From a virus (lineage: Duplodnaviria > Caudoviricetes), in the IMG/VR virus record IMGVR_UViG_3300030330_006573, positions 64,001-128,000 of that record: a stretch of 64,000 nt of DNA, one strand, 5' to 3'. Within the stretch, counting starts at the first letter, position 1; the number at the start of each line of letters is the position of its first letter. The translations under genes and the position numbers were made by a program. This document shows, one piece after another, positions 1 to 64,000 of the stretch. The notes beneath the pieces are model-generated. The model was given only the letters and a program-made list of their open reading frames with translations, ran no database searches and was not told the origin of the DNA.

Positions 1-2
1 GA

Positions 3-2207
3 ATGATTGATGCAGCAAACATATCATTACAAAAAAAAGATTCTGAAATAAACGCAGTATCGACAGAAATAACAAATTTAAGTAAATTAATAGATAAAGA
101 CATAGAAGGAATTCAAAAGGTTAGAAAAAATGTAGTTCAAACTGTAACTAATGTACCAGATGTATTAACAAAATTAAAAGATTTGTCTGGCATTACAATA
201 GATAGTACCGATCAGGTAATAAATGCGATTAATGCATTAGGATTCTCAGCGACTGACGTAGACAAGCTACAATCTCAAATACATGATTTGAAGGGTAGTG
301 GAGAATTGACCAAAGATCAATTAAATCTATTATCTCAATTAGAAGAAGCGATAATTAATGGCGCAGATGAAATAAGATCTTTTGCAGAAAAACAAAACTT
401 TAAAATGTTTACAGATAAATTTGTGAACATTACAAAGAATTTACAATTTTTAGATGAATCCATGGGCACCTTTAGGGGGATGGAAGAGCTAAGAGAAATG
501 GATACTAGACAGAGCGGGGCAAGCAGAGCTTTCAGGTCGATGCTTGAGCAGGACACTAAGCAAAAAAATCTTGAAACATTAATGGCAGACCCAACTGCCA
601 CAAGATCGGAAATTGCTTCTGCTAAAATAGCAGCAAGATCTCAGACTATTGGAACAGTTCAACAGAGAGATGAGCTTAAAAAACTTGATCAAGAAAGAGA
701 TCTTATTTTTAAGCAGGTTGCAGCATTAGGAAGAGACACAAATATAAGCGATGAAAAAAGAAATGAGGGGCTTGAGACTGCAAAGAAAAAACTAGAAGAA
801 ATTAACGAATCAATGGTTCAAGTTGCTGAAAAAATGACAAGAACTACTCCTAGGGATCAAGGAATTTTTACAGAAATAGGAACAAATCTACCTATGGGTC
901 TTGAAAAAGGGTTTGCTGATCTACAGTCGGAATCTGAGCAAATATATACAAGGCTTGGGGAGCAGTTGCCTTTCGCACTTAGAAATGGGTTAGTTGACGC
1001 AATGCAAGCGGCATTGGAAGGTGCTGATAACTTAGGTGATACATTAAAAGGAATAGGTATAGGATTCTTACAGATAATACAAAGAGCATTTCTTGAAAGT
1101 GCAGCGAGCAGAATAGTTGGCGTTATGGGTTTGAACTCTGGTGGAATGGTAACTGGAGGTAGCGGAGTCAGAGATGATGTGCCAGCAATGCTTACTGGTG
1201 GAGAATACGTCATAAAGAAAAGTTCCGTAGATAAGTATGGAATGGGATTTATGGATAAGTTGAACAGAGGAATGGTTCCAGGATATGCTGAAGGTGGAGC
1301 GGTTGATATGAATATCGGAGCACCAAGATCAGCTAAAAGAGAGTCTTTTGTTGATAAAAATAAATACGGAAATATAACTAGATACAAAGATCTAGAAAGT
1401 GAAATTGGAATAAATTCAAAACTTACTGGATTTGCTAGAGCTAATGATAGGAAAATACTGGAATATTTTAGGGAGCAAGAAAATCAATTCAGGGAAGACC
1501 TGGCTACAAAAGACCAAGAAAAACAAAGAGCAGAGACCAGGAAGAGAGTAAAAGAACAGCAGAAGAATGCATTAATAGGTGTTGTTGCTGGAATAGCTGG
1601 AGGTGCTTTGTTAAGTAAGGCTGTAGACTTGTATAAAGGAACTGACTTCGCCAAAAGACAGGCAGAAAAAAGAGCTGCAAAACAATTTAATAAACAATTT
1701 AATAGCGGAAAAGGATCATATACGAATAGAAGAGGAAGAACTGGATACGAAATAAGAGGACAAGAAAGAAGGCTTTTAAGGCAAGATATAGATAATTTCA
1801 AGGGTCAAGGAGCTACTGCTTCACAAATGAGGGAGTTTCTAAGTTCTCAGGATGTCCAATTTAGGATGGATAGAATTGGAGTGGATGATTACGAGGTAAC
1901 TCTTAACAGAGGCGGAAGAGTTCCAACAATGCTTACTGGCGGGGAATACATAATGAGCCCGAAAGCAGTAAGGAAGCATGGGTCTGCAATGATGAATAGT
2001 ATAAACAACGGAACCTATGCAGGAGGACAAGGTTCTGGACCTACAGTATCTCATGGAGATGTAAATATTTCTATAAATGTTGATAATAATGGTATGTCAT
2101 CAGAAGGCGGAAATCAATTGAATACAAAGGAATTTTCATCAAAGGTAAAGGCAGCAGTAATGCAGGTAATTAATCAAGAAAAGAGGGTTGGAGGATCATT
2201 AAGGTGA
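3..2207 (+). CDS. Tail tape measure protein, C-terminal part (probably truncated by the window start)
   Basis: Long helical/coiled-coil sequence; two copies of the TMP C-terminal motif (GGSGVRDDVPAMLTGGEYVI; GGRVPTMLTGGEYIM); C-terminus AAVMQVINQEKRVGGSLR resembles lambda gpH-type ends; lies upstream of minor tail genes. Confidence 0.9.
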   Translation: MIDAANISLQKKDSEINAVSTEITNLSKLIDKDIEGIQKVRKNVVQTVTNVPDVLTKLKDLSGITIDSTDQVINAINALGFSATDVDKLQSQIHDLKGSGELTKDQLNLLSQLEEAIINGADEIRSFAEKQNFKMFTDKFVNITKNLQFLDESMGTFRGMEELREMDTRQSGASRAFRSMLEQDTKQKNLETLMADPTATRSEIASAKIAARSQTIGTVQQRDELKKLDQERDLIFKQVAALGRDTNISDEKRNEGLETAKKKLEEINESMVQVAEKMTRTTPRDQGIFTEIGTNLPMGLEKGFADLQSESEQIYTRLGEQLPFALRNGLVDAMQAALEGADNLGDTLKGIGIGFLQIIQRAFLESAASRIVGVMGLNSGGMVTGGSGVRDDVPAMLTGGEYVIKKSSVDKYGMGFMDKLNRGMVPGYAEGGAVDMNIGAPRSAKRESFVDKNKYGNITRYKDLESEIGINSKLTGFARANDRKILEYFREQENQFREDLATKDQEKQRAETRKRVKEQQKNALIGVVAGIAGGALLSKAVDLYKGTDFAKRQAEKRAAKQFNKQFNSGKGSYTNRRGRTGYEIRGQERRLLRQDIDNFKGQGATASQMREFLSSQDVQFRMDRIGVDDYEVTLNRGGRVPTMLTGGEYIMSPKAVRKHGSAMMNSINNGTYAGGQGSGPTVSHGDVNISINVDNNGMSSEGGNQLNTKEFSSKVKAAVMQVINQEKRVGGSLR

Positions 2208-2210
2208 TAG

Positions 2211-3038
2211 ATGAAAGATTTATTGTACAGTGAGGACAATAGCTTCTTTATAGATGGTCTTAAGATATCTGGAGTTCAATCTGTAAATGGAAGTTATAAC
2301 ATATCTAGCCAAGATAATGTTTTTCTTGGTTATGCAGGTGATCCAGAATTTATACAAAATGCGCCAGCGAGCGCATCTTTTTCTTTTGAAAGAGCATTAA
2401 TGTCTAGTGATGAGCCTATCACTAATTTAATAGCAGATACTGGATTTAATGGCGGAATAGAATATAACGGAAGAGTTTTAAACTTTACAAGCGGATATTT
2501 GGATTCTTATTCTGTAAACTTCTCTATAGACTCTTTACCTCAAAGCTCAATTAATATATCTGTTTACGGAGAGATGGGGCCTCATGTTTCCTCACAAACC
2601 CCAAAACCAAATCAAACGGAATTTATAATTCCAACGAGTAGCGGAATATCCCTAACTTGTGACGGAAGAGAGACTAATAGGGTTAGGAATTTTTCTTTTT
2701 CAATAAATCCGTCAAGAGAGCCTATTTATAAAATTGGTTCAATATTTCCATGCGAAGTTGCATTCATGACTCCAATAAGTAATTCATTTTCTGTAGAGAT
2801 AGATGTTGATGATTATGAAACTAGAAATTTGTATGATTATATAAGAACTGGAATACATACTAAAAATATAGAAGTTGTAGTAAAGGATCAATGTGATCAA
2901 TCAAAGAGTATCACTTATGATTTTAAAAAATTTAATTTAATTGGAGAAAACTTTTCAACAGATAGTGAGAATAATACAACAGTAAGGCTTGATTATGCAA
3001 TGAATTCTCATTCTCCGCCTCAAATAACATATACATGA
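2211..3038 (+). CDS. Putative tail tube-like / tail structural protein
   Basis: Beta-rich pattern (GVQSVNGSYN; GYLDSYSVNFS; FSFSINPSREPIYKIG); position after TMP; resembles 3035..3799 and 19801..20964. Confidence 0.55.
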   Translation: MKDLLYSEDNSFFIDGLKISGVQSVNGSYNISSQDNVFLGYAGDPEFIQNAPASASFSFERALMSSDEPITNLIADTGFNGGIEYNGRVLNFTSGYLDSYSVNFSIDSLPQSSINISVYGEMGPHVSSQTPKPNQTEFIIPTSSGISLTCDGRETNRVRNFSFSINPSREPIYKIGSIFPCEVAFMTPISNSFSVEIDVDDYETRNLYDYIRTGIHTKNIEVVVKDQCDQSKSITYDFKKFNLIGENFSTDSENNTTVRLDYAMNSHSPPQITYT

Positions 3039-3799
3039 GCAAGTATGTAAAATATAACGAATGTGAGGTAAAGATAAATGACGAAAACGTTTTTGCCTTA
3101 AATGCATCGCTTTCAGCAAGATCTAATTCTGATGCTAATATTCTTTATGGGGGAGCTGTAGATTCATACTCTTCAGCCGTAGAAAGCCAAGCAGAGGTAT
3201 CTTTCGAGTATTATATTACTGGTGAGATAGATAATATTAGAACATTAACGGGCGACATTTCTTGTTCTGGAGAGTTTGGAGGTATAAAATTTTCTGGAGC
3301 TTATCTAAATAATTATTCAGTTACAATAAGGCCATACTTGCCTATATCATTTAATGCATCTTTCGCCATTTTTAGTGGATATCAAGACACTCTTTCAACA
3401 GGTTCTTTTACTTCTGATTCACTAGAGCTTGCAAATGGAGCGCATACCTCGTTGACAAACATAACAAGTTCAAATGTAGGAATGGACAACCCTCAAGAGA
3501 TTAACTACTCGATAAATTGCCTTAGGCAAGGGAACTATGTTATAGGCGAAGAGTTTCCTCAAGATGTGAGGTTTGGAAGTGTAGAAAAAAAACTATCACT
3601 AAAAGGAGAGGATATCGGGCCTTTGATAAATTTTTCTGGAAAAGATTTTGCAAAAATAAGCATACAGCCAAGAACACACAATAACACATCAAGAGGTCAG
3701 TTAATTGAGTGCGAAGGAATAATTAACTCTCAATCATTGAATGTTTCTAAAAATGGAATGGTTAATGGAGATATTGAAATAATCGAAAGGGTTAGATAG
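3035..3799 (+). CDS. Putative tail tube-like / tail structural protein
   Basis: GAYLNNYSV and YSINCLRQGNYVIG parallel motifs in the preceding ORF; ATGA coupling. Confidence 0.5.
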   Translation: MSKYVKYNECEVKINDENVFALNASLSARSNSDANILYGGAVDSYSSAVESQAEVSFEYYITGEIDNIRTLTGDISCSGEFGGIKFSGAYLNNYSVTIRPYLPISFNASFAIFSGYQDTLSTGSFTSDSLELANGAHTSLTNITSSNVGMDNPQEINYSINCLRQGNYVIGEEFPQDVRFGSVEKKLSLKGEDIGPLINFSGKDFAKISIQPRTHNNTSRGQLIECEGIINSQSLNVSKNGMVNGDIEIIERVR

Positions 3800-4779
3800 T
3801 GAGTTGTAATTACACATTCAATAGCGGTAATTTTCATAATCTAGAAAAGGATTATTATAGTGAGGTTACAAATGCTGGTGGAGGAAAATATAATACTTAT
3901 GCAGACTTTGTTTCGGGATCAAAATCAGATGGAGTTTTAAGTGATTTTGAATATGAAACTCCTTTTAATTTTGTTCCTTCTTATGGATCTTCAGTAAGTA
4001 TAAATTTCATAAGCGAAATTATGGAATACGGAGATGGCTATGTAAGAAATGTGCCAAGGGGTCTAAATAGAATTTTGTTTTCAATGTCATTAGATTTTAA
4101 CGATAGATCAAATGACGAATCTGAAAATATTGTAGATTATATTTCTGAAAGGAAGGGGTCTAATAAATTTCCTTTTCAAATAAAACCAAAATCAAACTAC
4201 TCATCAAGCGAAAGTTATAAATCATTATATTCATTAAAACCTTATTTTGTTCAAGAATTTTTATGTCAACAAGCTCCAATTAATATTGTTTATACAGATA
4301 ACAACTCAATTAGTTTAGATTTTTTAAACGATGAATTTTCGGCATTAAATATAAAAAGTATTTTATATGTAGAATCAATGCCTGCGGAAGAAAAAAGTAT
4401 AATAGATGAGTATAGACAAAAATATGTTTTAGATATAGAACCGTCTGTTTCTTTATCTAGAGATATATCCTTGCGAAATCAATCTTTTCAAAATAATCAA
4501 TCAAAATCTTTTTTTGCTCCAGATGGAGAGAATATAAGAAAAGAAGCTTTAAGATTAAATTTTGAAAAAATAGATGATACTAAGTTATTAAAGCTTTTAT
4601 CATTTTTTATACATAAGCAAGCGGTTGAATCTTTTACTTTTACAGTCAAAAAACCTTCAGAGAGAACGGCGGAATTTATGTGTGACGCAATAGAACACAC
4701 CTATCTTTATAAAGGTGTCCACAGTCTCTCAGTCTCAATATATGAAGTCCCAGTTAAAAAGAGGTTTATTAAATGTTAA
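3799..4779 (+). CDS. Minor tail protein, lambda gpM-like (distal tail), apparently two domains
   Basis: EYGDGYVRNVPRGLN matches the gpM FGDGY..GLN motif; second half repeats the layout (PDGEN..LRLNFE..ESFTFT); synteny. Confidence 0.75.
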   Translation: MSCNYTFNSGNFHNLEKDYYSEVTNAGGGKYNTYADFVSGSKSDGVLSDFEYETPFNFVPSYGSSVSINFISEIMEYGDGYVRNVPRGLNRILFSMSLDFNDRSNDESENIVDYISERKGSNKFPFQIKPKSNYSSSESYKSLYSLKPYFVQEFLCQQAPINIVYTDNNSISLDFLNDEFSALNIKSILYVESMPAEEKSIIDEYRQKYVLDIEPSVSLSRDISLRNQSFQNNQSKSFFAPDGENIRKEALRLNFEKIDDTKLLKLLSFFIHKQAVESFTFTVKKPSERTAEFMCDAIEHTYLYKGVHSLSVSIYEVPVKKRFIKC

Positions 4780-4807
4780 TTTTTCTTAATTAATTTATTA
4801 TAGTAGG

Positions 4808-5716
4808 GTGAGCTTTCAAAAAACAGAATGTATAAATAAGGAGTTGTTTTCTCAAAATTCTTCAGAGGAAATAGTGCTTTTTGAAATATCGAATATTGCA
4901 AACACATCTGATATAATAAGGTTTCATGGAGGCTCAAATGCGATAAAGGATTCGTTAGTCTTTGATTCATTGGAATATTTTTTTATACCAAATAGCATTG
5001 AGGGCTTAGAAGACAGAAATGACGGCTCTCTAGCTAGGCCAACATTAGATCTAATAAATATTGATGGATTCTTTAGCAAGTATATAATTGACAAAGATGA
5101 TCTAATAGGAGCAGACGTTAAAATAATAAGAACCTTTTTAAGGTTTTTAGATGCGGTTAATTTTTTAAACTACTCTTCTGATACTGAATTTTGGAATCAA
5201 ATGGGAGTAAACCCTGACCCAAATTCAAAACTAAAAGATCAAATTTTTATAATAAATCAAAAAATTACTGAAAATAAAAATTTAATTAAATATGAGTTGT
5301 CAAGCCCTTTAGATCTTGAAAATGTAAGTATTCCAAAAAGGCAAATTATAAATAATTATTGTGCATGGAAGTATAGAGGCAAAGGTTGCTTTTACTCTGG
5401 TGACCCAAAGGCAGATTCTAACAATGCCGTATTTACTGGAACTTTAAATAATAGGGGAGAATGGGTCGAAGGCATATCTTATTCAAAGAATGATTTTGTA
5501 TTTGTCTCTATAAAAGATGGAAATAAGACTAGGAAAGTGTTTTATGTTTGCATAACCGCTAACACTTCTGACGGAGATAATAAGCCAACTGTTAATTCAA
5601 AAGTTTGGGCTCAAGACTCTTGCTCTAAAAGCTTAAAGGGTTGCAAGCTTAGGTATACTGGAGAGAAAAACGATCACTTACCATTTGGTGGATTTCCAGG
5701 GAGTAGACTTTTTTAA
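4808..5716 (+). CDS. Minor tail protein L (gpL-like, Fe-S cluster cysteines)
   Basis: ARPTL; NYCAWKYRGKGCFY; DSCSKSLKGCKLRY; LPFGGFPG C-terminal signature. Confidence 0.92.
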   Translation: MSFQKTECINKELFSQNSSEEIVLFEISNIANTSDIIRFHGGSNAIKDSLVFDSLEYFFIPNSIEGLEDRNDGSLARPTLDLINIDGFFSKYIIDKDDLIGADVKIIRTFLRFLDAVNFLNYSSDTEFWNQMGVNPDPNSKLKDQIFIINQKITENKNLIKYELSSPLDLENVSIPKRQIINNYCAWKYRGKGCFYSGDPKADSNNAVFTGTLNNRGEWVEGISYSKNDFVFVSIKDGNKTRKVFYVCITANTSDGDNKPTVNSKVWAQDSCSKSLKGCKLRYTGEKNDHLPFGGFPGSRLF

Positions 5717-6099
5717 TGAAAAAAGAAATAGAAAGTATATGCAAAGAAGAGTCGCATAAAGAATCTTGTGGCTTTATACTAATGAGCGGAGATAAATTTG
5801 AAATTGTAAAATGTAATAATGTATCAACACATCCAGAATCGTCTTTTGAGATAAGTTATAAAGATTTAACAAAATATTTAATGAATCAAAAAATGGTAGC
5901 AATTTTTCATTCTCACATAAATACTGATGAGAAATTTTCGGAAAAAGATGTTAAAATATCAGAGGAATTAATGTTTCCATTTTGGGTATATAGCTCAAAA
6001 ACAAAAAAACATAATGTATATATTCCCAAAAATTTACATAACAAGAAAAACATAAAAAACTTTTGTAAAAAAGTACGCACTTACAAGTGTAATATTTAA
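5716..6099 (+). CDS. gpK-like JAB/MPN metalloprotease domain protein (no NlpC/P60 domain)
   Basis: ESCGFI and FHSHINTDEKFSEKD (HxH..S..D JAMM motif); between gpL and gpI. Confidence 0.85.
   Translation: MKKEIESICKEESHKESCGFILMSGDKFEIVKCNNVSTHPESSFEISYKDLTKYLMNQKMVAIFHSHINTDEKFSEKDVKISEELMFPFWVYSSKTKKHNVYIPKNLHNKKNIKNFCKKVRTYKCNI
6087..6092 (+). promoter_or_regulatory. GTGTAA motif upstream of gpI-like gene
   Basis: AAGTGTAATATTT, 19 nt before ATG 6112. Confidence 0.5.
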
Positions 6100-6111
6100 A
6101 GGGATAAGGTT

Positions 6112-6843
6112 ATGATAAAGGTATTTTTACATGGAAATCTAGGAAGAACTTTTGGAAGAAAGTGGGAGCTTGATGCGGAAACGCCAATAGAAGTATTTAA
6201 AGGCATAGATGCCAATGTAGATGGATTTATTAAATATTTAGCTCAAAAAGATAAAGAGGGAATAGCATACAGAATATTTTTTGATGAAAAGCCTATAAAA
6301 AATAAAGAGCTTGAGATCAATATTACAAAAAAAGAAAAGATGCATGTATTTCCAGTAGTAGCTGGATCTGATACTCAAATGGCCCAAGATATGAGAGCTT
6401 ATGGGGCATATGGAGTAGTTGGTGGATGGGGACTAAATTGGATTGGCGGATGGTTGTCAGGGTTCGATAATGCGTTTGCTCAATTGGGAGGAGCAGCTCT
6501 TAGTTTTATAGGAGATATATCTATGGAAGTAGGGGGAGCGCTTCTGGTACAAGGGTTGATTGGAGCACTTCAGGATGAGCCTGAAGAACCTAAGACTCCA
6601 GATGCTGCAAAAGGATTGGAATCAACAACATCTTTCACTTTTTCAAATCCAGCAAATAATGTTATTCAGGGAGCTAGAGTTCCAATAGGATACGGAAGGT
6701 TGAGGGTGGGGAGCCATGTTATATCATCATCTGTACTTAATACAAGACTGGTTAATTTTAATAAGATTGAAGTAGAGAAAAATACATCAACAACCCCAGG
6801 AGCACCAGATGAGGTAGCTGCGTTAGTAGTAGATAATACTTAA
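6112..6843 (+). CDS. Tail assembly protein I (gpI-like)
   Basis: IKVFLHGNLGRTFG N-terminus; ubiquitin-like region ending HVFPVVAG; hydrophobic Gly-rich middle; QGARVPIGYGRLRVGSHVIS. Confidence 0.88.
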   Translation: MIKVFLHGNLGRTFGRKWELDAETPIEVFKGIDANVDGFIKYLAQKDKEGIAYRIFFDEKPIKNKELEINITKKEKMHVFPVVAGSDTQMAQDMRAYGAYGVVGGWGLNWIGGWLSGFDNAFAQLGGAALSFIGDISMEVGGALLVQGLIGALQDEPEEPKTPDAAKGLESTTSFTFSNPANNVIQGARVPIGYGRLRVGSHVISSSVLNTRLVNFNKIEVEKNTSTTPGAPDEVAALVVDNT

Positions 6844-6846
6844 GAT

Positions 6847-9800
6847 ATGCCAGTTCAAATAAATGCTCATTCAAGCGGGATTACTCCAAGAATATTTTTT
6901 AGAGATGTAACTGGGGTATATTCTCCGTTACTAATAGACAAAGAAAAACTTGAGTCAAACTCTTTCTTTAAAGTAGTTGATTTAGTTTCAGAGGGTCCTA
7001 TAGAGGGGTTTGTAGATTATACTGGAAAACTCGTTTCTGGAACAGAAATATTAAAAGGCATTTATATAAATGACGTGCCAGTTATGACCACTGATCGTGG
7101 GGTTAATGATGGTCAGTTTAACTATAGAAATATATCTGTAGCATACAAAAATGGACTTAGCGGTCAATCTGGATTTTATACTGGTCAAACAGATAATTTT
7201 TATTGGCTTGAAGATTTTTCTTACACATCTAAGTCTCTATCAAAAGGGCAAGAATTATTTAATGCAAAAAGACTTGAGTCCACAACTGTTAATAAGTTTT
7301 ATATAGGCAATCACTCTGTTCTCGATGAAGATGTGGATTGGCTGGGTTTAACAGTTGGGATAAACTCTTGCTATTCCATAACTGATGACGGTTCTCAAAC
7401 TGGTAATGTAGGAAAGTTGCATATATGGGGAGACTTTACTGGAGTAACCCACAGAAGTCTTGAAGAAAGAACCGTAATTCCAGTACCAGACGACAGCATC
7501 AACGATCATAATGTTTTTGTTAGTGTTTCTGGGTTGGCTAATAATAAATACAGAGAAGATATCTTTTTAAAACTTAAAGATCTAGACGGCAAAAGGCCCA
7601 GAAAAATATATATAGAAAACTTAACAGAAGAAAGAGAAAACTTTAGGAACCATTTTTCAGCTAGTTTTGATGGCGTAACTGAGATTGTAGATTCAAATCT
7701 ATCTTACCCTAATTCAGCATATATAGGAATGGTACTTTCTGCGGAAAACTTAGGATCAATACCTACTAGAACATTTGATTTAAAATTAAAAAAAGTAAAA
7801 GTTCCTTCTAATTACGAGGACTTAGGAGAAGGTCCAGATGGGCCAATAAGAGAGAATAGACATGTAGGTACATGGAATGGTACATTTAAGAGTGAGCTAG
7901 AGTGGACAGATAATCCAGCATGGATTTTGTATGATTTAATTACAAATGATAGGTATGGACTAGGAGAGCACATAGAGGAAATAAAAATAGACAAATTCCA
8001 ATTGTATAAAATTGCAAAAATATGCGATGAATTGGTGAGCACTTCTAAAGCTGGGCAGTCGCAGAAGTTTGTGCAAGAAAGAAGGTATACTTGCAATCTT
8101 TATTTGGAAAACCAAATGGATGCATACAAAGCTATTAATGAAATAGCTTCTGTTTTTAGAGGCATTGCTTATTTCAACTCTAGTGAAATATTCATTTCTC
8201 AAAACAATTTAAAAGAATCTATATTTTCTTTCACAAATGATAGCGTTAAAGATGGAAGTTTTTCATATGCTGGAGCTGCTAAACAGGCAAGATTTACAGC
8301 AGTCAAAGTTGCATATAAAGACAAGGATGATTCATATTTGCCTAAGTATGAATATGTAGAAGATCCAGAAGGAATAATAAGATATGGCTTAATTGAAAAA
8401 GAACTTACTGCTGTAGGTTGTACCTCTAGGGATCAAGCCTTAAGGTTGGGAAGGTGGGTCTTGTTTACTTCAGCAAGAGAAGAAGAGACTGTTACATTCG
8501 TAACTGATGCAAGTGCTGAATACTTGCAACCAGGAGATGTCTTTACTGTTTCGGATAGTTTAAGAAATGGAATAAAAACTGGCGGAAGAATTAAAAATAT
8601 AGTAAATGACAAAAGTGCAGTAAATGAAAATTTCATATTGCTAGATCAACAACTTGATACTGGAAATTATAATTTTACAAGTATTAGTTTTTTGATACCT
8701 AGTCAAGACTATACAAGCACCTCATCAGACACTGACCAATTCAAGGAGTTTGTACATAGAAACGGAGTAAACATAGGTGCAGCCGACGATGGAGACAGGT
8801 CTTCTTTAGTTTCAATTCCAATCGATTCAGAATCGTCTAGTAATACTAGCTTAAATAATTATATAGAAAATACAAGCTCTGGAGCAAAGATATTAACAGA
8901 TGAGTTAGAAGATTTAATATTAAGAGAGGCTATATCTGGATCATTTATAAACGGATCTGCTGGACACAAAACATTCAATGATTATTTTTTGAATAGTGGA
9001 GTACTAAGGAATATAAGAGATGGCGCTGATAGATATACAAATACAGAAAAAATTAAAGAGGGTTTTGTATATATATTAAATGGTAGTGGAGATGGCGCAG
9101 GATGCTCTACATTACATTCAAAAGATTACTCTTTAATAAGAAAAAGCAAAGAGGAAGATGGGTCTTATAGCATAATAGGTGCGGAATATAGTTCTGGAAA
9201 ATTTGGAGATTCTGATAACCTTTCTACTGTATATACTGAAACTACATTTGATGCAGAACCCACTAATCAATCTAGGACAGCTATTGATGAGCCTGTTACT
9301 ACTGGAAGAAAGACTCCAGAAGATATTATTCCTCAGTTACCTATTTTCGGGTTTCCAGAAGAAAATACTGTAGATCTAATTGTAAGACCTTCGGGTTTTA
9401 TTAATACTCAAGGGCAATCTAGGTCAAAAGTATTTTATTATTTTCACAACACAGAAGAAAATGAGAGATATTATAATCCAGCATTTTCAAGTGATGCAAG
9501 GTATGAAATTAGAGTAAGAGAAGTAGATCCAACTTATTATGGAAATTTATTATCAACTCAAATATCTACAGAAAATGTTTTACAGTCAGGTCAGTATATA
9601 GTATCTGGACTTCAAGACTGCTCATCATATCAAGTTTTGTATGATATACCTGCTGGAGCATCAATAGATAATAAAGCTGAAATTGGAGGAAGGAATAAAA
9701 AACAATTATCTTTATCAAATTATCAAGACGGAGAATTTAGAGATGATGTAAAAGTAGTTAGGTCTAGAATAATGCAGGAAACTGGGTCGGTTGCCCTGAA

Positions 9801-12800
9801 TGGTTGCGAGGTATTTGGAATATCTTACGATAACTTAATTACTGGAAATGTTTTATCTGGAGAGTTTGAAGTATTAAATCCAAACTCGTTTTATGAACTA
9901 AGATGGAGCGAAGCTAATAACTTCGGAAGCAGTCCTGAAAAAATAATGTTCTTTAGAGGGGCGATTGACGATATACCACCAGGCCCATGCTCTAGCTTTC
10001 AGGTAAAAAGGATTTTTGATAATATTCATTTTAATTGGGACAATCCTACAGATATTGATTTTAGCCATGCAAGAATATATACTGGTCAAAAAGATGATAC
10101 TCCTCCACCTGACATAGATTCTTTTTTAATTAAATCTGATTCTAATTTTGCAGTACAACCTTTAGATCAAACAGACGGAAGAGGCTTGCCATTAGATCTC
10201 GCAGATGGAAATTTTCACATAAGGGCTGTAGATTTTGCTGGTAACACTGGGATTGCAATAGATTCTAATCAATTAACAATATCAAGCATAGGCAATGCAC
10301 CGTCTCTTCATTTGAGCGGAGATATAAAGGTAGGAACTGATGGCACTCAAAACTCTTATCTTGCAATTTTTTATTCTGGAGATTTTAATTTTGATGAAGA
10401 TTTTAAAGAATATCAAATTGAAGTAAGAAAAGACGGATCTAGTTTTGTTGAAAAATATTCTTTCCCAAGAGTGGATAATGACCCGCCAAGTTCTGGTAGG
10501 TTTGATTTCTTGGCTCAAGGAGGTTCTGTTTATAATGTTAGAGCAAGACACTCCGACATACAGGGAAATTTAAGCCCAGAAGCGAACGAAACTTTTACAG
10601 TTCCTTTCGATGAGACTGCTCCTGGTAGACCTACATGGGTAAGCTCAGATAAGAATGGAAGTAATTTATTTTTATCTTGGAACAATCCATCAGATTCTGA
10701 TTTAGATAGAATTTTATTGTATTCAGGAGACTCAAATTCAAGTGGGGATGCGGCAATTCATCAAGAATCGAGGTTTACTTCAGAAGTAATACCACTAAGG
10801 GATTTTGCTGGAAGCTCTGAGAGAGATTTATATTTCTGGTTGAGAGCTGTAGATACATCAAATAATACTGGAGAATTTAGTGTTGGTGATGGCGGAGCAC
10901 CTGATCACGGACAACAAATACTAGTTAGACCTCCTGATGTTCTTAGTAGGGACATAATAAGCTTTGTAAGCGGTATAGAAAATGATGAGAATGGAGACGG
11001 AGCATCTTCTGCATTTATAAATTATAAAATAGAAGATGATACAGATTTCACTCAGAATGTTTATAAGGTAGATATATCTAAAAATTCAAGCTTCAATCCG
11101 TTGGTCGCAAGTCATGTATCTAGTATAGAATATGGCGATTCTACCATGACTGGTAGTGGAAATTTTCCAGGGTTGTTATGCAATCAAGATTATTTTATAA
11201 GATTTAGAGTTCAATCCACAGATCACAGCTATAGTCCATATCAATTTCCTGTTGCATCTCTTTTTCCATTAAGAACTCCCAAAGATAGCACTTTACCTAA
11301 AAATCCCGATGCATTCACAATAACATCTGGACCTAAACAAAATTTCTTAGAATGGAATTGGGGCAATGGTATATCTAGGGATATAGATAGTATATTAGTA
11401 TATAAAACAGGAATACCTACGGGAAGACTTAACGAAACTTCTTCGCAAAATAAATACTGTTGGGAGATATCTGATATAAGTGGATATTTTGAAACTTACG
11501 AAGATGCATATTCTTACAAATTAAATCCTGGAACTGCATTCATAGACAATGATGTAGAAACTGGAATATTTTCTGGATTTGGAGTAGATTCATCAGATCA
11601 AAATCAAGAACCGAAACAAACAGTTTACTATCACTACTTACTTAAAACTGTAGATAGATCAAACAATACTGGGATAGGGTTTGTGTCTGGAATATCTTCT
11701 TCTCCACATTCAGATATTGCATCTTTAAATTATGGAGCAGCTGGTCATACTCAAGGATATGTGACTGGAGGAGGTATAGATGATAGTTATATTGAAAATG
11801 TTAGAGCTGGAAAGATTTTAACTGACAGAATTACATCTAATACATTTATTTTAGCAAATCCAAGTGGAAGGATAGTTAGCGATAATGTTTTTGCACTTGG
11901 AACTAGTGATCCAGATAACATGTTCGGTCTAGGAACTGGATTGTATATAGATCACAATAAGTTCAGAATAGGAGATCCAGGTCAGGGCGGACAAGGCATG
12001 TTCTTTACTGGAGATGCGGATGGAGATGGAAATACAGATACTCTTGAGATAAGAGGAGAGTTTAATGCTGGAACGATTACAATAGGAGAAAGCTCGACAC
12101 AACAGTTGAAGGTAACTTCGGAGGGGCAGCTTAGTATTGGAGATCAAAGTTTAAACGTGTCAGGTTATTTTACTGGAAATCTCGGAAACTCTGGAGATGC
12201 ATTACCTGTAAAACTTCAATTAAACTTAGATGAATATGCGACGCTCCCAAAATCTGAGTTTGCGGAGACCATTAGGAGAATAGATGAAGCTGCAGACGGA
12301 GGCGGATTTTTGGAAATAAATTACTGGGTAAGAGATGATTCAGAAGGAAACCCAGTATACACCCAAGAAGTAAGAGGGTTAACTCAAGGTCAATTTGAAT
12401 ACACGGAAAATCTTATTCCTCCTCCTACATTAAACTACGAAGCAATAGGAAGTAAGTCTAGGTTTGGTGAAGTATTTGTAAATAGTCCAGTGATAGGTCC
12501 GCCTGAATCACATACAGGAGCAGGTGTTTATACCACAGATCTACCTGCTTCAGAAAAACGCAAAAGAGATTGGTGGAGAATTGTAGATGTAAAATTCCTA
12601 GTAACAAAGGATGGTAGATTGTTTGCTCAAAATGCATCAATAGCTGGAACAGTAACAGCTAATAGCTTTGAGCCAAGGCAAACATTAATACTTGGGGATG
12701 AAACAAATCCTGGCGACTCTATAATTAAAAGTTTTATTTTTAATAATGCCGCATGTGGAGTCTCGCAACCTTCAGGGTTTGAGATAAGAGGGGATGGTAG

Positions 12801-13659
12801 GGCTACATTTAATAACCTCACAGTAACATCTGGAATTATTAGTGGGGTAAGCTTAGCGATAGGAAAATGTGACTCAGAAAATCATTTTAGAGCAGATTCT
12901 GAAGGAAACATTAGCATTGGTCCAAGCACAATTTTTGATAGTACATCAAATGATTTTCATGTAAGCAAAGAAGGAAAGCTTTATGCTGTTGATGCGGTAG
13001 TAAGCGGAACAATTAGCGGTAGTGCGGGTAGAATTGGAGGTCTTGAATTAACCGAGAATTACATAGCTACCGTAGGTAGGACTTCTCTGAGCGATACAGA
13101 TAATGGAATCTATCTTGATAAAGACGGAGATTTTTCAATAGCAAATGATGTTGGGAATATAATTGAATATAATGGGTCAAACGATTACATAACAGTAACA
13201 GGTCTACAAAGCAAATCATATAGCACAACAGAAAATTCAGACGGAGAAGGTCTGGGATTTTATATAAGAGGAAATACGAGCAGGGAAACATCTTATATAT
13301 CAAACTTTCTTACAGACTCTGCAAGTGCAAGCGGAATAGCGAAAAAAATAGACACTCAATTTTGTGGAGAAATTAAATTTCCAATAGGTGGAGATACTTA
13401 TTTCTTAATAAGTGGAAGCAGGGTAGATTATGATATAACTGCATTAGATTATGATGCTGATGTTGCCTTTACAACAAATGATGCTAGTGATCAACCCGTG
13501 TTTACAGCTAGAGAAGGCATAGGGGGAGGAACTATATCTGATGCCAATGGAATTTTTACATCGAGGAATCTTACGGAAGGAGGGGAATTGGTAGTAACTA
13601 TACCAGTCGCCTGTACTGCAACTGTAATGAGATTTAACATTGGACTAAAAAGAATTTAA
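6847..13659 (+). CDS. Tail tip / central tail fibre protein J with FN3 domains
   Basis: DLVSEGPIEG; SYPNSAY; WTDNPAWILYDLITNDRYGLG; GCTSRDQALRLGRW; FN3-like repeats ending IRAVDFAGNTG, LRAVDTSNNTG, LKTVDRSNNTG; beta-rich C-terminus. Confidence 0.93.
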   Translation: MPVQINAHSSGITPRIFFRDVTGVYSPLLIDKEKLESNSFFKVVDLVSEGPIEGFVDYTGKLVSGTEILKGIYINDVPVMTTDRGVNDGQFNYRNISVAYKNGLSGQSGFYTGQTDNFYWLEDFSYTSKSLSKGQELFNAKRLESTTVNKFYIGNHSVLDEDVDWLGLTVGINSCYSITDDGSQTGNVGKLHIWGDFTGVTHRSLEERTVIPVPDDSINDHNVFVSVSGLANNKYREDIFLKLKDLDGKRPRKIYIENLTEERENFRNHFSASFDGVTEIVDSNLSYPNSAYIGMVLSAENLGSIPTRTFDLKLKKVKVPSNYEDLGEGPDGPIRENRHVGTWNGTFKSELEWTDNPAWILYDLITNDRYGLGEHIEEIKIDKFQLYKIAKICDELVSTSKAGQSQKFVQERRYTCNLYLENQMDAYKAINEIASVFRGIAYFNSSEIFISQNNLKESIFSFTNDSVKDGSFSYAGAAKQARFTAVKVAYKDKDDSYLPKYEYVEDPEGIIRYGLIEKELTAVGCTSRDQALRLGRWVLFTSAREEETVTFVTDASAEYLQPGDVFTVSDSLRNGIKTGGRIKNIVNDKSAVNENFILLDQQLDTGNYNFTSISFLIPSQDYTSTSSDTDQFKEFVHRNGVNIGAADDGDRSSLVSIPIDSESSSNTSLNNYIENTSSGAKILTDELEDLILREAISGSFINGSAGHKTFNDYFLNSGVLRNIRDGADRYTNTEKIKEGFVYILNGSGDGAGCSTLHSKDYSLIRKSKEEDGSYSIIGAEYSSGKFGDSDNLSTVYTETTFDAEPTNQSRTAIDEPVTTGRKTPEDIIPQLPIFGFPEENTVDLIVRPSGFINTQGQSRSKVFYYFHNTEENERYYNPAFSSDARYEIRVREVDPTYYGNLLSTQISTENVLQSGQYIVSGLQDCSSYQVLYDIPAGASIDNKAEIGGRNKKQLSLSNYQDGEFRDDVKVVRSRIMQETGSVALNGCEVFGISYDNLITGNVLSGEFEVLNPNSFYELRWSEANNFGSSPEKIMFFRGAIDDIPPGPCSSFQVKRIFDNIHFNWDNPTDIDFSHARIYTGQKDDTPPPDIDSFLIKSDSNFAVQPLDQTDGRGLPLDLADGNFHIRAVDFAGNTGIAIDSNQLTISSIGNAPSLHLSGDIKVGTDGTQNSYLAIFYSGDFNFDEDFKEYQIEVRKDGSSFVEKYSFPRVDNDPPSSGRFDFLAQGGSVYNVRARHSDIQGNLSPEANETFTVPFDETAPGRPTWVSSDKNGSNLFLSWNNPSDSDLDRILLYSGDSNSSGDAAIHQESRFTSEVIPLRDFAGSSERDLYFWLRAVDTSNNTGEFSVGDGGAPDHGQQILVRPPDVLSRDIISFVSGIENDENGDGASSAFINYKIEDDTDFTQNVYKVDISKNSSFNPLVASHVSSIEYGDSTMTGSGNFPGLLCNQDYFIRFRVQSTDHSYSPYQFPVASLFPLRTPKDSTLPKNPDAFTITSGPKQNFLEWNWGNGISRDIDSILVYKTGIPTGRLNETSSQNKYCWEISDISGYFETYEDAYSYKLNPGTAFIDNDVETGIFSGFGVDSSDQNQEPKQTVYYHYLLKTVDRSNNTGIGFVSGISSSPHSDIASLNYGAAGHTQGYVTGGGIDDSYIENVRAGKILTDRITSNTFILANPSGRIVSDNVFALGTSDPDNMFGLGTGLYIDHNKFRIGDPGQGGQGMFFTGDADGDGNTDTLEIRGEFNAGTITIGESSTQQLKVTSEGQLSIGDQSLNVSGYFTGNLGNSGDALPVKLQLNLDEYATLPKSEFAETIRRIDEAADGGGFLEINYWVRDDSEGNPVYTQEVRGLTQGQFEYTENLIPPPTLNYEAIGSKSRFGEVFVNSPVIGPPESHTGAGVYTTDLPASEKRKRDWWRIVDVKFLVTKDGRLFAQNASIAGTVTANSFEPRQTLILGDETNPGDSIIKSFIFNNAACGVSQPSGFEIRGDGRATFNNLTVTSGIISGVSLAIGKCDSENHFRADSEGNISIGPSTIFDSTSNDFHVSKEGKLYAVDAVVSGTISGSAGRIGGLELTENYIATVGRTSLSDTDNGIYLDKDGDFSIANDVGNIIEYNGSNDYITVTGLQSKSYSTTENSDGEGLGFYIRGNTSRETSYISNFLTDSASASGIAKKIDTQFCGEIKFPIGGDTYFLISGSRVDYDITALDYDADVAFTTNDASDQPVFTAREGIGGGTISDANGIFTSRNLTEGGELVVTIPVACTATVMRFNIGLKRI

Positions 13660-13668
13660 ATTTATAAT
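13640..13668 (+). promoter_or_regulatory. sigma70-type promoter (TTGGAC-17-TATAAT), leaderless arrangement
   Basis: -35 at 13640-45, -10 at 13663-68, ATG at 13674. Confidence 0.5.
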
Positions 13669-13673
13669 ATTTT

Positions 13674-13832
13674 ATGGATATATCAAAGTTGCAAGATATG
13701 GAAGTAAAAGCATTGTTGTATGACATGATGACTGACAGGGACAGGATAGATAATAATATAAAATTATTAAAATCTGAACTGGATCGAAGGGCAGCAGAAA
13801 AAGATAAGAAAAAAGACAAGAAAGAGGAATAA
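13674..13832 (+). CDS. Small 52-aa coiled-coil protein (absent from ORF track), possible fibre chaperone
   Basis: MDISKLQDMEVKALLYDMMTDRDRIDNNIKLLKSELDRRAAEKDKKKDKKEE; stop overlaps next start (TAATG). Confidence 0.7.
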   Translation: MDISKLQDMEVKALLYDMMTDRDRIDNNIKLLKSELDRRAAEKDKKKDKKEE

Positions 13833-15760
13833 TGCCTTTTGATCAAATTTATTGGAACTCTGGTGCGGCTTTTAGAGATACTGGAGAATCGGAAACTTCT
13901 GGAACAAAGGATTGCAGAATAGGAGAAACAGCAGATTCAGATCCAAATTCCACATTTTCTTTTTTGGGCAATAGGAGGACTCAAATTGTGAATATGGCTC
14001 AAAAGGTAGGCAGTTTGGGTGGTATACCAGCAACCAACAGGAGACACAGACATGCATTTCACCTTTTAGGAACAGGAGCAGGTGAAATCGGGGATCCTAA
14101 TAATGCAACTAATTACTCTGGGGGAGCTGTAAACAGTATGGTTAATGCAGACATTCCAGCAACAGCGCCAGTAGGTACTACTTTGTTTGATTGCCAAAAT
14201 AGAGAATCCGCGCATCACTCTGCAAATTATATTTTCCTAAATAATATAACTAATTTTTTCAATGGCATACATAGTAGTGATCCTATTTCCATAACTACGA
14301 CTGGCAAGCCTTACAAAGGTTGTTATTTAATACTTAAAAGAAAAAAGTTTTTTTACAATGAATTTCAAATAGGCACAGATCAAGGAACTATGCAAACTGC
14401 TGTGGATGATGTCGATGGTGGTACAATAAATGTTACTGATGCTGTAATAGACCCAAGGATGAGTCCTAGACTCGCAATATTTACTGGTTCAGTAGATATA
14501 AAAAGTATTAATATATATATTAATGGTGAACCTGTTTCAATAACAGGAGACACTGTGGTTGCAAATACTGATATGACTTGGACTGATAATACAAGTACAA
14601 TACAAACTCCAACCTGTGACATTTCTGGCACAACAATTACCTTAAATAATACTTTTCAAAATAATGGAGAGCATAGAAGATATTTCAATACAAATTTTCA
14701 GATAAGAATTGGAGGCACAGATTACAACATTACAAATGTAGCAAGCGCAAGTATAACTGTTGACTCTGCGCCAGGAGATGCAACTGGTTCGGATTTTTCA
14801 ATAGTTATGCCCAATGGTGCTCCAGCGGTGGGAGATGTTACTCATGTAGCAAACTCAGGATTGACAGCTGGGACTCAAAATACTGCAGCATGGAATGAGT
14901 TTTCATGGGGGATGTATAGTAATAAACACTTAGCTGGAACATCAACAGTTTTATTTGAAGATACAGACACTTATGGTGTAAAAACTAGACCAGATGATAT
15001 TGCAACAAGGTCTCCGTATTTCAGTAACATGGACGGTGAAAACTTTGCTGTTATAAATAATTCATTTTTCAATTTTAGCACAATAAGTATTGATGGTTCT
15101 CCTGGTGGTAATGCATATACTGTAAGTGCTGGCGCTGATAGGTATCTAACTATACCATCTGTTGGTTCGAAAGCAATATTTCCAAACTTTGGAAATAATT
15201 TAAACGGAACTATAGATGGAGTAACTGCTTGGCCCACTATTGTTAATCAGACTTTTAATGCGACTATAGCAGGATATGTGACAGATGCTTTTGGGTTCGC
15301 TAATCAGTATTCATATTGGGACGGTATGGTTCTTGCAAGTAGGGCTCATGGAGTTTCCAGTATCGATCCTGCTATCTCTACCATTACAAATGATCCAAAT
15401 TTAAATATAGATACCTTAAATGCGGGGGAAAGAAACTCTGCAAAGTATCCATACTCAAGGGGTAGATATGGATATCATGATATAGATTTAGATGGTGTAG
15501 GATTTAATACCTTAGACCCCTCCACTTTAGCGCAAGATGATGCCCATTGTTTTACGATATTAGATACGAATAGAATAATTACTCCAGGATCAACAATTGA
15601 GGTGACTATAGAATTAGCTGAAGGTGTAGATAATTCAATTAGAAAGCCCTGCAGTGGAACTGATTACTTTGCTCCAAAAACAGAAGGTAACGATGGGCTT
15701 CAATATGAGAGAAGACAAAGGGAAATTAATGAGTTTGAGCTTATTATTGTAGCTAAATAA
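13832..15760 (+). CDS. Hypothetical beta-rich virion / receptor-binding protein
   Basis: 642 aa, T/N/G/D-rich beta-strand composition, downstream of J. Confidence 0.55.
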   Translation: MPFDQIYWNSGAAFRDTGESETSGTKDCRIGETADSDPNSTFSFLGNRRTQIVNMAQKVGSLGGIPATNRRHRHAFHLLGTGAGEIGDPNNATNYSGGAVNSMVNADIPATAPVGTTLFDCQNRESAHHSANYIFLNNITNFFNGIHSSDPISITTTGKPYKGCYLILKRKKFFYNEFQIGTDQGTMQTAVDDVDGGTINVTDAVIDPRMSPRLAIFTGSVDIKSINIYINGEPVSITGDTVVANTDMTWTDNTSTIQTPTCDISGTTITLNNTFQNNGEHRRYFNTNFQIRIGGTDYNITNVASASITVDSAPGDATGSDFSIVMPNGAPAVGDVTHVANSGLTAGTQNTAAWNEFSWGMYSNKHLAGTSTVLFEDTDTYGVKTRPDDIATRSPYFSNMDGENFAVINNSFFNFSTISIDGSPGGNAYTVSAGADRYLTIPSVGSKAIFPNFGNNLNGTIDGVTAWPTIVNQTFNATIAGYVTDAFGFANQYSYWDGMVLASRAHGVSSIDPAISTITNDPNLNIDTLNAGERNSAKYPYSRGRYGYHDIDLDGVGFNTLDPSTLAQDDAHCFTILDTNRIITPGSTIEVTIELAEGVDNSIRKPCSGTDYFAPKTEGNDGLQYERRQREINEFELIIVAK

Positions 15761-15773
15761 ATAATTTTAAATG

Positions 15774-16883
15774 TTAAAGTGGGCATCTTAGCCCAAAAAA
15801 AGCTTCATAGATGTCGGTTATGCCATCACTATTCCATTCTGCACCCGCATCAGCATAAAGCCAATCCTGAAGTCGTGCAGTGGCTGTTATGTTGATTCCA
15901 GCTCGCAATCTATATTTAGTATCTCCACCTGTTAAGGTCATACTATTATAGTTATAATCAGTAAGTCCATACTCACTTCCCGCAGTTCCAAGATTGTTAC
16001 CACCCCTTGTCATTCCTCCACTTGAGGTTCCTAAACCACTTTGTGTTAAGGTCATTTGAACATTATTCTGTGCGGTATATTCTGTATATGCGGAAGCACC
16101 TACAAGTACATGGAGGCCAATAGAAAATCGGTCACTGAGAAAACTAACTCCTAGCTGTTCAATAGGAATATTGAGCGACCTTACCGTTGTAAATTTTCTA
16201 TTACTGTTTGCATCTTTCCAGTTATCCCACACGTCTTTTATTCTATCTCGTGAACCTTGTTCAAGTTGATCTTCAATTCCTGGAATTGCAGCAGCCATTG
16301 TTCCAGGATCGGTAAATGATTGTTCAAATCCATCGCTACCACGAAGAGTTATTTTTCTGTCTGGAGAGAGTGTGGTTTCTGTTTTACAAATTTGATAAAT
16401 CTTTTTTTGCTGAGTTACAGTAGCTAGACCTCCCAGGTAATAGCCATTTCTTCCGCCTCTGTTTGTTCTAGCTATAAACTTACTGTCATAGGGAAAAGAC
16501 CTTGGTCCGTCATAGGGGTTTGATGCAGGGCCAGGCATTCCTCCTCCTATACTTACTCCAGGGGCAGGCATTTGAGAGTTTCCAACAGCGGGATATATAT
16601 TTACATCCATCCTATCAATATTGACGTTTCCAGTGTTCTCAAGTTGTACCTTACCTTGGACATTAACATTTTGAGTTGGAATATGTGCTTTGTTTTGGCA
16701 TTTACTTGTCCTTGGAGGTATTGGTATCCTTGAAGTGACAGTGAATGGACCAACAGAGCTAGAGCCAAAAGTGCCTGTTCTTCGAGGGCAAACAGAATTT
16801 GATGCTGTTGAGGCTGTCCCCCCACACCTCTTCTTCTTAAAAGCGCTAAAATCTAAAGGTGGTATTTTATCGTCTACTGCCAT
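15774..16883 (-). CDS. Hypothetical protein (Pro/Gly-rich N-terminus, amphipathic beta-strand C-terminus)
   Basis: 369-aa ORF, last gene of the minus-strand block. Confidence 0.6.
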   Translation of the reverse strand: MAVDDKIPPLDFSAFKKKRCGGTASTASNSVCPRRTGTFGSSSVGPFTVTSRIPIPPRTSKCQNKAHIPTQNVNVQGKVQLENTGNVNIDRMDVNIYPAVGNSQMPAPGVSIGGGMPGPASNPYDGPRSFPYDSKFIARTNRGGRNGYYLGGLATVTQQKKIYQICKTETTLSPDRKITLRGSDGFEQSFTDPGTMAAAIPGIEDQLEQGSRDRIKDVWDNWKDANSNRKFTTVRSLNIPIEQLGVSFLSDRFSIGLHVLVGASAYTEYTAQNNVQMTLTQSGLGTSSGGMTRGGNNLGTAGSEYGLTDYNYNSMTLTGGDTKYRLRAGINITATARLQDWLYADAGAEWNSDGITDIYEAFFGLRCPL

Positions 16884-16916
16884 TTTTTTTCTGTGTTAAA
16901 TTTTTTATATTTCCGC

Positions 16917-18014
16917 TTATTGCACACGTTGACATTTTTCTATAGTATGCGTAACTTCTGCTTCCTTGGTTTCTCTAAACTGGTCAAGATTGTCTTCGCA
17001 TACATCATTTTGTCGAGATATTGTTTCTGTTACGGTTTGTGTGCTGCATGTTACTGAGCAGAAATTATGTATGGAATGAATGCTAGGTCCGCATGGATAA
17101 GGTATAGCAATAGGACCAGCAGGCATTGCATAAGGACTAGAAGGGTGGCCAGCATTGAAAGAAGTATCTACTAAATGGGTACTTCTTCCTGGAGTCTTTA
17201 TAGGAACAGGTCTATATGCAGGATTTGTCAATTTTGGTTGTATGGAGCTATATCCTGGTTTTTTACCGATAATAAAAGTAATGGCTCTTTCAGCAGCATG
17301 CAGTTCAGAATCTTCTACATTTGCAGGGCCAGTGCCTTGACGTCTTCCAGGTCTCCAAGAGCCTGGGTTTGAAGGATTCGGGTAAGCCTGTGCAGCATGT
17401 GTCATAAAACTTGTTGTGGCGGAATTTTCAGAAGGTTGAATATTGTCGTTTTTTATACTAGAAAGGTGTTCATTTATTGTAAGAAATTTGTCAGGATTAT
17501 TTATGGCCTCATCATCATTAAAAAGTCCTAGATTTTGATTGGCTCTAAATATTCTTTGTTCGATTTGACCATCGTATACTCTAGATTGAAGCAATCTCCC
17601 ATTTCTTACATACATAACAAAAAATGGAACAGTTCTTGGATCACCTTTATATATTGTTTGAGTTGATGATGCAGAATAACTTTCTGCGCCAACAGTAGTT
17701 ATTGTTAAGCTTATCTGAATAAAACATACTTCTCCTTCAGAAACGTTTGAAATTTTTACAAGGAGTTCTTTTTCAGTTAGGCCAGTTAATACAGATTTTG
17801 TTGAAAAGCTATCTTCTCCATCCTCGAAATCTTTGTAATTTGAATCTAAAGAGCTTACTGTCCATGAATAGCTGCTTATGGGGTCTTCTATTGCTTTTAT
17901 AAAATTAAATCTAGGGGCAATAATCATGTTTGATCCATCTGTAATTTTATAAACAGAAGAGTCAACCATTAAAGGTTGTTCAAGTAAAGTGGTATTAGTT
18001 ATATATTGCCTCAT
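16917..18014 (-). CDS. Hypothetical protein with PKD/Ig-like N-terminal domain
   Basis: SYSWTV...ISLTITTVGAESYSASSTQTIY resembles PKD/Ig strands; ATGA-coupled to the upstream gene. Confidence 0.55.
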   Translation of the reverse strand: MRQYITNTTLLEQPLMVDSSVYKITDGSNMIIAPRFNFIKAIEDPISSYSWTVSSLDSNYKDFEDGEDSFSTKSVLTGLTEKELLVKISNVSEGEVCFIQISLTITTVGAESYSASSTQTIYKGDPRTVPFFVMYVRNGRLLQSRVYDGQIEQRIFRANQNLGLFNDDEAINNPDKFLTINEHLSSIKNDNIQPSENSATTSFMTHAAQAYPNPSNPGSWRPGRRQGTGPANVEDSELHAAERAITFIIGKKPGYSSIQPKLTNPAYRPVPIKTPGRSTHLVDTSFNAGHPSSPYAMPAGPIAIPYPCGPSIHSIHNFCSVTCSTQTVTETISRQNDVCEDNLDQFRETKEAEVTHTIEKCQRVQ

Positions 18015-19750
18015 GAGTATCCATCAAATTCAACAATCCAACCTTTTCCGCTTAAACACTCTATGCCAGACAAAACGTAATCATCTATTAGGTTATTTCC
18101 AAACCCAGCAAAAGTAGATGATGGATCAGATTGATTTTTAATATTTAAATATCCTGAAATTTTTAAGGTATTTATTAGATTTGGCGCGTATTGAGAATAA
18201 ACACAAGTGTTAACCCAATTTAATACGCCAGTTCTATTTAAGTTATTTCCTTCTAGGTTTGCATATCTTAGTACTGGAGCTGCTATAGCTTGAATTTTAT
18301 CACCTTCAACCAGTAATCCAGAAGGAAGGTCTGGGAAGTATTTTACGGAATCATAAAAACCAGTCATTGGAGTATTATTTCCGCTTATTGCACAACCAGA
18401 AAGATTTAAAGTTTCAAGCTTTAAAAAACTAATGGGGTCTCTTGTATAAAACCAACCTAAATTTTCATTTTTAGATAAATCTATATGCTTACAAGTGGCT
18501 ATTGAGGCAGGTACTTCTCGCCCAATATAAAAAGATTTTAGAGAGGTATTTCCTGTTATGTGTATTTCGTCAAATGTAAAATTTTTATTGCCAGTGAAAT
18601 AATTAGGTGCTCCTAAATACCAATAGCCTTCTTCATTGTAAGATTTTCCGCATTTTAATGTAATCGGAGGTTCGGAAGTATTAAATTCAAATCCATGTAA
18701 TCGCATGGGGAAATTTTCTTCTCTATATCCAGTTACATAAGCATTAAAATTATCATTGTAACTTAGGTTGTTATACATATCTCCTGCATTATCTCCAGAG
18801 ATAAGAAATTCAACATTATTTATAAATTTTCTAAGCTCAATAAACCTAGGCCAACTTATGCAATCATGATTACTAATCCATGATATTTCACCAGTAATAC
18901 TATCACCAGCTCCAGAAAAAGGAGGTACGGCTAAGGGGTATTCATCAATGAAAGTATTGGTTTGTAGGTCTTTGCGGGAAAAATAAAGAACTGCATCGTA
19001 AACATCTGACTCTATCATCCCAGTCATGAAAAAAGGTACTGTATTTATCTGATTTCCAGTATTATAAAAACTGAGTATTTGAGTTGTAGGGCAATTTGAT
19101 AACCCTGCATGACCTGTAATAGCTCCGCTAATTACTGATGGATTTGATTGATCTATTATATTTAAAAACCCAGTTTCTCCATTTTGTTGACCATTAAATG
19201 TATAGGGTCCATAATTTGGATGATTTAAATCTCCAAAAGTTGAAACTTTAAATAAGCCAGTTCCTATATCATTATCTACGATGTATTGAACTTCATCCGC
19301 TGTTAAATGATAGTTAATAGGTCTTGTTGTTTTTAAAACTTGAGCTTCGCCAGTTTTGAATGTCAATTTATAATTGCCTGTAGAAAGAGCTTCATCTACT
19401 TGATAATGACCTGATACAAACTCTGATACAAAAGTTATACTATCTTCGTCGTATAGAACTTTTCCCCCAACATCAATATCTTGAAGGCCATCACGCATTC
19501 TCCCGTTTTCATAACTAACACCCTGTTCGCCTTCTCTCTTAAGATACCTTCTATCTATGGCGCTGTCAGGAATCCCATAATAGTTCATGAACTTATCAAT
19601 ATACTTATCAGGGTATTTATTAAACTCTCTAAATGTAAAGGGATCTGATGGACTATTCCATTCTTTTTGCCCTGGCACAATTACGGCTCCACCCAACTTC
19701 ATTTTCCCACGAAAAGAAGACTTAATTGACTTTCTTACATACCTACCCAT
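18011..19750 (-). CDS. Putative virion protein with C-terminal leucine-rich repeats
   Basis: KHIDLSKNENL, KLETLNLSGCAI, LRYANLEGNNL, terminal LSGKGWIV cap; 23 SG/TG dipeptides. Confidence 0.6.
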   Translation of the reverse strand: MGRYVRKSIKSSFRGKMKLGGAVIVPGQKEWNSPSDPFTFREFNKYPDKYIDKFMNYYGIPDSAIDRRYLKREGEQGVSYENGRMRDGLQDIDVGGKVLYDEDSITFVSEFVSGHYQVDEALSTGNYKLTFKTGEAQVLKTTRPINYHLTADEVQYIVDNDIGTGLFKVSTFGDLNHPNYGPYTFNGQQNGETGFLNIIDQSNPSVISGAITGHAGLSNCPTTQILSFYNTGNQINTVPFFMTGMIESDVYDAVLYFSRKDLQTNTFIDEYPLAVPPFSGAGDSITGEISWISNHDCISWPRFIELRKFINNVEFLISGDNAGDMYNNLSYNDNFNAYVTGYREENFPMRLHGFEFNTSEPPITLKCGKSYNEEGYWYLGAPNYFTGNKNFTFDEIHITGNTSLKSFYIGREVPASIATCKHIDLSKNENLGWFYTRDPISFLKLETLNLSGCAISGNNTPMTGFYDSVKYFPDLPSGLLVEGDKIQAIAAPVLRYANLEGNNLNRTGVLNWVNTCVYSQYAPNLINTLKISGYLNIKNQSDPSSTFAGFGNNLIDDYVLSGIECLSGKGWIVEFDGYS

Positions 19751-19765
19751 TGCTTATAAACTATT

Positions 19766-19792
19766 TTACACTAATTCCTTAATTGTGTGTAA
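19766..19792. promoter_or_regulatory. Back-to-back GTGTAA motifs (putative phage late promoters)
   Basis: TTACAC at 19766-71 faces the ATG at 19750 (-); GTGTAA at 19787-92 faces the ATG at 19801 (+). Confidence 0.6.
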
Positions 19793-19800
19793 ATTTATTT

Positions 19801-20964
19801 ATGGCAAGTGTGATTAGATACGGTTCTGCGAGGTTGTATGCTTCTGTGGCTACATCACCTACTGTTTTAAGATCTTTAACACTTGTAAATGGAGTTGAGT
19901 TTGGATTCAATGTAAATAGATCAAATGTTAAATCTTTAGGTCATGATAAAATATTAAGTAAAAACATAACACCTCCAGAGCCAACAGTAAGTTTTTCTTA
20001 TTATTTATCTGATTTAGATAACGAAAGGTTATTTACTTTGCCAGTAACCAGTGTAGAATCAATAATGGGCGGAATTCCTTTATTCCAAAACCCTCAACCT
20101 ATTGATTTAGCTTTTGTTACCGATGAACAATCAAGAGATATAAATAGACTAGATGCATCAAAACATGATGATTTATCAGTATGCTTGATGACTAATGCTT
20201 ATTTGTCATCTTACTCATTTAGTCTGGATAGTTCTGGTTTTATAAATGCAAGGGTTTCCTTTACAGGGGACGATATGTTATTTAAAACTTTTAAAAATTT
20301 ATCAGAATATAGTGTTTTAGAAGAAGATTCTGAAGATAATTTATTAACAAATCAGAATTCGTTTATTATGAATGACGGTTCAGAGGAGTTGACGTCGAAT
20401 ATAGGTGGTGCAAATACACAAACGAAGGTAAGTGCTTTTAATTTTTCAGCCAATATACCTTACAGAAGGCTAGTAGATTTTGGGCAGATTTATCATAAGA
20501 AAAAAGTAGATCACCCGTTTCAAACAAGCATTTCAGTAAGAGCCTTTGCGGATAGCTTTCACGAGGGCAAAATATCCGATGTTCTTTGTTCAGATAAAAA
20601 GAATGATTTTATAATAACTAATAAAAGGTTAAATTGCGATGGAGATTTCGATGAAAAATCTGGATTTTTATTTAAAGGCGCACAATTAGTTTCGCAAAAT
20701 TACTCGCAAGGAACTTCTGGATTTTTAGAAACAGAACTAAATTTTTCTTTATGGACAAGTAGAAATTGTGGAATATATTTCACACAACATGTTACTACTA
20801 ATGATCTTTTAGCTGGAGAAAATAGTTCAGTAATTGACAATATCCTTCTAGAGGATGCAAGTGGAGGAAAGGGCAGAATATTGCTAGATACAATATTAGA
20901 CATGCTAACTTCAATAAAAGATTTCAAGAATGATGTTGCTTGCTCCCCATCTATGTTAAATTAG
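19801..20964 (+). CDS. Putative tail tube-like structural protein
   Basis: Start at ATG 19801; VNRSNVKSLG, VSFSYYL, NAYLSSYSFS, FNFSANIPYRRLVDFG resemble 2211..3038. Confidence 0.55.
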   Translation: MASVIRYGSARLYASVATSPTVLRSLTLVNGVEFGFNVNRSNVKSLGHDKILSKNITPPEPTVSFSYYLSDLDNERLFTLPVTSVESIMGGIPLFQNPQPIDLAFVTDEQSRDINRLDASKHDDLSVCLMTNAYLSSYSFSLDSSGFINARVSFTGDDMLFKTFKNLSEYSVLEEDSEDNLLTNQNSFIMNDGSEELTSNIGGANTQTKVSAFNFSANIPYRRLVDFGQIYHKKKVDHPFQTSISVRAFADSFHEGKISDVLCSDKKNDFIITNKRLNCDGDFDEKSGFLFKGAQLVSQNYSQGTSGFLETELNFSLWTSRNCGIYFTQHVTTNDLLAGENSSVIDNILLEDASGGKGRILLDTILDMLTSIKDFKNDVACSPSMLN

Positions 20965-20969
20965 TGTAA
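20964..20969 (+). promoter_or_regulatory. GTGTAA motif upstream of fibre gene
   Basis: TAGTGTAATATAAT, 13 nt before ATG 20983. Confidence 0.55.
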
Positions 20970-20982
20970 TATAATTTGAAAG

Positions 20983-23298
20983 ATGGCTTCAGATAAAAAA
21001 ATATCAGACTTAAATCCGTATCCAGGGGATATAAAACCCACTGATAGTGATTTATTTATAACAGCAAGAGAGGATTTTTCAAATTTTAAAATACCTTTCT
21101 CTATACTATCTCAACATTCAGCAGAAAGGGCAAACTCTGCTTTTGTTACTGGCGATCAAACAATAGATGGGATTAAAACTTTTCAAGAGTTTATACTCGG
21201 AAATGTTAGCGGAAACCTTTCGGGTATAGCGAGACATGTTCAAGACGGCGTATATGTTACTGGTGATCAGGCGATAGATGGAATTAAAACATTTAATGAA
21301 TTTATTTTAGCAAATGTTAGCGGAAATTTGTCTGGGATAGCAAGACATGTTCAAGATGGAGTTTATACAACTGGAAATCAAACGATAGGCGGAGAAAAAA
21401 CTTTTCAGGAATTTATTCTTGGTAATGTTAGTGGCAATCTATCTGGAACTGCCAGAAAGGTACAAGATGGAGTTTATATTACTGGCGATCAAACGATTGG
21501 GGGAGTAAAAACATTTTCTGAATTTATAGATGGAAATGTCAGCGGTAATCTTTCTGGGACAGCTTTTGAAGTATTAAACGGAGTATATTTAACTGGTGAT
21601 CAAACCATTGGTGGAAATAAGTTATTCTCAAATCCAATAAGCGGAAATCTATCAGGAACAGCTAGGCATGTCCAAGATGGGGTGTATACAACTGGAAATC
21701 AAGATATTGGAGGAATAAAAACATTCAGTAATCCAATTGTTGGGGATTTATCTGGACTAGCCTCAGGGGTATTTAATGGAGTTTATATTACAGGAGATCA
21801 AACGATTGATGGAGAGAAAACGTTTTCTAAGTTTATTCTTGGAAATGTGAGCGGAAACTTATCTGGAACAGCTTTTGAAGTATTAAACGGAGTTTATACG
21901 ACAGGAGATCAAGATATAACTGGAATTAAAAATTTTACAGAAGAGCTTTTAGTTAGCGGAAGTAGAGTACTCACAGAATCTAATTTTGGAGGATCAATAC
22001 AAGATGTTGTATATCAAACTGGATCCCAAACAGTATCAGGAAATAAAACTTTTGAAGATTTAATAATTCCAATAGGAGGAATAAGATCTGACATTAGTAA
22101 AACAGCACTAGCTATAACAGACGGAAGAAACCCTGTATTATTTACTGGAGTTTCTGGATCTCTAAATCTAGCTTTTGAAAATGATGTCTACATTACTGGC
22201 GGAGTAGGTGGAGACAAAGCAAACTTACATGTTGAAGGAACAATTATAGCAGACCGAATAGACTCGTTAGATGAGATAGTTGGCGAAACTGGAGGTATGG
22301 TATTCACAGATGGTCGTGACCCAGCGCTATTCGAAGGGCCAGACAAGAGTTTAACATTAGCTTTCGAAAACGACGTTTATATTACTGGAGGCGTCGGAGG
22401 AGACAAAGCAAACCTACATGTTGAAGGAACTGTTATAGCTGACCGAATAGACTCTCTAGACGAAATAGTTGGCGAAACTGGAGGCATGATATTTACAGAT
22501 GGTCGTGACCCAGCACTATTTGAGGGTCCAGATAAGAGTCTAACATTAGCTTTCGAAAACGATGTTTACATTACTGGTGGAGTTGGGGGAGATAAGGCAA
22601 ACCTGCATGTTGAAGGAACTGTTATAGCAGACCGAATAGACTCTCTGGATGAAATCATCGGAGAATCTGGTGCAATGGTATTCACTGACGGTAGGGATCC
22701 AGCTTTATTTGAAGGCCCAGATAAAAGCTTAACAATGGCTTTTGAAAGCGGTGTTCACATAAGTGGAGAACAGGGACAACAAGCAGATTTAACTGTTAAT
22801 GGTCTAGGAACTTTTAGCGGATTAAGAGTATTAGGAGATTTCACTATAGACAATGAATTAATTAATGATTTTATTTATGTTCATTTTCAGCAAGATTTAA
22901 GTGCATCTCAAGACTTTTTCATACCTCTTCATATAGGAGAGGGGTCAACTATAGAAAATAATCAACCATTTGCAAGCCAAGGGCATACTATTTTAGCCCC
23001 TTATGATGGTAGGATAAAAAGTATATTATTTAGAGCAAGGGGTGGAGCTAGAGATCCAGGAAATACGACTTTTAAAATATGCACAGGACATAATGATAAT
23101 ATCGTAAACCCAGCAACAGATGTTTTCGATGTAGAAAGTGTGACAATAAATGGATGTGACCGAGAGAGTATTTACGAGTTTGATTTTTCAGATGCACAAC
23201 ATTTTAATCAAGGAACGGTTTTCCTTATAAAAGGAAGAGTCTCTAATGTTACAGATGCTCATGTAACTCTAACAGCACATGTAGAGTATACAACTTAA
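20983..23298 (+). CDS. Tail fibre protein with two internal repeat families
   Basis: KKISDL N-terminal anchor; about six ~39-aa repeats VYxTGDQTIxGxKTF..GNVSGNLSG; about three 63-aa repeats TDGRDPALFEGPDKSLTLAFENDVYITGGVGGDKANLHVEG. Confidence 0.8.
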   Translation: MASDKKISDLNPYPGDIKPTDSDLFITAREDFSNFKIPFSILSQHSAERANSAFVTGDQTIDGIKTFQEFILGNVSGNLSGIARHVQDGVYVTGDQAIDGIKTFNEFILANVSGNLSGIARHVQDGVYTTGNQTIGGEKTFQEFILGNVSGNLSGTARKVQDGVYITGDQTIGGVKTFSEFIDGNVSGNLSGTAFEVLNGVYLTGDQTIGGNKLFSNPISGNLSGTARHVQDGVYTTGNQDIGGIKTFSNPIVGDLSGLASGVFNGVYITGDQTIDGEKTFSKFILGNVSGNLSGTAFEVLNGVYTTGDQDITGIKNFTEELLVSGSRVLTESNFGGSIQDVVYQTGSQTVSGNKTFEDLIIPIGGIRSDISKTALAITDGRNPVLFTGVSGSLNLAFENDVYITGGVGGDKANLHVEGTIIADRIDSLDEIVGETGGMVFTDGRDPALFEGPDKSLTLAFENDVYITGGVGGDKANLHVEGTVIADRIDSLDEIVGETGGMIFTDGRDPALFEGPDKSLTLAFENDVYITGGVGGDKANLHVEGTVIADRIDSLDEIIGESGAMVFTDGRDPALFEGPDKSLTMAFESGVHISGEQGQQADLTVNGLGTFSGLRVLGDFTIDNELINDFIYVHFQQDLSASQDFFIPLHIGEGSTIENNQPFASQGHTILAPYDGRIKSILFRARGGARDPGNTTFKICTGHNDNIVNPATDVFDVESVTINGCDRESIYEFDFSDAQHFNQGTVFLIKGRVSNVTDAHVTLTAHVEYTT
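21140..21940 (+). repeat. Coding tandem repeats, ~117 nt period (some shorter units)
   Basis: Recurring actgg(c/t/a)gatcaa...aaaac(t/a)ttt...agcggaaa units; boundaries approximate. Confidence 0.85.
22117..22745 (+). repeat. Coding tandem repeats, 189 nt period
   Basis: acagatggtcgtgacccagc at 22306 and 22495 (189 apart); about 3.3 copies; boundaries approximate. Confidence 0.88.
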
Positions 23299-23642
23299 GA
23301 ATCAAGTTTTTTATAAAAGATAAAAGATATTAAGGGCCAAGAAAATGCGCCGTATAATATTATCCAAGGCGTGCACTCAGTTATTAGGTGAATACAGAGT
23401 CCAGTGATCCAAGAAAGGTGAGTGGCTAGACACAATGGACACATTATTAATTCTCCAAGTGTCCCGCAATTTAAAGCAACATGTTGCTCCCAATCATCTC
23501 TAGTGTAAAATTTTTCTTTCTTTTTATTAAAGAAATTTTTTATATCATAAAAATGAACGGGAAGATTTGTATAATTCCAACATACAATTAAATTAGATAC
23601 AATTATAGCACCTAAAAAGTAATTAATTATCTCTTCTGTCAT
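23295..23642 (-). CDS. Small membrane protein, DUF1360-like
   Basis: LGELIMCPLCLATHLS motif flanked by hydrophobic segments. Confidence 0.6.
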   Translation of the reverse strand: MTEEIINYFLGAIIVSNLIVCWNYTNLPVHFYDIKNFFNKKKEKFYTRDDWEQHVALNCGTLGELIMCPLCLATHLSWITGLCIHLITECTPWIILYGAFSWPLISFIFYKKLDS

Positions 23643-23851
23643 AATAAGCGAGCCTGTATTAATTTTTTATATTTACTAATTAAACCTTTTTTTCTGCAAG
23701 AAGAACATCCTTTGCCTTTATTTTTAAGTTCGGACTCATATTGATTCTTTAATTCGATGCAGTCCTTAAGCTCTTTTGCATTTTTGCAAAAATTAGTTCC
23801 TTGATTAGTAAAGAAAGAACCTATTATTTCATTTATTCTTTTTTCATTCAT
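23639..23851 (-). CDS. Hypothetical protein with CxxC
   Basis: KGCSSCRK; overlaps neighbours. Confidence 0.6.
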   Translation of the reverse strand: MNEKRINEIIGSFFTNQGTNFCKNAKELKDCIELKNQYESELKNKGKGCSSCRKKGLISKYKKLIQARLL

Positions 23852-24240
23852 TACAATTCAATTTTAATATTTTTGCTTTCTACTTTTTTACCCTTCAGCT
23901 CTTCTGGGTGCCTAGCTCCACCTCTTTTTTTAGCATAATCATCAAAATGTTTTTGTTTAATTGGATCGACACCGCCATTTTGATCCGCTCTTTTTTGGGA
24001 AAGTTCAGCGCTTCTATCTAAAAGGTCTCCATAAGTGCCCTTTTGCTTTCCAGTTTTTTCGACAAATTGCCTTGAGTCCCAAGGGTCAATATCGCTACCA
24101 GTTGTATTTAACTGAGAGGTTGTAAAAACTCTTTTCCACTCAATACCTTCATCGTCAATATATTTTTTATCATCATTCATGTGGAAGAATATCTCCTTAT
24201 ACTCTTCTTTTTCTGGATGTTTGAATATATACTCAGGCAT
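23851..24240 (-). CDS. FmdB-like regulatory protein (Cys-less)
   Basis: MPEYIFKHP..E..EIFF.M.D..G..WKRVF resembles the FmdB N-terminus without the cysteines. Confidence 0.55.
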   Translation of the reverse strand: MPEYIFKHPEKEEYKEIFFHMNDDKKYIDDEGIEWKRVFTTSQLNTTGSDIDPWDSRQFVEKTGKQKGTYGDLLDRSAELSQKRADQNGGVDPIKQKHFDDYAKKRGGARHPEELKGKKVESKNIKIEL

Positions 24241-25321
24241 TTTGAATAATTGAAAGTATTGAATCTAAGGTATTTTTATAAGAAAACTTCTCTTTTAAAG
24301 ATACACCCTTTTTATTTTCTTTGTTGTAAAGTTCTTCAGATCTATCAAAGGCATTTAAAATATCTTCTTTGTTAAATGTGTTTATATTGCCTTGATTGAA
24401 TGGAGAATCTTTTTTGAAGAAAACTCCATCTTCAGATGTAGTTTCCCCAGAGGGTTTGACTAATATACTATTTTCTTCATTAGCCCAATCCTTGTGAGAT
24501 GTAGAATTTAAAACTATACTCCATTTACCCAAACATGTAGCATTGAAAGCTGGAAGATTCCATCCTTCTGCACCACTTAATCCAGACAAGTCAATATCTA
24601 TTGCATTTAAAAATTCATTAACTTCAGAATTAGTTTTCAATCTTGGAAGAAAATTTATGTTAGAGTATTTTTGTCCTTGAAGAGCATTACCTATTATAGA
24701 ATTCATCTGCTTTTCATTAAAAAACGGATTAACAACACAACATGTAAGCTGATAATCTGGATTATTGCCGTATTTTTCAGCCCATATTCTAATAATTTGT
24801 TCGGTATGCTTTCTTTTTTCCCATTTGCCCATCAATCCATAATGAATCTTGCCATCTAAATATTCTTTACCAGTATTAAAGAAATCTTCATCAAAACCAA
24901 GAGGTACATTATAAACATTTTCACAGTTAACATTTTCAAAGCATTCTTTAGCATGATTACTACTGAATATAACACCCTCTTGAAAATCAACTAAACTTTT
25001 CTCTGTGAAAGTTGGATTATCTAATTCATAAAATGAATAAAGAAAGTTTTTGTTACCTATGGACTCCTCGCTTCCATTGATGTGCCATATGGATAAACAA
25101 GGAATATCTTTTTTTAAAGTGGTGTACCTAGAATTAGTAGAGTTTTCTAGCCAACTTTTAAAATCTTCGTCCATTTTATCGTATGCAGAAAAATCAAAAT
25201 TATTTGAGATTGGAAAGATTGAAGCTTTTATATCTGACTTATATAATTCTCTGGCAATATTATATGAGACATTGCCAAACGAAAGATTATTAAAAGCAGC
25301 TTTAAAAATTATTTTATTCAT
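24233..25321 (-). CDS. Glycosyltransferase, GT4-like
   Basis: VPLGFD; GKWEKRK; AEGWNLPAFNATCLG; probable start ATG 25321. Confidence 0.8.
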   Translation of the reverse strand: MNKIIFKAAFNNLSFGNVSYNIARELYKSDIKASIFPISNNFDFSAYDKMDEDFKSWLENSTNSRYTTLKKDIPCLSIWHINGSEESIGNKNFLYSFYELDNPTFTEKSLVDFQEGVIFSSNHAKECFENVNCENVYNVPLGFDEDFFNTGKEYLDGKIHYGLMGKWEKRKHTEQIIRIWAEKYGNNPDYQLTCCVVNPFFNEKQMNSIIGNALQGQKYSNINFLPRLKTNSEVNEFLNAIDIDLSGLSGAEGWNLPAFNATCLGKWSIVLNSTSHKDWANEENSILVKPSGETTSEDGVFFKKDSPFNQGNINTFNKEDILNAFDRSEELYNKENKKGVSLKEKFSYKNTLDSILSIIQNA

Positions 25322-25335
25322 TTTTATATTGTAAA

Positions 25336-25746
25336 TTACCAAGGGATATCTTCAAAATCTTCTTCAGATTGACTTTGAATGTCTTTTTCTATTTGGATAT
25401 CTTTGGACAAATCTTCTATTTGATCAACCTTAATTATTTTTTTGTCGTTTTTAACATTGATTATTTTAATAAAGTCTGCCGTGCAATAAGTCTTGCTTTG
25501 GTGGTTTCCAGATTTATCTTTCCATGAGTTAAATTTCAACTTACCTTCAACAAATACAAGCGATCCTTTGCTAAGGATTTTATTGCAGTTTTCAGCTATT
25601 CTATCCCAGGCTTCAATTTCAATCCATAAGGTTTCTTTATTTAATGTTATTCCAATTGAAAATGTAATTTTCTTCTTTCCGCTATCAAATACATTAAACT
25701 TTGGGTCTGAAGAAAGGTAGCCCATACCTAAGAACTTATTTATCAT
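25336..25746 (-). CDS. ssb: Single-stranded DNA-binding protein
   Basis: INKFLGMGYLSSDP; LSKGSLVFVEGKL..NSWKDKSG; acidic tail EDIPW. Confidence 0.92.
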   Translation of the reverse strand: MINKFLGMGYLSSDPKFNVFDSGKKKITFSIGITLNKETLWIEIEAWDRIAENCNKILSKGSLVFVEGKLKFNSWKDKSGNHQSKTYCTADFIKIINVKNDKKIIKVDQIEDLSKDIQIEKDIQSQSEEDFEDIPW

Positions 25747-26320
25747 TTATCAATCCTTCTTTTATTTTGTTTATAAAATTGTTGTGAATATTTATGCACC
25801 CTTGGATGCTCATTCCAACATGTTTGCATACATTCTTCCAAGGCATTACCTTGTTTTTTTCTCCTTCAACATATCTTAGATTGAATATTTTTTCAACCCT
25901 AGAATCAGAATCTATCTTTGCCATAGAAAAAACTTTTCTTAAAACTTCTTGGTTAATCATATTTTTAAGATCAATAGGGTTAGATTCTATTGGTGCATTT
26001 ACTGTGGATTTATACATCAAATCTAAGTTGGACAAGACTCTTTTATTCTTTGTGTTAATATTTAAACACATCCACTTAGTCTTATTAGCTAAGTATGTAG
26101 AAAACTTGCTTTTTTTGTCGAAGTCGTACTCTTTGGCTGCATAAAAAATATGGTATTTGCATTCTCCAAACAATTCTTCTTTTAATGATGTGTTTGAGTC
26201 GGCTATATAAGAATTTACCATTTTGTAATAGATGTTTGAATGAAGACTCGCCAATCTATCTAAAGAAAATTCAACCTTAATTCCTTCTTGTATATTTTTT
26301 ACTAATATTAAATCATTCAT
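25736..26320 (-). CDS. Phage-encoded sigma70-family sigma factor
   Basis: AAKEYDFDKKSKFSTY (region 2 motif); IFNLRY..MPWKNVCKHVGMS region-4-like HTH. Confidence 0.75.
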   Translation of the reverse strand: MNDLILVKNIQEGIKVEFSLDRLASLHSNIYYKMVNSYIADSNTSLKEELFGECKYHIFYAAKEYDFDKKSKFSTYLANKTKWMCLNINTKNKRVLSNLDLMYKSTVNAPIESNPIDLKNMINQEVLRKVFSMAKIDSDSRVEKIFNLRYVEGEKNKVMPWKNVCKHVGMSIQGCINIHNNFINKIKEGLINDK

Positions 26321-26856
26321 TTTATTTTATTTAAAAATTTTAAAACTAAATCCCTAGGTTCAGAGGAGTTAAAGTCGCAGAAGTTTTTCCAGTTAAAATG
26401 ATAGTCACACATTTTTTTAACTATTGGGTCATTCTCCTCTTCTTCTTTGTTGGGAGGTTTATTGCCATCTCTTTCTATATGAATACAAAATCCGCCTAAA
26501 TCTTTTATTTTAGATACTTCGTTGGGGAATCTAACATCTGTTATAAAATGATTATATTCATCCTTAAAACGACTTATCTCTTCTTCTATTTTATTTATCC
26601 AATATAAACCATTGGATACAGCTCTTTTTTGCATTCCGTATGCTACAAGAATTGGTCTTATTATTTTTTTATCTTCTATGTCGTCGCTAAAGGCACTAAT
26701 TCCAAAACTAGAAATCAAGAAATTATCAGTTTCTTTTTTTAATTCATCAGCGAATGCTAATCTAATATTAGATTTTTCATTAAAATAGAATTTTTCAGCA
26801 AAGTTAAAGAAAGAATCCTTTCCACTTCTAGCTAAACCACACAATCCAACTATCAT
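26317..26856 (-). CDS. Deoxynucleoside monophosphate kinase
   Basis: GLCGLARSGKD P-loop; LAFADELK; ITDVRFPNE. Confidence 0.88.
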   Translation of the reverse strand: MIVGLCGLARSGKDSFFNFAEKFYFNEKSNIRLAFADELKKETDNFLISSFGISAFSDDIEDKKIIRPILVAYGMQKRAVSNGLYWINKIEEEISRFKDEYNHFITDVRFPNEVSKIKDLGGFCIHIERDGNKPPNKEEEENDPIVKKMCDYHFNWKNFCDFNSSEPRDLVLKFLNKIK

Positions 26857-27392
26857 TTTCCAGTACTTCCAAATCCGCCTTTACCTCTAGAGCTAGAACT
26901 GTGACCACTTATTTCCTCAATTCTAGGATGAATATGTTTTGAAAATATAACTTGAGCAATCCTATCGCCTTTTTGATAAATTTTTGAATTGTCTATGGCA
27001 AGAAGCATGTGCTTGCCATCTAATATTGTATAGTTTTCTGGTTGAGGTATATATTTAAATCTAATTTTTATAGTATCTCTATATCCAGAATCTATTACTC
27101 CAACTGAGTTGCATAAACTTAGATTGTATTTGCTTATACTAGATCTAGGAAAAAGTAAAGAATAGAAATCATAATCAGAATAATCATCTGAGCTTGGCTC
27201 TATGGAAACATTTGTTTCATATTCTATATAAGAAATATTTTTGAAAAAATACCCTTGGTATATTTCGCCCTTTATCTTTGGAGCACTAGCTGCGTAAATG
27301 TCATATCCTGCATCTCCAGAATGTTTTGGTAAATCAATTTTACCATCTTGAATGTTATCCAACCCTTTTAAAGAAATTTTTAATCGTTCCAT
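26853..27392 (-). CDS. dut: Trimeric dUTPase
   Basis: GDAGYD; PRSS; GVIDSGYR; GDRIAQ; RGKGGFGSTG. Confidence 0.95.
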   Translation of the reverse strand: MERLKISLKGLDNIQDGKIDLPKHSGDAGYDIYAASAPKIKGEIYQGYFFKNISYIEYETNVSIEPSSDDYSDYDFYSLLFPRSSISKYNLSLCNSVGVIDSGYRDTIKIRFKYIPQPENYTILDGKHMLLAIDNSKIYQKGDRIAQVIFSKHIHPRIEEISGHSSSSRGKGGFGSTGK

Positions 27393-27721
27393 ATGTCACT
27401 CTTTGAGTCTCCATCTATTCCAGCTTTAATTATACTTGAGTATTGTTTTGATAAAGAATGCATTCCTGCATCAGCTAAAACTCTTGGTGTGTATAGTAGA
27501 TTTACTAAATCAGGATTTATAGCTTCATCGCAAGAGAGTTTGTTCATGTCGTAAACTACTATACTTTGAGCTAGGCATAAGTTTTTTCCAAAAATTACAT
27601 TAGCCTCCTCTAATGCAACTGCTGCCGCCTCCTTTTCGTCAGAAGCTAAAACAGACCCTTCCCAGTTAGCACACTGAACAAAGAAAAATTTTCCCGAATC
27701 ATCCTCCGTTTTCCTTATCAT
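27380..27721 (-). CDS. Hypothetical protein
   Basis: 113-aa ORF heading the minus-strand operon. Confidence 0.65.
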   Translation of the reverse strand: MIRKTEDDSGKFFFVQCANWEGSVLASDEKEAAAVALEEANVIFGKNLCLAQSIVVYDMNKLSCDEAINPDLVNLLYTPRVLADAGMHSLSKQYSSIIKAGIDGDSKSDIWND

Positions 27722-27860
27722 ACAAGACCTAAACTAAACGAAAACTGAAAAAATTCAACCCTTTTTATAAATTATTTAAGGAAAAATATAATTTATACCT
27801 TGATAAATTACTATAATATTATTTTTAATATATATATATTATTATATAAAGGAGGATTTT
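27722..27860. promoter_or_regulatory. Very AT-rich divergent promoter region
   Basis: Separates the minus-strand DNA-metabolism operon from the plus-strand glycan cluster; TATAAT-like boxes; AAAGGAGG Shine-Dalgarno before TTG 27861. Confidence 0.6.
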
Positions 27861-28727
27861 TTGGATTATTTCTTAGTAGATGACTCGGTTGAGGGTGTTG
27901 GTGGAACGATGCTAACCCTTGATGCTATAATCGAACCAAATCTAGAAAATGTATCTTTCATAAAAACTTCAGAATTTAGCTTAAAGGATGCCTTCAGGTC
28001 TAACTCGTTTTTTATATTCGGAAACATTATGGGTTTTTCGGCGAACTCTCTCGATGCAATAAAATATTGCATGGAAAACTCTCCTTTTGTTAAAATTGAA
28101 TTTGACTATGGGTATTGCAAAAACAGAGGTAGGATTCCTCACAAAATACTTAGCGGCACTGATTGCGATTGTCCTAAATCGCACTTGAGTGAGCTTTATG
28201 ATTTGATTAGATCAAAAAGTCTTCATATTTTCTATATGTCAAAAGGTCAAATGGAAATACATAACGAGGATCTGAAACCTATAAAAAAAGACCTTCAATC
28301 AATTCTTTCTTCTTGCTTTTTGAAATCCAACTTGTTACTATTTAATCAGTTGAAAATTAAAGAAAAAAATTCAAAGTATGCAATAATTGATGGCAACGGA
28401 GGTTGGCACAGCAAAGCTAAAGGAGTAGACCAAAGCATTGCTTATGCGGAAGAAAATAACTTTAACTACGACTTAATAAAAACAAACTCACATGTAGATT
28501 TACTGCATAAATTATCTGATTACAAGGCATTAATATCATTACCTATAATTCATGATACATGCCCAAGAATAACAATAGAAGCCAGATATATGGGACTTGA
28601 AGTAATCACTAATGACTTTTCACAACATATAACTGAAGATTGGTGGAAAGGTACTGATGAAGAAGCTTTATCATTCACATCTTCTAGGCCAGATTTCTTT
28701 TGGCAAAAAATAAAATGTTTAAACTAA
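27861..28727 (+). CDS. Glycosyltransferase, GT-B fold (GT4-like)
   Basis: AKGVD; HDTCPRITIEARYMGLEVITN. Confidence 0.7.
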   Translation: MDYFLVDDSVEGVGGTMLTLDAIIEPNLENVSFIKTSEFSLKDAFRSNSFFIFGNIMGFSANSLDAIKYCMENSPFVKIEFDYGYCKNRGRIPHKILSGTDCDCPKSHLSELYDLIRSKSLHIFYMSKGQMEIHNEDLKPIKKDLQSILSSCFLKSNLLLFNQLKIKEKNSKYAIIDGNGGWHSKAKGVDQSIAYAEENNFNYDLIKTNSHVDLLHKLSDYKALISLPIIHDTCPRITIEARYMGLEVITNDFSQHITEDWWKGTDEEALSFTSSRPDFFWQKIKCLN

Positions 28728-29443
28728 TAATACCTTGCTACGGAGATCAATCTGATAACTTAGATAATCTAGCTAAAAGTATAGACTCTCAAAAAACCGA
28801 TTTTGAAGTTGAATGTTTTTTTCTCGAAGACCAAATTTCTGAAGATTTTAGGCTGAAGCTGCAAAAGTTATGTGGAGTGCCTAATAACAAATTCTTAGTT
28901 GAAAATAATTCTGGCAAAAGACTTTTTGCCTTAAAAAATATTTGCAGATTTCTTGATTCTTTCGACTGGTCTAATGAGGAAGATGATTGCATTATAGGTC
29001 TAATAGATGGAGATGATTATTTATGGGGCAACGATTGTCTTCAAAATGTAAAAAATGAATACGACAAAGGTCATTCAGTCGTCTGGACTGGGAATGAGTG
29101 GGATAAGTTTGGCTTAAATCACTCTGGCCCTTACGAAGATAAAAATAAAGATCCATATACCCATCCTTGGGTGTCTAGCCACTTTAGAACTTTTAAACTT
29201 TCTGATTACTTTTCCATACCTAAGTCTAATTTTAAAAATAAAGATGGAGAATGGTTTGAGGCTTGTTATGACCAAGCTCTCATGCTTCCAATCCTTCATA
29301 ATATATTAAAATCTGGGGGGTCAACAAAATACATTGATAAAACCCACTACATATATCGTGGAAATGTTAAAGAGGAATCTATTTTCAGAGAGAAGCAATT
29401 GGAATATGAGTCATTCATAAGGACGAGAGGATATCTTAAATAA
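28715..29443 (+). CDS. Glycosyltransferase family 2
   Basis: LIIPCY; IDGDDYL; DQALMLP; probable start ATG 28715. Confidence 0.8.
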   Translation: MFKLIIPCYGDQSDNLDNLAKSIDSQKTDFEVECFFLEDQISEDFRLKLQKLCGVPNNKFLVENNSGKRLFALKNICRFLDSFDWSNEEDDCIIGLIDGDDYLWGNDCLQNVKNEYDKGHSVVWTGNEWDKFGLNHSGPYEDKNKDPYTHPWVSSHFRTFKLSDYFSIPKSNFKNKDGEWFEACYDQALMLPILHNILKSGGSTKYIDKTHYIYRGNVKEESIFREKQLEYESFIRTRGYLK

Positions 29444-30348
29444 TGAATTTTTACATAGACAAAATTAATAAATCAAAAGGTCCGTTCATATTCTCCACTA
29501 GATTAAAGAATGAATTAGAAAAACAAGGTTTGACCTATGATGTAGATTCTGAAAATAGATTATGCATAATCACGGGAAAATACAAAGATGGAGCTAACAA
29601 CATACTTAGACTTGATGGACTTTACCTTGATTCTGGTCATAGGCTAGGCAACAGTGCTTCTAAAAATAAACCAATTTTTAAATGTTATAAAAAATTTGAC
29701 CACATAATTTTTCAATCTATTTATGCTAAAAAAGTATACGAAGCATTTACTGAGACAGAACGCCCTAACTCAATAATACTTAATGGAGTTTGCGATTTCT
29801 TTTTCGATGAAATTGAACCAGTAAAAAAACCAGAAGGCTTTGATAAGGTAGTCGTAGCTTCCAGCACATGGAGAAGACATAAAAGAATCCAAGAATGCAT
29901 TAATGCATTTAGAGACCCTAGGTTAAAAGATGTTGCATTAGTGATTTTAGGCGGCTTCAAAAATGTTGGATTAAAGAATGTATTTTCTCTCCCTAAAATC
30001 CCTTACAATGATTTGCCTAAATACTATCAAATGGGAGATGCCATGATACACCTTTGCTGGTTAGATTGCTGTCCTAATTCTGTAGTTGAAGGTCTAGCTA
30101 GTGGCTTACCTGTTGTATGCTCTCACAACGGAGGAACGAAAGAGCTAGTCAAAGATGACGGAATAGTTATCCAGTTAGAAGAAGATTATAAATACGGAAG
30201 TATGGTAAACCTTTATAACCCTCCTAAAGTTGACACAAATATTATAGTAGAAGCTATTTTGAAATCCCTAGACATGCCAAGAGTAAAAAATAGAGACGAC
30301 TTGAAAATGTCTAACGTTGCTTTATCATACAAAAAACTATTTAAATAA
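29443..30348 (+). CDS. Glycosyltransferase family 4
   Basis: IILNGV; DCCPNSVVEGLASGLPVVCSHNGGTKELV. Confidence 0.9.
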   Translation: MNFYIDKINKSKGPFIFSTRLKNELEKQGLTYDVDSENRLCIITGKYKDGANNILRLDGLYLDSGHRLGNSASKNKPIFKCYKKFDHIIFQSIYAKKVYEAFTETERPNSIILNGVCDFFFDEIEPVKKPEGFDKVVVASSTWRRHKRIQECINAFRDPRLKDVALVILGGFKNVGLKNVFSLPKIPYNDLPKYYQMGDAMIHLCWLDCCPNSVVEGLASGLPVVCSHNGGTKELVKDDGIVIQLEEDYKYGSMVNLYNPPKVDTNIIVEAILKSLDMPRVKNRDDLKMSNVALSYKKLFK

Positions 30349-30350
30349 AA

Positions 30351-30962
30351 ATGAATGATTTAAAAGATTTTTTTAAAAATAAAACGGTAGCTATTGTCGG
30401 TAATGCCATGAACATATATAACAAAAATTACGGAGACTTAATCGACGATCATGATATCGTAGTAAGAATGAATCATGCACCAATGCAAAAACCCATAAAC
30501 GAAGGCAAAAAAACAACAATTATTGCTTTCTGCGGAGGAGGAACTGGTGCCAGGGGAGAAACTCATAATTTCAATGATCTTGCCAAAAAATTTAAAAACG
30601 CTGATATAAAAATATTAGCTTTGAACGAAAGCGGATTACTAAAAATTAGAGCAAGTAATAGATTATTAAATAATTGTTTTTTTGCTGGAGATTCCATAAA
30701 AACATATTGTAGATCTCAGACTGACGGAAAAAAACCTAGCTCTGGATGGCTGATGATGCATTATATAAATATTTGTGATAAGCCTAAATCTGTTTCTGTC
30801 TTTGGTTACGACTGGAAAAAAACTAGAAGCAATTGGCATCCAGAAGTAACAGAAAGAGATCGTGATGGAAATATTCTTTCTTCGCACACTCATCATTGGC
30901 AAAAAGAAGAAATATTATGTAAATCCATAATTAAAGAAAATAATTGGAAATTATATGAGTGA
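30351..30962 (+). CDS. GT29 (sialyltransferase)-like protein
   Basis: VAIVGNA...GDLIDDHDIVVRMN (sialylmotif L); KPSSG...VFGYD (motif S); HHWQKE (motif VS, HxxxxE). Confidence 0.78.
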   Translation: MNDLKDFFKNKTVAIVGNAMNIYNKNYGDLIDDHDIVVRMNHAPMQKPINEGKKTTIIAFCGGGTGARGETHNFNDLAKKFKNADIKILALNESGLLKIRASNRLLNNCFFAGDSIKTYCRSQTDGKKPSSGWLMMHYINICDKPKSVSVFGYDWKKTRSNWHPEVTERDRDGNILSSHTHHWQKEEILCKSIIKENNWKLYE

Positions 30963-31527
30963 AATGAATTATTCAGATTATATATCTCTACAAAAAGAAA
31001 AGACTTGTGATCCTAGGAGAAGAAAAAAATGGCTAAATGAGGAATGGGAGCTAAAACTTTTTGGCTTTAATAAAATTTTTAAAAATAATTTAGACTACAT
31101 AGGTAAAAAATGCTTGTGCATAGGAGCTAGAACAGGCCAAGAAGTTCAAGCCTTATTAGATTTAGGAAAAGACGCTATAGGAATTGACATAGTTAAATGT
31201 GAACCTTTAGTTATCGAAGGAGACTTTCATGATTTGAGTTTCGAAGATTCTTCTTTTGATTTTGTTTTTTCAAATGTAGTTGACCATGCACTATATCCTG
31301 ATAAATTTTTTTCTGAAGCAAATAGAGTCTTAAAAAATAAAGGGTTTTCACTTTATCACCTTCAAGTAAAAAAACCTAATGATAAGTACGGAGTTTTTGA
31401 TATTAATGATGTCAATGATGATGTATTAAAATATAATGAAAATTCAGAAGTTATTAAACTTTCTGATATTTATTATCCAGAGTTCAATACTTTCAACAAA
31501 GAATTAGTTTTGCAGGTAAATAAATGA
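30955..31527 (+). CDS. SAM-dependent methyltransferase
   Basis: LCIGARTGQEV; AIGIDI; GDFHDLSFEDSSFDFVFSN; EANRVLK. Confidence 0.88.
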   Translation: MSEMNYSDYISLQKEKTCDPRRRKKWLNEEWELKLFGFNKIFKNNLDYIGKKCLCIGARTGQEVQALLDLGKDAIGIDIVKCEPLVIEGDFHDLSFEDSSFDFVFSNVVDHALYPDKFFSEANRVLKNKGFSLYHLQVKKPNDKYGVFDINDVNDDVLKYNENSEVIKLSDIYYPEFNTFNKELVLQVNK

Positions 31528-32492
31528 CAGAGCCTAAAATACTTTTTTTACCTTCTTCTAGCTCTATAAGCACTGGCTCTTATAGAATTTGGATGAAAGA
31601 CTTGAGTCATTATTTATCTCAGATAAAAATCGATTCTAAAATTGGATCTAATTCTGATGTACCTGACCACAATGTAATCATATTAGGCAAAGGTAATTAT
31701 TCTGCATTAAAAAGCATAAAAAAACAAAACAAAAAAGTGGGACTAATAAATCCCGCAGGAGGTAAAAATTACAATGCTGATTTCATAATAGTGGGATCTC
31801 TTGAAGAAAGAGATAGCTTATCAATGAATAAAAATGTAATTTTATTCCCTTTGATCGAAAGACTTTTTCAAAACAAAAAAATAAAAGATCACCAAGATAA
31901 AAAAATTTTAAGACTATGCTTTCATGGTCATTACCCTCACTTATCTAAATTTGAACCTTTTTTAAAATCAGCATTAAACGAATTTTCCAAAGAGCAAGAA
32001 ATTGAACTTTTAGCAATACATGGGAACCCTAACTTTAGATGGCGACATGGAAAGCCTGATATAAAAGTTATATTTAAGAGGTGGGATATTAAAACTATCT
32101 ATGAAGATATATCTTCTTGCGATATAGGTCTCTGCCCTAATGCCACAAGTCTCCCAAGAAATATTTTACAAACATCTACAGATCTAGGTCTTTATGACAC
32201 AGATTATTCAATTCGATTTAAAAACAAATCTAATGCAGGAAGAGCTTTTGTGTTTCATCAATTAGGTATACCTGTTATCGCAGATTTAACCCCAAGTCAT
32301 TTCCATATATTGGGCAATCCCGATTGTGGGCATATTGCCATGTCTAAAGATGGCTGGTTAAATGCATTAAGAGAATTAACCTGTAAGGATCATAGGAATT
32401 TTATCGCAACTAATGCAAAAAAAGAATTTGACAAACTTTACAACCCATTAGATTGGACTCAAAAATTTTACAATAAAATATTAGAACTATGA
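31524..32492 (+). CDS. Putative glycosyltransferase (GT-B fold)
   Basis: DIGLCP; KNKSN; LGIPVIA; cluster context. Confidence 0.65.
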   Translation: MTEPKILFLPSSSSISTGSYRIWMKDLSHYLSQIKIDSKIGSNSDVPDHNVIILGKGNYSALKSIKKQNKKVGLINPAGGKNYNADFIIVGSLEERDSLSMNKNVILFPLIERLFQNKKIKDHQDKKILRLCFHGHYPHLSKFEPFLKSALNEFSKEQEIELLAIHGNPNFRWRHGKPDIKVIFKRWDIKTIYEDISSCDIGLCPNATSLPRNILQTSTDLGLYDTDYSIRFKNKSNAGRAFVFHQLGIPVIADLTPSHFHILGNPDCGHIAMSKDGWLNALRELTCKDHRNFIATNAKKEFDKLYNPLDWTQKFYNKILEL

Positions 32493-33226
32493 GCAAAGGA
32501 ATTTTATATATAGCTTTTAATGAAGCTTACATTAAAGAAGCGATTCTTTCAGCTGAATCTTTAAAAAGATTCATGCCTGAAATGCCCGTTGCATTAATAA
32601 CCAATCAAGAACTTTCTAACCCATTCATAGATCAAGTTATAATAAAAAAGATAAAACATGCAAGAAGTAAAGTCGATCTTGTTTCAGAAACTCCTTTTGA
32701 AAAGACTATTTACCTAGATTCAGACACATTGATAGTTAGAGATATTTCAGATATGTTCGAAGTTTTAGATAGATTTGATGTTGCATTTACTCATGACTAT
32801 GCAAGAAAAAGAAAAAAATACTCAAATGTAATACCTGAATACAGCGAAATTCCTTATTCTTTCTCTGAAGTGAATGGGGGAATTATGGCCTATAACAATT
32901 CCCAAAGAACTGTTGATTTCTTAGAATTATGGAAAAAATATTTTTATAAATATTACAATCAAACAAGCGGCTGGGATCAAGTCAGCTTAAGAATATCTTT
33001 GTGGAAAAGTGAAGCTCTTATACATTACTTTCCTTTTGAATATAATATAAGAAGTAAGGCTAACAGAGAAAAACAAGACAGATTTAAACGTCAATTCGGA
33101 GAACAGCATATGGCTCCAAGAATTTATCACATGCATCACAACCCAGATGTTTATAGAGGCAAATTTACAGTAAACAATTTGGAAGAACTCGAAAAAAGCT
33201 TAAAAGAACAAGCTGTTTGGTATTAA
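32489..33226 (+). CDS. GT8/GT77-like glycosyltransferase
   Basis: TIYLDSDT; VNGGIMAY; WDQVSLR; EYN. Confidence 0.8.
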   Translation: MSKGILYIAFNEAYIKEAILSAESLKRFMPEMPVALITNQELSNPFIDQVIIKKIKHARSKVDLVSETPFEKTIYLDSDTLIVRDISDMFEVLDRFDVAFTHDYARKRKKYSNVIPEYSEIPYSFSEVNGGIMAYNNSQRTVDFLELWKKYFYKYYNQTSGWDQVSLRISLWKSEALIHYFPFEYNIRSKANREKQDRFKRQFGEQHMAPRIYHMHHNPDVYRGKFTVNNLEELEKSLKEQAVWY

Positions 33227-33240
33227 AATGTAGTTCAGCG

Positions 33241-33978
33241 ATGAACGCTTATTTAGATAAAGATTTTTTAGATTATATTTCGAACAAGAAAGTGGCTCTT
33301 ATTGGCCCAGCTTCTTACTTATTAGATGATAAAATGGGAAGCTTGATTGATTCTTATGATATAGTTGTCAGGGTCGGCAGAAGCATTGAAATACTCGATA
33401 ATCATCCTGAAAACCTAGGGTTAAAAACAAATATATTATATAATTCTTGCATAGAAGACCCAAATCAGGGCGGAGATTTAAATATCGATTTATTTAAGTC
33501 TCATGGTGTAGAATGGATTTGCACAATACCCGCCTCTAGCTATAACGGGCACTGCGAAAGCAATAATCTTCCCGAAACCGTCAATCCATATTCCATAAAA
33601 AAAATTAAACAAAATTTTAATTTTCATTTAACTGATTGGAGAATTTGTGCGGAAGTAAATCGCAAACTTAAATGCAGAGGAAATACAGGTTTTGTCGCTA
33701 TTTTCGACTTGTTATATCATCAAGTCAGGGAGTTATTTATTTGTGGATATAGCTTCTATCTTGATCCCTATATCAAGGGCTACAAAAAAGGCTGCAGTAA
33801 AATAGAAGCTGATAATGTTAGGCGAACAACCTCAACCAGACATATCCAGGCAAATCATTGGCAATGCTTGAAAGAAGAGGTTGACAAAAATTCACATATT
33901 AAGGTAGATCCCTTTTTAAAAAAAATATTAGATATGGAATCATATTCGCTTAATAATTTTGCAAAACTTAGCATTTAA
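33241..33978 (+). CDS. Second GT29 (sialyltransferase)-like protein
   Basis: KKVALIGPA...GSLIDSYDIVVRVG; NTGFVAI...ICGYSFY; HIQANH; probable start ATG 33241. Confidence 0.7.
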   Translation: MNAYLDKDFLDYISNKKVALIGPASYLLDDKMGSLIDSYDIVVRVGRSIEILDNHPENLGLKTNILYNSCIEDPNQGGDLNIDLFKSHGVEWICTIPASSYNGHCESNNLPETVNPYSIKKIKQNFNFHLTDWRICAEVNRKLKCRGNTGFVAIFDLLYHQVRELFICGYSFYLDPYIKGYKKGCSKIEADNVRRTTSTRHIQANHWQCLKEEVDKNSHIKVDPFLKKILDMESYSLNNFAKLSI

Positions 33979-33990
33979 GTAATAGTATTT

Positions 33991-34917
33991 ATGAGTAAAA
34001 TATTAATTACAGGCGGTTGTGGATTCATAGGCACATCAACAGCTAATTTATTAAGGTCTGCTGGTCACGACGTCGAACTTTTGGATCTTGAGGAAAAATT
34101 TAATACAGATCATACTACTTACACAAAGCATTCAGTCGATATAAGAAATGCTGATAATTTCAAACTGTTAAATAAAAAAAAATTTGATTTCATTTTCCAC
34201 TTTGCAGCGCAAACATCAGGAGCTATATCCCAGGAAGAGCCCGAAAGAGATGCTGACATTAATGTTAAGGGCATTTTAAATGTTTGCAATTTCGCCAGAA
34301 CTTGCAAGGCTCAAAAAATAATATTCTCATCCTCTATGGCTGTATATGGAAATAAAATTGGCAAAATAAGTGAAGATGATAGCACTCTCCCAGTTTCAAA
34401 CTATGGAGCTTCCAAACTTTCTGGAGAAATATTCGTAAAGATGTTTAAGCAATTCGGTATTGATTATTCAATTTTTAGACTTTTTAATGTATATGGCCCT
34501 GGGCAGGACTTTAAAAATCTACGCCAGGGAATGGCAAGTATATTTATGGCACAATCCATCACTGGTAGCCAAATAAAAGTTACAGGATCTCTTGATAGAT
34601 ATCGAGATTTTGTTTACATTAGTGATGTTTCTGAAGCCTTAATTCTTGGCTTAGATCGTCGTACTGATTCCATGATATTAAATGTGGGTTCTGGAAAGAA
34701 AACCACAGTCAAAGAATTAATAGACATTATACTCAATACAAACGATGCAGAAAAAGATAGATTCTCTATAATTAATACGGGTGGACACGAAGGTGATCAG
34801 TTTGGGTCTCTTTCTGACATCTCTAAGATTTCTGAAATTGGATGGTCGCCTAAAATTTCACTAGAAAAAGGTATATCATTAATGTATAATAAAGCAAAGG
34901 CAGATCTTGCATCGTGA
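33991..34917 (+). CDS. NAD-dependent nucleotide-sugar epimerase/dehydratase
   Basis: ITGGCGFIG; SSSMAVYG; YGASK; FNVYGPGQ. Confidence 0.92.
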   Translation: MSKILITGGCGFIGTSTANLLRSAGHDVELLDLEEKFNTDHTTYTKHSVDIRNADNFKLLNKKKFDFIFHFAAQTSGAISQEEPERDADINVKGILNVCNFARTCKAQKIIFSSSMAVYGNKIGKISEDDSTLPVSNYGASKLSGEIFVKMFKQFGIDYSIFRLFNVYGPGQDFKNLRQGMASIFMAQSITGSQIKVTGSLDRYRDFVYISDVSEALILGLDRRTDSMILNVGSGKKTTVKELIDIILNTNDAEKDRFSIINTGGHEGDQFGSLSDISKISEIGWSPKISLEKGISLMYNKAKADLAS

Positions 34918-35624
34918 ATATAGTATCATTAATAACTGGCAGGGGCAACAACACCCTAAAAGATAAAAACATCTTGCCCGTTCTGAGCAAAGAATTATTA
35001 ACTTATCCCGCTCATTCAGCTAAAAGTGTGGATTTGATTAATCATTTTTATGCCAGCAGCGATGACGACAACATTCTTAATGTAGCCTCTTCTGTAGGTT
35101 ATAAAAAAATTAAACGCCCTCCAGAGTTGAGTACCCCTACATCTCAGCACATTGATGCTATTTTCCATGCTGTAAAATTTATAAAAGAAAAGGATAATAT
35201 AGATCCAGACATTTTAATTGTGCATCTTGCTAATTCCGTGACCGTCAAGCCTCAGTGGATCGAACAAGCAATTAAGGATATCATTTCCGACCCAAGTATC
35301 TCTTCTGTTGTTCCTGTGTACCAAGAACAAAGCCATCACCCCTATAGAGCCAAGACAACAAACAAAGACGGCTTCCTGGAAACTTTTTTTAATTTTACCG
35401 ATACCGAAGTGTCAACTAACCGTCAAGATTTAACCTCTTGCTATTTTTTATGTCATAATTTTTGGGTATTAAATATGAAAAATTCTCTGTTTTCCGAAGG
35501 CGGTCAAAAGCCTTGGGTTTTTTTAGGCAATAAGATTAAGCCGATTGTTGTAGATGAATGCTTTGATGTTCATTGCATTGAAGATTTAAAAAGATGCGAA
35601 GAATGGATTCTTAAAAATAATTAA
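34914..35624 (+). CDS. Acylneuraminate/ulosonate cytidylyltransferase (NeuA/KdsB family)
   Basis: LITGRGNNTLKDKNI; ASSDD; IKRPPELS; FDVHCIEDL. Confidence 0.85.
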   Translation: MNIVSLITGRGNNTLKDKNILPVLSKELLTYPAHSAKSVDLINHFYASSDDDNILNVASSVGYKKIKRPPELSTPTSQHIDAIFHAVKFIKEKDNIDPDILIVHLANSVTVKPQWIEQAIKDIISDPSISSVVPVYQEQSHHPYRAKTTNKDGFLETFFNFTDTEVSTNRQDLTSCYFLCHNFWVLNMKNSLFSEGGQKPWVFLGNKIKPIVVDECFDVHCIEDLKRCEEWILKNN

Positions 35625-35629
35625 AATTC

Positions 35630-36697
35630 ATGGAAGACACTCAAGAAACACTTAAATTGGAGACCCTAGATTGCACCTTGAGAGATGGGGGATATATTAA
35701 CAATTGGGAATTTTCTGACGAAGAAGTTTTATCGTGCTACCAGGCGGTGTCTTTATCTGGTATAGATTATTTTGAAATAGGTTTTAAATCTAAAAAAGAA
35801 TCTGGCCCTAAAAAAGGTAGTTGGTGGCATTCTACAGATCAAGACATAAATAGAATTTATAATAAATATCAAAACTCAAAAAGATGCAAGATTGCTGCTA
35901 TGATCTATTCTGAATATGACACTCTTGATTCTTTTTTACCTAAAACTAGTTCCAAAATAGATCTAGTCAGAATACTAGTTGGGCATAATAACCCTCTTCA
36001 ACTTAAGAGTGTTGACCACAAGCAAGCCCAAAAATGCAAAGAGTTATCGCAGGGCTTACTAGACCTAGGTTATGAAGTCGCTGTTAATCTTGCTTGCATA
36101 GATAAAATTCATAAATCTAAGTTGGATATTTTTTTCGAGGAACTTAGCGACATTCCATTGAAATGTATTTATATAGCTGATACATATGGAGCTATAGACG
36201 AGATCTCTGTTTTGGAACATATTGATCGAGTTTCAGAATATGGATTCAAAGTAGGGGTTCATACTCACAACAATCAAAACGATGCCCTATCAAAAACAAA
36301 AGTAGCTTTAAATTGTCCGAATGTCTCTATAGTGGACGGCTGTATTGGGGGTCTTGGTCGAGGAGCAGGTAATTGCAATAGTGAATTATTGGTTTTATAT
36401 TTGTCTAAAACATCGCCAAATAAATATAATGCAGATCCCCTAATAATACATTATGATAAATATATTAGAAGCTCTAGCGAATACCTGGCAAATAAATTAT
36501 GCTACAGCTATCACCCTCTGTATGCTTATGCCGCCCACTTTGGCATTCATCCTAATTTTGCTGACGAGCTAATAAGAGCTTCGAGCATCCATATACCCGA
36601 AAAGCTCGACTTATTACGTAATATAGACCATCATTGCCGCTCTACGAATAAATATTCTTACGACAAAAATTTAATTACTCAGTTGTCGAATGAATAA
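35630..36697 (+). CDS. DRE-TIM metalloaldolase (HMGL-like / 4-hydroxy-2-oxovalerate aldolase family)
   Basis: LDCTLRDGGY; IADTYG; GVHTHNN; GLGRGAGN. Confidence 0.88.
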   Translation: MEDTQETLKLETLDCTLRDGGYINNWEFSDEEVLSCYQAVSLSGIDYFEIGFKSKKESGPKKGSWWHSTDQDINRIYNKYQNSKRCKIAAMIYSEYDTLDSFLPKTSSKIDLVRILVGHNNPLQLKSVDHKQAQKCKELSQGLLDLGYEVAVNLACIDKIHKSKLDIFFEELSDIPLKCIYIADTYGAIDEISVLEHIDRVSEYGFKVGVHTHNNQNDALSKTKVALNCPNVSIVDGCIGGLGRGAGNCNSELLVLYLSKTSPNKYNADPLIIHYDKYIRSSSEYLANKLCYSYHPLYAYAAHFGIHPNFADELIRASSIHIPEKLDLLRNIDHHCRSTNKYSYDKNLITQLSNE

Positions 36698-37799
36698 CAT
36701 AGAAGACTTTTATTCCGATTACGGAAATCCTCCTGAATTTTTAACCTCACAATACAAAAAGTTTCTTGAGGGAAATGCATTTAAAACCCCCAAAGGGGTT
36801 CAACGTTATGCTGAAGCAAATATTCCCTTTGAAATAAAAGAAGAGTGGGTCTCAGATATAAAACTTAATATTCTTATGGCTCACTTTAAGCCATTCAAAA
36901 ATGAACTTGATGCTCTTGATTACCCTGTTTTTTTATCTAAAATATGGCCCAATTCAAATATCCATTTAACTTACGATAAATCTCCAAAAATCTATCCTCC
37001 TTCATTTACAATCAAGGATGGTAAAATAAAGCAGATAGACAAGCTTCTACCTTCGTATGATATTATCATTGGCAGATCAGGAGTTCTTTCTGTCATGGCC
37101 AATCGACCAGAAACTTCAAAAATTCCCAGCAGATCAAAGTTTAAAGTTCAAATGAGAAGCATGGGCTATCATCGCAACACAATAGGCTATGATCTTATTT
37201 TCAAAGACGAGTATGTTAGTCCACCGCCCTCTCCAGTTTATAGAAACAATGCTCTTCAGGTTCTTAATAGCACAAAAAAAAGAAAAGTTATTTTATTTGC
37301 TGGATCTCTATCTGGATGGAAAAATCAACAATCTTTTATTGAGATGCTTGACCCTGACTTATGCAAAGACTTTTCTTTTTTATTTTTAGGCAAAGGGCCG
37401 AAAGCTCGCGCGGTATCTCAACGCTGCAAAGAAAAAGGATTTCGGCACTATATGGGATGGGCAAATCACGCATACATGCCCTTTTTTACATCCATATCCC
37501 GCCTTAATGTAAACAATACAGACTCTCGTGCTTGGGGTCAGCCTTATGACCCTAACCCTAGAGTATTAGGAGAAGCAGCAGTGTCCAATACCCACTCTAT
37601 TTGCTCTAAATTGACTCTTTTTAATAATGATTTAAATAATTATGTTACTTCTTACGACCACGAGTGCACCTCCAGTCTTAATAGAGTCTTCGATCAATCT
37701 CTTCGGATTGATTGTTCAATTTATAATAAAGAATTTAAGACTCTTGAAGAAAAATGTTATGAGATTACTCAGGCTATTTTAACTCACTTTTTCAAATAA
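36690..37799 (+). CDS. Putative glycosyltransferase (GT-B fold)
   Basis: ILFAGSLSGWKNQ; FLGKG; DPNPRVLGEA. Confidence 0.6.
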   Translation: MNNIEDFYSDYGNPPEFLTSQYKKFLEGNAFKTPKGVQRYAEANIPFEIKEEWVSDIKLNILMAHFKPFKNELDALDYPVFLSKIWPNSNIHLTYDKSPKIYPPSFTIKDGKIKQIDKLLPSYDIIIGRSGVLSVMANRPETSKIPSRSKFKVQMRSMGYHRNTIGYDLIFKDEYVSPPPSPVYRNNALQVLNSTKKRKVILFAGSLSGWKNQQSFIEMLDPDLCKDFSFLFLGKGPKARAVSQRCKEKGFRHYMGWANHAYMPFFTSISRLNVNNTDSRAWGQPYDPNPRVLGEAAVSNTHSICSKLTLFNNDLNNYVTSYDHECTSSLNRVFDQSLRIDCSIYNKEFKTLEEKCYEITQAILTHFFK

Positions 37800-37824
37800 A
37801 ATAAAAATGTAAACGAAATTTAAA

Positions 37825-38811
37825 ATGCATATAATAAGCGATAAAGACCTTTATGAACAGTACTATTTCTCCAAGTCGCTAATTTTGGACGATAAAAATT
37901 ATAGAAAAATAAGAAATGACAATTTTAAGCCAGACAAGTATATCGGGCTACTAAATAAGGAAGGCACCGAGTTTACCCCTTTAGTTTGCAAGAATAATAT
38001 GGTGTCATTTTACGGGGGGTTTTTTTATAATGAACCTAATTATATTTATCCCAAGACAGTAAACGAAGTCTTGAATTACCTTTTGAAAAAAAAATATAAT
38101 TTTAGACTTCTAAATTTAGAAAAAGATATTTTTAATGAATTAAATTATGACTTAAGAAAGTATGACGTACCTTACAAACAAAACTGGAGCATAAACTCCA
38201 TAAAAAATTTTGACGAAAACGCTCATTTCTTAAAATTAAAAAAATTAAACAAAAAAAAATCAGATAGATTTAGGAGAGCTATAATAAAACAAGATCAATA
38301 TTGCATAGAAAGACTTTTGCCGTCGAACAAAAAGAAAATTAAATACCTAGTAGATTTAATAAGCAAATCTTTTAAAAAGAGGGGCTTGCCTCGCTATGAG
38401 TGGCTCGATAACAAATTATTATTTGAAATATTAGATTTTTTTCACAAACAAAACAATTTATACTTTTTCACAATGCACCACTCCAAACAAAAAGATGTGG
38501 GCTGGTTTTGCTTTGTCAAAAACAACAATTGCATGCAAAATATCTTATTCAATGTAATAAACAGGATCTATGAGAACGACGTTTTCATTTTGTTTATAAA
38601 AATGTTGGGAGTTCTAAGAAAATCTGATGCAGAACGTTTCGACTTCATGAGCGGCAATTTTGGATACAAAGATATTTGCGGCTGTACTTATAAGCCTTTA
38701 TTTGCACTAGTAAATGACCCAAAGTGGAAAAATGAATACAATAAAGATGTAGAAAAAAAACATATTCTTTCCAAAATAAATAGAGACTACGGATGCTTCG
38801 CCCAAAAATAA
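37825..38811 (+). CDS. GNAT-family acyltransferase-like protein
   Basis: C-terminal RFDFMSGNFGYK resembles Acetyltransf_6/FemAB-like GNATs. Confidence 0.5.
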   Translation: MHIISDKDLYEQYYFSKSLILDDKNYRKIRNDNFKPDKYIGLLNKEGTEFTPLVCKNNMVSFYGGFFYNEPNYIYPKTVNEVLNYLLKKKYNFRLLNLEKDIFNELNYDLRKYDVPYKQNWSINSIKNFDENAHFLKLKKLNKKKSDRFRRAIIKQDQYCIERLLPSNKKKIKYLVDLISKSFKKRGLPRYEWLDNKLLFEILDFFHKQNNLYFFTMHHSKQKDVGWFCFVKNNNCMQNILFNVINRIYENDVFILFIKMLGVLRKSDAERFDFMSGNFGYKDICGCTYKPLFALVNDPKWKNEYNKDVEKKHILSKINRDYGCFAQK

Positions 38812-39440
38812 AAAAAGATCTTATAATTTTTGTTGCCCATATTGACGATGTCGAATGTGCGGCATACGGCTATTTATTTAAACATTGCAATGAATACGAT
38901 AAGATAAAAATTATTACAGCAACAACATGGAGTGAAAAAGAGCCTGTATGGGAAGAAAATATAAGTAATTTACCTATTGAAATTAATTCTAAATTAGTGG
39001 ATATTAATCTAGGATTTGAACAAAGAACTTTATTTAATAATTTAGACAAGGTCAAAGATTGTTTTTACAAAACTATTGATTTTAACAAAAGATTCGATCT
39101 TCTTACTCATGATCACGATGATTCACACACAGACCATGTCGCATTGAGCTTTATATGCAAGGGTATGTATAAATACTGTAGTCGTTATGTTACTTTATAC
39201 TCTCCATCTAGTGTTAATTTTCAAAGTAATTACTATATAGGTATTGATGGCGATCTTTATGATCTTAAAAAGAAAGCTTTAGATAGATATGACATCAATA
39301 AAGATCAGTCTTATACAAAATGGGGATATTACCTACAAAGCGAAGAGCATTACAATATAGGACGAGCTCATGTTTTAGAAAATTTTGCCTTTGACGACTA
39401 TCAAACATATGAAATATACAAAATAATGAAGTGGTTATGA
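38793..39440 (+). CDS. PIG-L/LmbE family deacetylase
   Basis: AHIDDVE and DSHTDH metal-binding motifs. Confidence 0.85.
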   Translation: MLRPKIKKDLIIFVAHIDDVECAAYGYLFKHCNEYDKIKIITATTWSEKEPVWEENISNLPIEINSKLVDINLGFEQRTLFNNLDKVKDCFYKTIDFNKRFDLLTHDHDDSHTDHVALSFICKGMYKYCSRYVTLYSPSSVNFQSNYYIGIDGDLYDLKKKALDRYDINKDQSYTKWGYYLQSEEHYNIGRAHVLENFAFDDYQTYEIYKIMKWL

Positions 39441-39480
39441 GAGAGTTAGATATATTAATGATTGATCGCCCCCAAAAATC

Positions 39481-40059
39481 TTGAAAGCAACAATCCATCA
39501 ACCCGAACACTTTCCATACATGGGGTTTTTTCAAAAAATTTCCCAAGCGGATATATTTGTGGTATTAGACAATGTTAATTATAGAAAAAATTATTTTCAA
39601 AATCGCAATAAAATAAAATTAAAAGATGGTAGAGATGACTGGATTACCGTTCCAGTTGAAAAAAAGGCTACTTCTAAACATATTAATTGTATTAGGGTGT
39701 CTCCAGATACTCAATGGAGAATCAAGCTATTGAATAAAATTAGGCAAAATTTAGACATTGACATGCAAGAAGTATATTCCCATTCTAAGCTAATTGACAT
39801 TAATATGGACAGCATTCGTTGGGCTATGAGGCAAATGGGTATTGAAAGAGATATGGTTTTTGCGAGCACATTGGGTGTCAAGGGCAGCAAATCCCAGCTA
39901 CTAGCAAACATCCTCAGAAAAATTGGTGCTACAAAATATATAAGTGGGCCATCAGGCAAGGACTATTTAGATATGAATTACTTCAATGGAATAGAGGTTG
40001 ATTTTTTTGAACCTCATGTGCAAAACTACTATTCTTGCTTATACAATTTAAAAACTTAA
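39481..40059 (+). CDS. WbqC-like protein
   Basis: IHQPEHFPYMGFFQKI; FQNRNKI; ITVPV; YISGPSGKDYL. Confidence 0.9.
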   Translation: MKATIHQPEHFPYMGFFQKISQADIFVVLDNVNYRKNYFQNRNKIKLKDGRDDWITVPVEKKATSKHINCIRVSPDTQWRIKLLNKIRQNLDIDMQEVYSHSKLIDINMDSIRWAMRQMGIERDMVFASTLGVKGSKSQLLANILRKIGATKYISGPSGKDYLDMNYFNGIEVDFFEPHVQNYYSCLYNLKT

Positions 40060-40099
40060 TAAATAGATAGAAATTTATTGATAAAAAATTACAATAACT

Positions 40100-41041
40100 A
40101 TGAAATATACAGTAACAGGCGGAGCAGGCTTCATTGGAAGTAATCTAGTAGATCAATTGATTAATGACGGACATGAAGTTGTGGTCATTGATTCTTTAGT
40201 TACAGGAAAAAAAGAAAACATAAACCCAAAAGCTGAATTTGTTCAAGCTGACATAAATGCTTGCAGGCAGGGAACTGTCGCATTATCTGCATACACAGAA
40301 AGGGTAGAGCAATCTATTAAAGGTAGCGATGCTATCTTTCATTTAGCAGCCCTTGCTAGGGTACAGCCATCAATAGAAGATCCAGTTACTTTCAATGATA
40401 CAAATGTTAATGGCACATTAAATATGTTAGTCATGGCCCAGAAGCTTGGAATAAAGCGTTTTGTTTATAGTGCATCTTCTTCTGCCTATGGTAATGCTAA
40501 AATCTTTCCAACTCCAGAAACTCATCCGACAAACCCATTAAGTCCATATGGCTTACAAAAGTTAATTGGAGAACAATACTGTAAAGTTTTCTCTATTTGC
40601 TATGGACTAGAAACAGTTTGCCTTAGATATTTCAATGTATTTGGAGAGCGTCAATCGCTAGAAGGTGCATACTGCTTAGTGATGGGAATCTTTGCCAATC
40701 AAAGGTTAAAAGGTGAGCCTATGACAATTGTTGGAGATGGTGAACAAAGAAGAGATTTTACATATGTTGGCGATGTTGTAAGGGCAAATATTTCAGCATC
40801 TCAATCAGATAAAGTCGGATATGGAGAAGTTATAAATATTGGTAATGGTGATAATCGTTCCGTAAATGATCTTGCAGATTTAATAGGTGGCCCAAGGGTT
40901 AATATTGAATCTCGACTCGAACCGAAACAAACACTTGCTGACAACTCTAAGGCTAAGGAATTATTAAACTGGAGTCCTTCAGTAACTTTAGAAGAGTGGA
41001 TTCCGAAGTACAAGCAAGAACTTGGATTAAAAGATGAGTAA
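40100..41041 (+). CDS. NAD-dependent epimerase (UDP-hexose/HexNAc 4-epimerase-like)
   Basis: VTGGAGFIGS; SASSSAYG; PYGLQK; LRYFNVFG; GDGEQRRDF. Confidence 0.92.
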   Translation: MKYTVTGGAGFIGSNLVDQLINDGHEVVVIDSLVTGKKENINPKAEFVQADINACRQGTVALSAYTERVEQSIKGSDAIFHLAALARVQPSIEDPVTFNDTNVNGTLNMLVMAQKLGIKRFVYSASSSAYGNAKIFPTPETHPTNPLSPYGLQKLIGEQYCKVFSICYGLETVCLRYFNVFGERQSLEGAYCLVMGIFANQRLKGEPMTIVGDGEQRRDFTYVGDVVRANISASQSDKVGYGEVINIGNGDNRSVNDLADLIGGPRVNIESRLEPKQTLADNSKAKELLNWSPSVTLEEWIPKYKQELGLKDE

Positions 41042-42059
41042 AGTTATAATCACAACTGGTGTTTCTGGTCAAGATGGCAGCCTAATGGTTGACTATCTAC
41101 TTAAGCATACTGATTATAAAATTTATGGAGGAGTAAGAAGGCTTAGTGTTACAAATTATACTAATATTGAACACATCAACAATGACAGGTTTGAGCTTAT
41201 AAATATTGATTTATCTGATTCGCATAGTATCGAACAAGCCATCCTAAAACACAAACCAGATTATTTTATTAATTTTGCTGCACAAAGTTTTGTCGGCTCT
41301 AGTTGGGACTTTCCTAAACAAACCTTTGAAGTTAATGCTACTGCAGTTTTAGATATACTTGAATCTATCAGGACACATCAACCTAAATGCAGATTTTATA
41401 ATGCTGGCTCTTCTGAAGAGTTTGGTGATGTTATTTATTCACCCCAAGACGAAAGCCACCCCCTTAGACCTAGAAGTCCTTATGGGGCGTCAAAAGCATC
41501 AGCTAGACATCTAGTAAAGGTATATAGAGAGTCTTATGGACTTTATGCTGTTCAAGGTTGGCTTTTCAATCATGAAGGCACAAGGAGGGGTTATGAATTT
41601 GTTACCAGAAAAATAACATCAACAATCGCAAAAATCAAAAAATCAATAGAGAACGGAACTGAGATAGTTCCGCTAGAAGTTGGGAATATGAATGCAGAGA
41701 GAGACTGGAGTGACGCCGAAGACTTTACTGAAGGTGTTTGGCTTATGCTCAACCAAGAAGAGCCACAAGAATATGTTCTATCAAGCGGAGAAGTAAATAC
41801 AGTTAGAAATTTCATAATTACATGTTTTCAATGTGCAGGAATAACAGCTTGGTTTTCTGGCGAAGGAGTTGAAGAAAAATTTACCGACGATAACGATAAT
41901 ATTTTAGTAAAAGTTAATCCTGAATATTACAGACCAGCAGAAGTAAATCTATTGAAGGGAGACCCTACATTAGCTATTGGAGAATTAGGCTGGAAACCTA
42001 AGTCTTCTTTCAGAGATTTAGTTGAAAAAATGTATAATCACGATTATAATTTACTATGA
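41034..42059 (+). CDS. gmd: GDP-mannose 4,6-dehydratase
   Basis: GVSGQDG; AAQSFV; PRSPYGASK; LFNHEG; FVTRKIT; RPAEV. Confidence 0.93.
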   Translation: MSKVIITTGVSGQDGSLMVDYLLKHTDYKIYGGVRRLSVTNYTNIEHINNDRFELINIDLSDSHSIEQAILKHKPDYFINFAAQSFVGSSWDFPKQTFEVNATAVLDILESIRTHQPKCRFYNAGSSEEFGDVIYSPQDESHPLRPRSPYGASKASARHLVKVYRESYGLYAVQGWLFNHEGTRRGYEFVTRKITSTIAKIKKSIENGTEIVPLEVGNMNAERDWSDAEDFTEGVWLMLNQEEPQEYVLSSGEVNTVRNFIITCFQCAGITAWFSGEGVEEKFTDDNDNILVKVNPEYYRPAEVNLLKGDPTLAIGELGWKPKSSFRDLVEKMYNHDYNLL

Positions 42060-42988
42060 AGATATTAGTAACTGGAGGCGCTGGTTATGTCGGCTCAGTT
42101 TTAGTTCCAAAACTCTTAGAAGAGGGGTATAAAGTATGTGTGGTTGATAACCTAATGTATGATAATGGACATACAGTTATTCCATTTTTCAAAAATCCTA
42201 AATTTAAATTTATAAAAGGTGATGCCAGGGACGAATCTTTAATGAAAGATTTAGTTCATAATTTTGAGTTTGTAATTCATCTTGCTGCAATTGTCGGATT
42301 TCCTGCTTGTAGAAAAAATCCAGACTTAGCAACTACAGTCAATGTAGACTCATCTAAATTAATTTCCTCTTTACTTTCTAATGACCAAGGAACCGTATAT
42401 GCATCTACTGGCTCTAACTATGGAATCATAGAGAACGAAGTTTGCACAGAAGAGACTCCGCTGAATCCGATCAGCTTATACGGCAAAACAAAGACTGAAG
42501 CTGAAAACATTTTTCTTAATGAAAATGGTGCTGTAGCTTATCGTTTTGCAACAGCTTTTGGGCTTTCTCCTAGAATGAGACTTGATCTTTTAATTAATGA
42601 CTTTGTTTATCAAGCAATCAATAATAAAACCCTTGTTATGTTTGAAAAAACATTTAAGAGGACATTTATTCATGTTGATGATATGGCTAGAAGCATTGTA
42701 TATGCAATTCAAAATTATGACTCAATGAAAAACAATACTTTTAATGTAGGTGGTGATTTTAACAATTATAATAAAGAAGAAATCGCATTGATGATTAAAA
42801 GAAAGGTCGAATACTATCTTCATTTCGCTGAATTTGGAGAAGATGAAGATAAAAGAAACTACGAAGTTTCTTATCAAAAAATTAATGATGCTGGATTTTT
42901 TATTGAAAAAACAGTAGAAAAGGGCATAGATGAATTAATCCAAGCTTGTCCAGCTTTAGATAGTAGAAGTCAATATAAAAATGTATAA
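42056..42988 (+). CDS. NAD-dependent nucleotide-sugar epimerase/dehydratase
   Basis: VTGGAGYVGS; HLAAIVGFPAC; YGKTK; SPRMRLDL. Confidence 0.9.
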   Translation: MKILVTGGAGYVGSVLVPKLLEEGYKVCVVDNLMYDNGHTVIPFFKNPKFKFIKGDARDESLMKDLVHNFEFVIHLAAIVGFPACRKNPDLATTVNVDSSKLISSLLSNDQGTVYASTGSNYGIIENEVCTEETPLNPISLYGKTKTEAENIFLNENGAVAYRFATAFGLSPRMRLDLLINDFVYQAINNKTLVMFEKTFKRTFIHVDDMARSIVYAIQNYDSMKNNTFNVGGDFNNYNKEEIALMIKRKVEYYLHFAEFGEDEDKRNYEVSYQKINDAGFFIEKTVEKGIDELIQACPALDSRSQYKNV

Positions 42989-43922
42989 AAAGGTATTAGT
43001 CACTGGAGGCTCAGGATTTCTTGGCCGAAGAATTGTAGAAGAGTGTCAAAAACTTGGATATGAGGTTTTATCTCCAAGATCTTCTGATATGGACCTCTAT
43101 GACGAAGAAAATTTAAAAAAATTTATTAAATATAATTCGCCTGAAGTTATTATTCACTCTGCGGCTTATTATGGAGGCATAGGCATTTGTAATTCAGAGC
43201 CAGCAAACTTGTTTCATAATAATGCCTTAATGACGATTAATTTATATAAAGCCGCCTCAGAGTGCGGAGTCAATAAGGTTGTTGCCGTTGGTTCTGCATG
43301 CTCATACCCTGCATTAGTTGACGGCAATATGTCTGAAGATGATTTTTGGAATGGAGCTTTTCATGATACAGTAGAAGCTTATGGTTCATCAAAAAAGATT
43401 CAAATTATCGCACAAAACGCATACTACAAGCAACATGGCTTAAAAGGAAATCACCTGATTTTAACCAACCTGTACGGAGAGCATGATGTTTTTACTGAAT
43501 ATAGATCTCATGTCGTAGCAGCCTTAATTAAAAGATTTTCAGATGAAGTAGAAAAAGGTTCTGATAAAATTGTAAATTGGGGCGATGGAAGCCCAGAGAG
43601 AGAGTTCATATATGTTGGTGACGCAGCTAAAGCCTTAGCTATGTCTGTAGACCTAGAGCATGACCTCAAGCCAATTAACATAGGAACTGGAGTTGGAACT
43701 TCGATTAAAGAGTTGGCAGAAATTGTAGCTGATAATTTAAACTTTAAAGGCTCATTAGAATGGGATACTTCTAAACCAAATGGTGTTGCGAGAAAAGTTC
43801 TAGATGTATCCAGAATGAAAAAGATCTTTCCGCATTTTTCACCAATGCCGTTCGATCAAGGACTTAGGAAAACCTTAGACTGGTATCTTAAAAATAAAGT
43901 ATCAGCCGACTCAAGAAAATAA
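42981..43922 (+). CDS. fcl: GDP-L-fucose synthase-like epimerase/reductase
   Basis: GGIG; GSACSYP; YGSSK; NLYGEHD; SHVVAALI; WGDGSPEREF; WDTSKPNG. Confidence 0.88.
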   Translation: MYKKVLVTGGSGFLGRRIVEECQKLGYEVLSPRSSDMDLYDEENLKKFIKYNSPEVIIHSAAYYGGIGICNSEPANLFHNNALMTINLYKAASECGVNKVVAVGSACSYPALVDGNMSEDDFWNGAFHDTVEAYGSSKKIQIIAQNAYYKQHGLKGNHLILTNLYGEHDVFTEYRSHVVAALIKRFSDEVEKGSDKIVNWGDGSPEREFIYVGDAAKALAMSVDLEHDLKPINIGTGVGTSIKELAEIVADNLNFKGSLEWDTSKPNGVARKVLDVSRMKKIFPHFSPMPFDQGLRKTLDWYLKNKVSADSRK

Positions 43923-43932
43923 CAGAAAAAGC

Positions 43933-44016
43933 TTGCTTTTACACATTTTTTTTGGTATTTTCAAAAAAGTTCAATAATCGAACTTAATTATAAAAATTAC
44001 CCAAAATACCGTGTAA
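43933..44016 (+). promoter_or_regulatory. nrdA promoter region: sigma70-like TTGCTT-17-TATTTT plus GTGTAA motif
   Basis: -35 at 43933-38, -10 at 43956-61; GTGTAA at 44011-16, 17 nt before ATG 44034. Confidence 0.45.
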
Positions 44017-44033
44017 ACAAATTTGTGCAAGAT

Positions 44034-46499
44034 ATGGAAATTAATGTAAAAAAGAGGAACGGCAGATTAGTAAAATTTGATGTAGGTAAGATAAATGCGA
44101 GCGCACAGAGAGCGTGCGAAGGAGTAGAGGACGTATCTGCCAGTGAAATAGTGCTAGATGCACAACTCCAACTTTTTGATAAAATAACCACAAGAGAAAT
44201 TGACCAAGCTCTAATTCTATCTGCCAGAGAGAAGATAGAGAAAGAGCCTAACTATTCAAAGGCTGCAGCGCAATTATTGCTCAATACTCTTTACAAAGAA
44301 GTTTTCAAAGAGGGTGTTGATTCTGACACATTTAAACTTCAGTACAGAAAAAGTTTTATTCAAAACATAAAAAAGCTAGTAAAGGAAGATAGGCTAGATA
44401 AAAAATTACTTGATTTTGATCTTCCAAAATTATCTGAAGCATTGAAGATAAGAAGAGATAAGAAGTTTAAATATTTAGGCATACAAATTTTAACTGATAG
44501 ATATTTTATTAGACTCGATGAAAAATGCATGGAGGCTCCACAGAGCTTTTGGATGAGAGTCGCCATGGGTTTAGCAATAAATGAAGAAGACAAAAACAGC
44601 AAAGCTATCGAATTTTATAATTTGATAAGCAAAATGCTTTATACTCCTTCTACCCCAACCCTTTTTAATAGTGGAACAACTCACTCACAACTTAGTTCTT
44701 GTTATCTTAATACTTTCGATGATAGCATTGACGGTATTTTTGACGGCGCTTGGCAAGAAGCTCGCAAATCAAAGTATGCTGGTGGCCTTGGGCTTGATGT
44801 TACCCCTTTTCGTTCTACAGGTTCTCATATTCAAGGAACTAATGGCATATCTAGCGGCCTCGTTCCTTGGCTTAAAATATACAACGATCTTCTTGTTGCA
44901 GTAAATCAAGGAGGCAAGAGGCCAGGAGCTGGATGTGCTTATCTTGAACCTTGGCATTTAGACTTTGAGGATTTCTTAAATTTAAGGAGAAACACTGGAG
45001 ATGATAGACTTCGCTGTCACGATATGAACACAGCTTCTTGGATTCCTGACGAATTTATGCGTCGGGTTGAAAACGAAGGAGACTGGTACTTTTTTGATCC
45101 TAGAGACATGACATATGAAGATGGTAAAACTCTTCATGATTACTTTGGTAAAGACTTTGATGATCGCTATGAAGATGCATGTCGTGCTGCAGAAATGGGT
45201 GATATTAAAAATTTCAGAAAGATTCCAGCAAAAGATCTTTGGAAAAAAATGCTTAAGGTGCTATTTGAAACATCTCATCCATGGAATACATTTAAAGATC
45301 CATGCAATATTAGATATACAAACCAACACGAAGGAGCAGTTCGTAGCTCTAATCTTTGTACCGAAATAACCTTACATACAAAATCTTCTAAATATAAAAA
45401 AGGTGAAAAGACAGAAATTGGAGAGACTGCAGTATGTAACTTAGGTTCAATTAATCTATTAAACCATATTGATGAAGGTGAGCTTGATTATAATCTTTTA
45501 AAATCTACCATTCACACTGCGATTAGAATGCTAGATAATGTTATTGACATTAATTTTTATCCCACAAGAGAGGCTGAAAACTCTAACCTAAAACATCGCC
45601 CAATTGGCCTTGGAATGATGGCAATTCATGACATTCTTCACAAACTTGATATACAAATAGATAGTAAAGAGGCTGTTGAATTTAATAATAAATTATTTGA
45701 ATTTTATTCAATGCATGCTATTTATGCAAGCTCTATACTTGCAGCAGAAAGAGGCTCTTACGAAACATATGAAGGTTCTCTTTGGAGCAAAGGAGTTTTT
45801 CCAATCGATTCCTATAACAACTTAATGGTTTATAGAGGGGTTCAAAAAGTTCCTAAACAGTCTGCTACAGGCAAACCATTAACAGGCAAAGGGCAAACTC
45901 TTGACGAATGGAAAGAAGTAAGAATGCACGTTCAAGAACATGGAATGAGAAACTCAAATACAATGGCGATAGCTCCAACAGCCACAATTGGCTATATAAA
46001 TGGGGTAGAGCAAAGTATAGAGCCTAATTTCTCAGTTCTTTTTGTTTATGAAAATAAAAGCGGTAACTTTTATATAACAAATCCTCATTTTGTTAACGAC
46101 ATGAAAGAAAGAGGTCTTTGGAATGCAGAGGTATCCTCTTTCATAAAAAGTATTGATGGAGATTTATCCCTAGCAAATGGAAATATCCCAGAAGACTTAA
46201 AGGAAAAATATAAGACTGCATTTGACAGAGATATGTTTGCTTTAATTGAATCTACTGCAGTTCGCCAAAAATGGATAGATCAAGCTATCAGTTTTAATCT
46301 TTACAATAAAACAACATCTTTAAAATATTTAAATGATATATATATGGCATCTTGGAAGGCTGGCTTAAAAACTACTTACTATCTAAGAAATAGAGCTGCA
46401 AGCAAAGTTGAGAAATCAACCTCAGAAACTAAAAGCGAGCCGTCAGCTTGCAGCATAGAAGCCATGAAAAATGGAGAAGTTTGCGACTCTTGCCAATGA
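44034..46499 (+). CDS. nrdA: Ribonucleotide reductase class I alpha subunit with ATP cone
   Basis: VKKRNG ATP cone; TPTLFNSG; LSSCY; SSNLCTEI; VCNLGS; IAPTAT; TTYYLR; C-terminal CxxC. Confidence 0.97.
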   Translation: MEINVKKRNGRLVKFDVGKINASAQRACEGVEDVSASEIVLDAQLQLFDKITTREIDQALILSAREKIEKEPNYSKAAAQLLLNTLYKEVFKEGVDSDTFKLQYRKSFIQNIKKLVKEDRLDKKLLDFDLPKLSEALKIRRDKKFKYLGIQILTDRYFIRLDEKCMEAPQSFWMRVAMGLAINEEDKNSKAIEFYNLISKMLYTPSTPTLFNSGTTHSQLSSCYLNTFDDSIDGIFDGAWQEARKSKYAGGLGLDVTPFRSTGSHIQGTNGISSGLVPWLKIYNDLLVAVNQGGKRPGAGCAYLEPWHLDFEDFLNLRRNTGDDRLRCHDMNTASWIPDEFMRRVENEGDWYFFDPRDMTYEDGKTLHDYFGKDFDDRYEDACRAAEMGDIKNFRKIPAKDLWKKMLKVLFETSHPWNTFKDPCNIRYTNQHEGAVRSSNLCTEITLHTKSSKYKKGEKTEIGETAVCNLGSINLLNHIDEGELDYNLLKSTIHTAIRMLDNVIDINFYPTREAENSNLKHRPIGLGMMAIHDILHKLDIQIDSKEAVEFNNKLFEFYSMHAIYASSILAAERGSYETYEGSLWSKGVFPIDSYNNLMVYRGVQKVPKQSATGKPLTGKGQTLDEWKEVRMHVQEHGMRNSNTMAIAPTATIGYINGVEQSIEPNFSVLFVYENKSGNFYITNPHFVNDMKERGLWNAEVSSFIKSIDGDLSLANGNIPEDLKEKYKTAFDRDMFALIESTAVRQKWIDQAISFNLYNKTTSLKYLNDIYMASWKAGLKTTYYLRNRAASKVEKSTSETKSEPSACSIEAMKNGEVCDSCQ

Positions 46500-47107
46500 A
46501 GGTATTAAGCATAGGCACTAAAGGTATTTCTTTTGTAGAGTCTTCTCTCAAAAAGCTCAAAAGCTCTAATATTTCTTTTGAAACTTTAAATGTAGAATCT
46601 GACTTTGATAAATTTTTTGAGAAATGTCTTTTTGACAAAGATTTTTATAAATCTATCAAATCATCTGATATTGTAGTTGTAGATGCTATGATCTTAAAGG
46701 ATTTGATTTCTCAAGAAGATAATTTTAATTTTTATAGAAGAATTCAGAAGTTCTTTTATTTTATATATAGCATTAACAGAGCGACATCTTGCTTCTTGTC
46801 TTTTTATTTTTTTGACAAACAGTATAGAATCAAGAATCTCCCGACAACTAAATACGAAAACAATTTTTTTGATATTTTAGCTCCAGATAGTTTTTATAAA
46901 GCTTCTGAATTAAATGACCCAGAAATATTAATAGACTTAAAGCATGCATTTTTTAATCTCAATAAAAAAGTAAGTCAGAAAAAAACAAAAATCACATCAA
47001 TCGTTAAAAAAAGCAATGAAGATGTAAGCGAACAAGATACTGACGATAAGATTTCTCGCATACAAAAAATACTTGAAAAAAAATCAAAAAATATTATTAT
47101 AAAATAA
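46496..47107 (+). CDS. Hypothetical protein
   Basis: ATGA-coupled start at 46496. Confidence 0.6.
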   Translation: MKVLSIGTKGISFVESSLKKLKSSNISFETLNVESDFDKFFEKCLFDKDFYKSIKSSDIVVVDAMILKDLISQEDNFNFYRRIQKFFYFIYSINRATSCFLSFYFFDKQYRIKNLPTTKYENNFFDILAPDSFYKASELNDPEILIDLKHAFFNLNKKVSQKKTKITSIVKKSNEDVSEQDTDDKISRIQKILEKKSKNIIIK

Positions 47108-47125
47108 ACATTAACTTAAAATATT

Positions 47126-47317
47126 ATGATAAAATTCTACAATGTAAGAAAAAGAAATCATGTCGAAATCGAAGAGTCTTCCGTAAAAAAAGAGAAATAC
47201 GAGAAGACGACCAAGACTGGAAAGCTGTCTATTCGATATGCATTAAAAGCAGTAGACGATGATGGAACTGGGCTTACTAAATTTTGCAGTAAAGCTGATT
47301 ACGATGCCCTTCCCTAA
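47126..47317 (+). CDS. Small basic beta-hairpin protein, possibly nucleic-acid binding
   Basis: 63 aa, K/R-rich, KFYNVRKR...TTKTG...YALKA; TAATG-coupled to the next gene. Confidence 0.6.
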   Translation: MIKFYNVRKRNHVEIEESSVKKEKYEKTTKTGKLSIRYALKAVDDDGTGLTKFCSKADYDALP

Positions 47318-47751
47318 TGGGGCCAATACTTAATACTATATTGGGGGCAGGGATCAAGTTAGCCGCCAATTTAATAAACGCTTGGCTAGAGCAAAAGCGC
47401 CAAGATCAGATGTTCTTGGCTGCTAGAGACGAGGCTATGATGAAGGCTATGTTTGAAAATCAAATGCAGCAAGCAAAAGATCCTTTTGTCCAAGTTACTA
47501 GAAGAATATTATTTATGAGTATCACATTCACAATGTGTTACTTAATGATTTATTATGCGATGAACCCAGACATCCAATACCAGATAATAACCCCTAAAGG
47601 TGAGGGGCATAGATGGGGCTTGTTGTCTTGGGTTATTGGTGGAAAAGACTGGGAAGTAGTTACGCTTACAGGCGGCTTGCTTTTAAGCTCTTTTATGGAT
47701 TTATGTTTTATGGTTGTAGGCTTCTATGCCATACCAAGTAAAAGAAGATAG
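47317..47751 (+). CDS. Putative holin-like membrane protein
   Basis: Amphipathic N-terminus, charged linker, two hydrophobic segments, basic tail SKRR. Confidence 0.55.
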   Translation: MGPILNTILGAGIKLAANLINAWLEQKRQDQMFLAARDEAMMKAMFENQMQQAKDPFVQVTRRILFMSITFTMCYLMIYYAMNPDIQYQIITPKGEGHRWGLLSWVIGGKDWEVVTLTGGLLLSSFMDLCFMVVGFYAIPSKRR

Positions 47752-47756
47752 TTAGC

Positions 47757-48317
47757 TTGGAAATAGCCTTATGCATTCTTTGCACTCTTTTCTTGAGTGT
47801 TTCTGTATTTTTATATTTTACCCTAAAAAGGCAGAAAAGCAGTTTTCAAAAACAATTTTCAAGTATTTCATCTGATTTCACCAATAGAGAAAACAATTTA
47901 CTTTCTAATATATCTACCTTGCAAGAATCTTTTAAGTCTCAAAATGAATCTATATTGGAAAGAAAGAAAGAGCTTGATGAAAAAGAAGGTATATATTTAG
48001 ACAAAATTAAAAGTTTAGAGGAAAATTTATTTGAAGAAACAGAAACTAGAAAAAAAATAACATCTCAGAAAAAAAGTAGTGAGGTTAGACTTGGTTTGGT
48101 AGCAGAGACCCTAGCTCCATTTCTTGATCAATTTAATTTCGAGCCAGAAGAATGCAGTTTTCTAGGCAAACCTATAGATTATATATCTTTTGGAGAAGAG
48201 GAAGTTACATTTATAGAAATAAAAAGTGGCAATGCAAAACTAAACAAAAACCAAAAAAGGATTAAAAAACAAATTGAGGACAAGAAAGTATCTTGGAAAG
48301 AGGTGCGAATAAAATAA
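47757..48317 (+). CDS. Membrane-anchored Holliday junction resolvase-like endonuclease (Endonuc_Holl type)
   Basis: N-terminal TM, coiled coil, ETLAPF, FLGKPIDYISF, FIEIKSG, Q..IK. Confidence 0.82.
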   Translation: MEIALCILCTLFLSVSVFLYFTLKRQKSSFQKQFSSISSDFTNRENNLLSNISTLQESFKSQNESILERKKELDEKEGIYLDKIKSLEENLFEETETRKKITSQKKSSEVRLGLVAETLAPFLDQFNFEPEECSFLGKPIDYISFGEEEVTFIEIKSGNAKLNKNQKRIKKQIEDKKVSWKEVRIK

Positions 48318-48326
48318 AATTATGAC

Positions 48327-48355
48327 TTGATATGATCCCATCTTTTTGTTATGAT
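48327..48355 (+). promoter_or_regulatory. sigma70-type promoter of nrdB (TTGATA-17-TATGAT, extended -10 TG)
   Basis: -35 at 48327-32, -10 at 48350-55. Confidence 0.6.
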
Positions 48356-48373
48356 CGTTATATAGATTAAATT

Positions 48374-49387
48374 ATGGAAACAAAAACAGGAAAACTTTTA
48401 ACTAAAAATATAGCTGGAGTAAATAGGATTTTACCCCACAAGCATAAATATGCTTGGGATTTATTCCTAAAAAGCTGCGCCAATAATTGGATGCCTACTG
48501 AAATTGGCATGCAAGCTGATATCAAGCAGTGGAAGAATAATGAAATTACAGACGATGAAAAATTACTTGTTAAACGCTGCCTCGGATTTTTTGCTGGAAG
48601 TGAGTCTTTGGTTGGTAATAATCTTCTTTTATCTGCCTTTCGTTATATCACAGATGCTGAGTGCCGTCAGTACATCTTGCGTCAAGCTTTTGAAGAAAGT
48701 CTTCATAACCTTACAGTAGTATATATATGTGATAGCTTAGATCTTGATATTGAAGAAGTTTTTGCCGCTTATGAAACAATTCCAAGCATAAAAGCTAAAG
48801 ATGACTTTTTAATGTCAATCACAAATGATATTAGTAGGCAGGATTTTAATCCTTATTCAAAAGAAGGTAAACAAGAAATTTTGAGGAACTTTTTAACATA
48901 CTGGATTGTTTGTGAAGGGACATTCTTTTTTAGTGGCTTTGCAATGCTTTTAGCTCTAGGCAGACAAAATAAACTTCAAGGAGTTTCTGATCAAATTAAA
49001 TATACGCTTAGAGACGAAACCTCTCATATAGCTTTCGGAACTTACTTAATTAACACCCTGATTGAGCAAAACCCTTCTATTTGGACTAAAAAAATACAAG
49101 AAGAGTTTGTAGAGCACATCAAAAAAGCTGTTGAGCTTGAAATTGCATATGCTCATGATGTTCTCCCTACTGGCATTCTTGGCTTAAATGCTGAGATGTT
49201 TGTGGATTATATGCATTATATAGGAAATAGAAGGCTTGAAGCTATAGGTTTAGATTATCGTTTTCCTAGCGATAAAAATCCATTTCCATGGCTTGGCGAA
49301 GTTGTTGATGTCCAAGCTATGGGTAATTTCTTTGAGAGAAGAGTTAGAGAGTACCAACAAAGCGGATCTCTAGAAGACGACTTTTAA
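48374..49387 (+). CDS. nrdB: Ribonucleotide reductase beta subunit, class Ic-type (no radical Tyr)
   Basis: NNWMP; GFFAGSESLV; RQAFEESLHNLTV; CEGTFFFSGF; RDETSH; NFFERRVREY. Confidence 0.95.
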   Translation: METKTGKLLTKNIAGVNRILPHKHKYAWDLFLKSCANNWMPTEIGMQADIKQWKNNEITDDEKLLVKRCLGFFAGSESLVGNNLLLSAFRYITDAECRQYILRQAFEESLHNLTVVYICDSLDLDIEEVFAAYETIPSIKAKDDFLMSITNDISRQDFNPYSKEGKQEILRNFLTYWIVCEGTFFFSGFAMLLALGRQNKLQGVSDQIKYTLRDETSHIAFGTYLINTLIEQNPSIWTKKIQEEFVEHIKKAVELEIAYAHDVLPTGILGLNAEMFVDYMHYIGNRRLEAIGLDYRFPSDKNPFPWLGEVVDVQAMGNFFERRVREYQQSGSLEDDF

Positions 49388-49608
49388 AGGGATTCGTAGT
49401 AAGCAACGTGCCCACTACTAGTGCACGTAAATCCATTACATCTAATTGGCGATACAAGTGCAATTGGTAGAGTTGTAACGGCTCCTCCTGAATCTATATT
49501 TAGATCCGTTTCGGCAAGTATTGCGGTTATATAGATAGCTCTCCCACTAGTTGCAGCCACACTTGTGCCAGCATTTATTTTAGATGAGATTGTTTTTGGT
49601 GTTGCCAC
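49384..49608 (-). CDS. Small hypothetical beta-rich protein (possibly structural)
   Basis: 74 aa, GTG start preceded by GTGTA motif on the minus strand (49618-22). Confidence 0.55.
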   Translation of the reverse strand: MATPKTISSKINAGTSVAATSGRAIYITAILAETDLNIDSGGAVTTLPIALVSPIRCNGFTCTSSGHVAYYESL

Positions 49609-49617
49609 ATATATAAA

Positions 49618-49669
49618 TACACAATTTTTGTAAAAAAAATTTTTTATTTTTATTATAATTATAGTGTAA
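49618..49669. promoter_or_regulatory. Divergent GTGTA(A) motifs
   Basis: TACAC at 49618-22 (-) and GTGTAA at 49664-69 (+); AGGAG Shine-Dalgarno before ATG 49709. Confidence 0.55.
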
Positions 49670-49708
49670 CCTATTTTAGGAGTTACATTTCAATTATAGG
49701 AGTTTTAT

Positions 49709-50098
49709 ATGGCAAACGTAGAAGTATCAAAAAATATTGGTCCACACCAAGAGAAATCTTTGGACTCAATCACAGAAACGACAGAAAGTTCTGTTTTTTA
49801 TAGTGATCACTATACTATTCATTCTTATCAAGTTATTTTAAACGGAACACCAGACCCTACTACAAATCTTACATTTGAAATTCTTTGCACGAATGATGAT
49901 GGAAATAAAGATGGAGAATTTCCTGCAGATTCTGATAATTATCAAGCAGTTGCTTCGTACAATATAACCGATTCCGTAAATAGTGCAGGAATTATGTACA
50001 GTGATGTATGGAACTTTAAGTATGCGAAATGTAAAATTACAGTTAATAATCTTGGTAGTGTTACCAATGTTTCTGTGATAGAAAAACATAACGCTTAA
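49709..50098 (+). CDS. Small beta-sandwich protein, paralogue 1 (putative decoration protein)
   Basis: Shares SKNIGPH, HSYQVI, WNFxxAKC, VIEKHNA with 50101..50451. Confidence 0.7.
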   Translation: MANVEVSKNIGPHQEKSLDSITETTESSVFYSDHYTIHSYQVILNGTPDPTTNLTFEILCTNDDGNKDGEFPADSDNYQAVASYNITDSVNSAGIMYSDVWNFKYAKCKITVNNLGSVTNVSVIEKHNA

Positions 50099-50100
50099 AA

Positions 50101-50451
50101 GTGTCCAAATTAGAGACATCAAAGAATATTGGGCCTCACCCATTCTACTCCATAAATGGAGCGACTACCCCTACCCATAGTCGCACTCAAGATGTCGGAA
50201 ATTTCACAAAGCATAGTTATCAAGTTATATGCGATAATGTCGGAGCATCTGCAGAGATATCTTTTTATATTTTTGGCAAAAATGAGCTTACTTCAAAATG
50301 GCAAAAAGTTGCTGGTTATTTAATAACCAGTGCTCGTAATAATAATGGAATCCTATATTTTGATTGTTGGAATTTTAATTTTGCAAAATGTTGTGCTATA
50401 GGCACTTTTGGCGGAGCTACAATTACTGTTATAGAAAAGCATAATGCCTAG
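50101..50451 (+). CDS. Small beta-sandwich protein, paralogue 2
   Basis: Same motifs as the preceding ORF; overlaps the start of the next gene. Confidence 0.7.
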   Translation: MSKLETSKNIGPHPFYSINGATTPTHSRTQDVGNFTKHSYQVICDNVGASAEISFYIFGKNELTSKWQKVAGYLITSARNNNGILYFDCWNFNFAKCCAIGTFGGATITVIEKHNA

Positions 50452-53400
50452 TTTATCAAACAGTAATATCAACACCTCTCAAAGAAGAGGTAAATCTGGA
50501 CTTCATCCAGAAGGCGAAGGTTATAACCTAGTCGCAGGTAATTTAGTTCAAGGAGATTGTACAAATCCTGGATCGATTATTTTAGCATCTAACTTACTTC
50601 TGCCCTTCGATGACAGAACAATTAATTATGATGTTGACAATTGCGATCCAGAGCCATTTCCTACAATCCCTCCTACTGAAACTCCAACATGTTATCCTTC
50701 TGGGCCAAGTATTTCTCGAAACTCTCCGCCAAGTTGCCCATCAAGAGATGTTAGACGCTTTTCTTTTAATGTTTTTGAGTCTCACCCGCAATCTGACCCA
50801 GCTGATTTAGCTGTATCAATTGATATCGCAAGCGGTTTTGAAAAAAACGGAATAGGCTTTAACGAGGATGGCGGTGGATCTACTTATGTTGGACTCAAAA
50901 ATGGTTCCTTTTTAAATAATTTAACTAATTGGACTACTGATGTAGGAACGCCACAAATTGTAAATGGCGGTTCTAGTAGTTTGCCAACAAAACCAAAAAA
51001 TAAAAAGGGTGTTGCATCAGTCGGTGGTGCCGAGCTTAGGATTAGCCAAAGCTCTTTATTATTGCAATCCAATACTACTTATACCCTTACTGTTGGCACG
51101 GGAAGAAATTCTGGCCCGATTTTAGTTACATTTGACGAAAAAGTACATATAGATGGCAGGTTTGATAAATCACATAGATTTGAAGGAAATCAAACTTTTA
51201 GAACTTCATCAACAACCCCAAGCTCTGTTCAATTTGGACTAATAGGAGCACAATCACTTTATTATGTTAATTTTCGATTAGGGTCACATAATAATAAACA
51301 TCATATAGAAAATAACCTGTATTATTCTTGGGCAGCTTCTTCAACTAATTATATTCCTACTATTGAGCATTATGGTGCAGCTGGATCTGAATCTGGCAAT
51401 TGTATACCTGACTGCATAGCAATATCTGCAAGCAATATAGCTTGCGATGGCTCTACTCAATCTAATTCTACTGTGCTTTGCATCGATGATTGTGTAGAAT
51501 GCACTCCTACCCCAGAAACACCCATAACTGAAACATTTACTCTTCCTCCAGAGACTTCTGAATTTCCACCTTCAACCCCTCCTTTTACTGATGTTGAGTG
51601 TGTTTGTATAAAAATTAGTTCTTCCAAAAGGCACTTTAATGCTACATATTCTTATAAAGATTGCAGTGGCGCCGATCAAACAGGATCTATTTCTGGCTTA
51701 AGCACTCAATATGTCTGCGCAAAAGATGGGACTTTTGCTCTAAGTCAACCTCAATACAGTGATGTAAAGTTTGATATTGATTCTATTAATTGCAATAATT
51801 GTCCTCCCGTTCCTAGTCCCACTCCGACACCAACTCCGACTCCTCTTACTGCTCATACCCCTTGTACTCTACCTGTAGATTCTTTTACTCCAACCCCTCA
51901 TATTAGATCTACTCCTTTAACACCAACACCTTACACTCCCTTTACTTTCCATGTAGATAGTTTTTCTCCCTCCCCAACTTCTACCCCGACTCCTACTCCT
52001 GTTACAGAAACCCCTATTACTCCAACTCCCGTTACTGCAACTCCTAAAACCCTAACTCCCACACCAACCCCTACTCCAACTCCTGTTACAGAAACCCCTG
52101 AAACAAATACCCCGACACCGACACCGACAGTTACTCCCACAGTTGTAACAACCCCAAACACTCCATTTACTCCGTTTACTGAATCCACTTTTGATACTCA
52201 ATTCCCACCGCCACCACCCCCCCCACCACCACCAGTTGCAACTCCAGAGACGGAGTGCGAAGAAGAATCTGCAAAATTTCACCCTTGTATGCAGCCTTGT
52301 TTCCCGCAAAAACCAGATTTAGAGTTTTGCCAAGGAAGATTACATCACAATATTTATAAAAATATAGATAGCGATGAGTATTGCTGTGATGATGCTGAGT
52401 GGATTACAAATCAAGTATCCCCACCACACCACAAATCAGATACTTGTACTAGTTTACTTACTCACCCGCAAGGTTCAAATATAGGTAAATGCATAAAAGG
52501 ACCACGCTGTCAATGCAGAAAAGATGCTACATATCCAGATGATAGATACAATCGTTTTGATGCAGAAGGAAATGAGCAAAGACCTGAATTTTACAATAGA
52601 ATAAGTAGGTCTGACTTTGAAGCTATTACATGCGACAATCCCTCTGTAGAATTTACTGGAGGCTGCCTTGGAGCTGAGTTTTGTCCAGTTTGTGAAATCA
52701 GGACTTCAGAGTTTTGCGCATCTTACCACGGAATGTCGTATGACGTTTATAATAAAAAATACTATTTTCCTCCTGGCGTAGGTCCTACTAGTTGCGAAGC
52801 CTGCATGTGCCTAGATGGACAGACTCAAACAGTTGAATCGGTAAAAGATAAAGCTGAGAATCAACTTCGTTTTCAAAATGGCATACCTGCTCGTCGTGCA
52901 TTTAGGAACGTAAGAGATGTTACTGGCTCATGCTATAATTGCGTGAAGTCCAGAAACATGTATCAAGTTAATAAATGGCTAAACGATGATGCAGGCGATA
53001 TTTATGATGATGAGCCGTGCTGCGGAACTGTTCCGCTTGGATGCATAGGTCAAGGACAAACTTGGTGCGAAGAAGGATTTAAATGCCCAACATGTCCCTG
53101 TCAGAAAGTAGAATTTTCATATACAGTCAAGCATTTATTTAAAGATGATTGTAGAATTGGAGGAACTGGAAACCATTTAGTCTTAAAAGAAGAGCGAGTT
53201 GGCGCTGGTCCCGTGCATTTTGAAATTTTTATTAATTACGAATGTGAAGATGGTGACTTAAAAGACAATGTAAGTGTCAGCATAACTTATAATAGAGGCA
53301 ATAACTCTGGTTGTGGATACAATCCTTTAATACATGATAAACCAATAATTGATACAGCCCAAAGACTTGGAGGGAAGATTAGAATTGCTATTCCAGAAAA

Positions 53401-55150
53401 TACAGTAAAAACTAGGGACTGTATATCTAAAGATGGGGAAGGAGGAACTAGAAGAAGAAACTTCCCAGATTCTTATTTGTGGTTATGCCCTCAAAATGAA
53501 TACATAGAAGTTCTAGACAAATCAGGAGTAGATTATATATGCCCAACTGGAGGTTGCGCAAAATATACTAGATGCTATAGCAGTGATGGCCCATCATGTA
53601 ATGCATCTGATGCAAGCAAGAATTGCAATGATGGTGCTCCAGGAGATGATATTTTGTACATAAAAATGTGCGGAGATGTTGTTGAGCCAGACCATACTTT
53701 TCCAGGAGGTATATTATATAAAGACGGATGGTGCTATACTTTAGATGGACAAGTGGACGTTTCACATTGCGGAGGAACATCTTCTGATGAGGGTTTGTGT
53801 GGCAATGCGAGATTTATATCTGCTCAAAACTGTGCTGATGCTTCTGCAATAGACTTTGATGATTTTGATGAAGTTAAAAATTCTTACGACAACTTTAATG
53901 AAGATACTGACGAAAATATTTGTTGCGAGTGTTGTGGGTGCTGTTGTACAGGAAGCTGTGCTGAATACCAAAGATGCTTCCCAGATGATACTTTAGCAAG
54001 ATGGAATAACGGAGATGGTACAAAAGATACTTGTAAAGCTCCAGGAGTTGCCCCTTGCGACATAGAGACTGCCGATGTTCCTGAGAGCCTCTATGTTTCA
54101 CTTCGATCACATGAAACAGCTCCTTCTATGGTTAAATATCTTGATTGGTGCTGGACACTAGTCGACGCTACTTCTAGTTGTTCTAATTGTGGAGGTGATT
54201 GTTGCGAAGAGGATGACACTACTTACAAAAATGAAAATAAACATTTTCAAAAACTAAACATTACGATAAGTGGGGATATATTGGCATATCCGTTGACGCC
54301 TGGCACAGAAGACCCAACCTGTGAGGATTGTTGCGAATGTACTCCAGTACCTTCCCTAACCCCGACTCCGACTCCTACACCAACCCCAACTCCGACGCCT
54401 ACTCCGACACCTACCCCAACCCCTACGCCAACTCCGACACCTACCCCGACACCTACACCGACTCCGACTCCGACTGCTACTCCTACGCCCACATTTACTG
54501 ATACGCACTGGACGATTACTCCAAGTGACACACCACACTGTTCGGGTGGTTGCGCACAGTACAACATATGCGATTCTGAATGCAACGAGAACGATCCAGC
54601 GAAACCTTGCGACGAGAGCCAGAAGGCTAGTGTTCCAGGTACAAGCTACATAGCTTACTCTGGAGATTCAAGCAGTCTGCCTACTACCATAAAACTTCCA
54701 AATGGCTGGTGTTATACCTTGCAAGAAGGCAGGGCGGATACAGATAAATGTGGTGCAGCTTGCGGTCATCCATGTCCTTCCGATTCCACAAAATGGGTAA
54801 CCGACAAGCTGAACTTAGACCATGCATTGTGCGATGATATGAGCGAGGCTTCGAGCGGATTTAGCGGATGCAGTGATTGCTGTGAGTGTACTCCTAGCCC
54901 GACGCCTACGCCAACAGCCACCCCAACAGCTACCGCAACATCCACCGCAACATCCACCGCAACAGCTACCGCAACCCATAGCCCGACTCCGAGTCATACT
55001 CCGAGCCACACTCCAAGTCATACTTCTAGCCACAGCCCGACACCTACCCCAACAGTCGTAACAACACCAGTTGCAACAACACCAGTTGCAACAACACCAG
55101 TTGCAACAACAGCAGCTCCACCAACCTATCCTACTACTTATCCTTCTTGA
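50444..55150 (+). CDS. Large mucin-like Thr/Pro-repeat and Cys-rich protein
   Basis: CBM4-like segment (KNGSF..NW..ISQ..YTLTV); PT-rich linkers; (TP)19 tract; three Cys-rich repeats G(G/S)CAxY..C...WC(Y/W)TL...CCEC; no obvious signal peptide. Confidence 0.85.
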   Translation: MPSLSNSNINTSQRRGKSGLHPEGEGYNLVAGNLVQGDCTNPGSIILASNLLLPFDDRTINYDVDNCDPEPFPTIPPTETPTCYPSGPSISRNSPPSCPSRDVRRFSFNVFESHPQSDPADLAVSIDIASGFEKNGIGFNEDGGGSTYVGLKNGSFLNNLTNWTTDVGTPQIVNGGSSSLPTKPKNKKGVASVGGAELRISQSSLLLQSNTTYTLTVGTGRNSGPILVTFDEKVHIDGRFDKSHRFEGNQTFRTSSTTPSSVQFGLIGAQSLYYVNFRLGSHNNKHHIENNLYYSWAASSTNYIPTIEHYGAAGSESGNCIPDCIAISASNIACDGSTQSNSTVLCIDDCVECTPTPETPITETFTLPPETSEFPPSTPPFTDVECVCIKISSSKRHFNATYSYKDCSGADQTGSISGLSTQYVCAKDGTFALSQPQYSDVKFDIDSINCNNCPPVPSPTPTPTPTPLTAHTPCTLPVDSFTPTPHIRSTPLTPTPYTPFTFHVDSFSPSPTSTPTPTPVTETPITPTPVTATPKTLTPTPTPTPTPVTETPETNTPTPTPTVTPTVVTTPNTPFTPFTESTFDTQFPPPPPPPPPPVATPETECEEESAKFHPCMQPCFPQKPDLEFCQGRLHHNIYKNIDSDEYCCDDAEWITNQVSPPHHKSDTCTSLLTHPQGSNIGKCIKGPRCQCRKDATYPDDRYNRFDAEGNEQRPEFYNRISRSDFEAITCDNPSVEFTGGCLGAEFCPVCEIRTSEFCASYHGMSYDVYNKKYYFPPGVGPTSCEACMCLDGQTQTVESVKDKAENQLRFQNGIPARRAFRNVRDVTGSCYNCVKSRNMYQVNKWLNDDAGDIYDDEPCCGTVPLGCIGQGQTWCEEGFKCPTCPCQKVEFSYTVKHLFKDDCRIGGTGNHLVLKEERVGAGPVHFEIFINYECEDGDLKDNVSVSITYNRGNNSGCGYNPLIHDKPIIDTAQRLGGKIRIAIPENTVKTRDCISKDGEGGTRRRNFPDSYLWLCPQNEYIEVLDKSGVDYICPTGGCAKYTRCYSSDGPSCNASDASKNCNDGAPGDDILYIKMCGDVVEPDHTFPGGILYKDGWCYTLDGQVDVSHCGGTSSDEGLCGNARFISAQNCADASAIDFDDFDEVKNSYDNFNEDTDENICCECCGCCCTGSCAEYQRCFPDDTLARWNNGDGTKDTCKAPGVAPCDIETADVPESLYVSLRSHETAPSMVKYLDWCWTLVDATSSCSNCGGDCCEEDDTTYKNENKHFQKLNITISGDILAYPLTPGTEDPTCEDCCECTPVPSLTPTPTPTPTPTPTPTPTPTPTPTPTPTPTPTPTPTPTPTATPTPTFTDTHWTITPSDTPHCSGGCAQYNICDSECNENDPAKPCDESQKASVPGTSYIAYSGDSSSLPTTIKLPNGWCYTLQEGRADTDKCGAACGHPCPSDSTKWVTDKLNLDHALCDDMSEASSGFSGCSDCCECTPSPTPTPTATPTATATSTATSTATATATHSPTPSHTPSHTPSHTSSHSPTPTPTVVTTPVATTPVATTPVATTAAPPTYPTTYPS
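54359..54472 (+). repeat. (ACN CCN)19 Thr-Pro coding repeat with scrambled synonymous codons
   Basis: acc ccg act ccg act cct aca cca acc cca act ccg acg cct... Confidence 0.92.
55061..55105 (+). repeat. Three exact 15-bp tandem repeats (acaacaccagttgca)
   Basis: Read directly; encodes (TTPVA)3. Confidence 0.92.
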
Positions 55151-55175
55151 TTTTTTTAGGTTATCGAGTTAATAT
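55147..55175 (+). promoter_or_regulatory. sigma70-type leaderless promoter (TTGATT-17-TAATAT)
   Basis: -10 ends 6 nt before GTG 55182. Confidence 0.55.
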
Positions 55176-55181
55176 AAACTT

Positions 55182-56621
55182 GTGATAACTGCAATTATTG
55201 CATACAAGCAAGATAGCATTGAAAGAAAGAGGAATTTAAACTTTTTAATTAAAGTTTTAAAAAAAAATTCAATCGAAGTAATTATTGCTGAGCAGAAAGA
55301 ATCTATCGATAACGATGGAGAATTGAAAAAATATAGGAAGCCAGGTGAGATTTGGCTAGAATATTACTCTAACAAGCCCTTTCACAAATCAAAACTATAT
55401 AATCTTTCAGCTCAAATTTGCGTCACACAAAATATATTACTTTTAGATGCTGACGTAATTCTAGATTTTAAAGTTCTCCCAGAGTTATGCAAGCTTTCTG
55501 ATTTGTGTAGGCCATTCTCTGAAATTTTTAGCTTATCTAACAGCGAAACTGAAGAATATATAAATAATGGAGTGCCACCAAATTTAAAAGATAAAACTGG
55601 AGATGATTATACAGGTAAGTATTCAATATTGATTTCTAAAGATTTATTTTTAAGATCTGGCGGTTTTGATGAAGATATTGCTGGTTGGGGTTGGGAGGAT
55701 TTAGACTTCATACATAATAAGTTGAAAGACTATTCTTCTTATATCCCAATAAACTGTCATGGATATCATCTATGGCACCCTAAGACAAATAAAGATTACG
55801 AAAGGAAAAATTATTTTATTTATAAAAACAATCACTCTTACAGAAGACACATATCTTTTTGCACTGCTATTAAAAATAGAAAATTTCAAATCGAAGAAAC
55901 GTTAGAAAAAAATATTGAAGACAATTTAGAATATAGAGATTTTTGTGAGTTTACAATTTTAGACTGCGACTCAAGCGATAGAGTTTCAGAATGGATAATT
56001 GACAATTTTTCCGAATATATTGCAGATGGATATTTAAAACTATTTAAAATTAAAGACTTTCCATACTGGAATGCTTCAATTGCTAAAAATACATGCCACA
56101 ATCTTTCTGAAGGCGAAATTTTAGTAAACTTAGATTGTGATAATTACACAGGAGAGGGCGGGGCAAAAATTATTTATGATCTTTTTTCATCTAATAAAGA
56201 CATTAACTGCTATCATCAGTGGTGCAAGAAAGAATGGTTCAGTGGAAATTATGGCAGAATATCTTTTAGAAGAGATGTATTTGAAGAATTAGGAGGTTAT
56301 GACGAGTCATTCTATGGTATGGGCTATCAAGATACAGATATAATAAAGAGGTGTTCAGCTATGTTCCCTAATACAGTTGGTGAATTTAAATCCTTAAAAT
56401 ATAATAAAGCCATTAAGAACAAGAAAGATCTTTCTATAGAAAATTTAACAGAAGAAGAAATAAAAATGGGATTTCGTGAAATCAACAATATAAATAAATC
56501 AAATTCAGAGATAAATATTTCAAACAATCGCTTAGTAGCTAATGAGGGTATCTTTGGAATAAGATCAAAAATACTTTATTACGATTTTAAAAAAGCAAAG
56601 TTTTGGAACCTTTGTGCTTGA
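55182..56621 (+). CDS. Tandem GT2/GT7-like (galactosyltransferase C-terminal motif) glycosyltransferase
   Basis: Two GT-A domains: LDADV...GGFDEDIAGWGWED...HLWH and LDCDN...GGYDESFYGMGYQD. Confidence 0.85.
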   Translation: MITAIIAYKQDSIERKRNLNFLIKVLKKNSIEVIIAEQKESIDNDGELKKYRKPGEIWLEYYSNKPFHKSKLYNLSAQICVTQNILLLDADVILDFKVLPELCKLSDLCRPFSEIFSLSNSETEEYINNGVPPNLKDKTGDDYTGKYSILISKDLFLRSGGFDEDIAGWGWEDLDFIHNKLKDYSSYIPINCHGYHLWHPKTNKDYERKNYFIYKNNHSYRRHISFCTAIKNRKFQIEETLEKNIEDNLEYRDFCEFTILDCDSSDRVSEWIIDNFSEYIADGYLKLFKIKDFPYWNASIAKNTCHNLSEGEILVNLDCDNYTGEGGAKIIYDLFSSNKDINCYHQWCKKEWFSGNYGRISFRRDVFEELGGYDESFYGMGYQDTDIIKRCSAMFPNTVGEFKSLKYNKAIKNKKDLSIENLTEEEIKMGFREINNINKSNSEINISNNRLVANEGIFGIRSKILYYDFKKAKFWNLCA

Positions 56622-56646
56622 ATTTATTAAGCCTTGTTAATATCAT
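56618..56646 (+). promoter_or_regulatory. sigma70-type leaderless promoter (TTGAAT-17-TATCAT)
   Basis: -10 ends 6 nt before GTG 56653. Confidence 0.6.
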
Positions 56647-56652
56647 ATTCTC

Positions 56653-56997
56653 GTGAAGCTGAAGCAAACTGCTAAGAAAGAAATATTGCACAGAATATTA
56701 AATATTCCCAAAACCCAAAAGAGGCATTTTTGGAGTAGGGAAATAAAGATATTGAATGATTTATTTAAAATCTATCCAATTGAAGAATTTTGGAGCTTAG
56801 TTTCTTTTGAAAAAAAATATGATAGTATGACATTTTTAATTTCAGATTACGGTAAAAAACTTTTAAAAAAAAAGTTTTTAGAGTTTAGCTACGTAGTTCC
56901 TAAAACTAAAACAATCGAGCTTGGCGATAAAACAGGAGATGATTTTATAATTGAAAACAAACCTAAAACTATAAAAGATTTTTTAAGATATGAGTGA
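56653..56997 (+). CDS. Hypothetical protein
   Basis: 114-aa ORF overlapping the recA start. Confidence 0.65.
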   Translation: MKLKQTAKKEILHRILNIPKTQKRHFWSREIKILNDLFKIYPIEEFWSLVSFEKKYDSMTFLISDYGKKLLKKKFLEFSYVVPKTKTIELGDKTGDDFIIENKPKTIKDFLRYE

Positions 56998-58081
56998 AAC
57001 ACTAGATCAAATTAATAAATTTTTGTCTGATAAAGACAACTCAAAATACCATTACAACAACTACGAAGAAGATAACTATAAAATTTCATCTGGCAGCCTT
57101 AACTTAGATTTAGCCCTTGGTGGAGGATTTCCAGCTGGAGCGCATCGTTTTACTGGTGTTAATGAAGGAGGCAAGACTAGCTGTGCATTAACAGTTGCAA
57201 AAAACTTTCAAGAGAAATTCAAGAAAAATGGCATGATCATTTACATAAGGAGTGAAGGTAGATTGTCTCCAGAAGTTCTTTCTAGAAGCGGAATAGATAC
57301 AAGTGAGGAGAGATTTTTTAGATTTGATTGTAATATATTTGAAAAAGTCTTTCAGTTAATAAGAACTCTTGTCGAAGATAATAAAGAAGATAAGAAATAT
57401 ATGTTTATAGTTGATAGTGTTGACGCTCTTTGCAGAATAGGTGATTTTGATAAACCATTTGATGAAAGTGAACAGGTCGCTGGCGGAGCTTTAGTCACCT
57501 CTGTTTTTCTAAAGAAAATGGTTTTACCTATAACAAAAATGGGTCATATGATGATCCTTACCTCTCAAGTTAGGGTTGAGGTAGCATCAAACCCTTATGC
57601 AGCGAGAGGTGGTCCAAAAGTCAAGCAAGCTGGAGGCAATGCAGTAAAACACTATTCCAATTTTATCTTGGAATTTCAAGAAAGATATAATTCAGACATT
57701 ATTTTCCCAAACCCAAGTGCATCAAAACTTGAAGATAAAGGCAGTCCTATTGGTCACTTTTGCAAAATAATTTTTAGAAAAAGTGTTAATGAAAAAACTG
57801 GTGCGGTGATTAGATACCCAATAAGATATGGAAGGACTGATGGAAATAGCATTTGGGTAGAAAGAGAAATCATAGATATGATGAAGCTATGGGGATATAT
57901 CGAACAAAAGGGCGCATGGATTTCTATAGACAGCGAGATCGTTTCTGCTTGTAAGGATAAATCTATAGAGTGCCCAGAGAAGATACAGGGAGAGCCTAAA
58001 TTTGTAGAATTTTTGGAAGAAAACAAGAAATTTTCTAAATTTATTTTACAATATATAAACTCTAATTTTTACAATGCCTAA
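56990..58081 (+). CDS. recA: RecA/UvsX-like recombinase
   Basis: SSGSLNLDLALGGGFP; GVNEGGKTS; IVDSVDAL; SQVR; GGNAVKHYS; IEQKGAW. Confidence 0.9.
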   Translation: MSETLDQINKFLSDKDNSKYHYNNYEEDNYKISSGSLNLDLALGGGFPAGAHRFTGVNEGGKTSCALTVAKNFQEKFKKNGMIIYIRSEGRLSPEVLSRSGIDTSEERFFRFDCNIFEKVFQLIRTLVEDNKEDKKYMFIVDSVDALCRIGDFDKPFDESEQVAGGALVTSVFLKKMVLPITKMGHMMILTSQVRVEVASNPYAARGGPKVKQAGGNAVKHYSNFILEFQERYNSDIIFPNPSASKLEDKGSPIGHFCKIIFRKSVNEKTGAVIRYPIRYGRTDGNSIWVEREIIDMMKLWGYIEQKGAWISIDSEIVSACKDKSIECPEKIQGEPKFVEFLEENKKFSKFILQYINSNFYNA

Positions 58082-59087
58082 GAAGAAAGCAAACTCTGAT
58101 AAAGACAAAAAAGATGGACAAATAATCCTTGCAAAGTGGCAAGGAAGGTTTGGCAACAGGATGCATCAATATGCATACCTTTCTACATATGCAAATAAGT
58201 TGAATGTAGAATTAGTTCTTCCGTCTGAATGGGAAGGAGATAAGCTTTTTTCCAATAACAAGCATACAATCATACAAGATGACGATTTAAGACTCAAGTT
58301 AAATCAGTCCCACAAAGATCTAGATACAAAAGAATTTAAAAGCGAAGCTTTCGAGGAATACAACAAGAGAACAAATAGTGATTTTAAGTTTTTAAATCCT
58401 CATGACGCTAGTCAGACTTGGATTGACTTAAAACAATCTTGGGTAATGGACTTATGTGCATATCAAGAAGAGATATTTAAAGGTATGTCAACTAAATTCC
58501 TAAAGGAAACTTTTGAATTTTCAGATGAAGTAAAAAATACTGATGTTTACAAATATTTAGAAGACAAACAGGGTACTTATGATATAGCTCACCTTAGGAG
58601 AGATGATATATCTAATCCGAATTACGAAAATAATTTTGGATACTCTGTAATATCAAAAAAATCATACGAAAAAGCTTTTAAGAAATTTGATATAGACCCT
58701 CAAAAAGTAGAATGGACTACTGATGACTGGACTGGGAAATGGGGAGTTGGTAGTCCGTCTGAAGGAAAATGGTTTAGTAGGCGAGGCAACTGGACATATC
58801 CAATGGGATCCGAATACATGAAAGATATCATGTTTGACTGGTTTCCAGACTTCTTGAGAATTTATTTTGCCAGATCTGTTTTTAGGGCAAACTCTTCTTT
58901 TAGTTTTTGGTCTTGTTTTTTAGGAAATCAAAAAAATATATTTTCTCCAGTATTAACTGAAAAGCAAATTTATTCTGGAACAAAAGGTTCAGGAAAACAA
59001 ATAGAAGTTAATTTTATAAGGGGTAATACACCTCATTGGCTTTGCCTAAAACAAGATCATTGTGGGAAAATAAAAATCCCTAAATGA
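58074..59087 (+). CDS. GT11 (alpha-1,2-fucosyltransferase)-like protein
   Basis: GRFGNRMHQYA; IAHLRRDD (HxRRGD-like); ANSSFSFW. Confidence 0.78.
   Translation: MPKKKANSDKDKKDGQIILAKWQGRFGNRMHQYAYLSTYANKLNVELVLPSEWEGDKLFSNNKHTIIQDDDLRLKLNQSHKDLDTKEFKSEAFEEYNKRTNSDFKFLNPHDASQTWIDLKQSWVMDLCAYQEEIFKGMSTKFLKETFEFSDEVKNTDVYKYLEDKQGTYDIAHLRRDDISNPNYENNFGYSVISKKSYEKAFKKFDIDPQKVEWTTDDWTGKWGVGSPSEGKWFSRRGNWTYPMGSEYMKDIMFDWFPDFLRIYFARSVFRANSSFSFWSCFLGNQKNIFSPVLTEKQIYSGTKGSGKQIEVNFIRGNTPHWLCLKQDHCGKIKIPK

Positions 59088-64000: not shown

What the first reader, a model, noticed from the sequence alone, without database searches (positions are those of the whole stretch)
30351..36697. NeuB-independent ulosonic-acid (sialic-acid-like) pathway with two GT29-like transferases
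Seen: adjacent epimerase (33991), NeuA/KdsB-family cytidylyltransferase (34914) and DRE-TIM aldolase (35630), plus two ORFs with sialylmotif-L-like starts (30351, 33241); no neuB, neuC or kdsA in the window. Established: aldolases of this family act on pyruvate and an aldehyde, cytidylyltransferases activate 2-keto-3-deoxy acids, and GT29 uses CMP-sugars. Inference: the aldolase condenses pyruvate with an aldose to make a possibly novel ulosonic acid, which is CMP-activated and transferred by the phage GT29s.
Basis: partly seen in the sequence, partly recalled or inferred. Interest (0 to 1): 0.8.

Follow-up and report, generated by a model that had tools for sequence, protein, structure and literature searches.

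The report
Phage aldolase route to CMP-acid-sugar
An uncultured 180-kb marine phage carries genes to activate and transfer a sialic-acid- or Kdo-like acidic sugar but lacks the usual enzyme that makes such sugars. A pyruvate aldolase, which is fused to the activating enzyme in many relatives, most likely makes it by a route no paper I found describes.

Summary
ORF 30351 is a true PF00777 (GT29) hit with all four sialylmotifs. ORF 33241 belongs to a divergent GT29 branch: confident model, top fold matches all mammalian sialyltransferases. ORFs 33991, 34914 and 35630 are a GalE-like SDR, a NeuA/PseF-like cytidylyltransferase and a DRE-TIM (HMGL-like) aldolase with its metal and pyruvate ligands intact. 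The whole 180-kb phage has no NeuB, NeuC, KdsA, SIS, KdsC-type HAD or HpcH gene.

- The aldolase is fused or adjacent to a cytidylyltransferase in 40 of 80 viral loci and 37 of 80 metagenome loci.
- One giant-virus protein is KdsC-like phosphatase + SDR + cytidylyltransferase + aldolase, with the last three domains in the window's gene order.
- In 18 syntenic sister islands the same slot holds an unrelated HpcH pyruvate aldolase (14), this aldolase (1) or NeuB (1).
- 43 of 48 phage records with a GT29-like gene carry a cytidylyltransferase.

The sugar and the acceptor are unknown.

This scan found HpcH-type versions before in other phages. The DRE-TIM version, its fusions and the three-way slot replacement are added here. 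No paper describing the route was found.

The parts
27861..28727 (+). First gene of the glycan island; unknown, soluble
   Evidence: No Pfam hit. Homologues sit at the same position in sister phage islands L164-L178. No TM segment.
28700..29443 (+). Unknown conserved island gene
   Evidence: No Pfam hit. Conserved in sister islands.
29443..30348 (+). GT4 (GT-B) glycosyltransferase
   Evidence: PF00534, 48.6 bits.
30351..30962 (+). GT29a: minimal 203-aa soluble sialyltransferase-family enzyme
   Evidence: PF00777, 53.5 bits against cut-off 23. Motifs L, S, III-like and VS are readable. Matches ST3Gal-I 2wml at E 6e-7. The model's best folds are GT29. Only 4 other protein clusters were found and none in IMG/VR.
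30955..31527 (+). SAM-dependent methyltransferase
   Evidence: PF08241, 49.2 bits. Present in some sister islands.
31524..32492 (+). Probable GT-B glycosyltransferase; part of the conserved triad upstream of GT29b
   Evidence: No Pfam hit. Its nearest Atlas clusters are viral 'glycosyltransferase family' and Glyco_trans_1_2. It lies upstream of the NT_32489 homologue (32489-33226) in 14 of 16 sister islands (L163-L178); that gene abuts GT29b in all but L174.
32489..33226 (+). GT-A type 'Nucleotid_trans' glycosyltransferase
   Evidence: PF03407, 24.7 bits against cut-off 22. 40-63% identical homologues lie upstream of GT29b in all 16 sister islands L163-L178, adjacent to it in all but L174.
33241..33978 (+). 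GT29b: divergent GT29-fold transferase (ORF open from TTG 33217)
   Evidence: PF00777, 20.7 bits, below the cut-off. The family has 1178 relatives, and 56 of 60 sampled hit PF00777. The model has pLDDT 94, and its top Foldseek hits, about 30, are almost all mammalian GT29. hhalign to the GT29a family gives 98.9%. H209 is invariant among its 12 closest relatives and at least 90% conserved in the 60-member alignment.
33991..34917 (+). GalE-like extended SDR (epimerase/oxidoreductase) of the module
   Evidence: PF01370, E 6.7e-45. Best PDB match is 4zrm, a UDP-glucose 4-epimerase. It is the best window match to the SDR domain of the 4-domain fusion in L002: 37% identity, 154 bits, against 103 bits for the next SDR.
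34914..35624 (+). NeuA/PseF-like cytidylyltransferase (CMP-sugar synthetase)
   Evidence: PF02348, 31.7 bits against 22.6. PseF model 57.5 bits, KdsB models 21 bits or less, all below their cut-offs. 6ifd CMP-NeuAc synthetase E 8e-17, and no KdsB hit. N-terminal ITGRGNNTLKDKN loop. It is the only CTP_transf_3 gene in the genome.
35630..36697 (+). DRE-TIM (HMGL-like) class II pyruvate aldolase; proposed ulosonate synthase
   Evidence: PF00682, 59.3 bits. D14, R18, D19, H211 and H213 are invariant. Nearest solved structures are 3dxi and the 4-hydroxy-2-oxovalerate aldolases. It lies in a 34-member subclade (SH-like support 87) in which about 26 members carry N-terminal extensions; those scanned hold a cytidylyltransferase domain.
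36690..37799 (+). Weak GT4-like glycosyltransferase
   Evidence: PF13692, 21.3 bits, below the cut-off. Conserved in sister islands.
37825..38811 (+). Unknown island gene
   Evidence: No Pfam hit. One homologue, in L165.
38793..40059 (+). PIG-L-like deacetylase (38793-39440) and WbqC-family protein (39481-40059)
   Evidence: PF02585, 23.7 bits, below the cut-off; PF08889, 155.5 bits. The pair is conserved in L165, L178 and L180.
40100..43922 (+). Four SDR-type nucleotide-sugar enzymes, including a GDP-mannose 4,6-dehydratase (41034-42059); end of the island
   Evidence: PF01370 and PF16363 hits.

Best explanation
Genes 33991-36697 form a make-and-activate module for a 3-deoxy-2-ulosonic (Kdo- or sialic-acid-like) sugar.

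1. The metal-dependent DRE-TIM aldolase (35630) condenses pyruvate with an aldose or aldose phosphate from host metabolism. This does the job that PEP-dependent NeuB or KdsA does in every described pathway.
2. If the product is phosphorylated, a host KdsC-type phosphatase would free it. The phage has none, whereas fused relatives carry one.
3. The NeuA/PseF-like cytidylyltransferase (34914) converts the acid to its CMP-sugar. This irreversible step pulls the reversible aldol reaction forward.
4. The GalE-like SDR (33991) alters the configuration or oxidation state of the sugar, probably at the nucleotide-sugar level.
5. The two soluble, anchor-less GT29-fold enzymes (30351, 33241) transfer the sugar. 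They act as part of a 19-gene, all-cytoplasmic glycan island with no lipid-carrier, flippase or polymerase genes. This points to direct glycosylation of a soluble acceptor, most plausibly a phage protein.

Shown: the family assignments, the conserved catalytic residues, the absence of canonical synthases, the fusions, the slot replacement and the co-occurrence. Inferred: the direction and substrates of the aldolase, the role of the SDR, the donor used by the GT29s, and the acceptor.
For: (1) Fusions link the aldolase to the cytidylyltransferase.
- 13 of the 19 best non-close relatives in the protein database (P0004-P0022) carry PF00682 + PF02348 in one chain, with the cytidylyltransferase N-terminal, as in the window's gene order.
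- Of 80 viral loci, 36 are fused and 4 adjacent.
- Of 80 metagenome loci, 2 are fused and 35 directly adjacent.
- At least five architectures occur: HAD-CMP-ALD, HAD-SDR-CMP-ALD, CMP-ALD-GT2, ALD-CMP and ALD-x-CMP.

(2) The 1069-aa giant-virus protein in L002 is HAD-SDR-CMP-ALD. Its SDR domain best matches window SDR 33991. Its HAD domain best matches ulosonate-phosphate phosphatases: mouse CMAS C-domain 3ewi, YrbI 3mn1, the Bacteroides chains 3e81/4hgo (which I recall to be the Kdn-9-P phosphatase) and KdsC 2r8e, with E 1e-22 to 1e-16.

(3) Non-orthologous replacement in the same slot. Among 18 sister phage records with the same island synteny, the position beside the cytidylyltransferase holds:
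- an HpcH/HpaI pyruvate aldolase in 14, directly adjacent in 12;
- the HMGL aldolase in 1 (G016/L178);
- NeuB in 1 (G012).
The HpcH proteins are closest to HpaI and to the 2-keto-3-deoxy-sugar aldolase YfaU.

(4) 43 of 48 viral records with a GT29b-like gene have CTP_transf_3, including 6 of 6 complete ones. GT29-like genes lie within 10 kb of the aldolase in 9 viral loci, all of which have a cytidylyltransferase domain.

(5) The phage genome has no NeuB, NeuC, KdsA, SIS, Hydrolase_3 or HpcH gene.

(6) The aldolase keeps its metal and pyruvate ligands. Both GT29s have the GT29 fold and motifs.

(7) GT29 enzymes are not limited to nine-carbon sugars. The plant GT29 RCKT1/MGP2 is the putative CMP-Kdo transferase (PMC11288761).
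Against: - No biochemistry exists for any member of this aldolase clade.
- The phage lacks the phosphatase and isomerase that relatives carry, so the pathway is incomplete without host help.
- Four of six complete GT29b-bearing phages have a cytidylyltransferase but no synthase of any kind. Activation of a host-made sugar is therefore clearly a workable lifestyle.
- A sister viral aldolase clade sits with a DegT aminotransferase, a TPP enzyme and a methyltransferase, with no cytidylyltransferase detected. The bacterial clade has housekeeping neighbours. The family is therefore not tied to one job.
- The window's cytidylyltransferase is too divergent to align with the fused ones by BLAST.
- The co-occurrence figures have no measured background rate.
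Confidence: 0.68

Rival explanations
1. The cytidylyltransferase and the GT29s use a host-made ulosonic acid (Kdo, or a host nonulosonic acid). The aldolase has a side role, such as salvage, supplying an aldehyde or keto-acid building block, or making a non-sugar substituent.
For: The phage has no isomerase or phosphatase. Four of six complete GT29b phages carry a cytidylyltransferase with no synthase at all. In the giant virus CroV, a NeuA-like rather than KdsB-like enzyme is assigned to CMP-Kdo synthesis (PMC9614988), so NeuA-likeness does not exclude Kdo.
Against: The repeated aldolase-cytidylyltransferase fusions and their tight adjacency argue for consecutive steps. The same slot holds HpcH aldolase or NeuB in sister islands. 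KdsB models score 21 bits or less, and no KdsB structure matches.
Confidence: 0.14
2. The module does make a CMP-activated acid, but the GT29-fold proteins are not its users. They use another donor or have another activity of the MptE/SteA-like superfold, and a different island transferase takes the CMP-sugar.
For: Only 9 of about 42 viral aldolase-cytidylyltransferase loci have a GT29-like gene within 10 kb. Other relatives are fused or adjacent to GT2 or MptE-like domains. Foldseek also lists SteA and HPPK among weaker matches.
Against: 43 of 48 GT29b-bearing records have a cytidylyltransferase. GT29b is separated from the module only by a 12-nt gap. The sialylmotifs, including the motif-VS histidine, are conserved. 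All top fold matches are CMP-sugar transferases.
Confidence: 0.1
3. The aldolase works in the cleavage direction (a lyase for host Kdo or sialic acid), or is a Claisen-type synthase of the isopropylmalate/citramalate kind, unrelated to glycan synthesis.
For: DRE-TIM enzymes include lyases and acetyl-CoA-dependent synthases. Weak NCBIfam hits to homocitrate and citramalate synthases were seen.
Against: The best matches are aldolases, not Claisen synthases. Fusion to an activating enzyme and to a KdsC-like phosphatase makes no sense for catabolism. The gene is embedded among glycosyltransferases.
Confidence: 0.04

Closest known systems
Canonical CMP-Kdo pathway (KdsD isomerase, KdsA Kdo-8-P synthase, KdsC phosphatase, KdsB cytidylyltransferase), including the fused bifunctional version predicted in the giant virus CroV (PMC9614988)
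   Same: The logic is the same: aldose phosphate plus a C3 unit gives an ulosonate phosphate, which is dephosphorylated and then CMP-activated. Fused relatives carry a KdsC-family HAD domain, some sister islands carry weak SIS-like genes, and a NeuA-like enzyme may serve as activator, as proposed for CroV.
   Different: No KdsA (PF00793) is present. The C-C bond is proposed to be made by a pyruvate-dependent class II aldolase rather than a PEP-dependent synthase. An SDR is part of the module. The transferases are GT29-fold rather than GT30 (WaaA) or GT99/107 Kdo transferases.
Nonulosonic-acid pathways (NeuB/PseI/LegI synthase, NeuA/PseF/LegF cytidylyltransferase, sialyltransferase)
   Same: The cytidylyltransferase is closest to NeuA/PseF. 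The transferases belong to the sialyltransferase family. One sister island uses NeuB in the same slot.
   Different: NeuB and NeuC are absent from the genome. No aminotransferase or acetyltransferase of the Pse/Leg type lies adjacent. The synthase is replaced by an unrelated fold and a different chemistry.
Class II pyruvate aldolases BphI/DmpG (DRE-TIM) and HpaI/YfaU (HpcH), known as convergent enzymes of aromatic and sugar-acid catabolism (recalled from the literature, not checked here)
   Same: Same fold and metal/pyruvate ligands as BphI/DmpG. The sister islands' enzyme is closest to HpaI/YfaU. Both families make or cleave 4-hydroxy-2-oxo acids.
   Different: There is no partner acylating dehydrogenase and no catabolic operon. 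The scores are far below the equivalog cut-off (56 against 286 bits). The position after the RDG motif holds Tyr (DCTLRDGGY), which I recall to be His in BphI. The context is biosynthetic, with fusion to a cytidylyltransferase.
Eukaryotic GT29 sialyltransferases (ST3Gal-I, ST6GalNAc2, ST8SiaIII) and the plant GT29 RCKT1/MGP2 (putative CMP-Kdo transferase, PMC11288761)
   Same: Sialylmotifs and GT-A variant fold. The plant case gives a precedent for a GT29 enzyme tied to a non-sialic ulosonic acid.
   Different: The phage proteins are 203-245 aa with no membrane anchor or stem. They lack the motif-L cysteine of the L-S disulfide. They are phage-encoded and presumably cytoplasmic.
Laboratory one-pot three-enzyme sialylation (sialic acid aldolase + CMP-sialic acid synthetase + sialyltransferase), recalled from the chemoenzymatic literature, not checked here
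   Same: The same three-step logic, with the reversible aldolase pulled forward by CTP-dependent activation.
   Different: That system is an artificial combination that uses a class I (NanA) lyase. Here a natural gene cassette uses class II aldolases.

Membership tests
GT29 / PF00777 (ORF 30351) | Pfam model score above the gathering cut-off | tested here: met
   53.5 bits against 23, covering profile positions 55-270 of 272.
GT29 / PF00777 (ORF 30351) | Sialylmotifs L, S, III and VS, with the catalytic His in VS | tested here: met
   The motifs are VAIVGN..IDDHDIVVRMN, KPSSGWL..VSVFGYDW, SNWH and HTHHWQKEE. They align to ST3Gal-I motifs and are invariant across 5 homologues.
GT29 / PF00777 (ORF 30351) | GT-A variant sialyltransferase fold | tested here: met
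   The model is only moderate (pLDDT 71). Its top Foldseek hits are ST3Gal-I, ST6GalNAc2 and ST8SiaIII, probability 1.0, TM about 0.5.
GT29 / PF00777 (both ORFs) | Type II membrane anchor, stem region and the L-S motif disulfide of eukaryotic members | tested here: not met
   No hydrophobic segment. There is no Cys before VGN in motif L. This fits a cytoplasmic enzyme.
GT29 / PF00777 (ORF 33241) | Pfam model score above the gathering cut-off | tested here: not met
   20.7 bits against 23, motif-L region only. However, 56 of 60 family members hit PF00777 at E 0.01 or better, best 3.8e-15.
GT29 / PF00777 (ORF 33241) | Sialyltransferase fold and profile-level homology to a bona fide GT29 | tested here: met
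   pLDDT 94. Foldseek top hits are 6apl, 5bo9, 2wnf and 4mps, probability 1.0. hhalign to the GT29a family gives 98.9%, E 4e-17.
GT29 (both ORFs) | Use of a CMP-activated ulosonic acid donor | not testable with these tools
   Only indirect evidence: CTP_transf_3 occurs in 43 of 48 GT29b-bearing viral records.
CTP_transf_3 (NeuA/KdsB/PseF cytidylyltransferases) | Pfam score above the cut-off, and the N-terminal Arg/Lys CTP-binding loop | tested here: met
   31.7 bits against 22.6. ITGRGNNTLKDKN is present at the N-terminus. Full-length match to 6ifd, E 8e-17.
PseF, NeuA or KdsB equivalogs (specific substrate classes) | NCBIfam equivalog/subfamily cut-offs | tested here: not met
   PseF 57.5 bits against 205.7. 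KdsB models 15.6-20.8 bits against 193-255.
DRE-TIM metallolyase / HMGL-like | Pfam score above the cut-off, plus the D-x-x-x-R-D and H-x-H metal and substrate ligands | tested here: met
   59.3 bits against 29. D14, R18, D19, H211 and H213 are invariant in 20 sequences.
4-hydroxy-2-oxovalerate aldolase (BphI/DmpG) | Equivalog score, and a partner acylating aldehyde dehydrogenase gene | tested here: not met
   56 bits against 286. The neighbours are a cytidylyltransferase and a GT, not a dehydrogenase.
Canonical NulO/Kdo biosynthesis | PEP-dependent synthase (NeuB PF03102 or KdsA PF00793) | tested here: not met
   No match in the whole 180-kb genome. Controls were positive in 9 and 11 of 14 genomes respectively.
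Canonical NulO/Kdo biosynthesis | KdsC/Neu-9-P-type HAD phosphatase | tested here: not met
   Absent from the phage. Present as a domain fused to the aldolase in relatives L001, L002, L003 and L005.

The most novel reading that the evidence does not exclude
Marine phages and giant viruses use a biosynthetic logic for CMP-ulosonic acids that has not been described. A class II pyruvate aldolase replaces the PEP-dependent synthase. It has been recruited at least twice from unrelated folds (DRE-TIM here, HpcH in sister phages) and is interchangeable with NeuB in one genomic slot. The product would be a previously unknown acidic sugar, placed on phage proteins by minimal cytoplasmic GT29 enzymes. 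These enzymes would also represent a viral or prokaryotic reservoir of the 'eukaryotic' sialyltransferase family.
Probability: 0.4. Interest if true: 0.85.

Novelty: new variant of a known kind. Interest (0 to 1): 0.72.

Why it matters
- **Pathway chemistry.** Every textbook route to sialic acids, Kdo and their bacterial cousins starts with a PEP-dependent NeuB/KdsA-type synthase. Genome mining for these sugars relies on that gene. If pyruvate aldolases can take its place, such surveys miss a class of producers, and the chemical space of CMP-sugars is wider than assumed.
- **GT29 origins.** GT29, usually treated as a eukaryotic family, would have abundant tiny soluble relatives in phages: about 1,200 representative clusters for the GT29b branch. 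These would be useful for studying the family's origin and as small cytoplasmic catalysts.
- **Testability.** The natural aldolase-synthetase fusions mirror the one-pot enzymatic systems chemists already use. The claim can therefore be tested directly with three synthetic genes.
- **Phage biology.** It points to self-encoded acidic glycan decoration in ocean phages.

Tried and rejected
- Contexts of the closest aldolase relatives (93, 82 and 67% identity) and of the GT29a relatives could not be fetched.
- **Cultured phages.** blastn of the region against GenBank phages found nothing. tblastn of GT29b found nothing, and tblastn of the aldolase found only one unannotated 5-kb fragment. No cultured phage is available as a model.
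- **Single-protein scans.** Scans of viral contigs with the aldolase and with GT29a found nothing. The one metagenome scan gave no close relatives, the best being 35% identical.
- **Bacterial reference genomes.** The 80 best aldolase loci form a separate clade. Their neighbours are housekeeping genes (tyrS, carA, aroC), and only 2 of 80 have a cytidylyltransferase within 7 kb. I rejected them as a guide to function.
- **Giant-virus neighbourhoods.** These are not operon-like and gave no clue to the substrate.
- **Promoter and terminator scan.** Counts in the island were no higher than in shuffles.
- **Literature.** Searches for an aldolase plus cytidylyltransferase route, for phage GT29, and for HpcH plus ulosonic acids found no description. 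The library lacks most subscription journals, so absence is not proof.
- **Identity of the sugar.** Reading it from NeuA-likeness against KdsB-likeness of the cytidylyltransferase was rejected as unsafe, because CroV's presumed CMP-Kdo synthetase is also NeuA-like.

Full report
**Setting**

The window is bases 64001-128000 of a 179,985-bp IMG/VR virus record that CheckV rates 100% complete. It is a tailed phage: it has a tape-measure-like protein, tail proteins, class I ribonucleotide reductase, SSB, dUTPase and a dNMP kinase. GC content is about 33%. The closest protein relatives come from marine metagenomes (GOS and Tara names).

Nineteen co-directional genes run from 27861 to 43922. Gaps are 40 nt or less, and many stop and start codons overlap. 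All 19 products lack a hydrophobic segment. No flippase, polymerase or lipid-carrier transferase was seen.

**Observation check**

- ORF 30351-30962 (203 aa) scores 53.5 bits on PF00777 against a cut-off of 23.
  - It aligns to pig ST3Gal-I in sialylmotifs L and S.
  - It also shows SNWH and HTHHWQKEE, which correspond to motifs III and VS. These are invariant in its four known homologues.
  - A moderate model (pLDDT 71) has ST3Gal-I, ST6GalNAc2 and ST8SiaIII as best fold matches, followed by the GT42 enzyme CstII.
- ORF 33241-33978 scores only 20.7 bits, below the cut-off.
  - An exhaustive HMMER search found 1178 relatives, and 56 of 60 sampled hit PF00777.
  - Its model (pLDDT 94) matches mammalian GT29 structures in nearly all of about the first thirty places.
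  - Profile-profile comparison with the family of ORF 30351 gives 98.9% probability over 181 columns.
- ORF 33991 is a GalE-like extended SDR.
- ORF 34914 is a CTP_transf_3 enzyme. It is closest to CMP-NeuAc synthetases and PseF, it does not hit KdsB structures, and it falls below every NCBIfam equivalog cut-off.
- ORF 35630 is an HMGL-like (DRE-TIM) protein. It is closest to the uncharacterised 3dxi and to 4-hydroxy-2-oxovalerate aldolases. D14, R18, D19, H211 and H213 are invariant.
- The whole genome lacks NeuB, NeuC-type epimerase, KdsA, SIS isomerase, Hydrolase_3 phosphatase and HpcH aldolase. It has one cytidylyltransferase and two GT29-like genes.

**The aldolase is functionally tied to the cytidylyltransferase**

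- In the 5.8-billion-protein database, beyond three close relatives, the next best hits are about 590-aa proteins carrying PF02348 and PF00682 together. The cytidylyltransferase is N-terminal, the same order as the window's genes.
- Among the 80 best viral loci, 36 have the two domains fused and 4 have them adjacent.
- Among the 80 best metagenome loci, 2 are fused and 35 are adjacent on the same strand.
- The architectures are diverse:
  - HAD-CMP-ALD;
  - HAD-SDR-CMP-ALD;
  - CMP-ALD-GT2;
  - ALD-CMP;
  - ALD-unknown domain-CMP;
  - ALD-MptE-like.
- A tree places the window's aldolase in a 92-row clade of viral and metagenomic sequences (SH-like support 99). Within it, the window sits in a 34-row subclade (support 87) dominated by proteins with N-terminal extensions. 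The extensions that were scanned hold a cytidylyltransferase domain.
- The 1069-aa giant-virus protein in L002 (HAD-SDR-CMP-ALD) reproduces the window's SDR, cytidylyltransferase and aldolase in order. Its SDR domain matches window SDR 33991 better than any other SDR in the window: 154 bits against 103.
- Its HAD domain is most similar to ulosonate-phosphate phosphatases: KdsC/YrbI, the Bacteroides 3e81/4hgo chains (which I recall to be the Kdn-9-P phosphatase) and the phosphatase-like domain of mouse CMP-sialic acid synthetase. E-values are 1e-22 to 1e-16. This is the strongest single indication that the aldolase product in this clade is a phosphorylated 3-deoxy-2-ulosonic acid.

**The aldolase sits where a synthase should sit**

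I collected 80 viral loci encoding GT29b relatives. Sixteen of them (L163-L178) share the window's island order:

o27861, o28700, GT4, (methyltransferase), o31524, PF03407 transferase, GT29b, variable slot, GT4-like, PIG-L, WbqC, SDRs.

Whole-record family searches on 48 of these records gave the following counts:

| Family | Records with a hit (of 48) |
|---|---|
| CTP_transf_3 | 43 (6 of 6 complete genomes) |
| NeuB | 9 |
| HMGL-like | 2 |
| HpcH/HpaI (above cut-off) | 16 |

In the 18 closest records (G001-G018), 14 have an HpcH aldolase. In 12 of these it directly follows the cytidylyltransferase. One record (G016/L178) has the HMGL aldolase there. One (G012/L174) has NeuB instead. Two have neither.

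In L166 the slot reads cytidylyltransferase, HpcH aldolase, D-2-hydroxyacid dehydrogenase, SDR. The HpcH protein is closest to HpaI and to the 2-keto-3-deoxy-sugar aldolase YfaU.

So two unrelated pyruvate aldolase folds and the canonical PEP-dependent synthase alternate in one position beside the activating enzyme. The simplest reading is that all three supply the acid that the cytidylyltransferase activates.

**Link to the GT29s**

The evidence has three parts:
- the 43-of-48 co-occurrence;
- the immediate adjacency in the window, where GT29b ends 12 nt before the SDR;
- the nine viral aldolase loci that have a GT29-like gene within 10 kb, all with a cytidylyltransferase domain.

Other relatives pair the module with GT2 or MptE/Maf-like domains, so the transferase partner varies. 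GT29a has no orthologue in the sister islands. It is very rare: four other clusters, and none in IMG/VR.

Published work supports GT29 members acting on an eight-carbon ulosonic acid. Loss of the Arabidopsis GT29 RCKT1/MGP2 removes Kdo from rhamnogalacturonan II (PMC11288761).

**Proposed mechanism, and what is only inferred**

1. The aldolase condenses pyruvate with a host aldose or aldose phosphate.
2. A host phosphatase acts on the product if one is needed.
3. The cytidylyltransferase makes the CMP-sugar and drives the equilibrium forward.
4. The SDR changes stereochemistry or oxidation state.
5. The GT29s, together with the island's GT4, GT-A and GT-B enzymes, build a glycan in the cytoplasm.

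The carbon number and configuration of the sugar are unknown. The product could be Kdo itself made by another route. The acceptor is unknown. Because there is no membrane machinery, I favour a protein. The Thr/Pro-rich 1568-aa protein at 50444-55150, flagged by other first-stage notes, is a candidate that I did not test.

**Caveats**

- No member of this aldolase clade has been assayed.
- Four complete GT29b phages have a cytidylyltransferase but no synthase at all, so using a host sugar is viable.
- A sister viral aldolase clade lies with DegT, a TPP enzyme, a TylF methyltransferase and a different HAD.
- The bacterial clade has housekeeping neighbours.
- CroV's presumed CMP-Kdo synthetase is NeuA-like (PMC9614988), so the cytidylyltransferase type does not identify the sugar.
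- I could not measure background frequencies for the co-occurrence counts.

**Novelty**

- Six literature searches found no description of an aldolase plus cytidylyltransferase route or of phage GT29 enzymes.
- A 2022 review of giant-virus glycans that discusses Kdo pathways does not contain the word aldolase.
- This scan has already reported HpcH-type cassettes in other marine phages. I reached the HpcH result independently from the sister islands before reading those notes.
- New here:
  - the DRE-TIM version of the pathway;
  - its many fusions, including the four-domain giant-virus protein with a KdsC-type domain;
  - the three-way replacement (HpcH, DRE-TIM, NeuB) within one syntenic slot.
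- I class it as a new variant of a known kind. The make, CMP-activate and transfer logic is that of the Kdo and sialic acid pathways, with the committing enzyme replaced by a different fold and a different chemistry.

Noticed in passing
window 50444-55150 and 55182-59087: A 1568-aa ORF, described by other first-stage notes as mucin-like with Thr/Pro linkers, is followed by further glycosyltransferase-like genes. ORF 55182 hits a PHROG 'galactosyl transferase'. It is a candidate acceptor for the island's glycan.
   Followed up: no
L008:3388-12012 and about 55 related viral/metagenome sequences: A sister clade of unfused viral aldolases sits in a different context: DegT aminotransferase, three-domain TPP enzyme, TylF-like methyltransferase, HAD_2 phosphatase, then the aldolase. 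No cytidylyltransferase was detected. This may be a different sugar-modification pathway using the same aldolase family.
   Followed up: partly
L320:675-2297, L308:9995-11611, L284:9959-11596, L282:2092-4407, L307:155-2461: Many metagenome aldolases are 535-565 aa, with an unassigned domain of about 200 aa after the HMGL domain. They are followed by, or (in the 770-aa forms) fused to, a cytidylyltransferase. The extra domain has no Pfam match.
   Followed up: partly
L081-L160 (bacterial reference genomes): Aldolases of about 330 aa from the 3dxi family form their own clade in Paenibacillus, Neobacillus, Lachnospiraceae, Arcobacter, Opitutales and others. They lie next to housekeeping genes (tyrS, carA, aroC, trpA), so this is an uncharacterised conserved bacterial enzyme.
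   Followed up: partly
window 31524-33226; L163-L178: A probable GT-B gene and a PF03407 'Nucleotid_trans' gene usually precede GT29b in the sister islands. The PF03407 homologue is found in all 16 (adjacent to GT29b in all but L174), and the GT-B homologue in 14 of 16. They may act as a fixed three-transferase unit. I recall that PF03407 covers plant GT77 RG-II xylosyltransferases (not checked here), which would make two plant-pectin-type families side by side in a phage.
   Followed up: partly
L166:12094-13113; L164:12023-13027, L170:4548-5531, L175:12046-13047: HpcH-type sister islands carry a D-2-hydroxyacid dehydrogenase, or an ORF of about 330 aa with weak, sub-threshold SIS-domain similarity, right after the aldolase. 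These are possible precursor-supply enzymes that the window's phage lacks.
   Followed up: partly
L004:9290-11851, L288:4123-5493, L094:9863-11686, L050:10935-11720: Further fusions or neighbours link the module to transferases: cytidylyltransferase-aldolase-GT2, GT2-cytidylyltransferase, aldolase-MptE-like (sub-threshold), and a weak MptE-like gene right after a cytidylyltransferase-aldolase fusion.
   Followed up: partly
window 38793-43922: A PIG-L-like deacetylase and a WbqC-family protein (a pair conserved in L165, L178 and L180), plus GDP-mannose 4,6-dehydratase and three more SDRs, indicate at least one further modified-sugar pathway (a 6-deoxy or amino sugar) in the same island.
   Followed up: no
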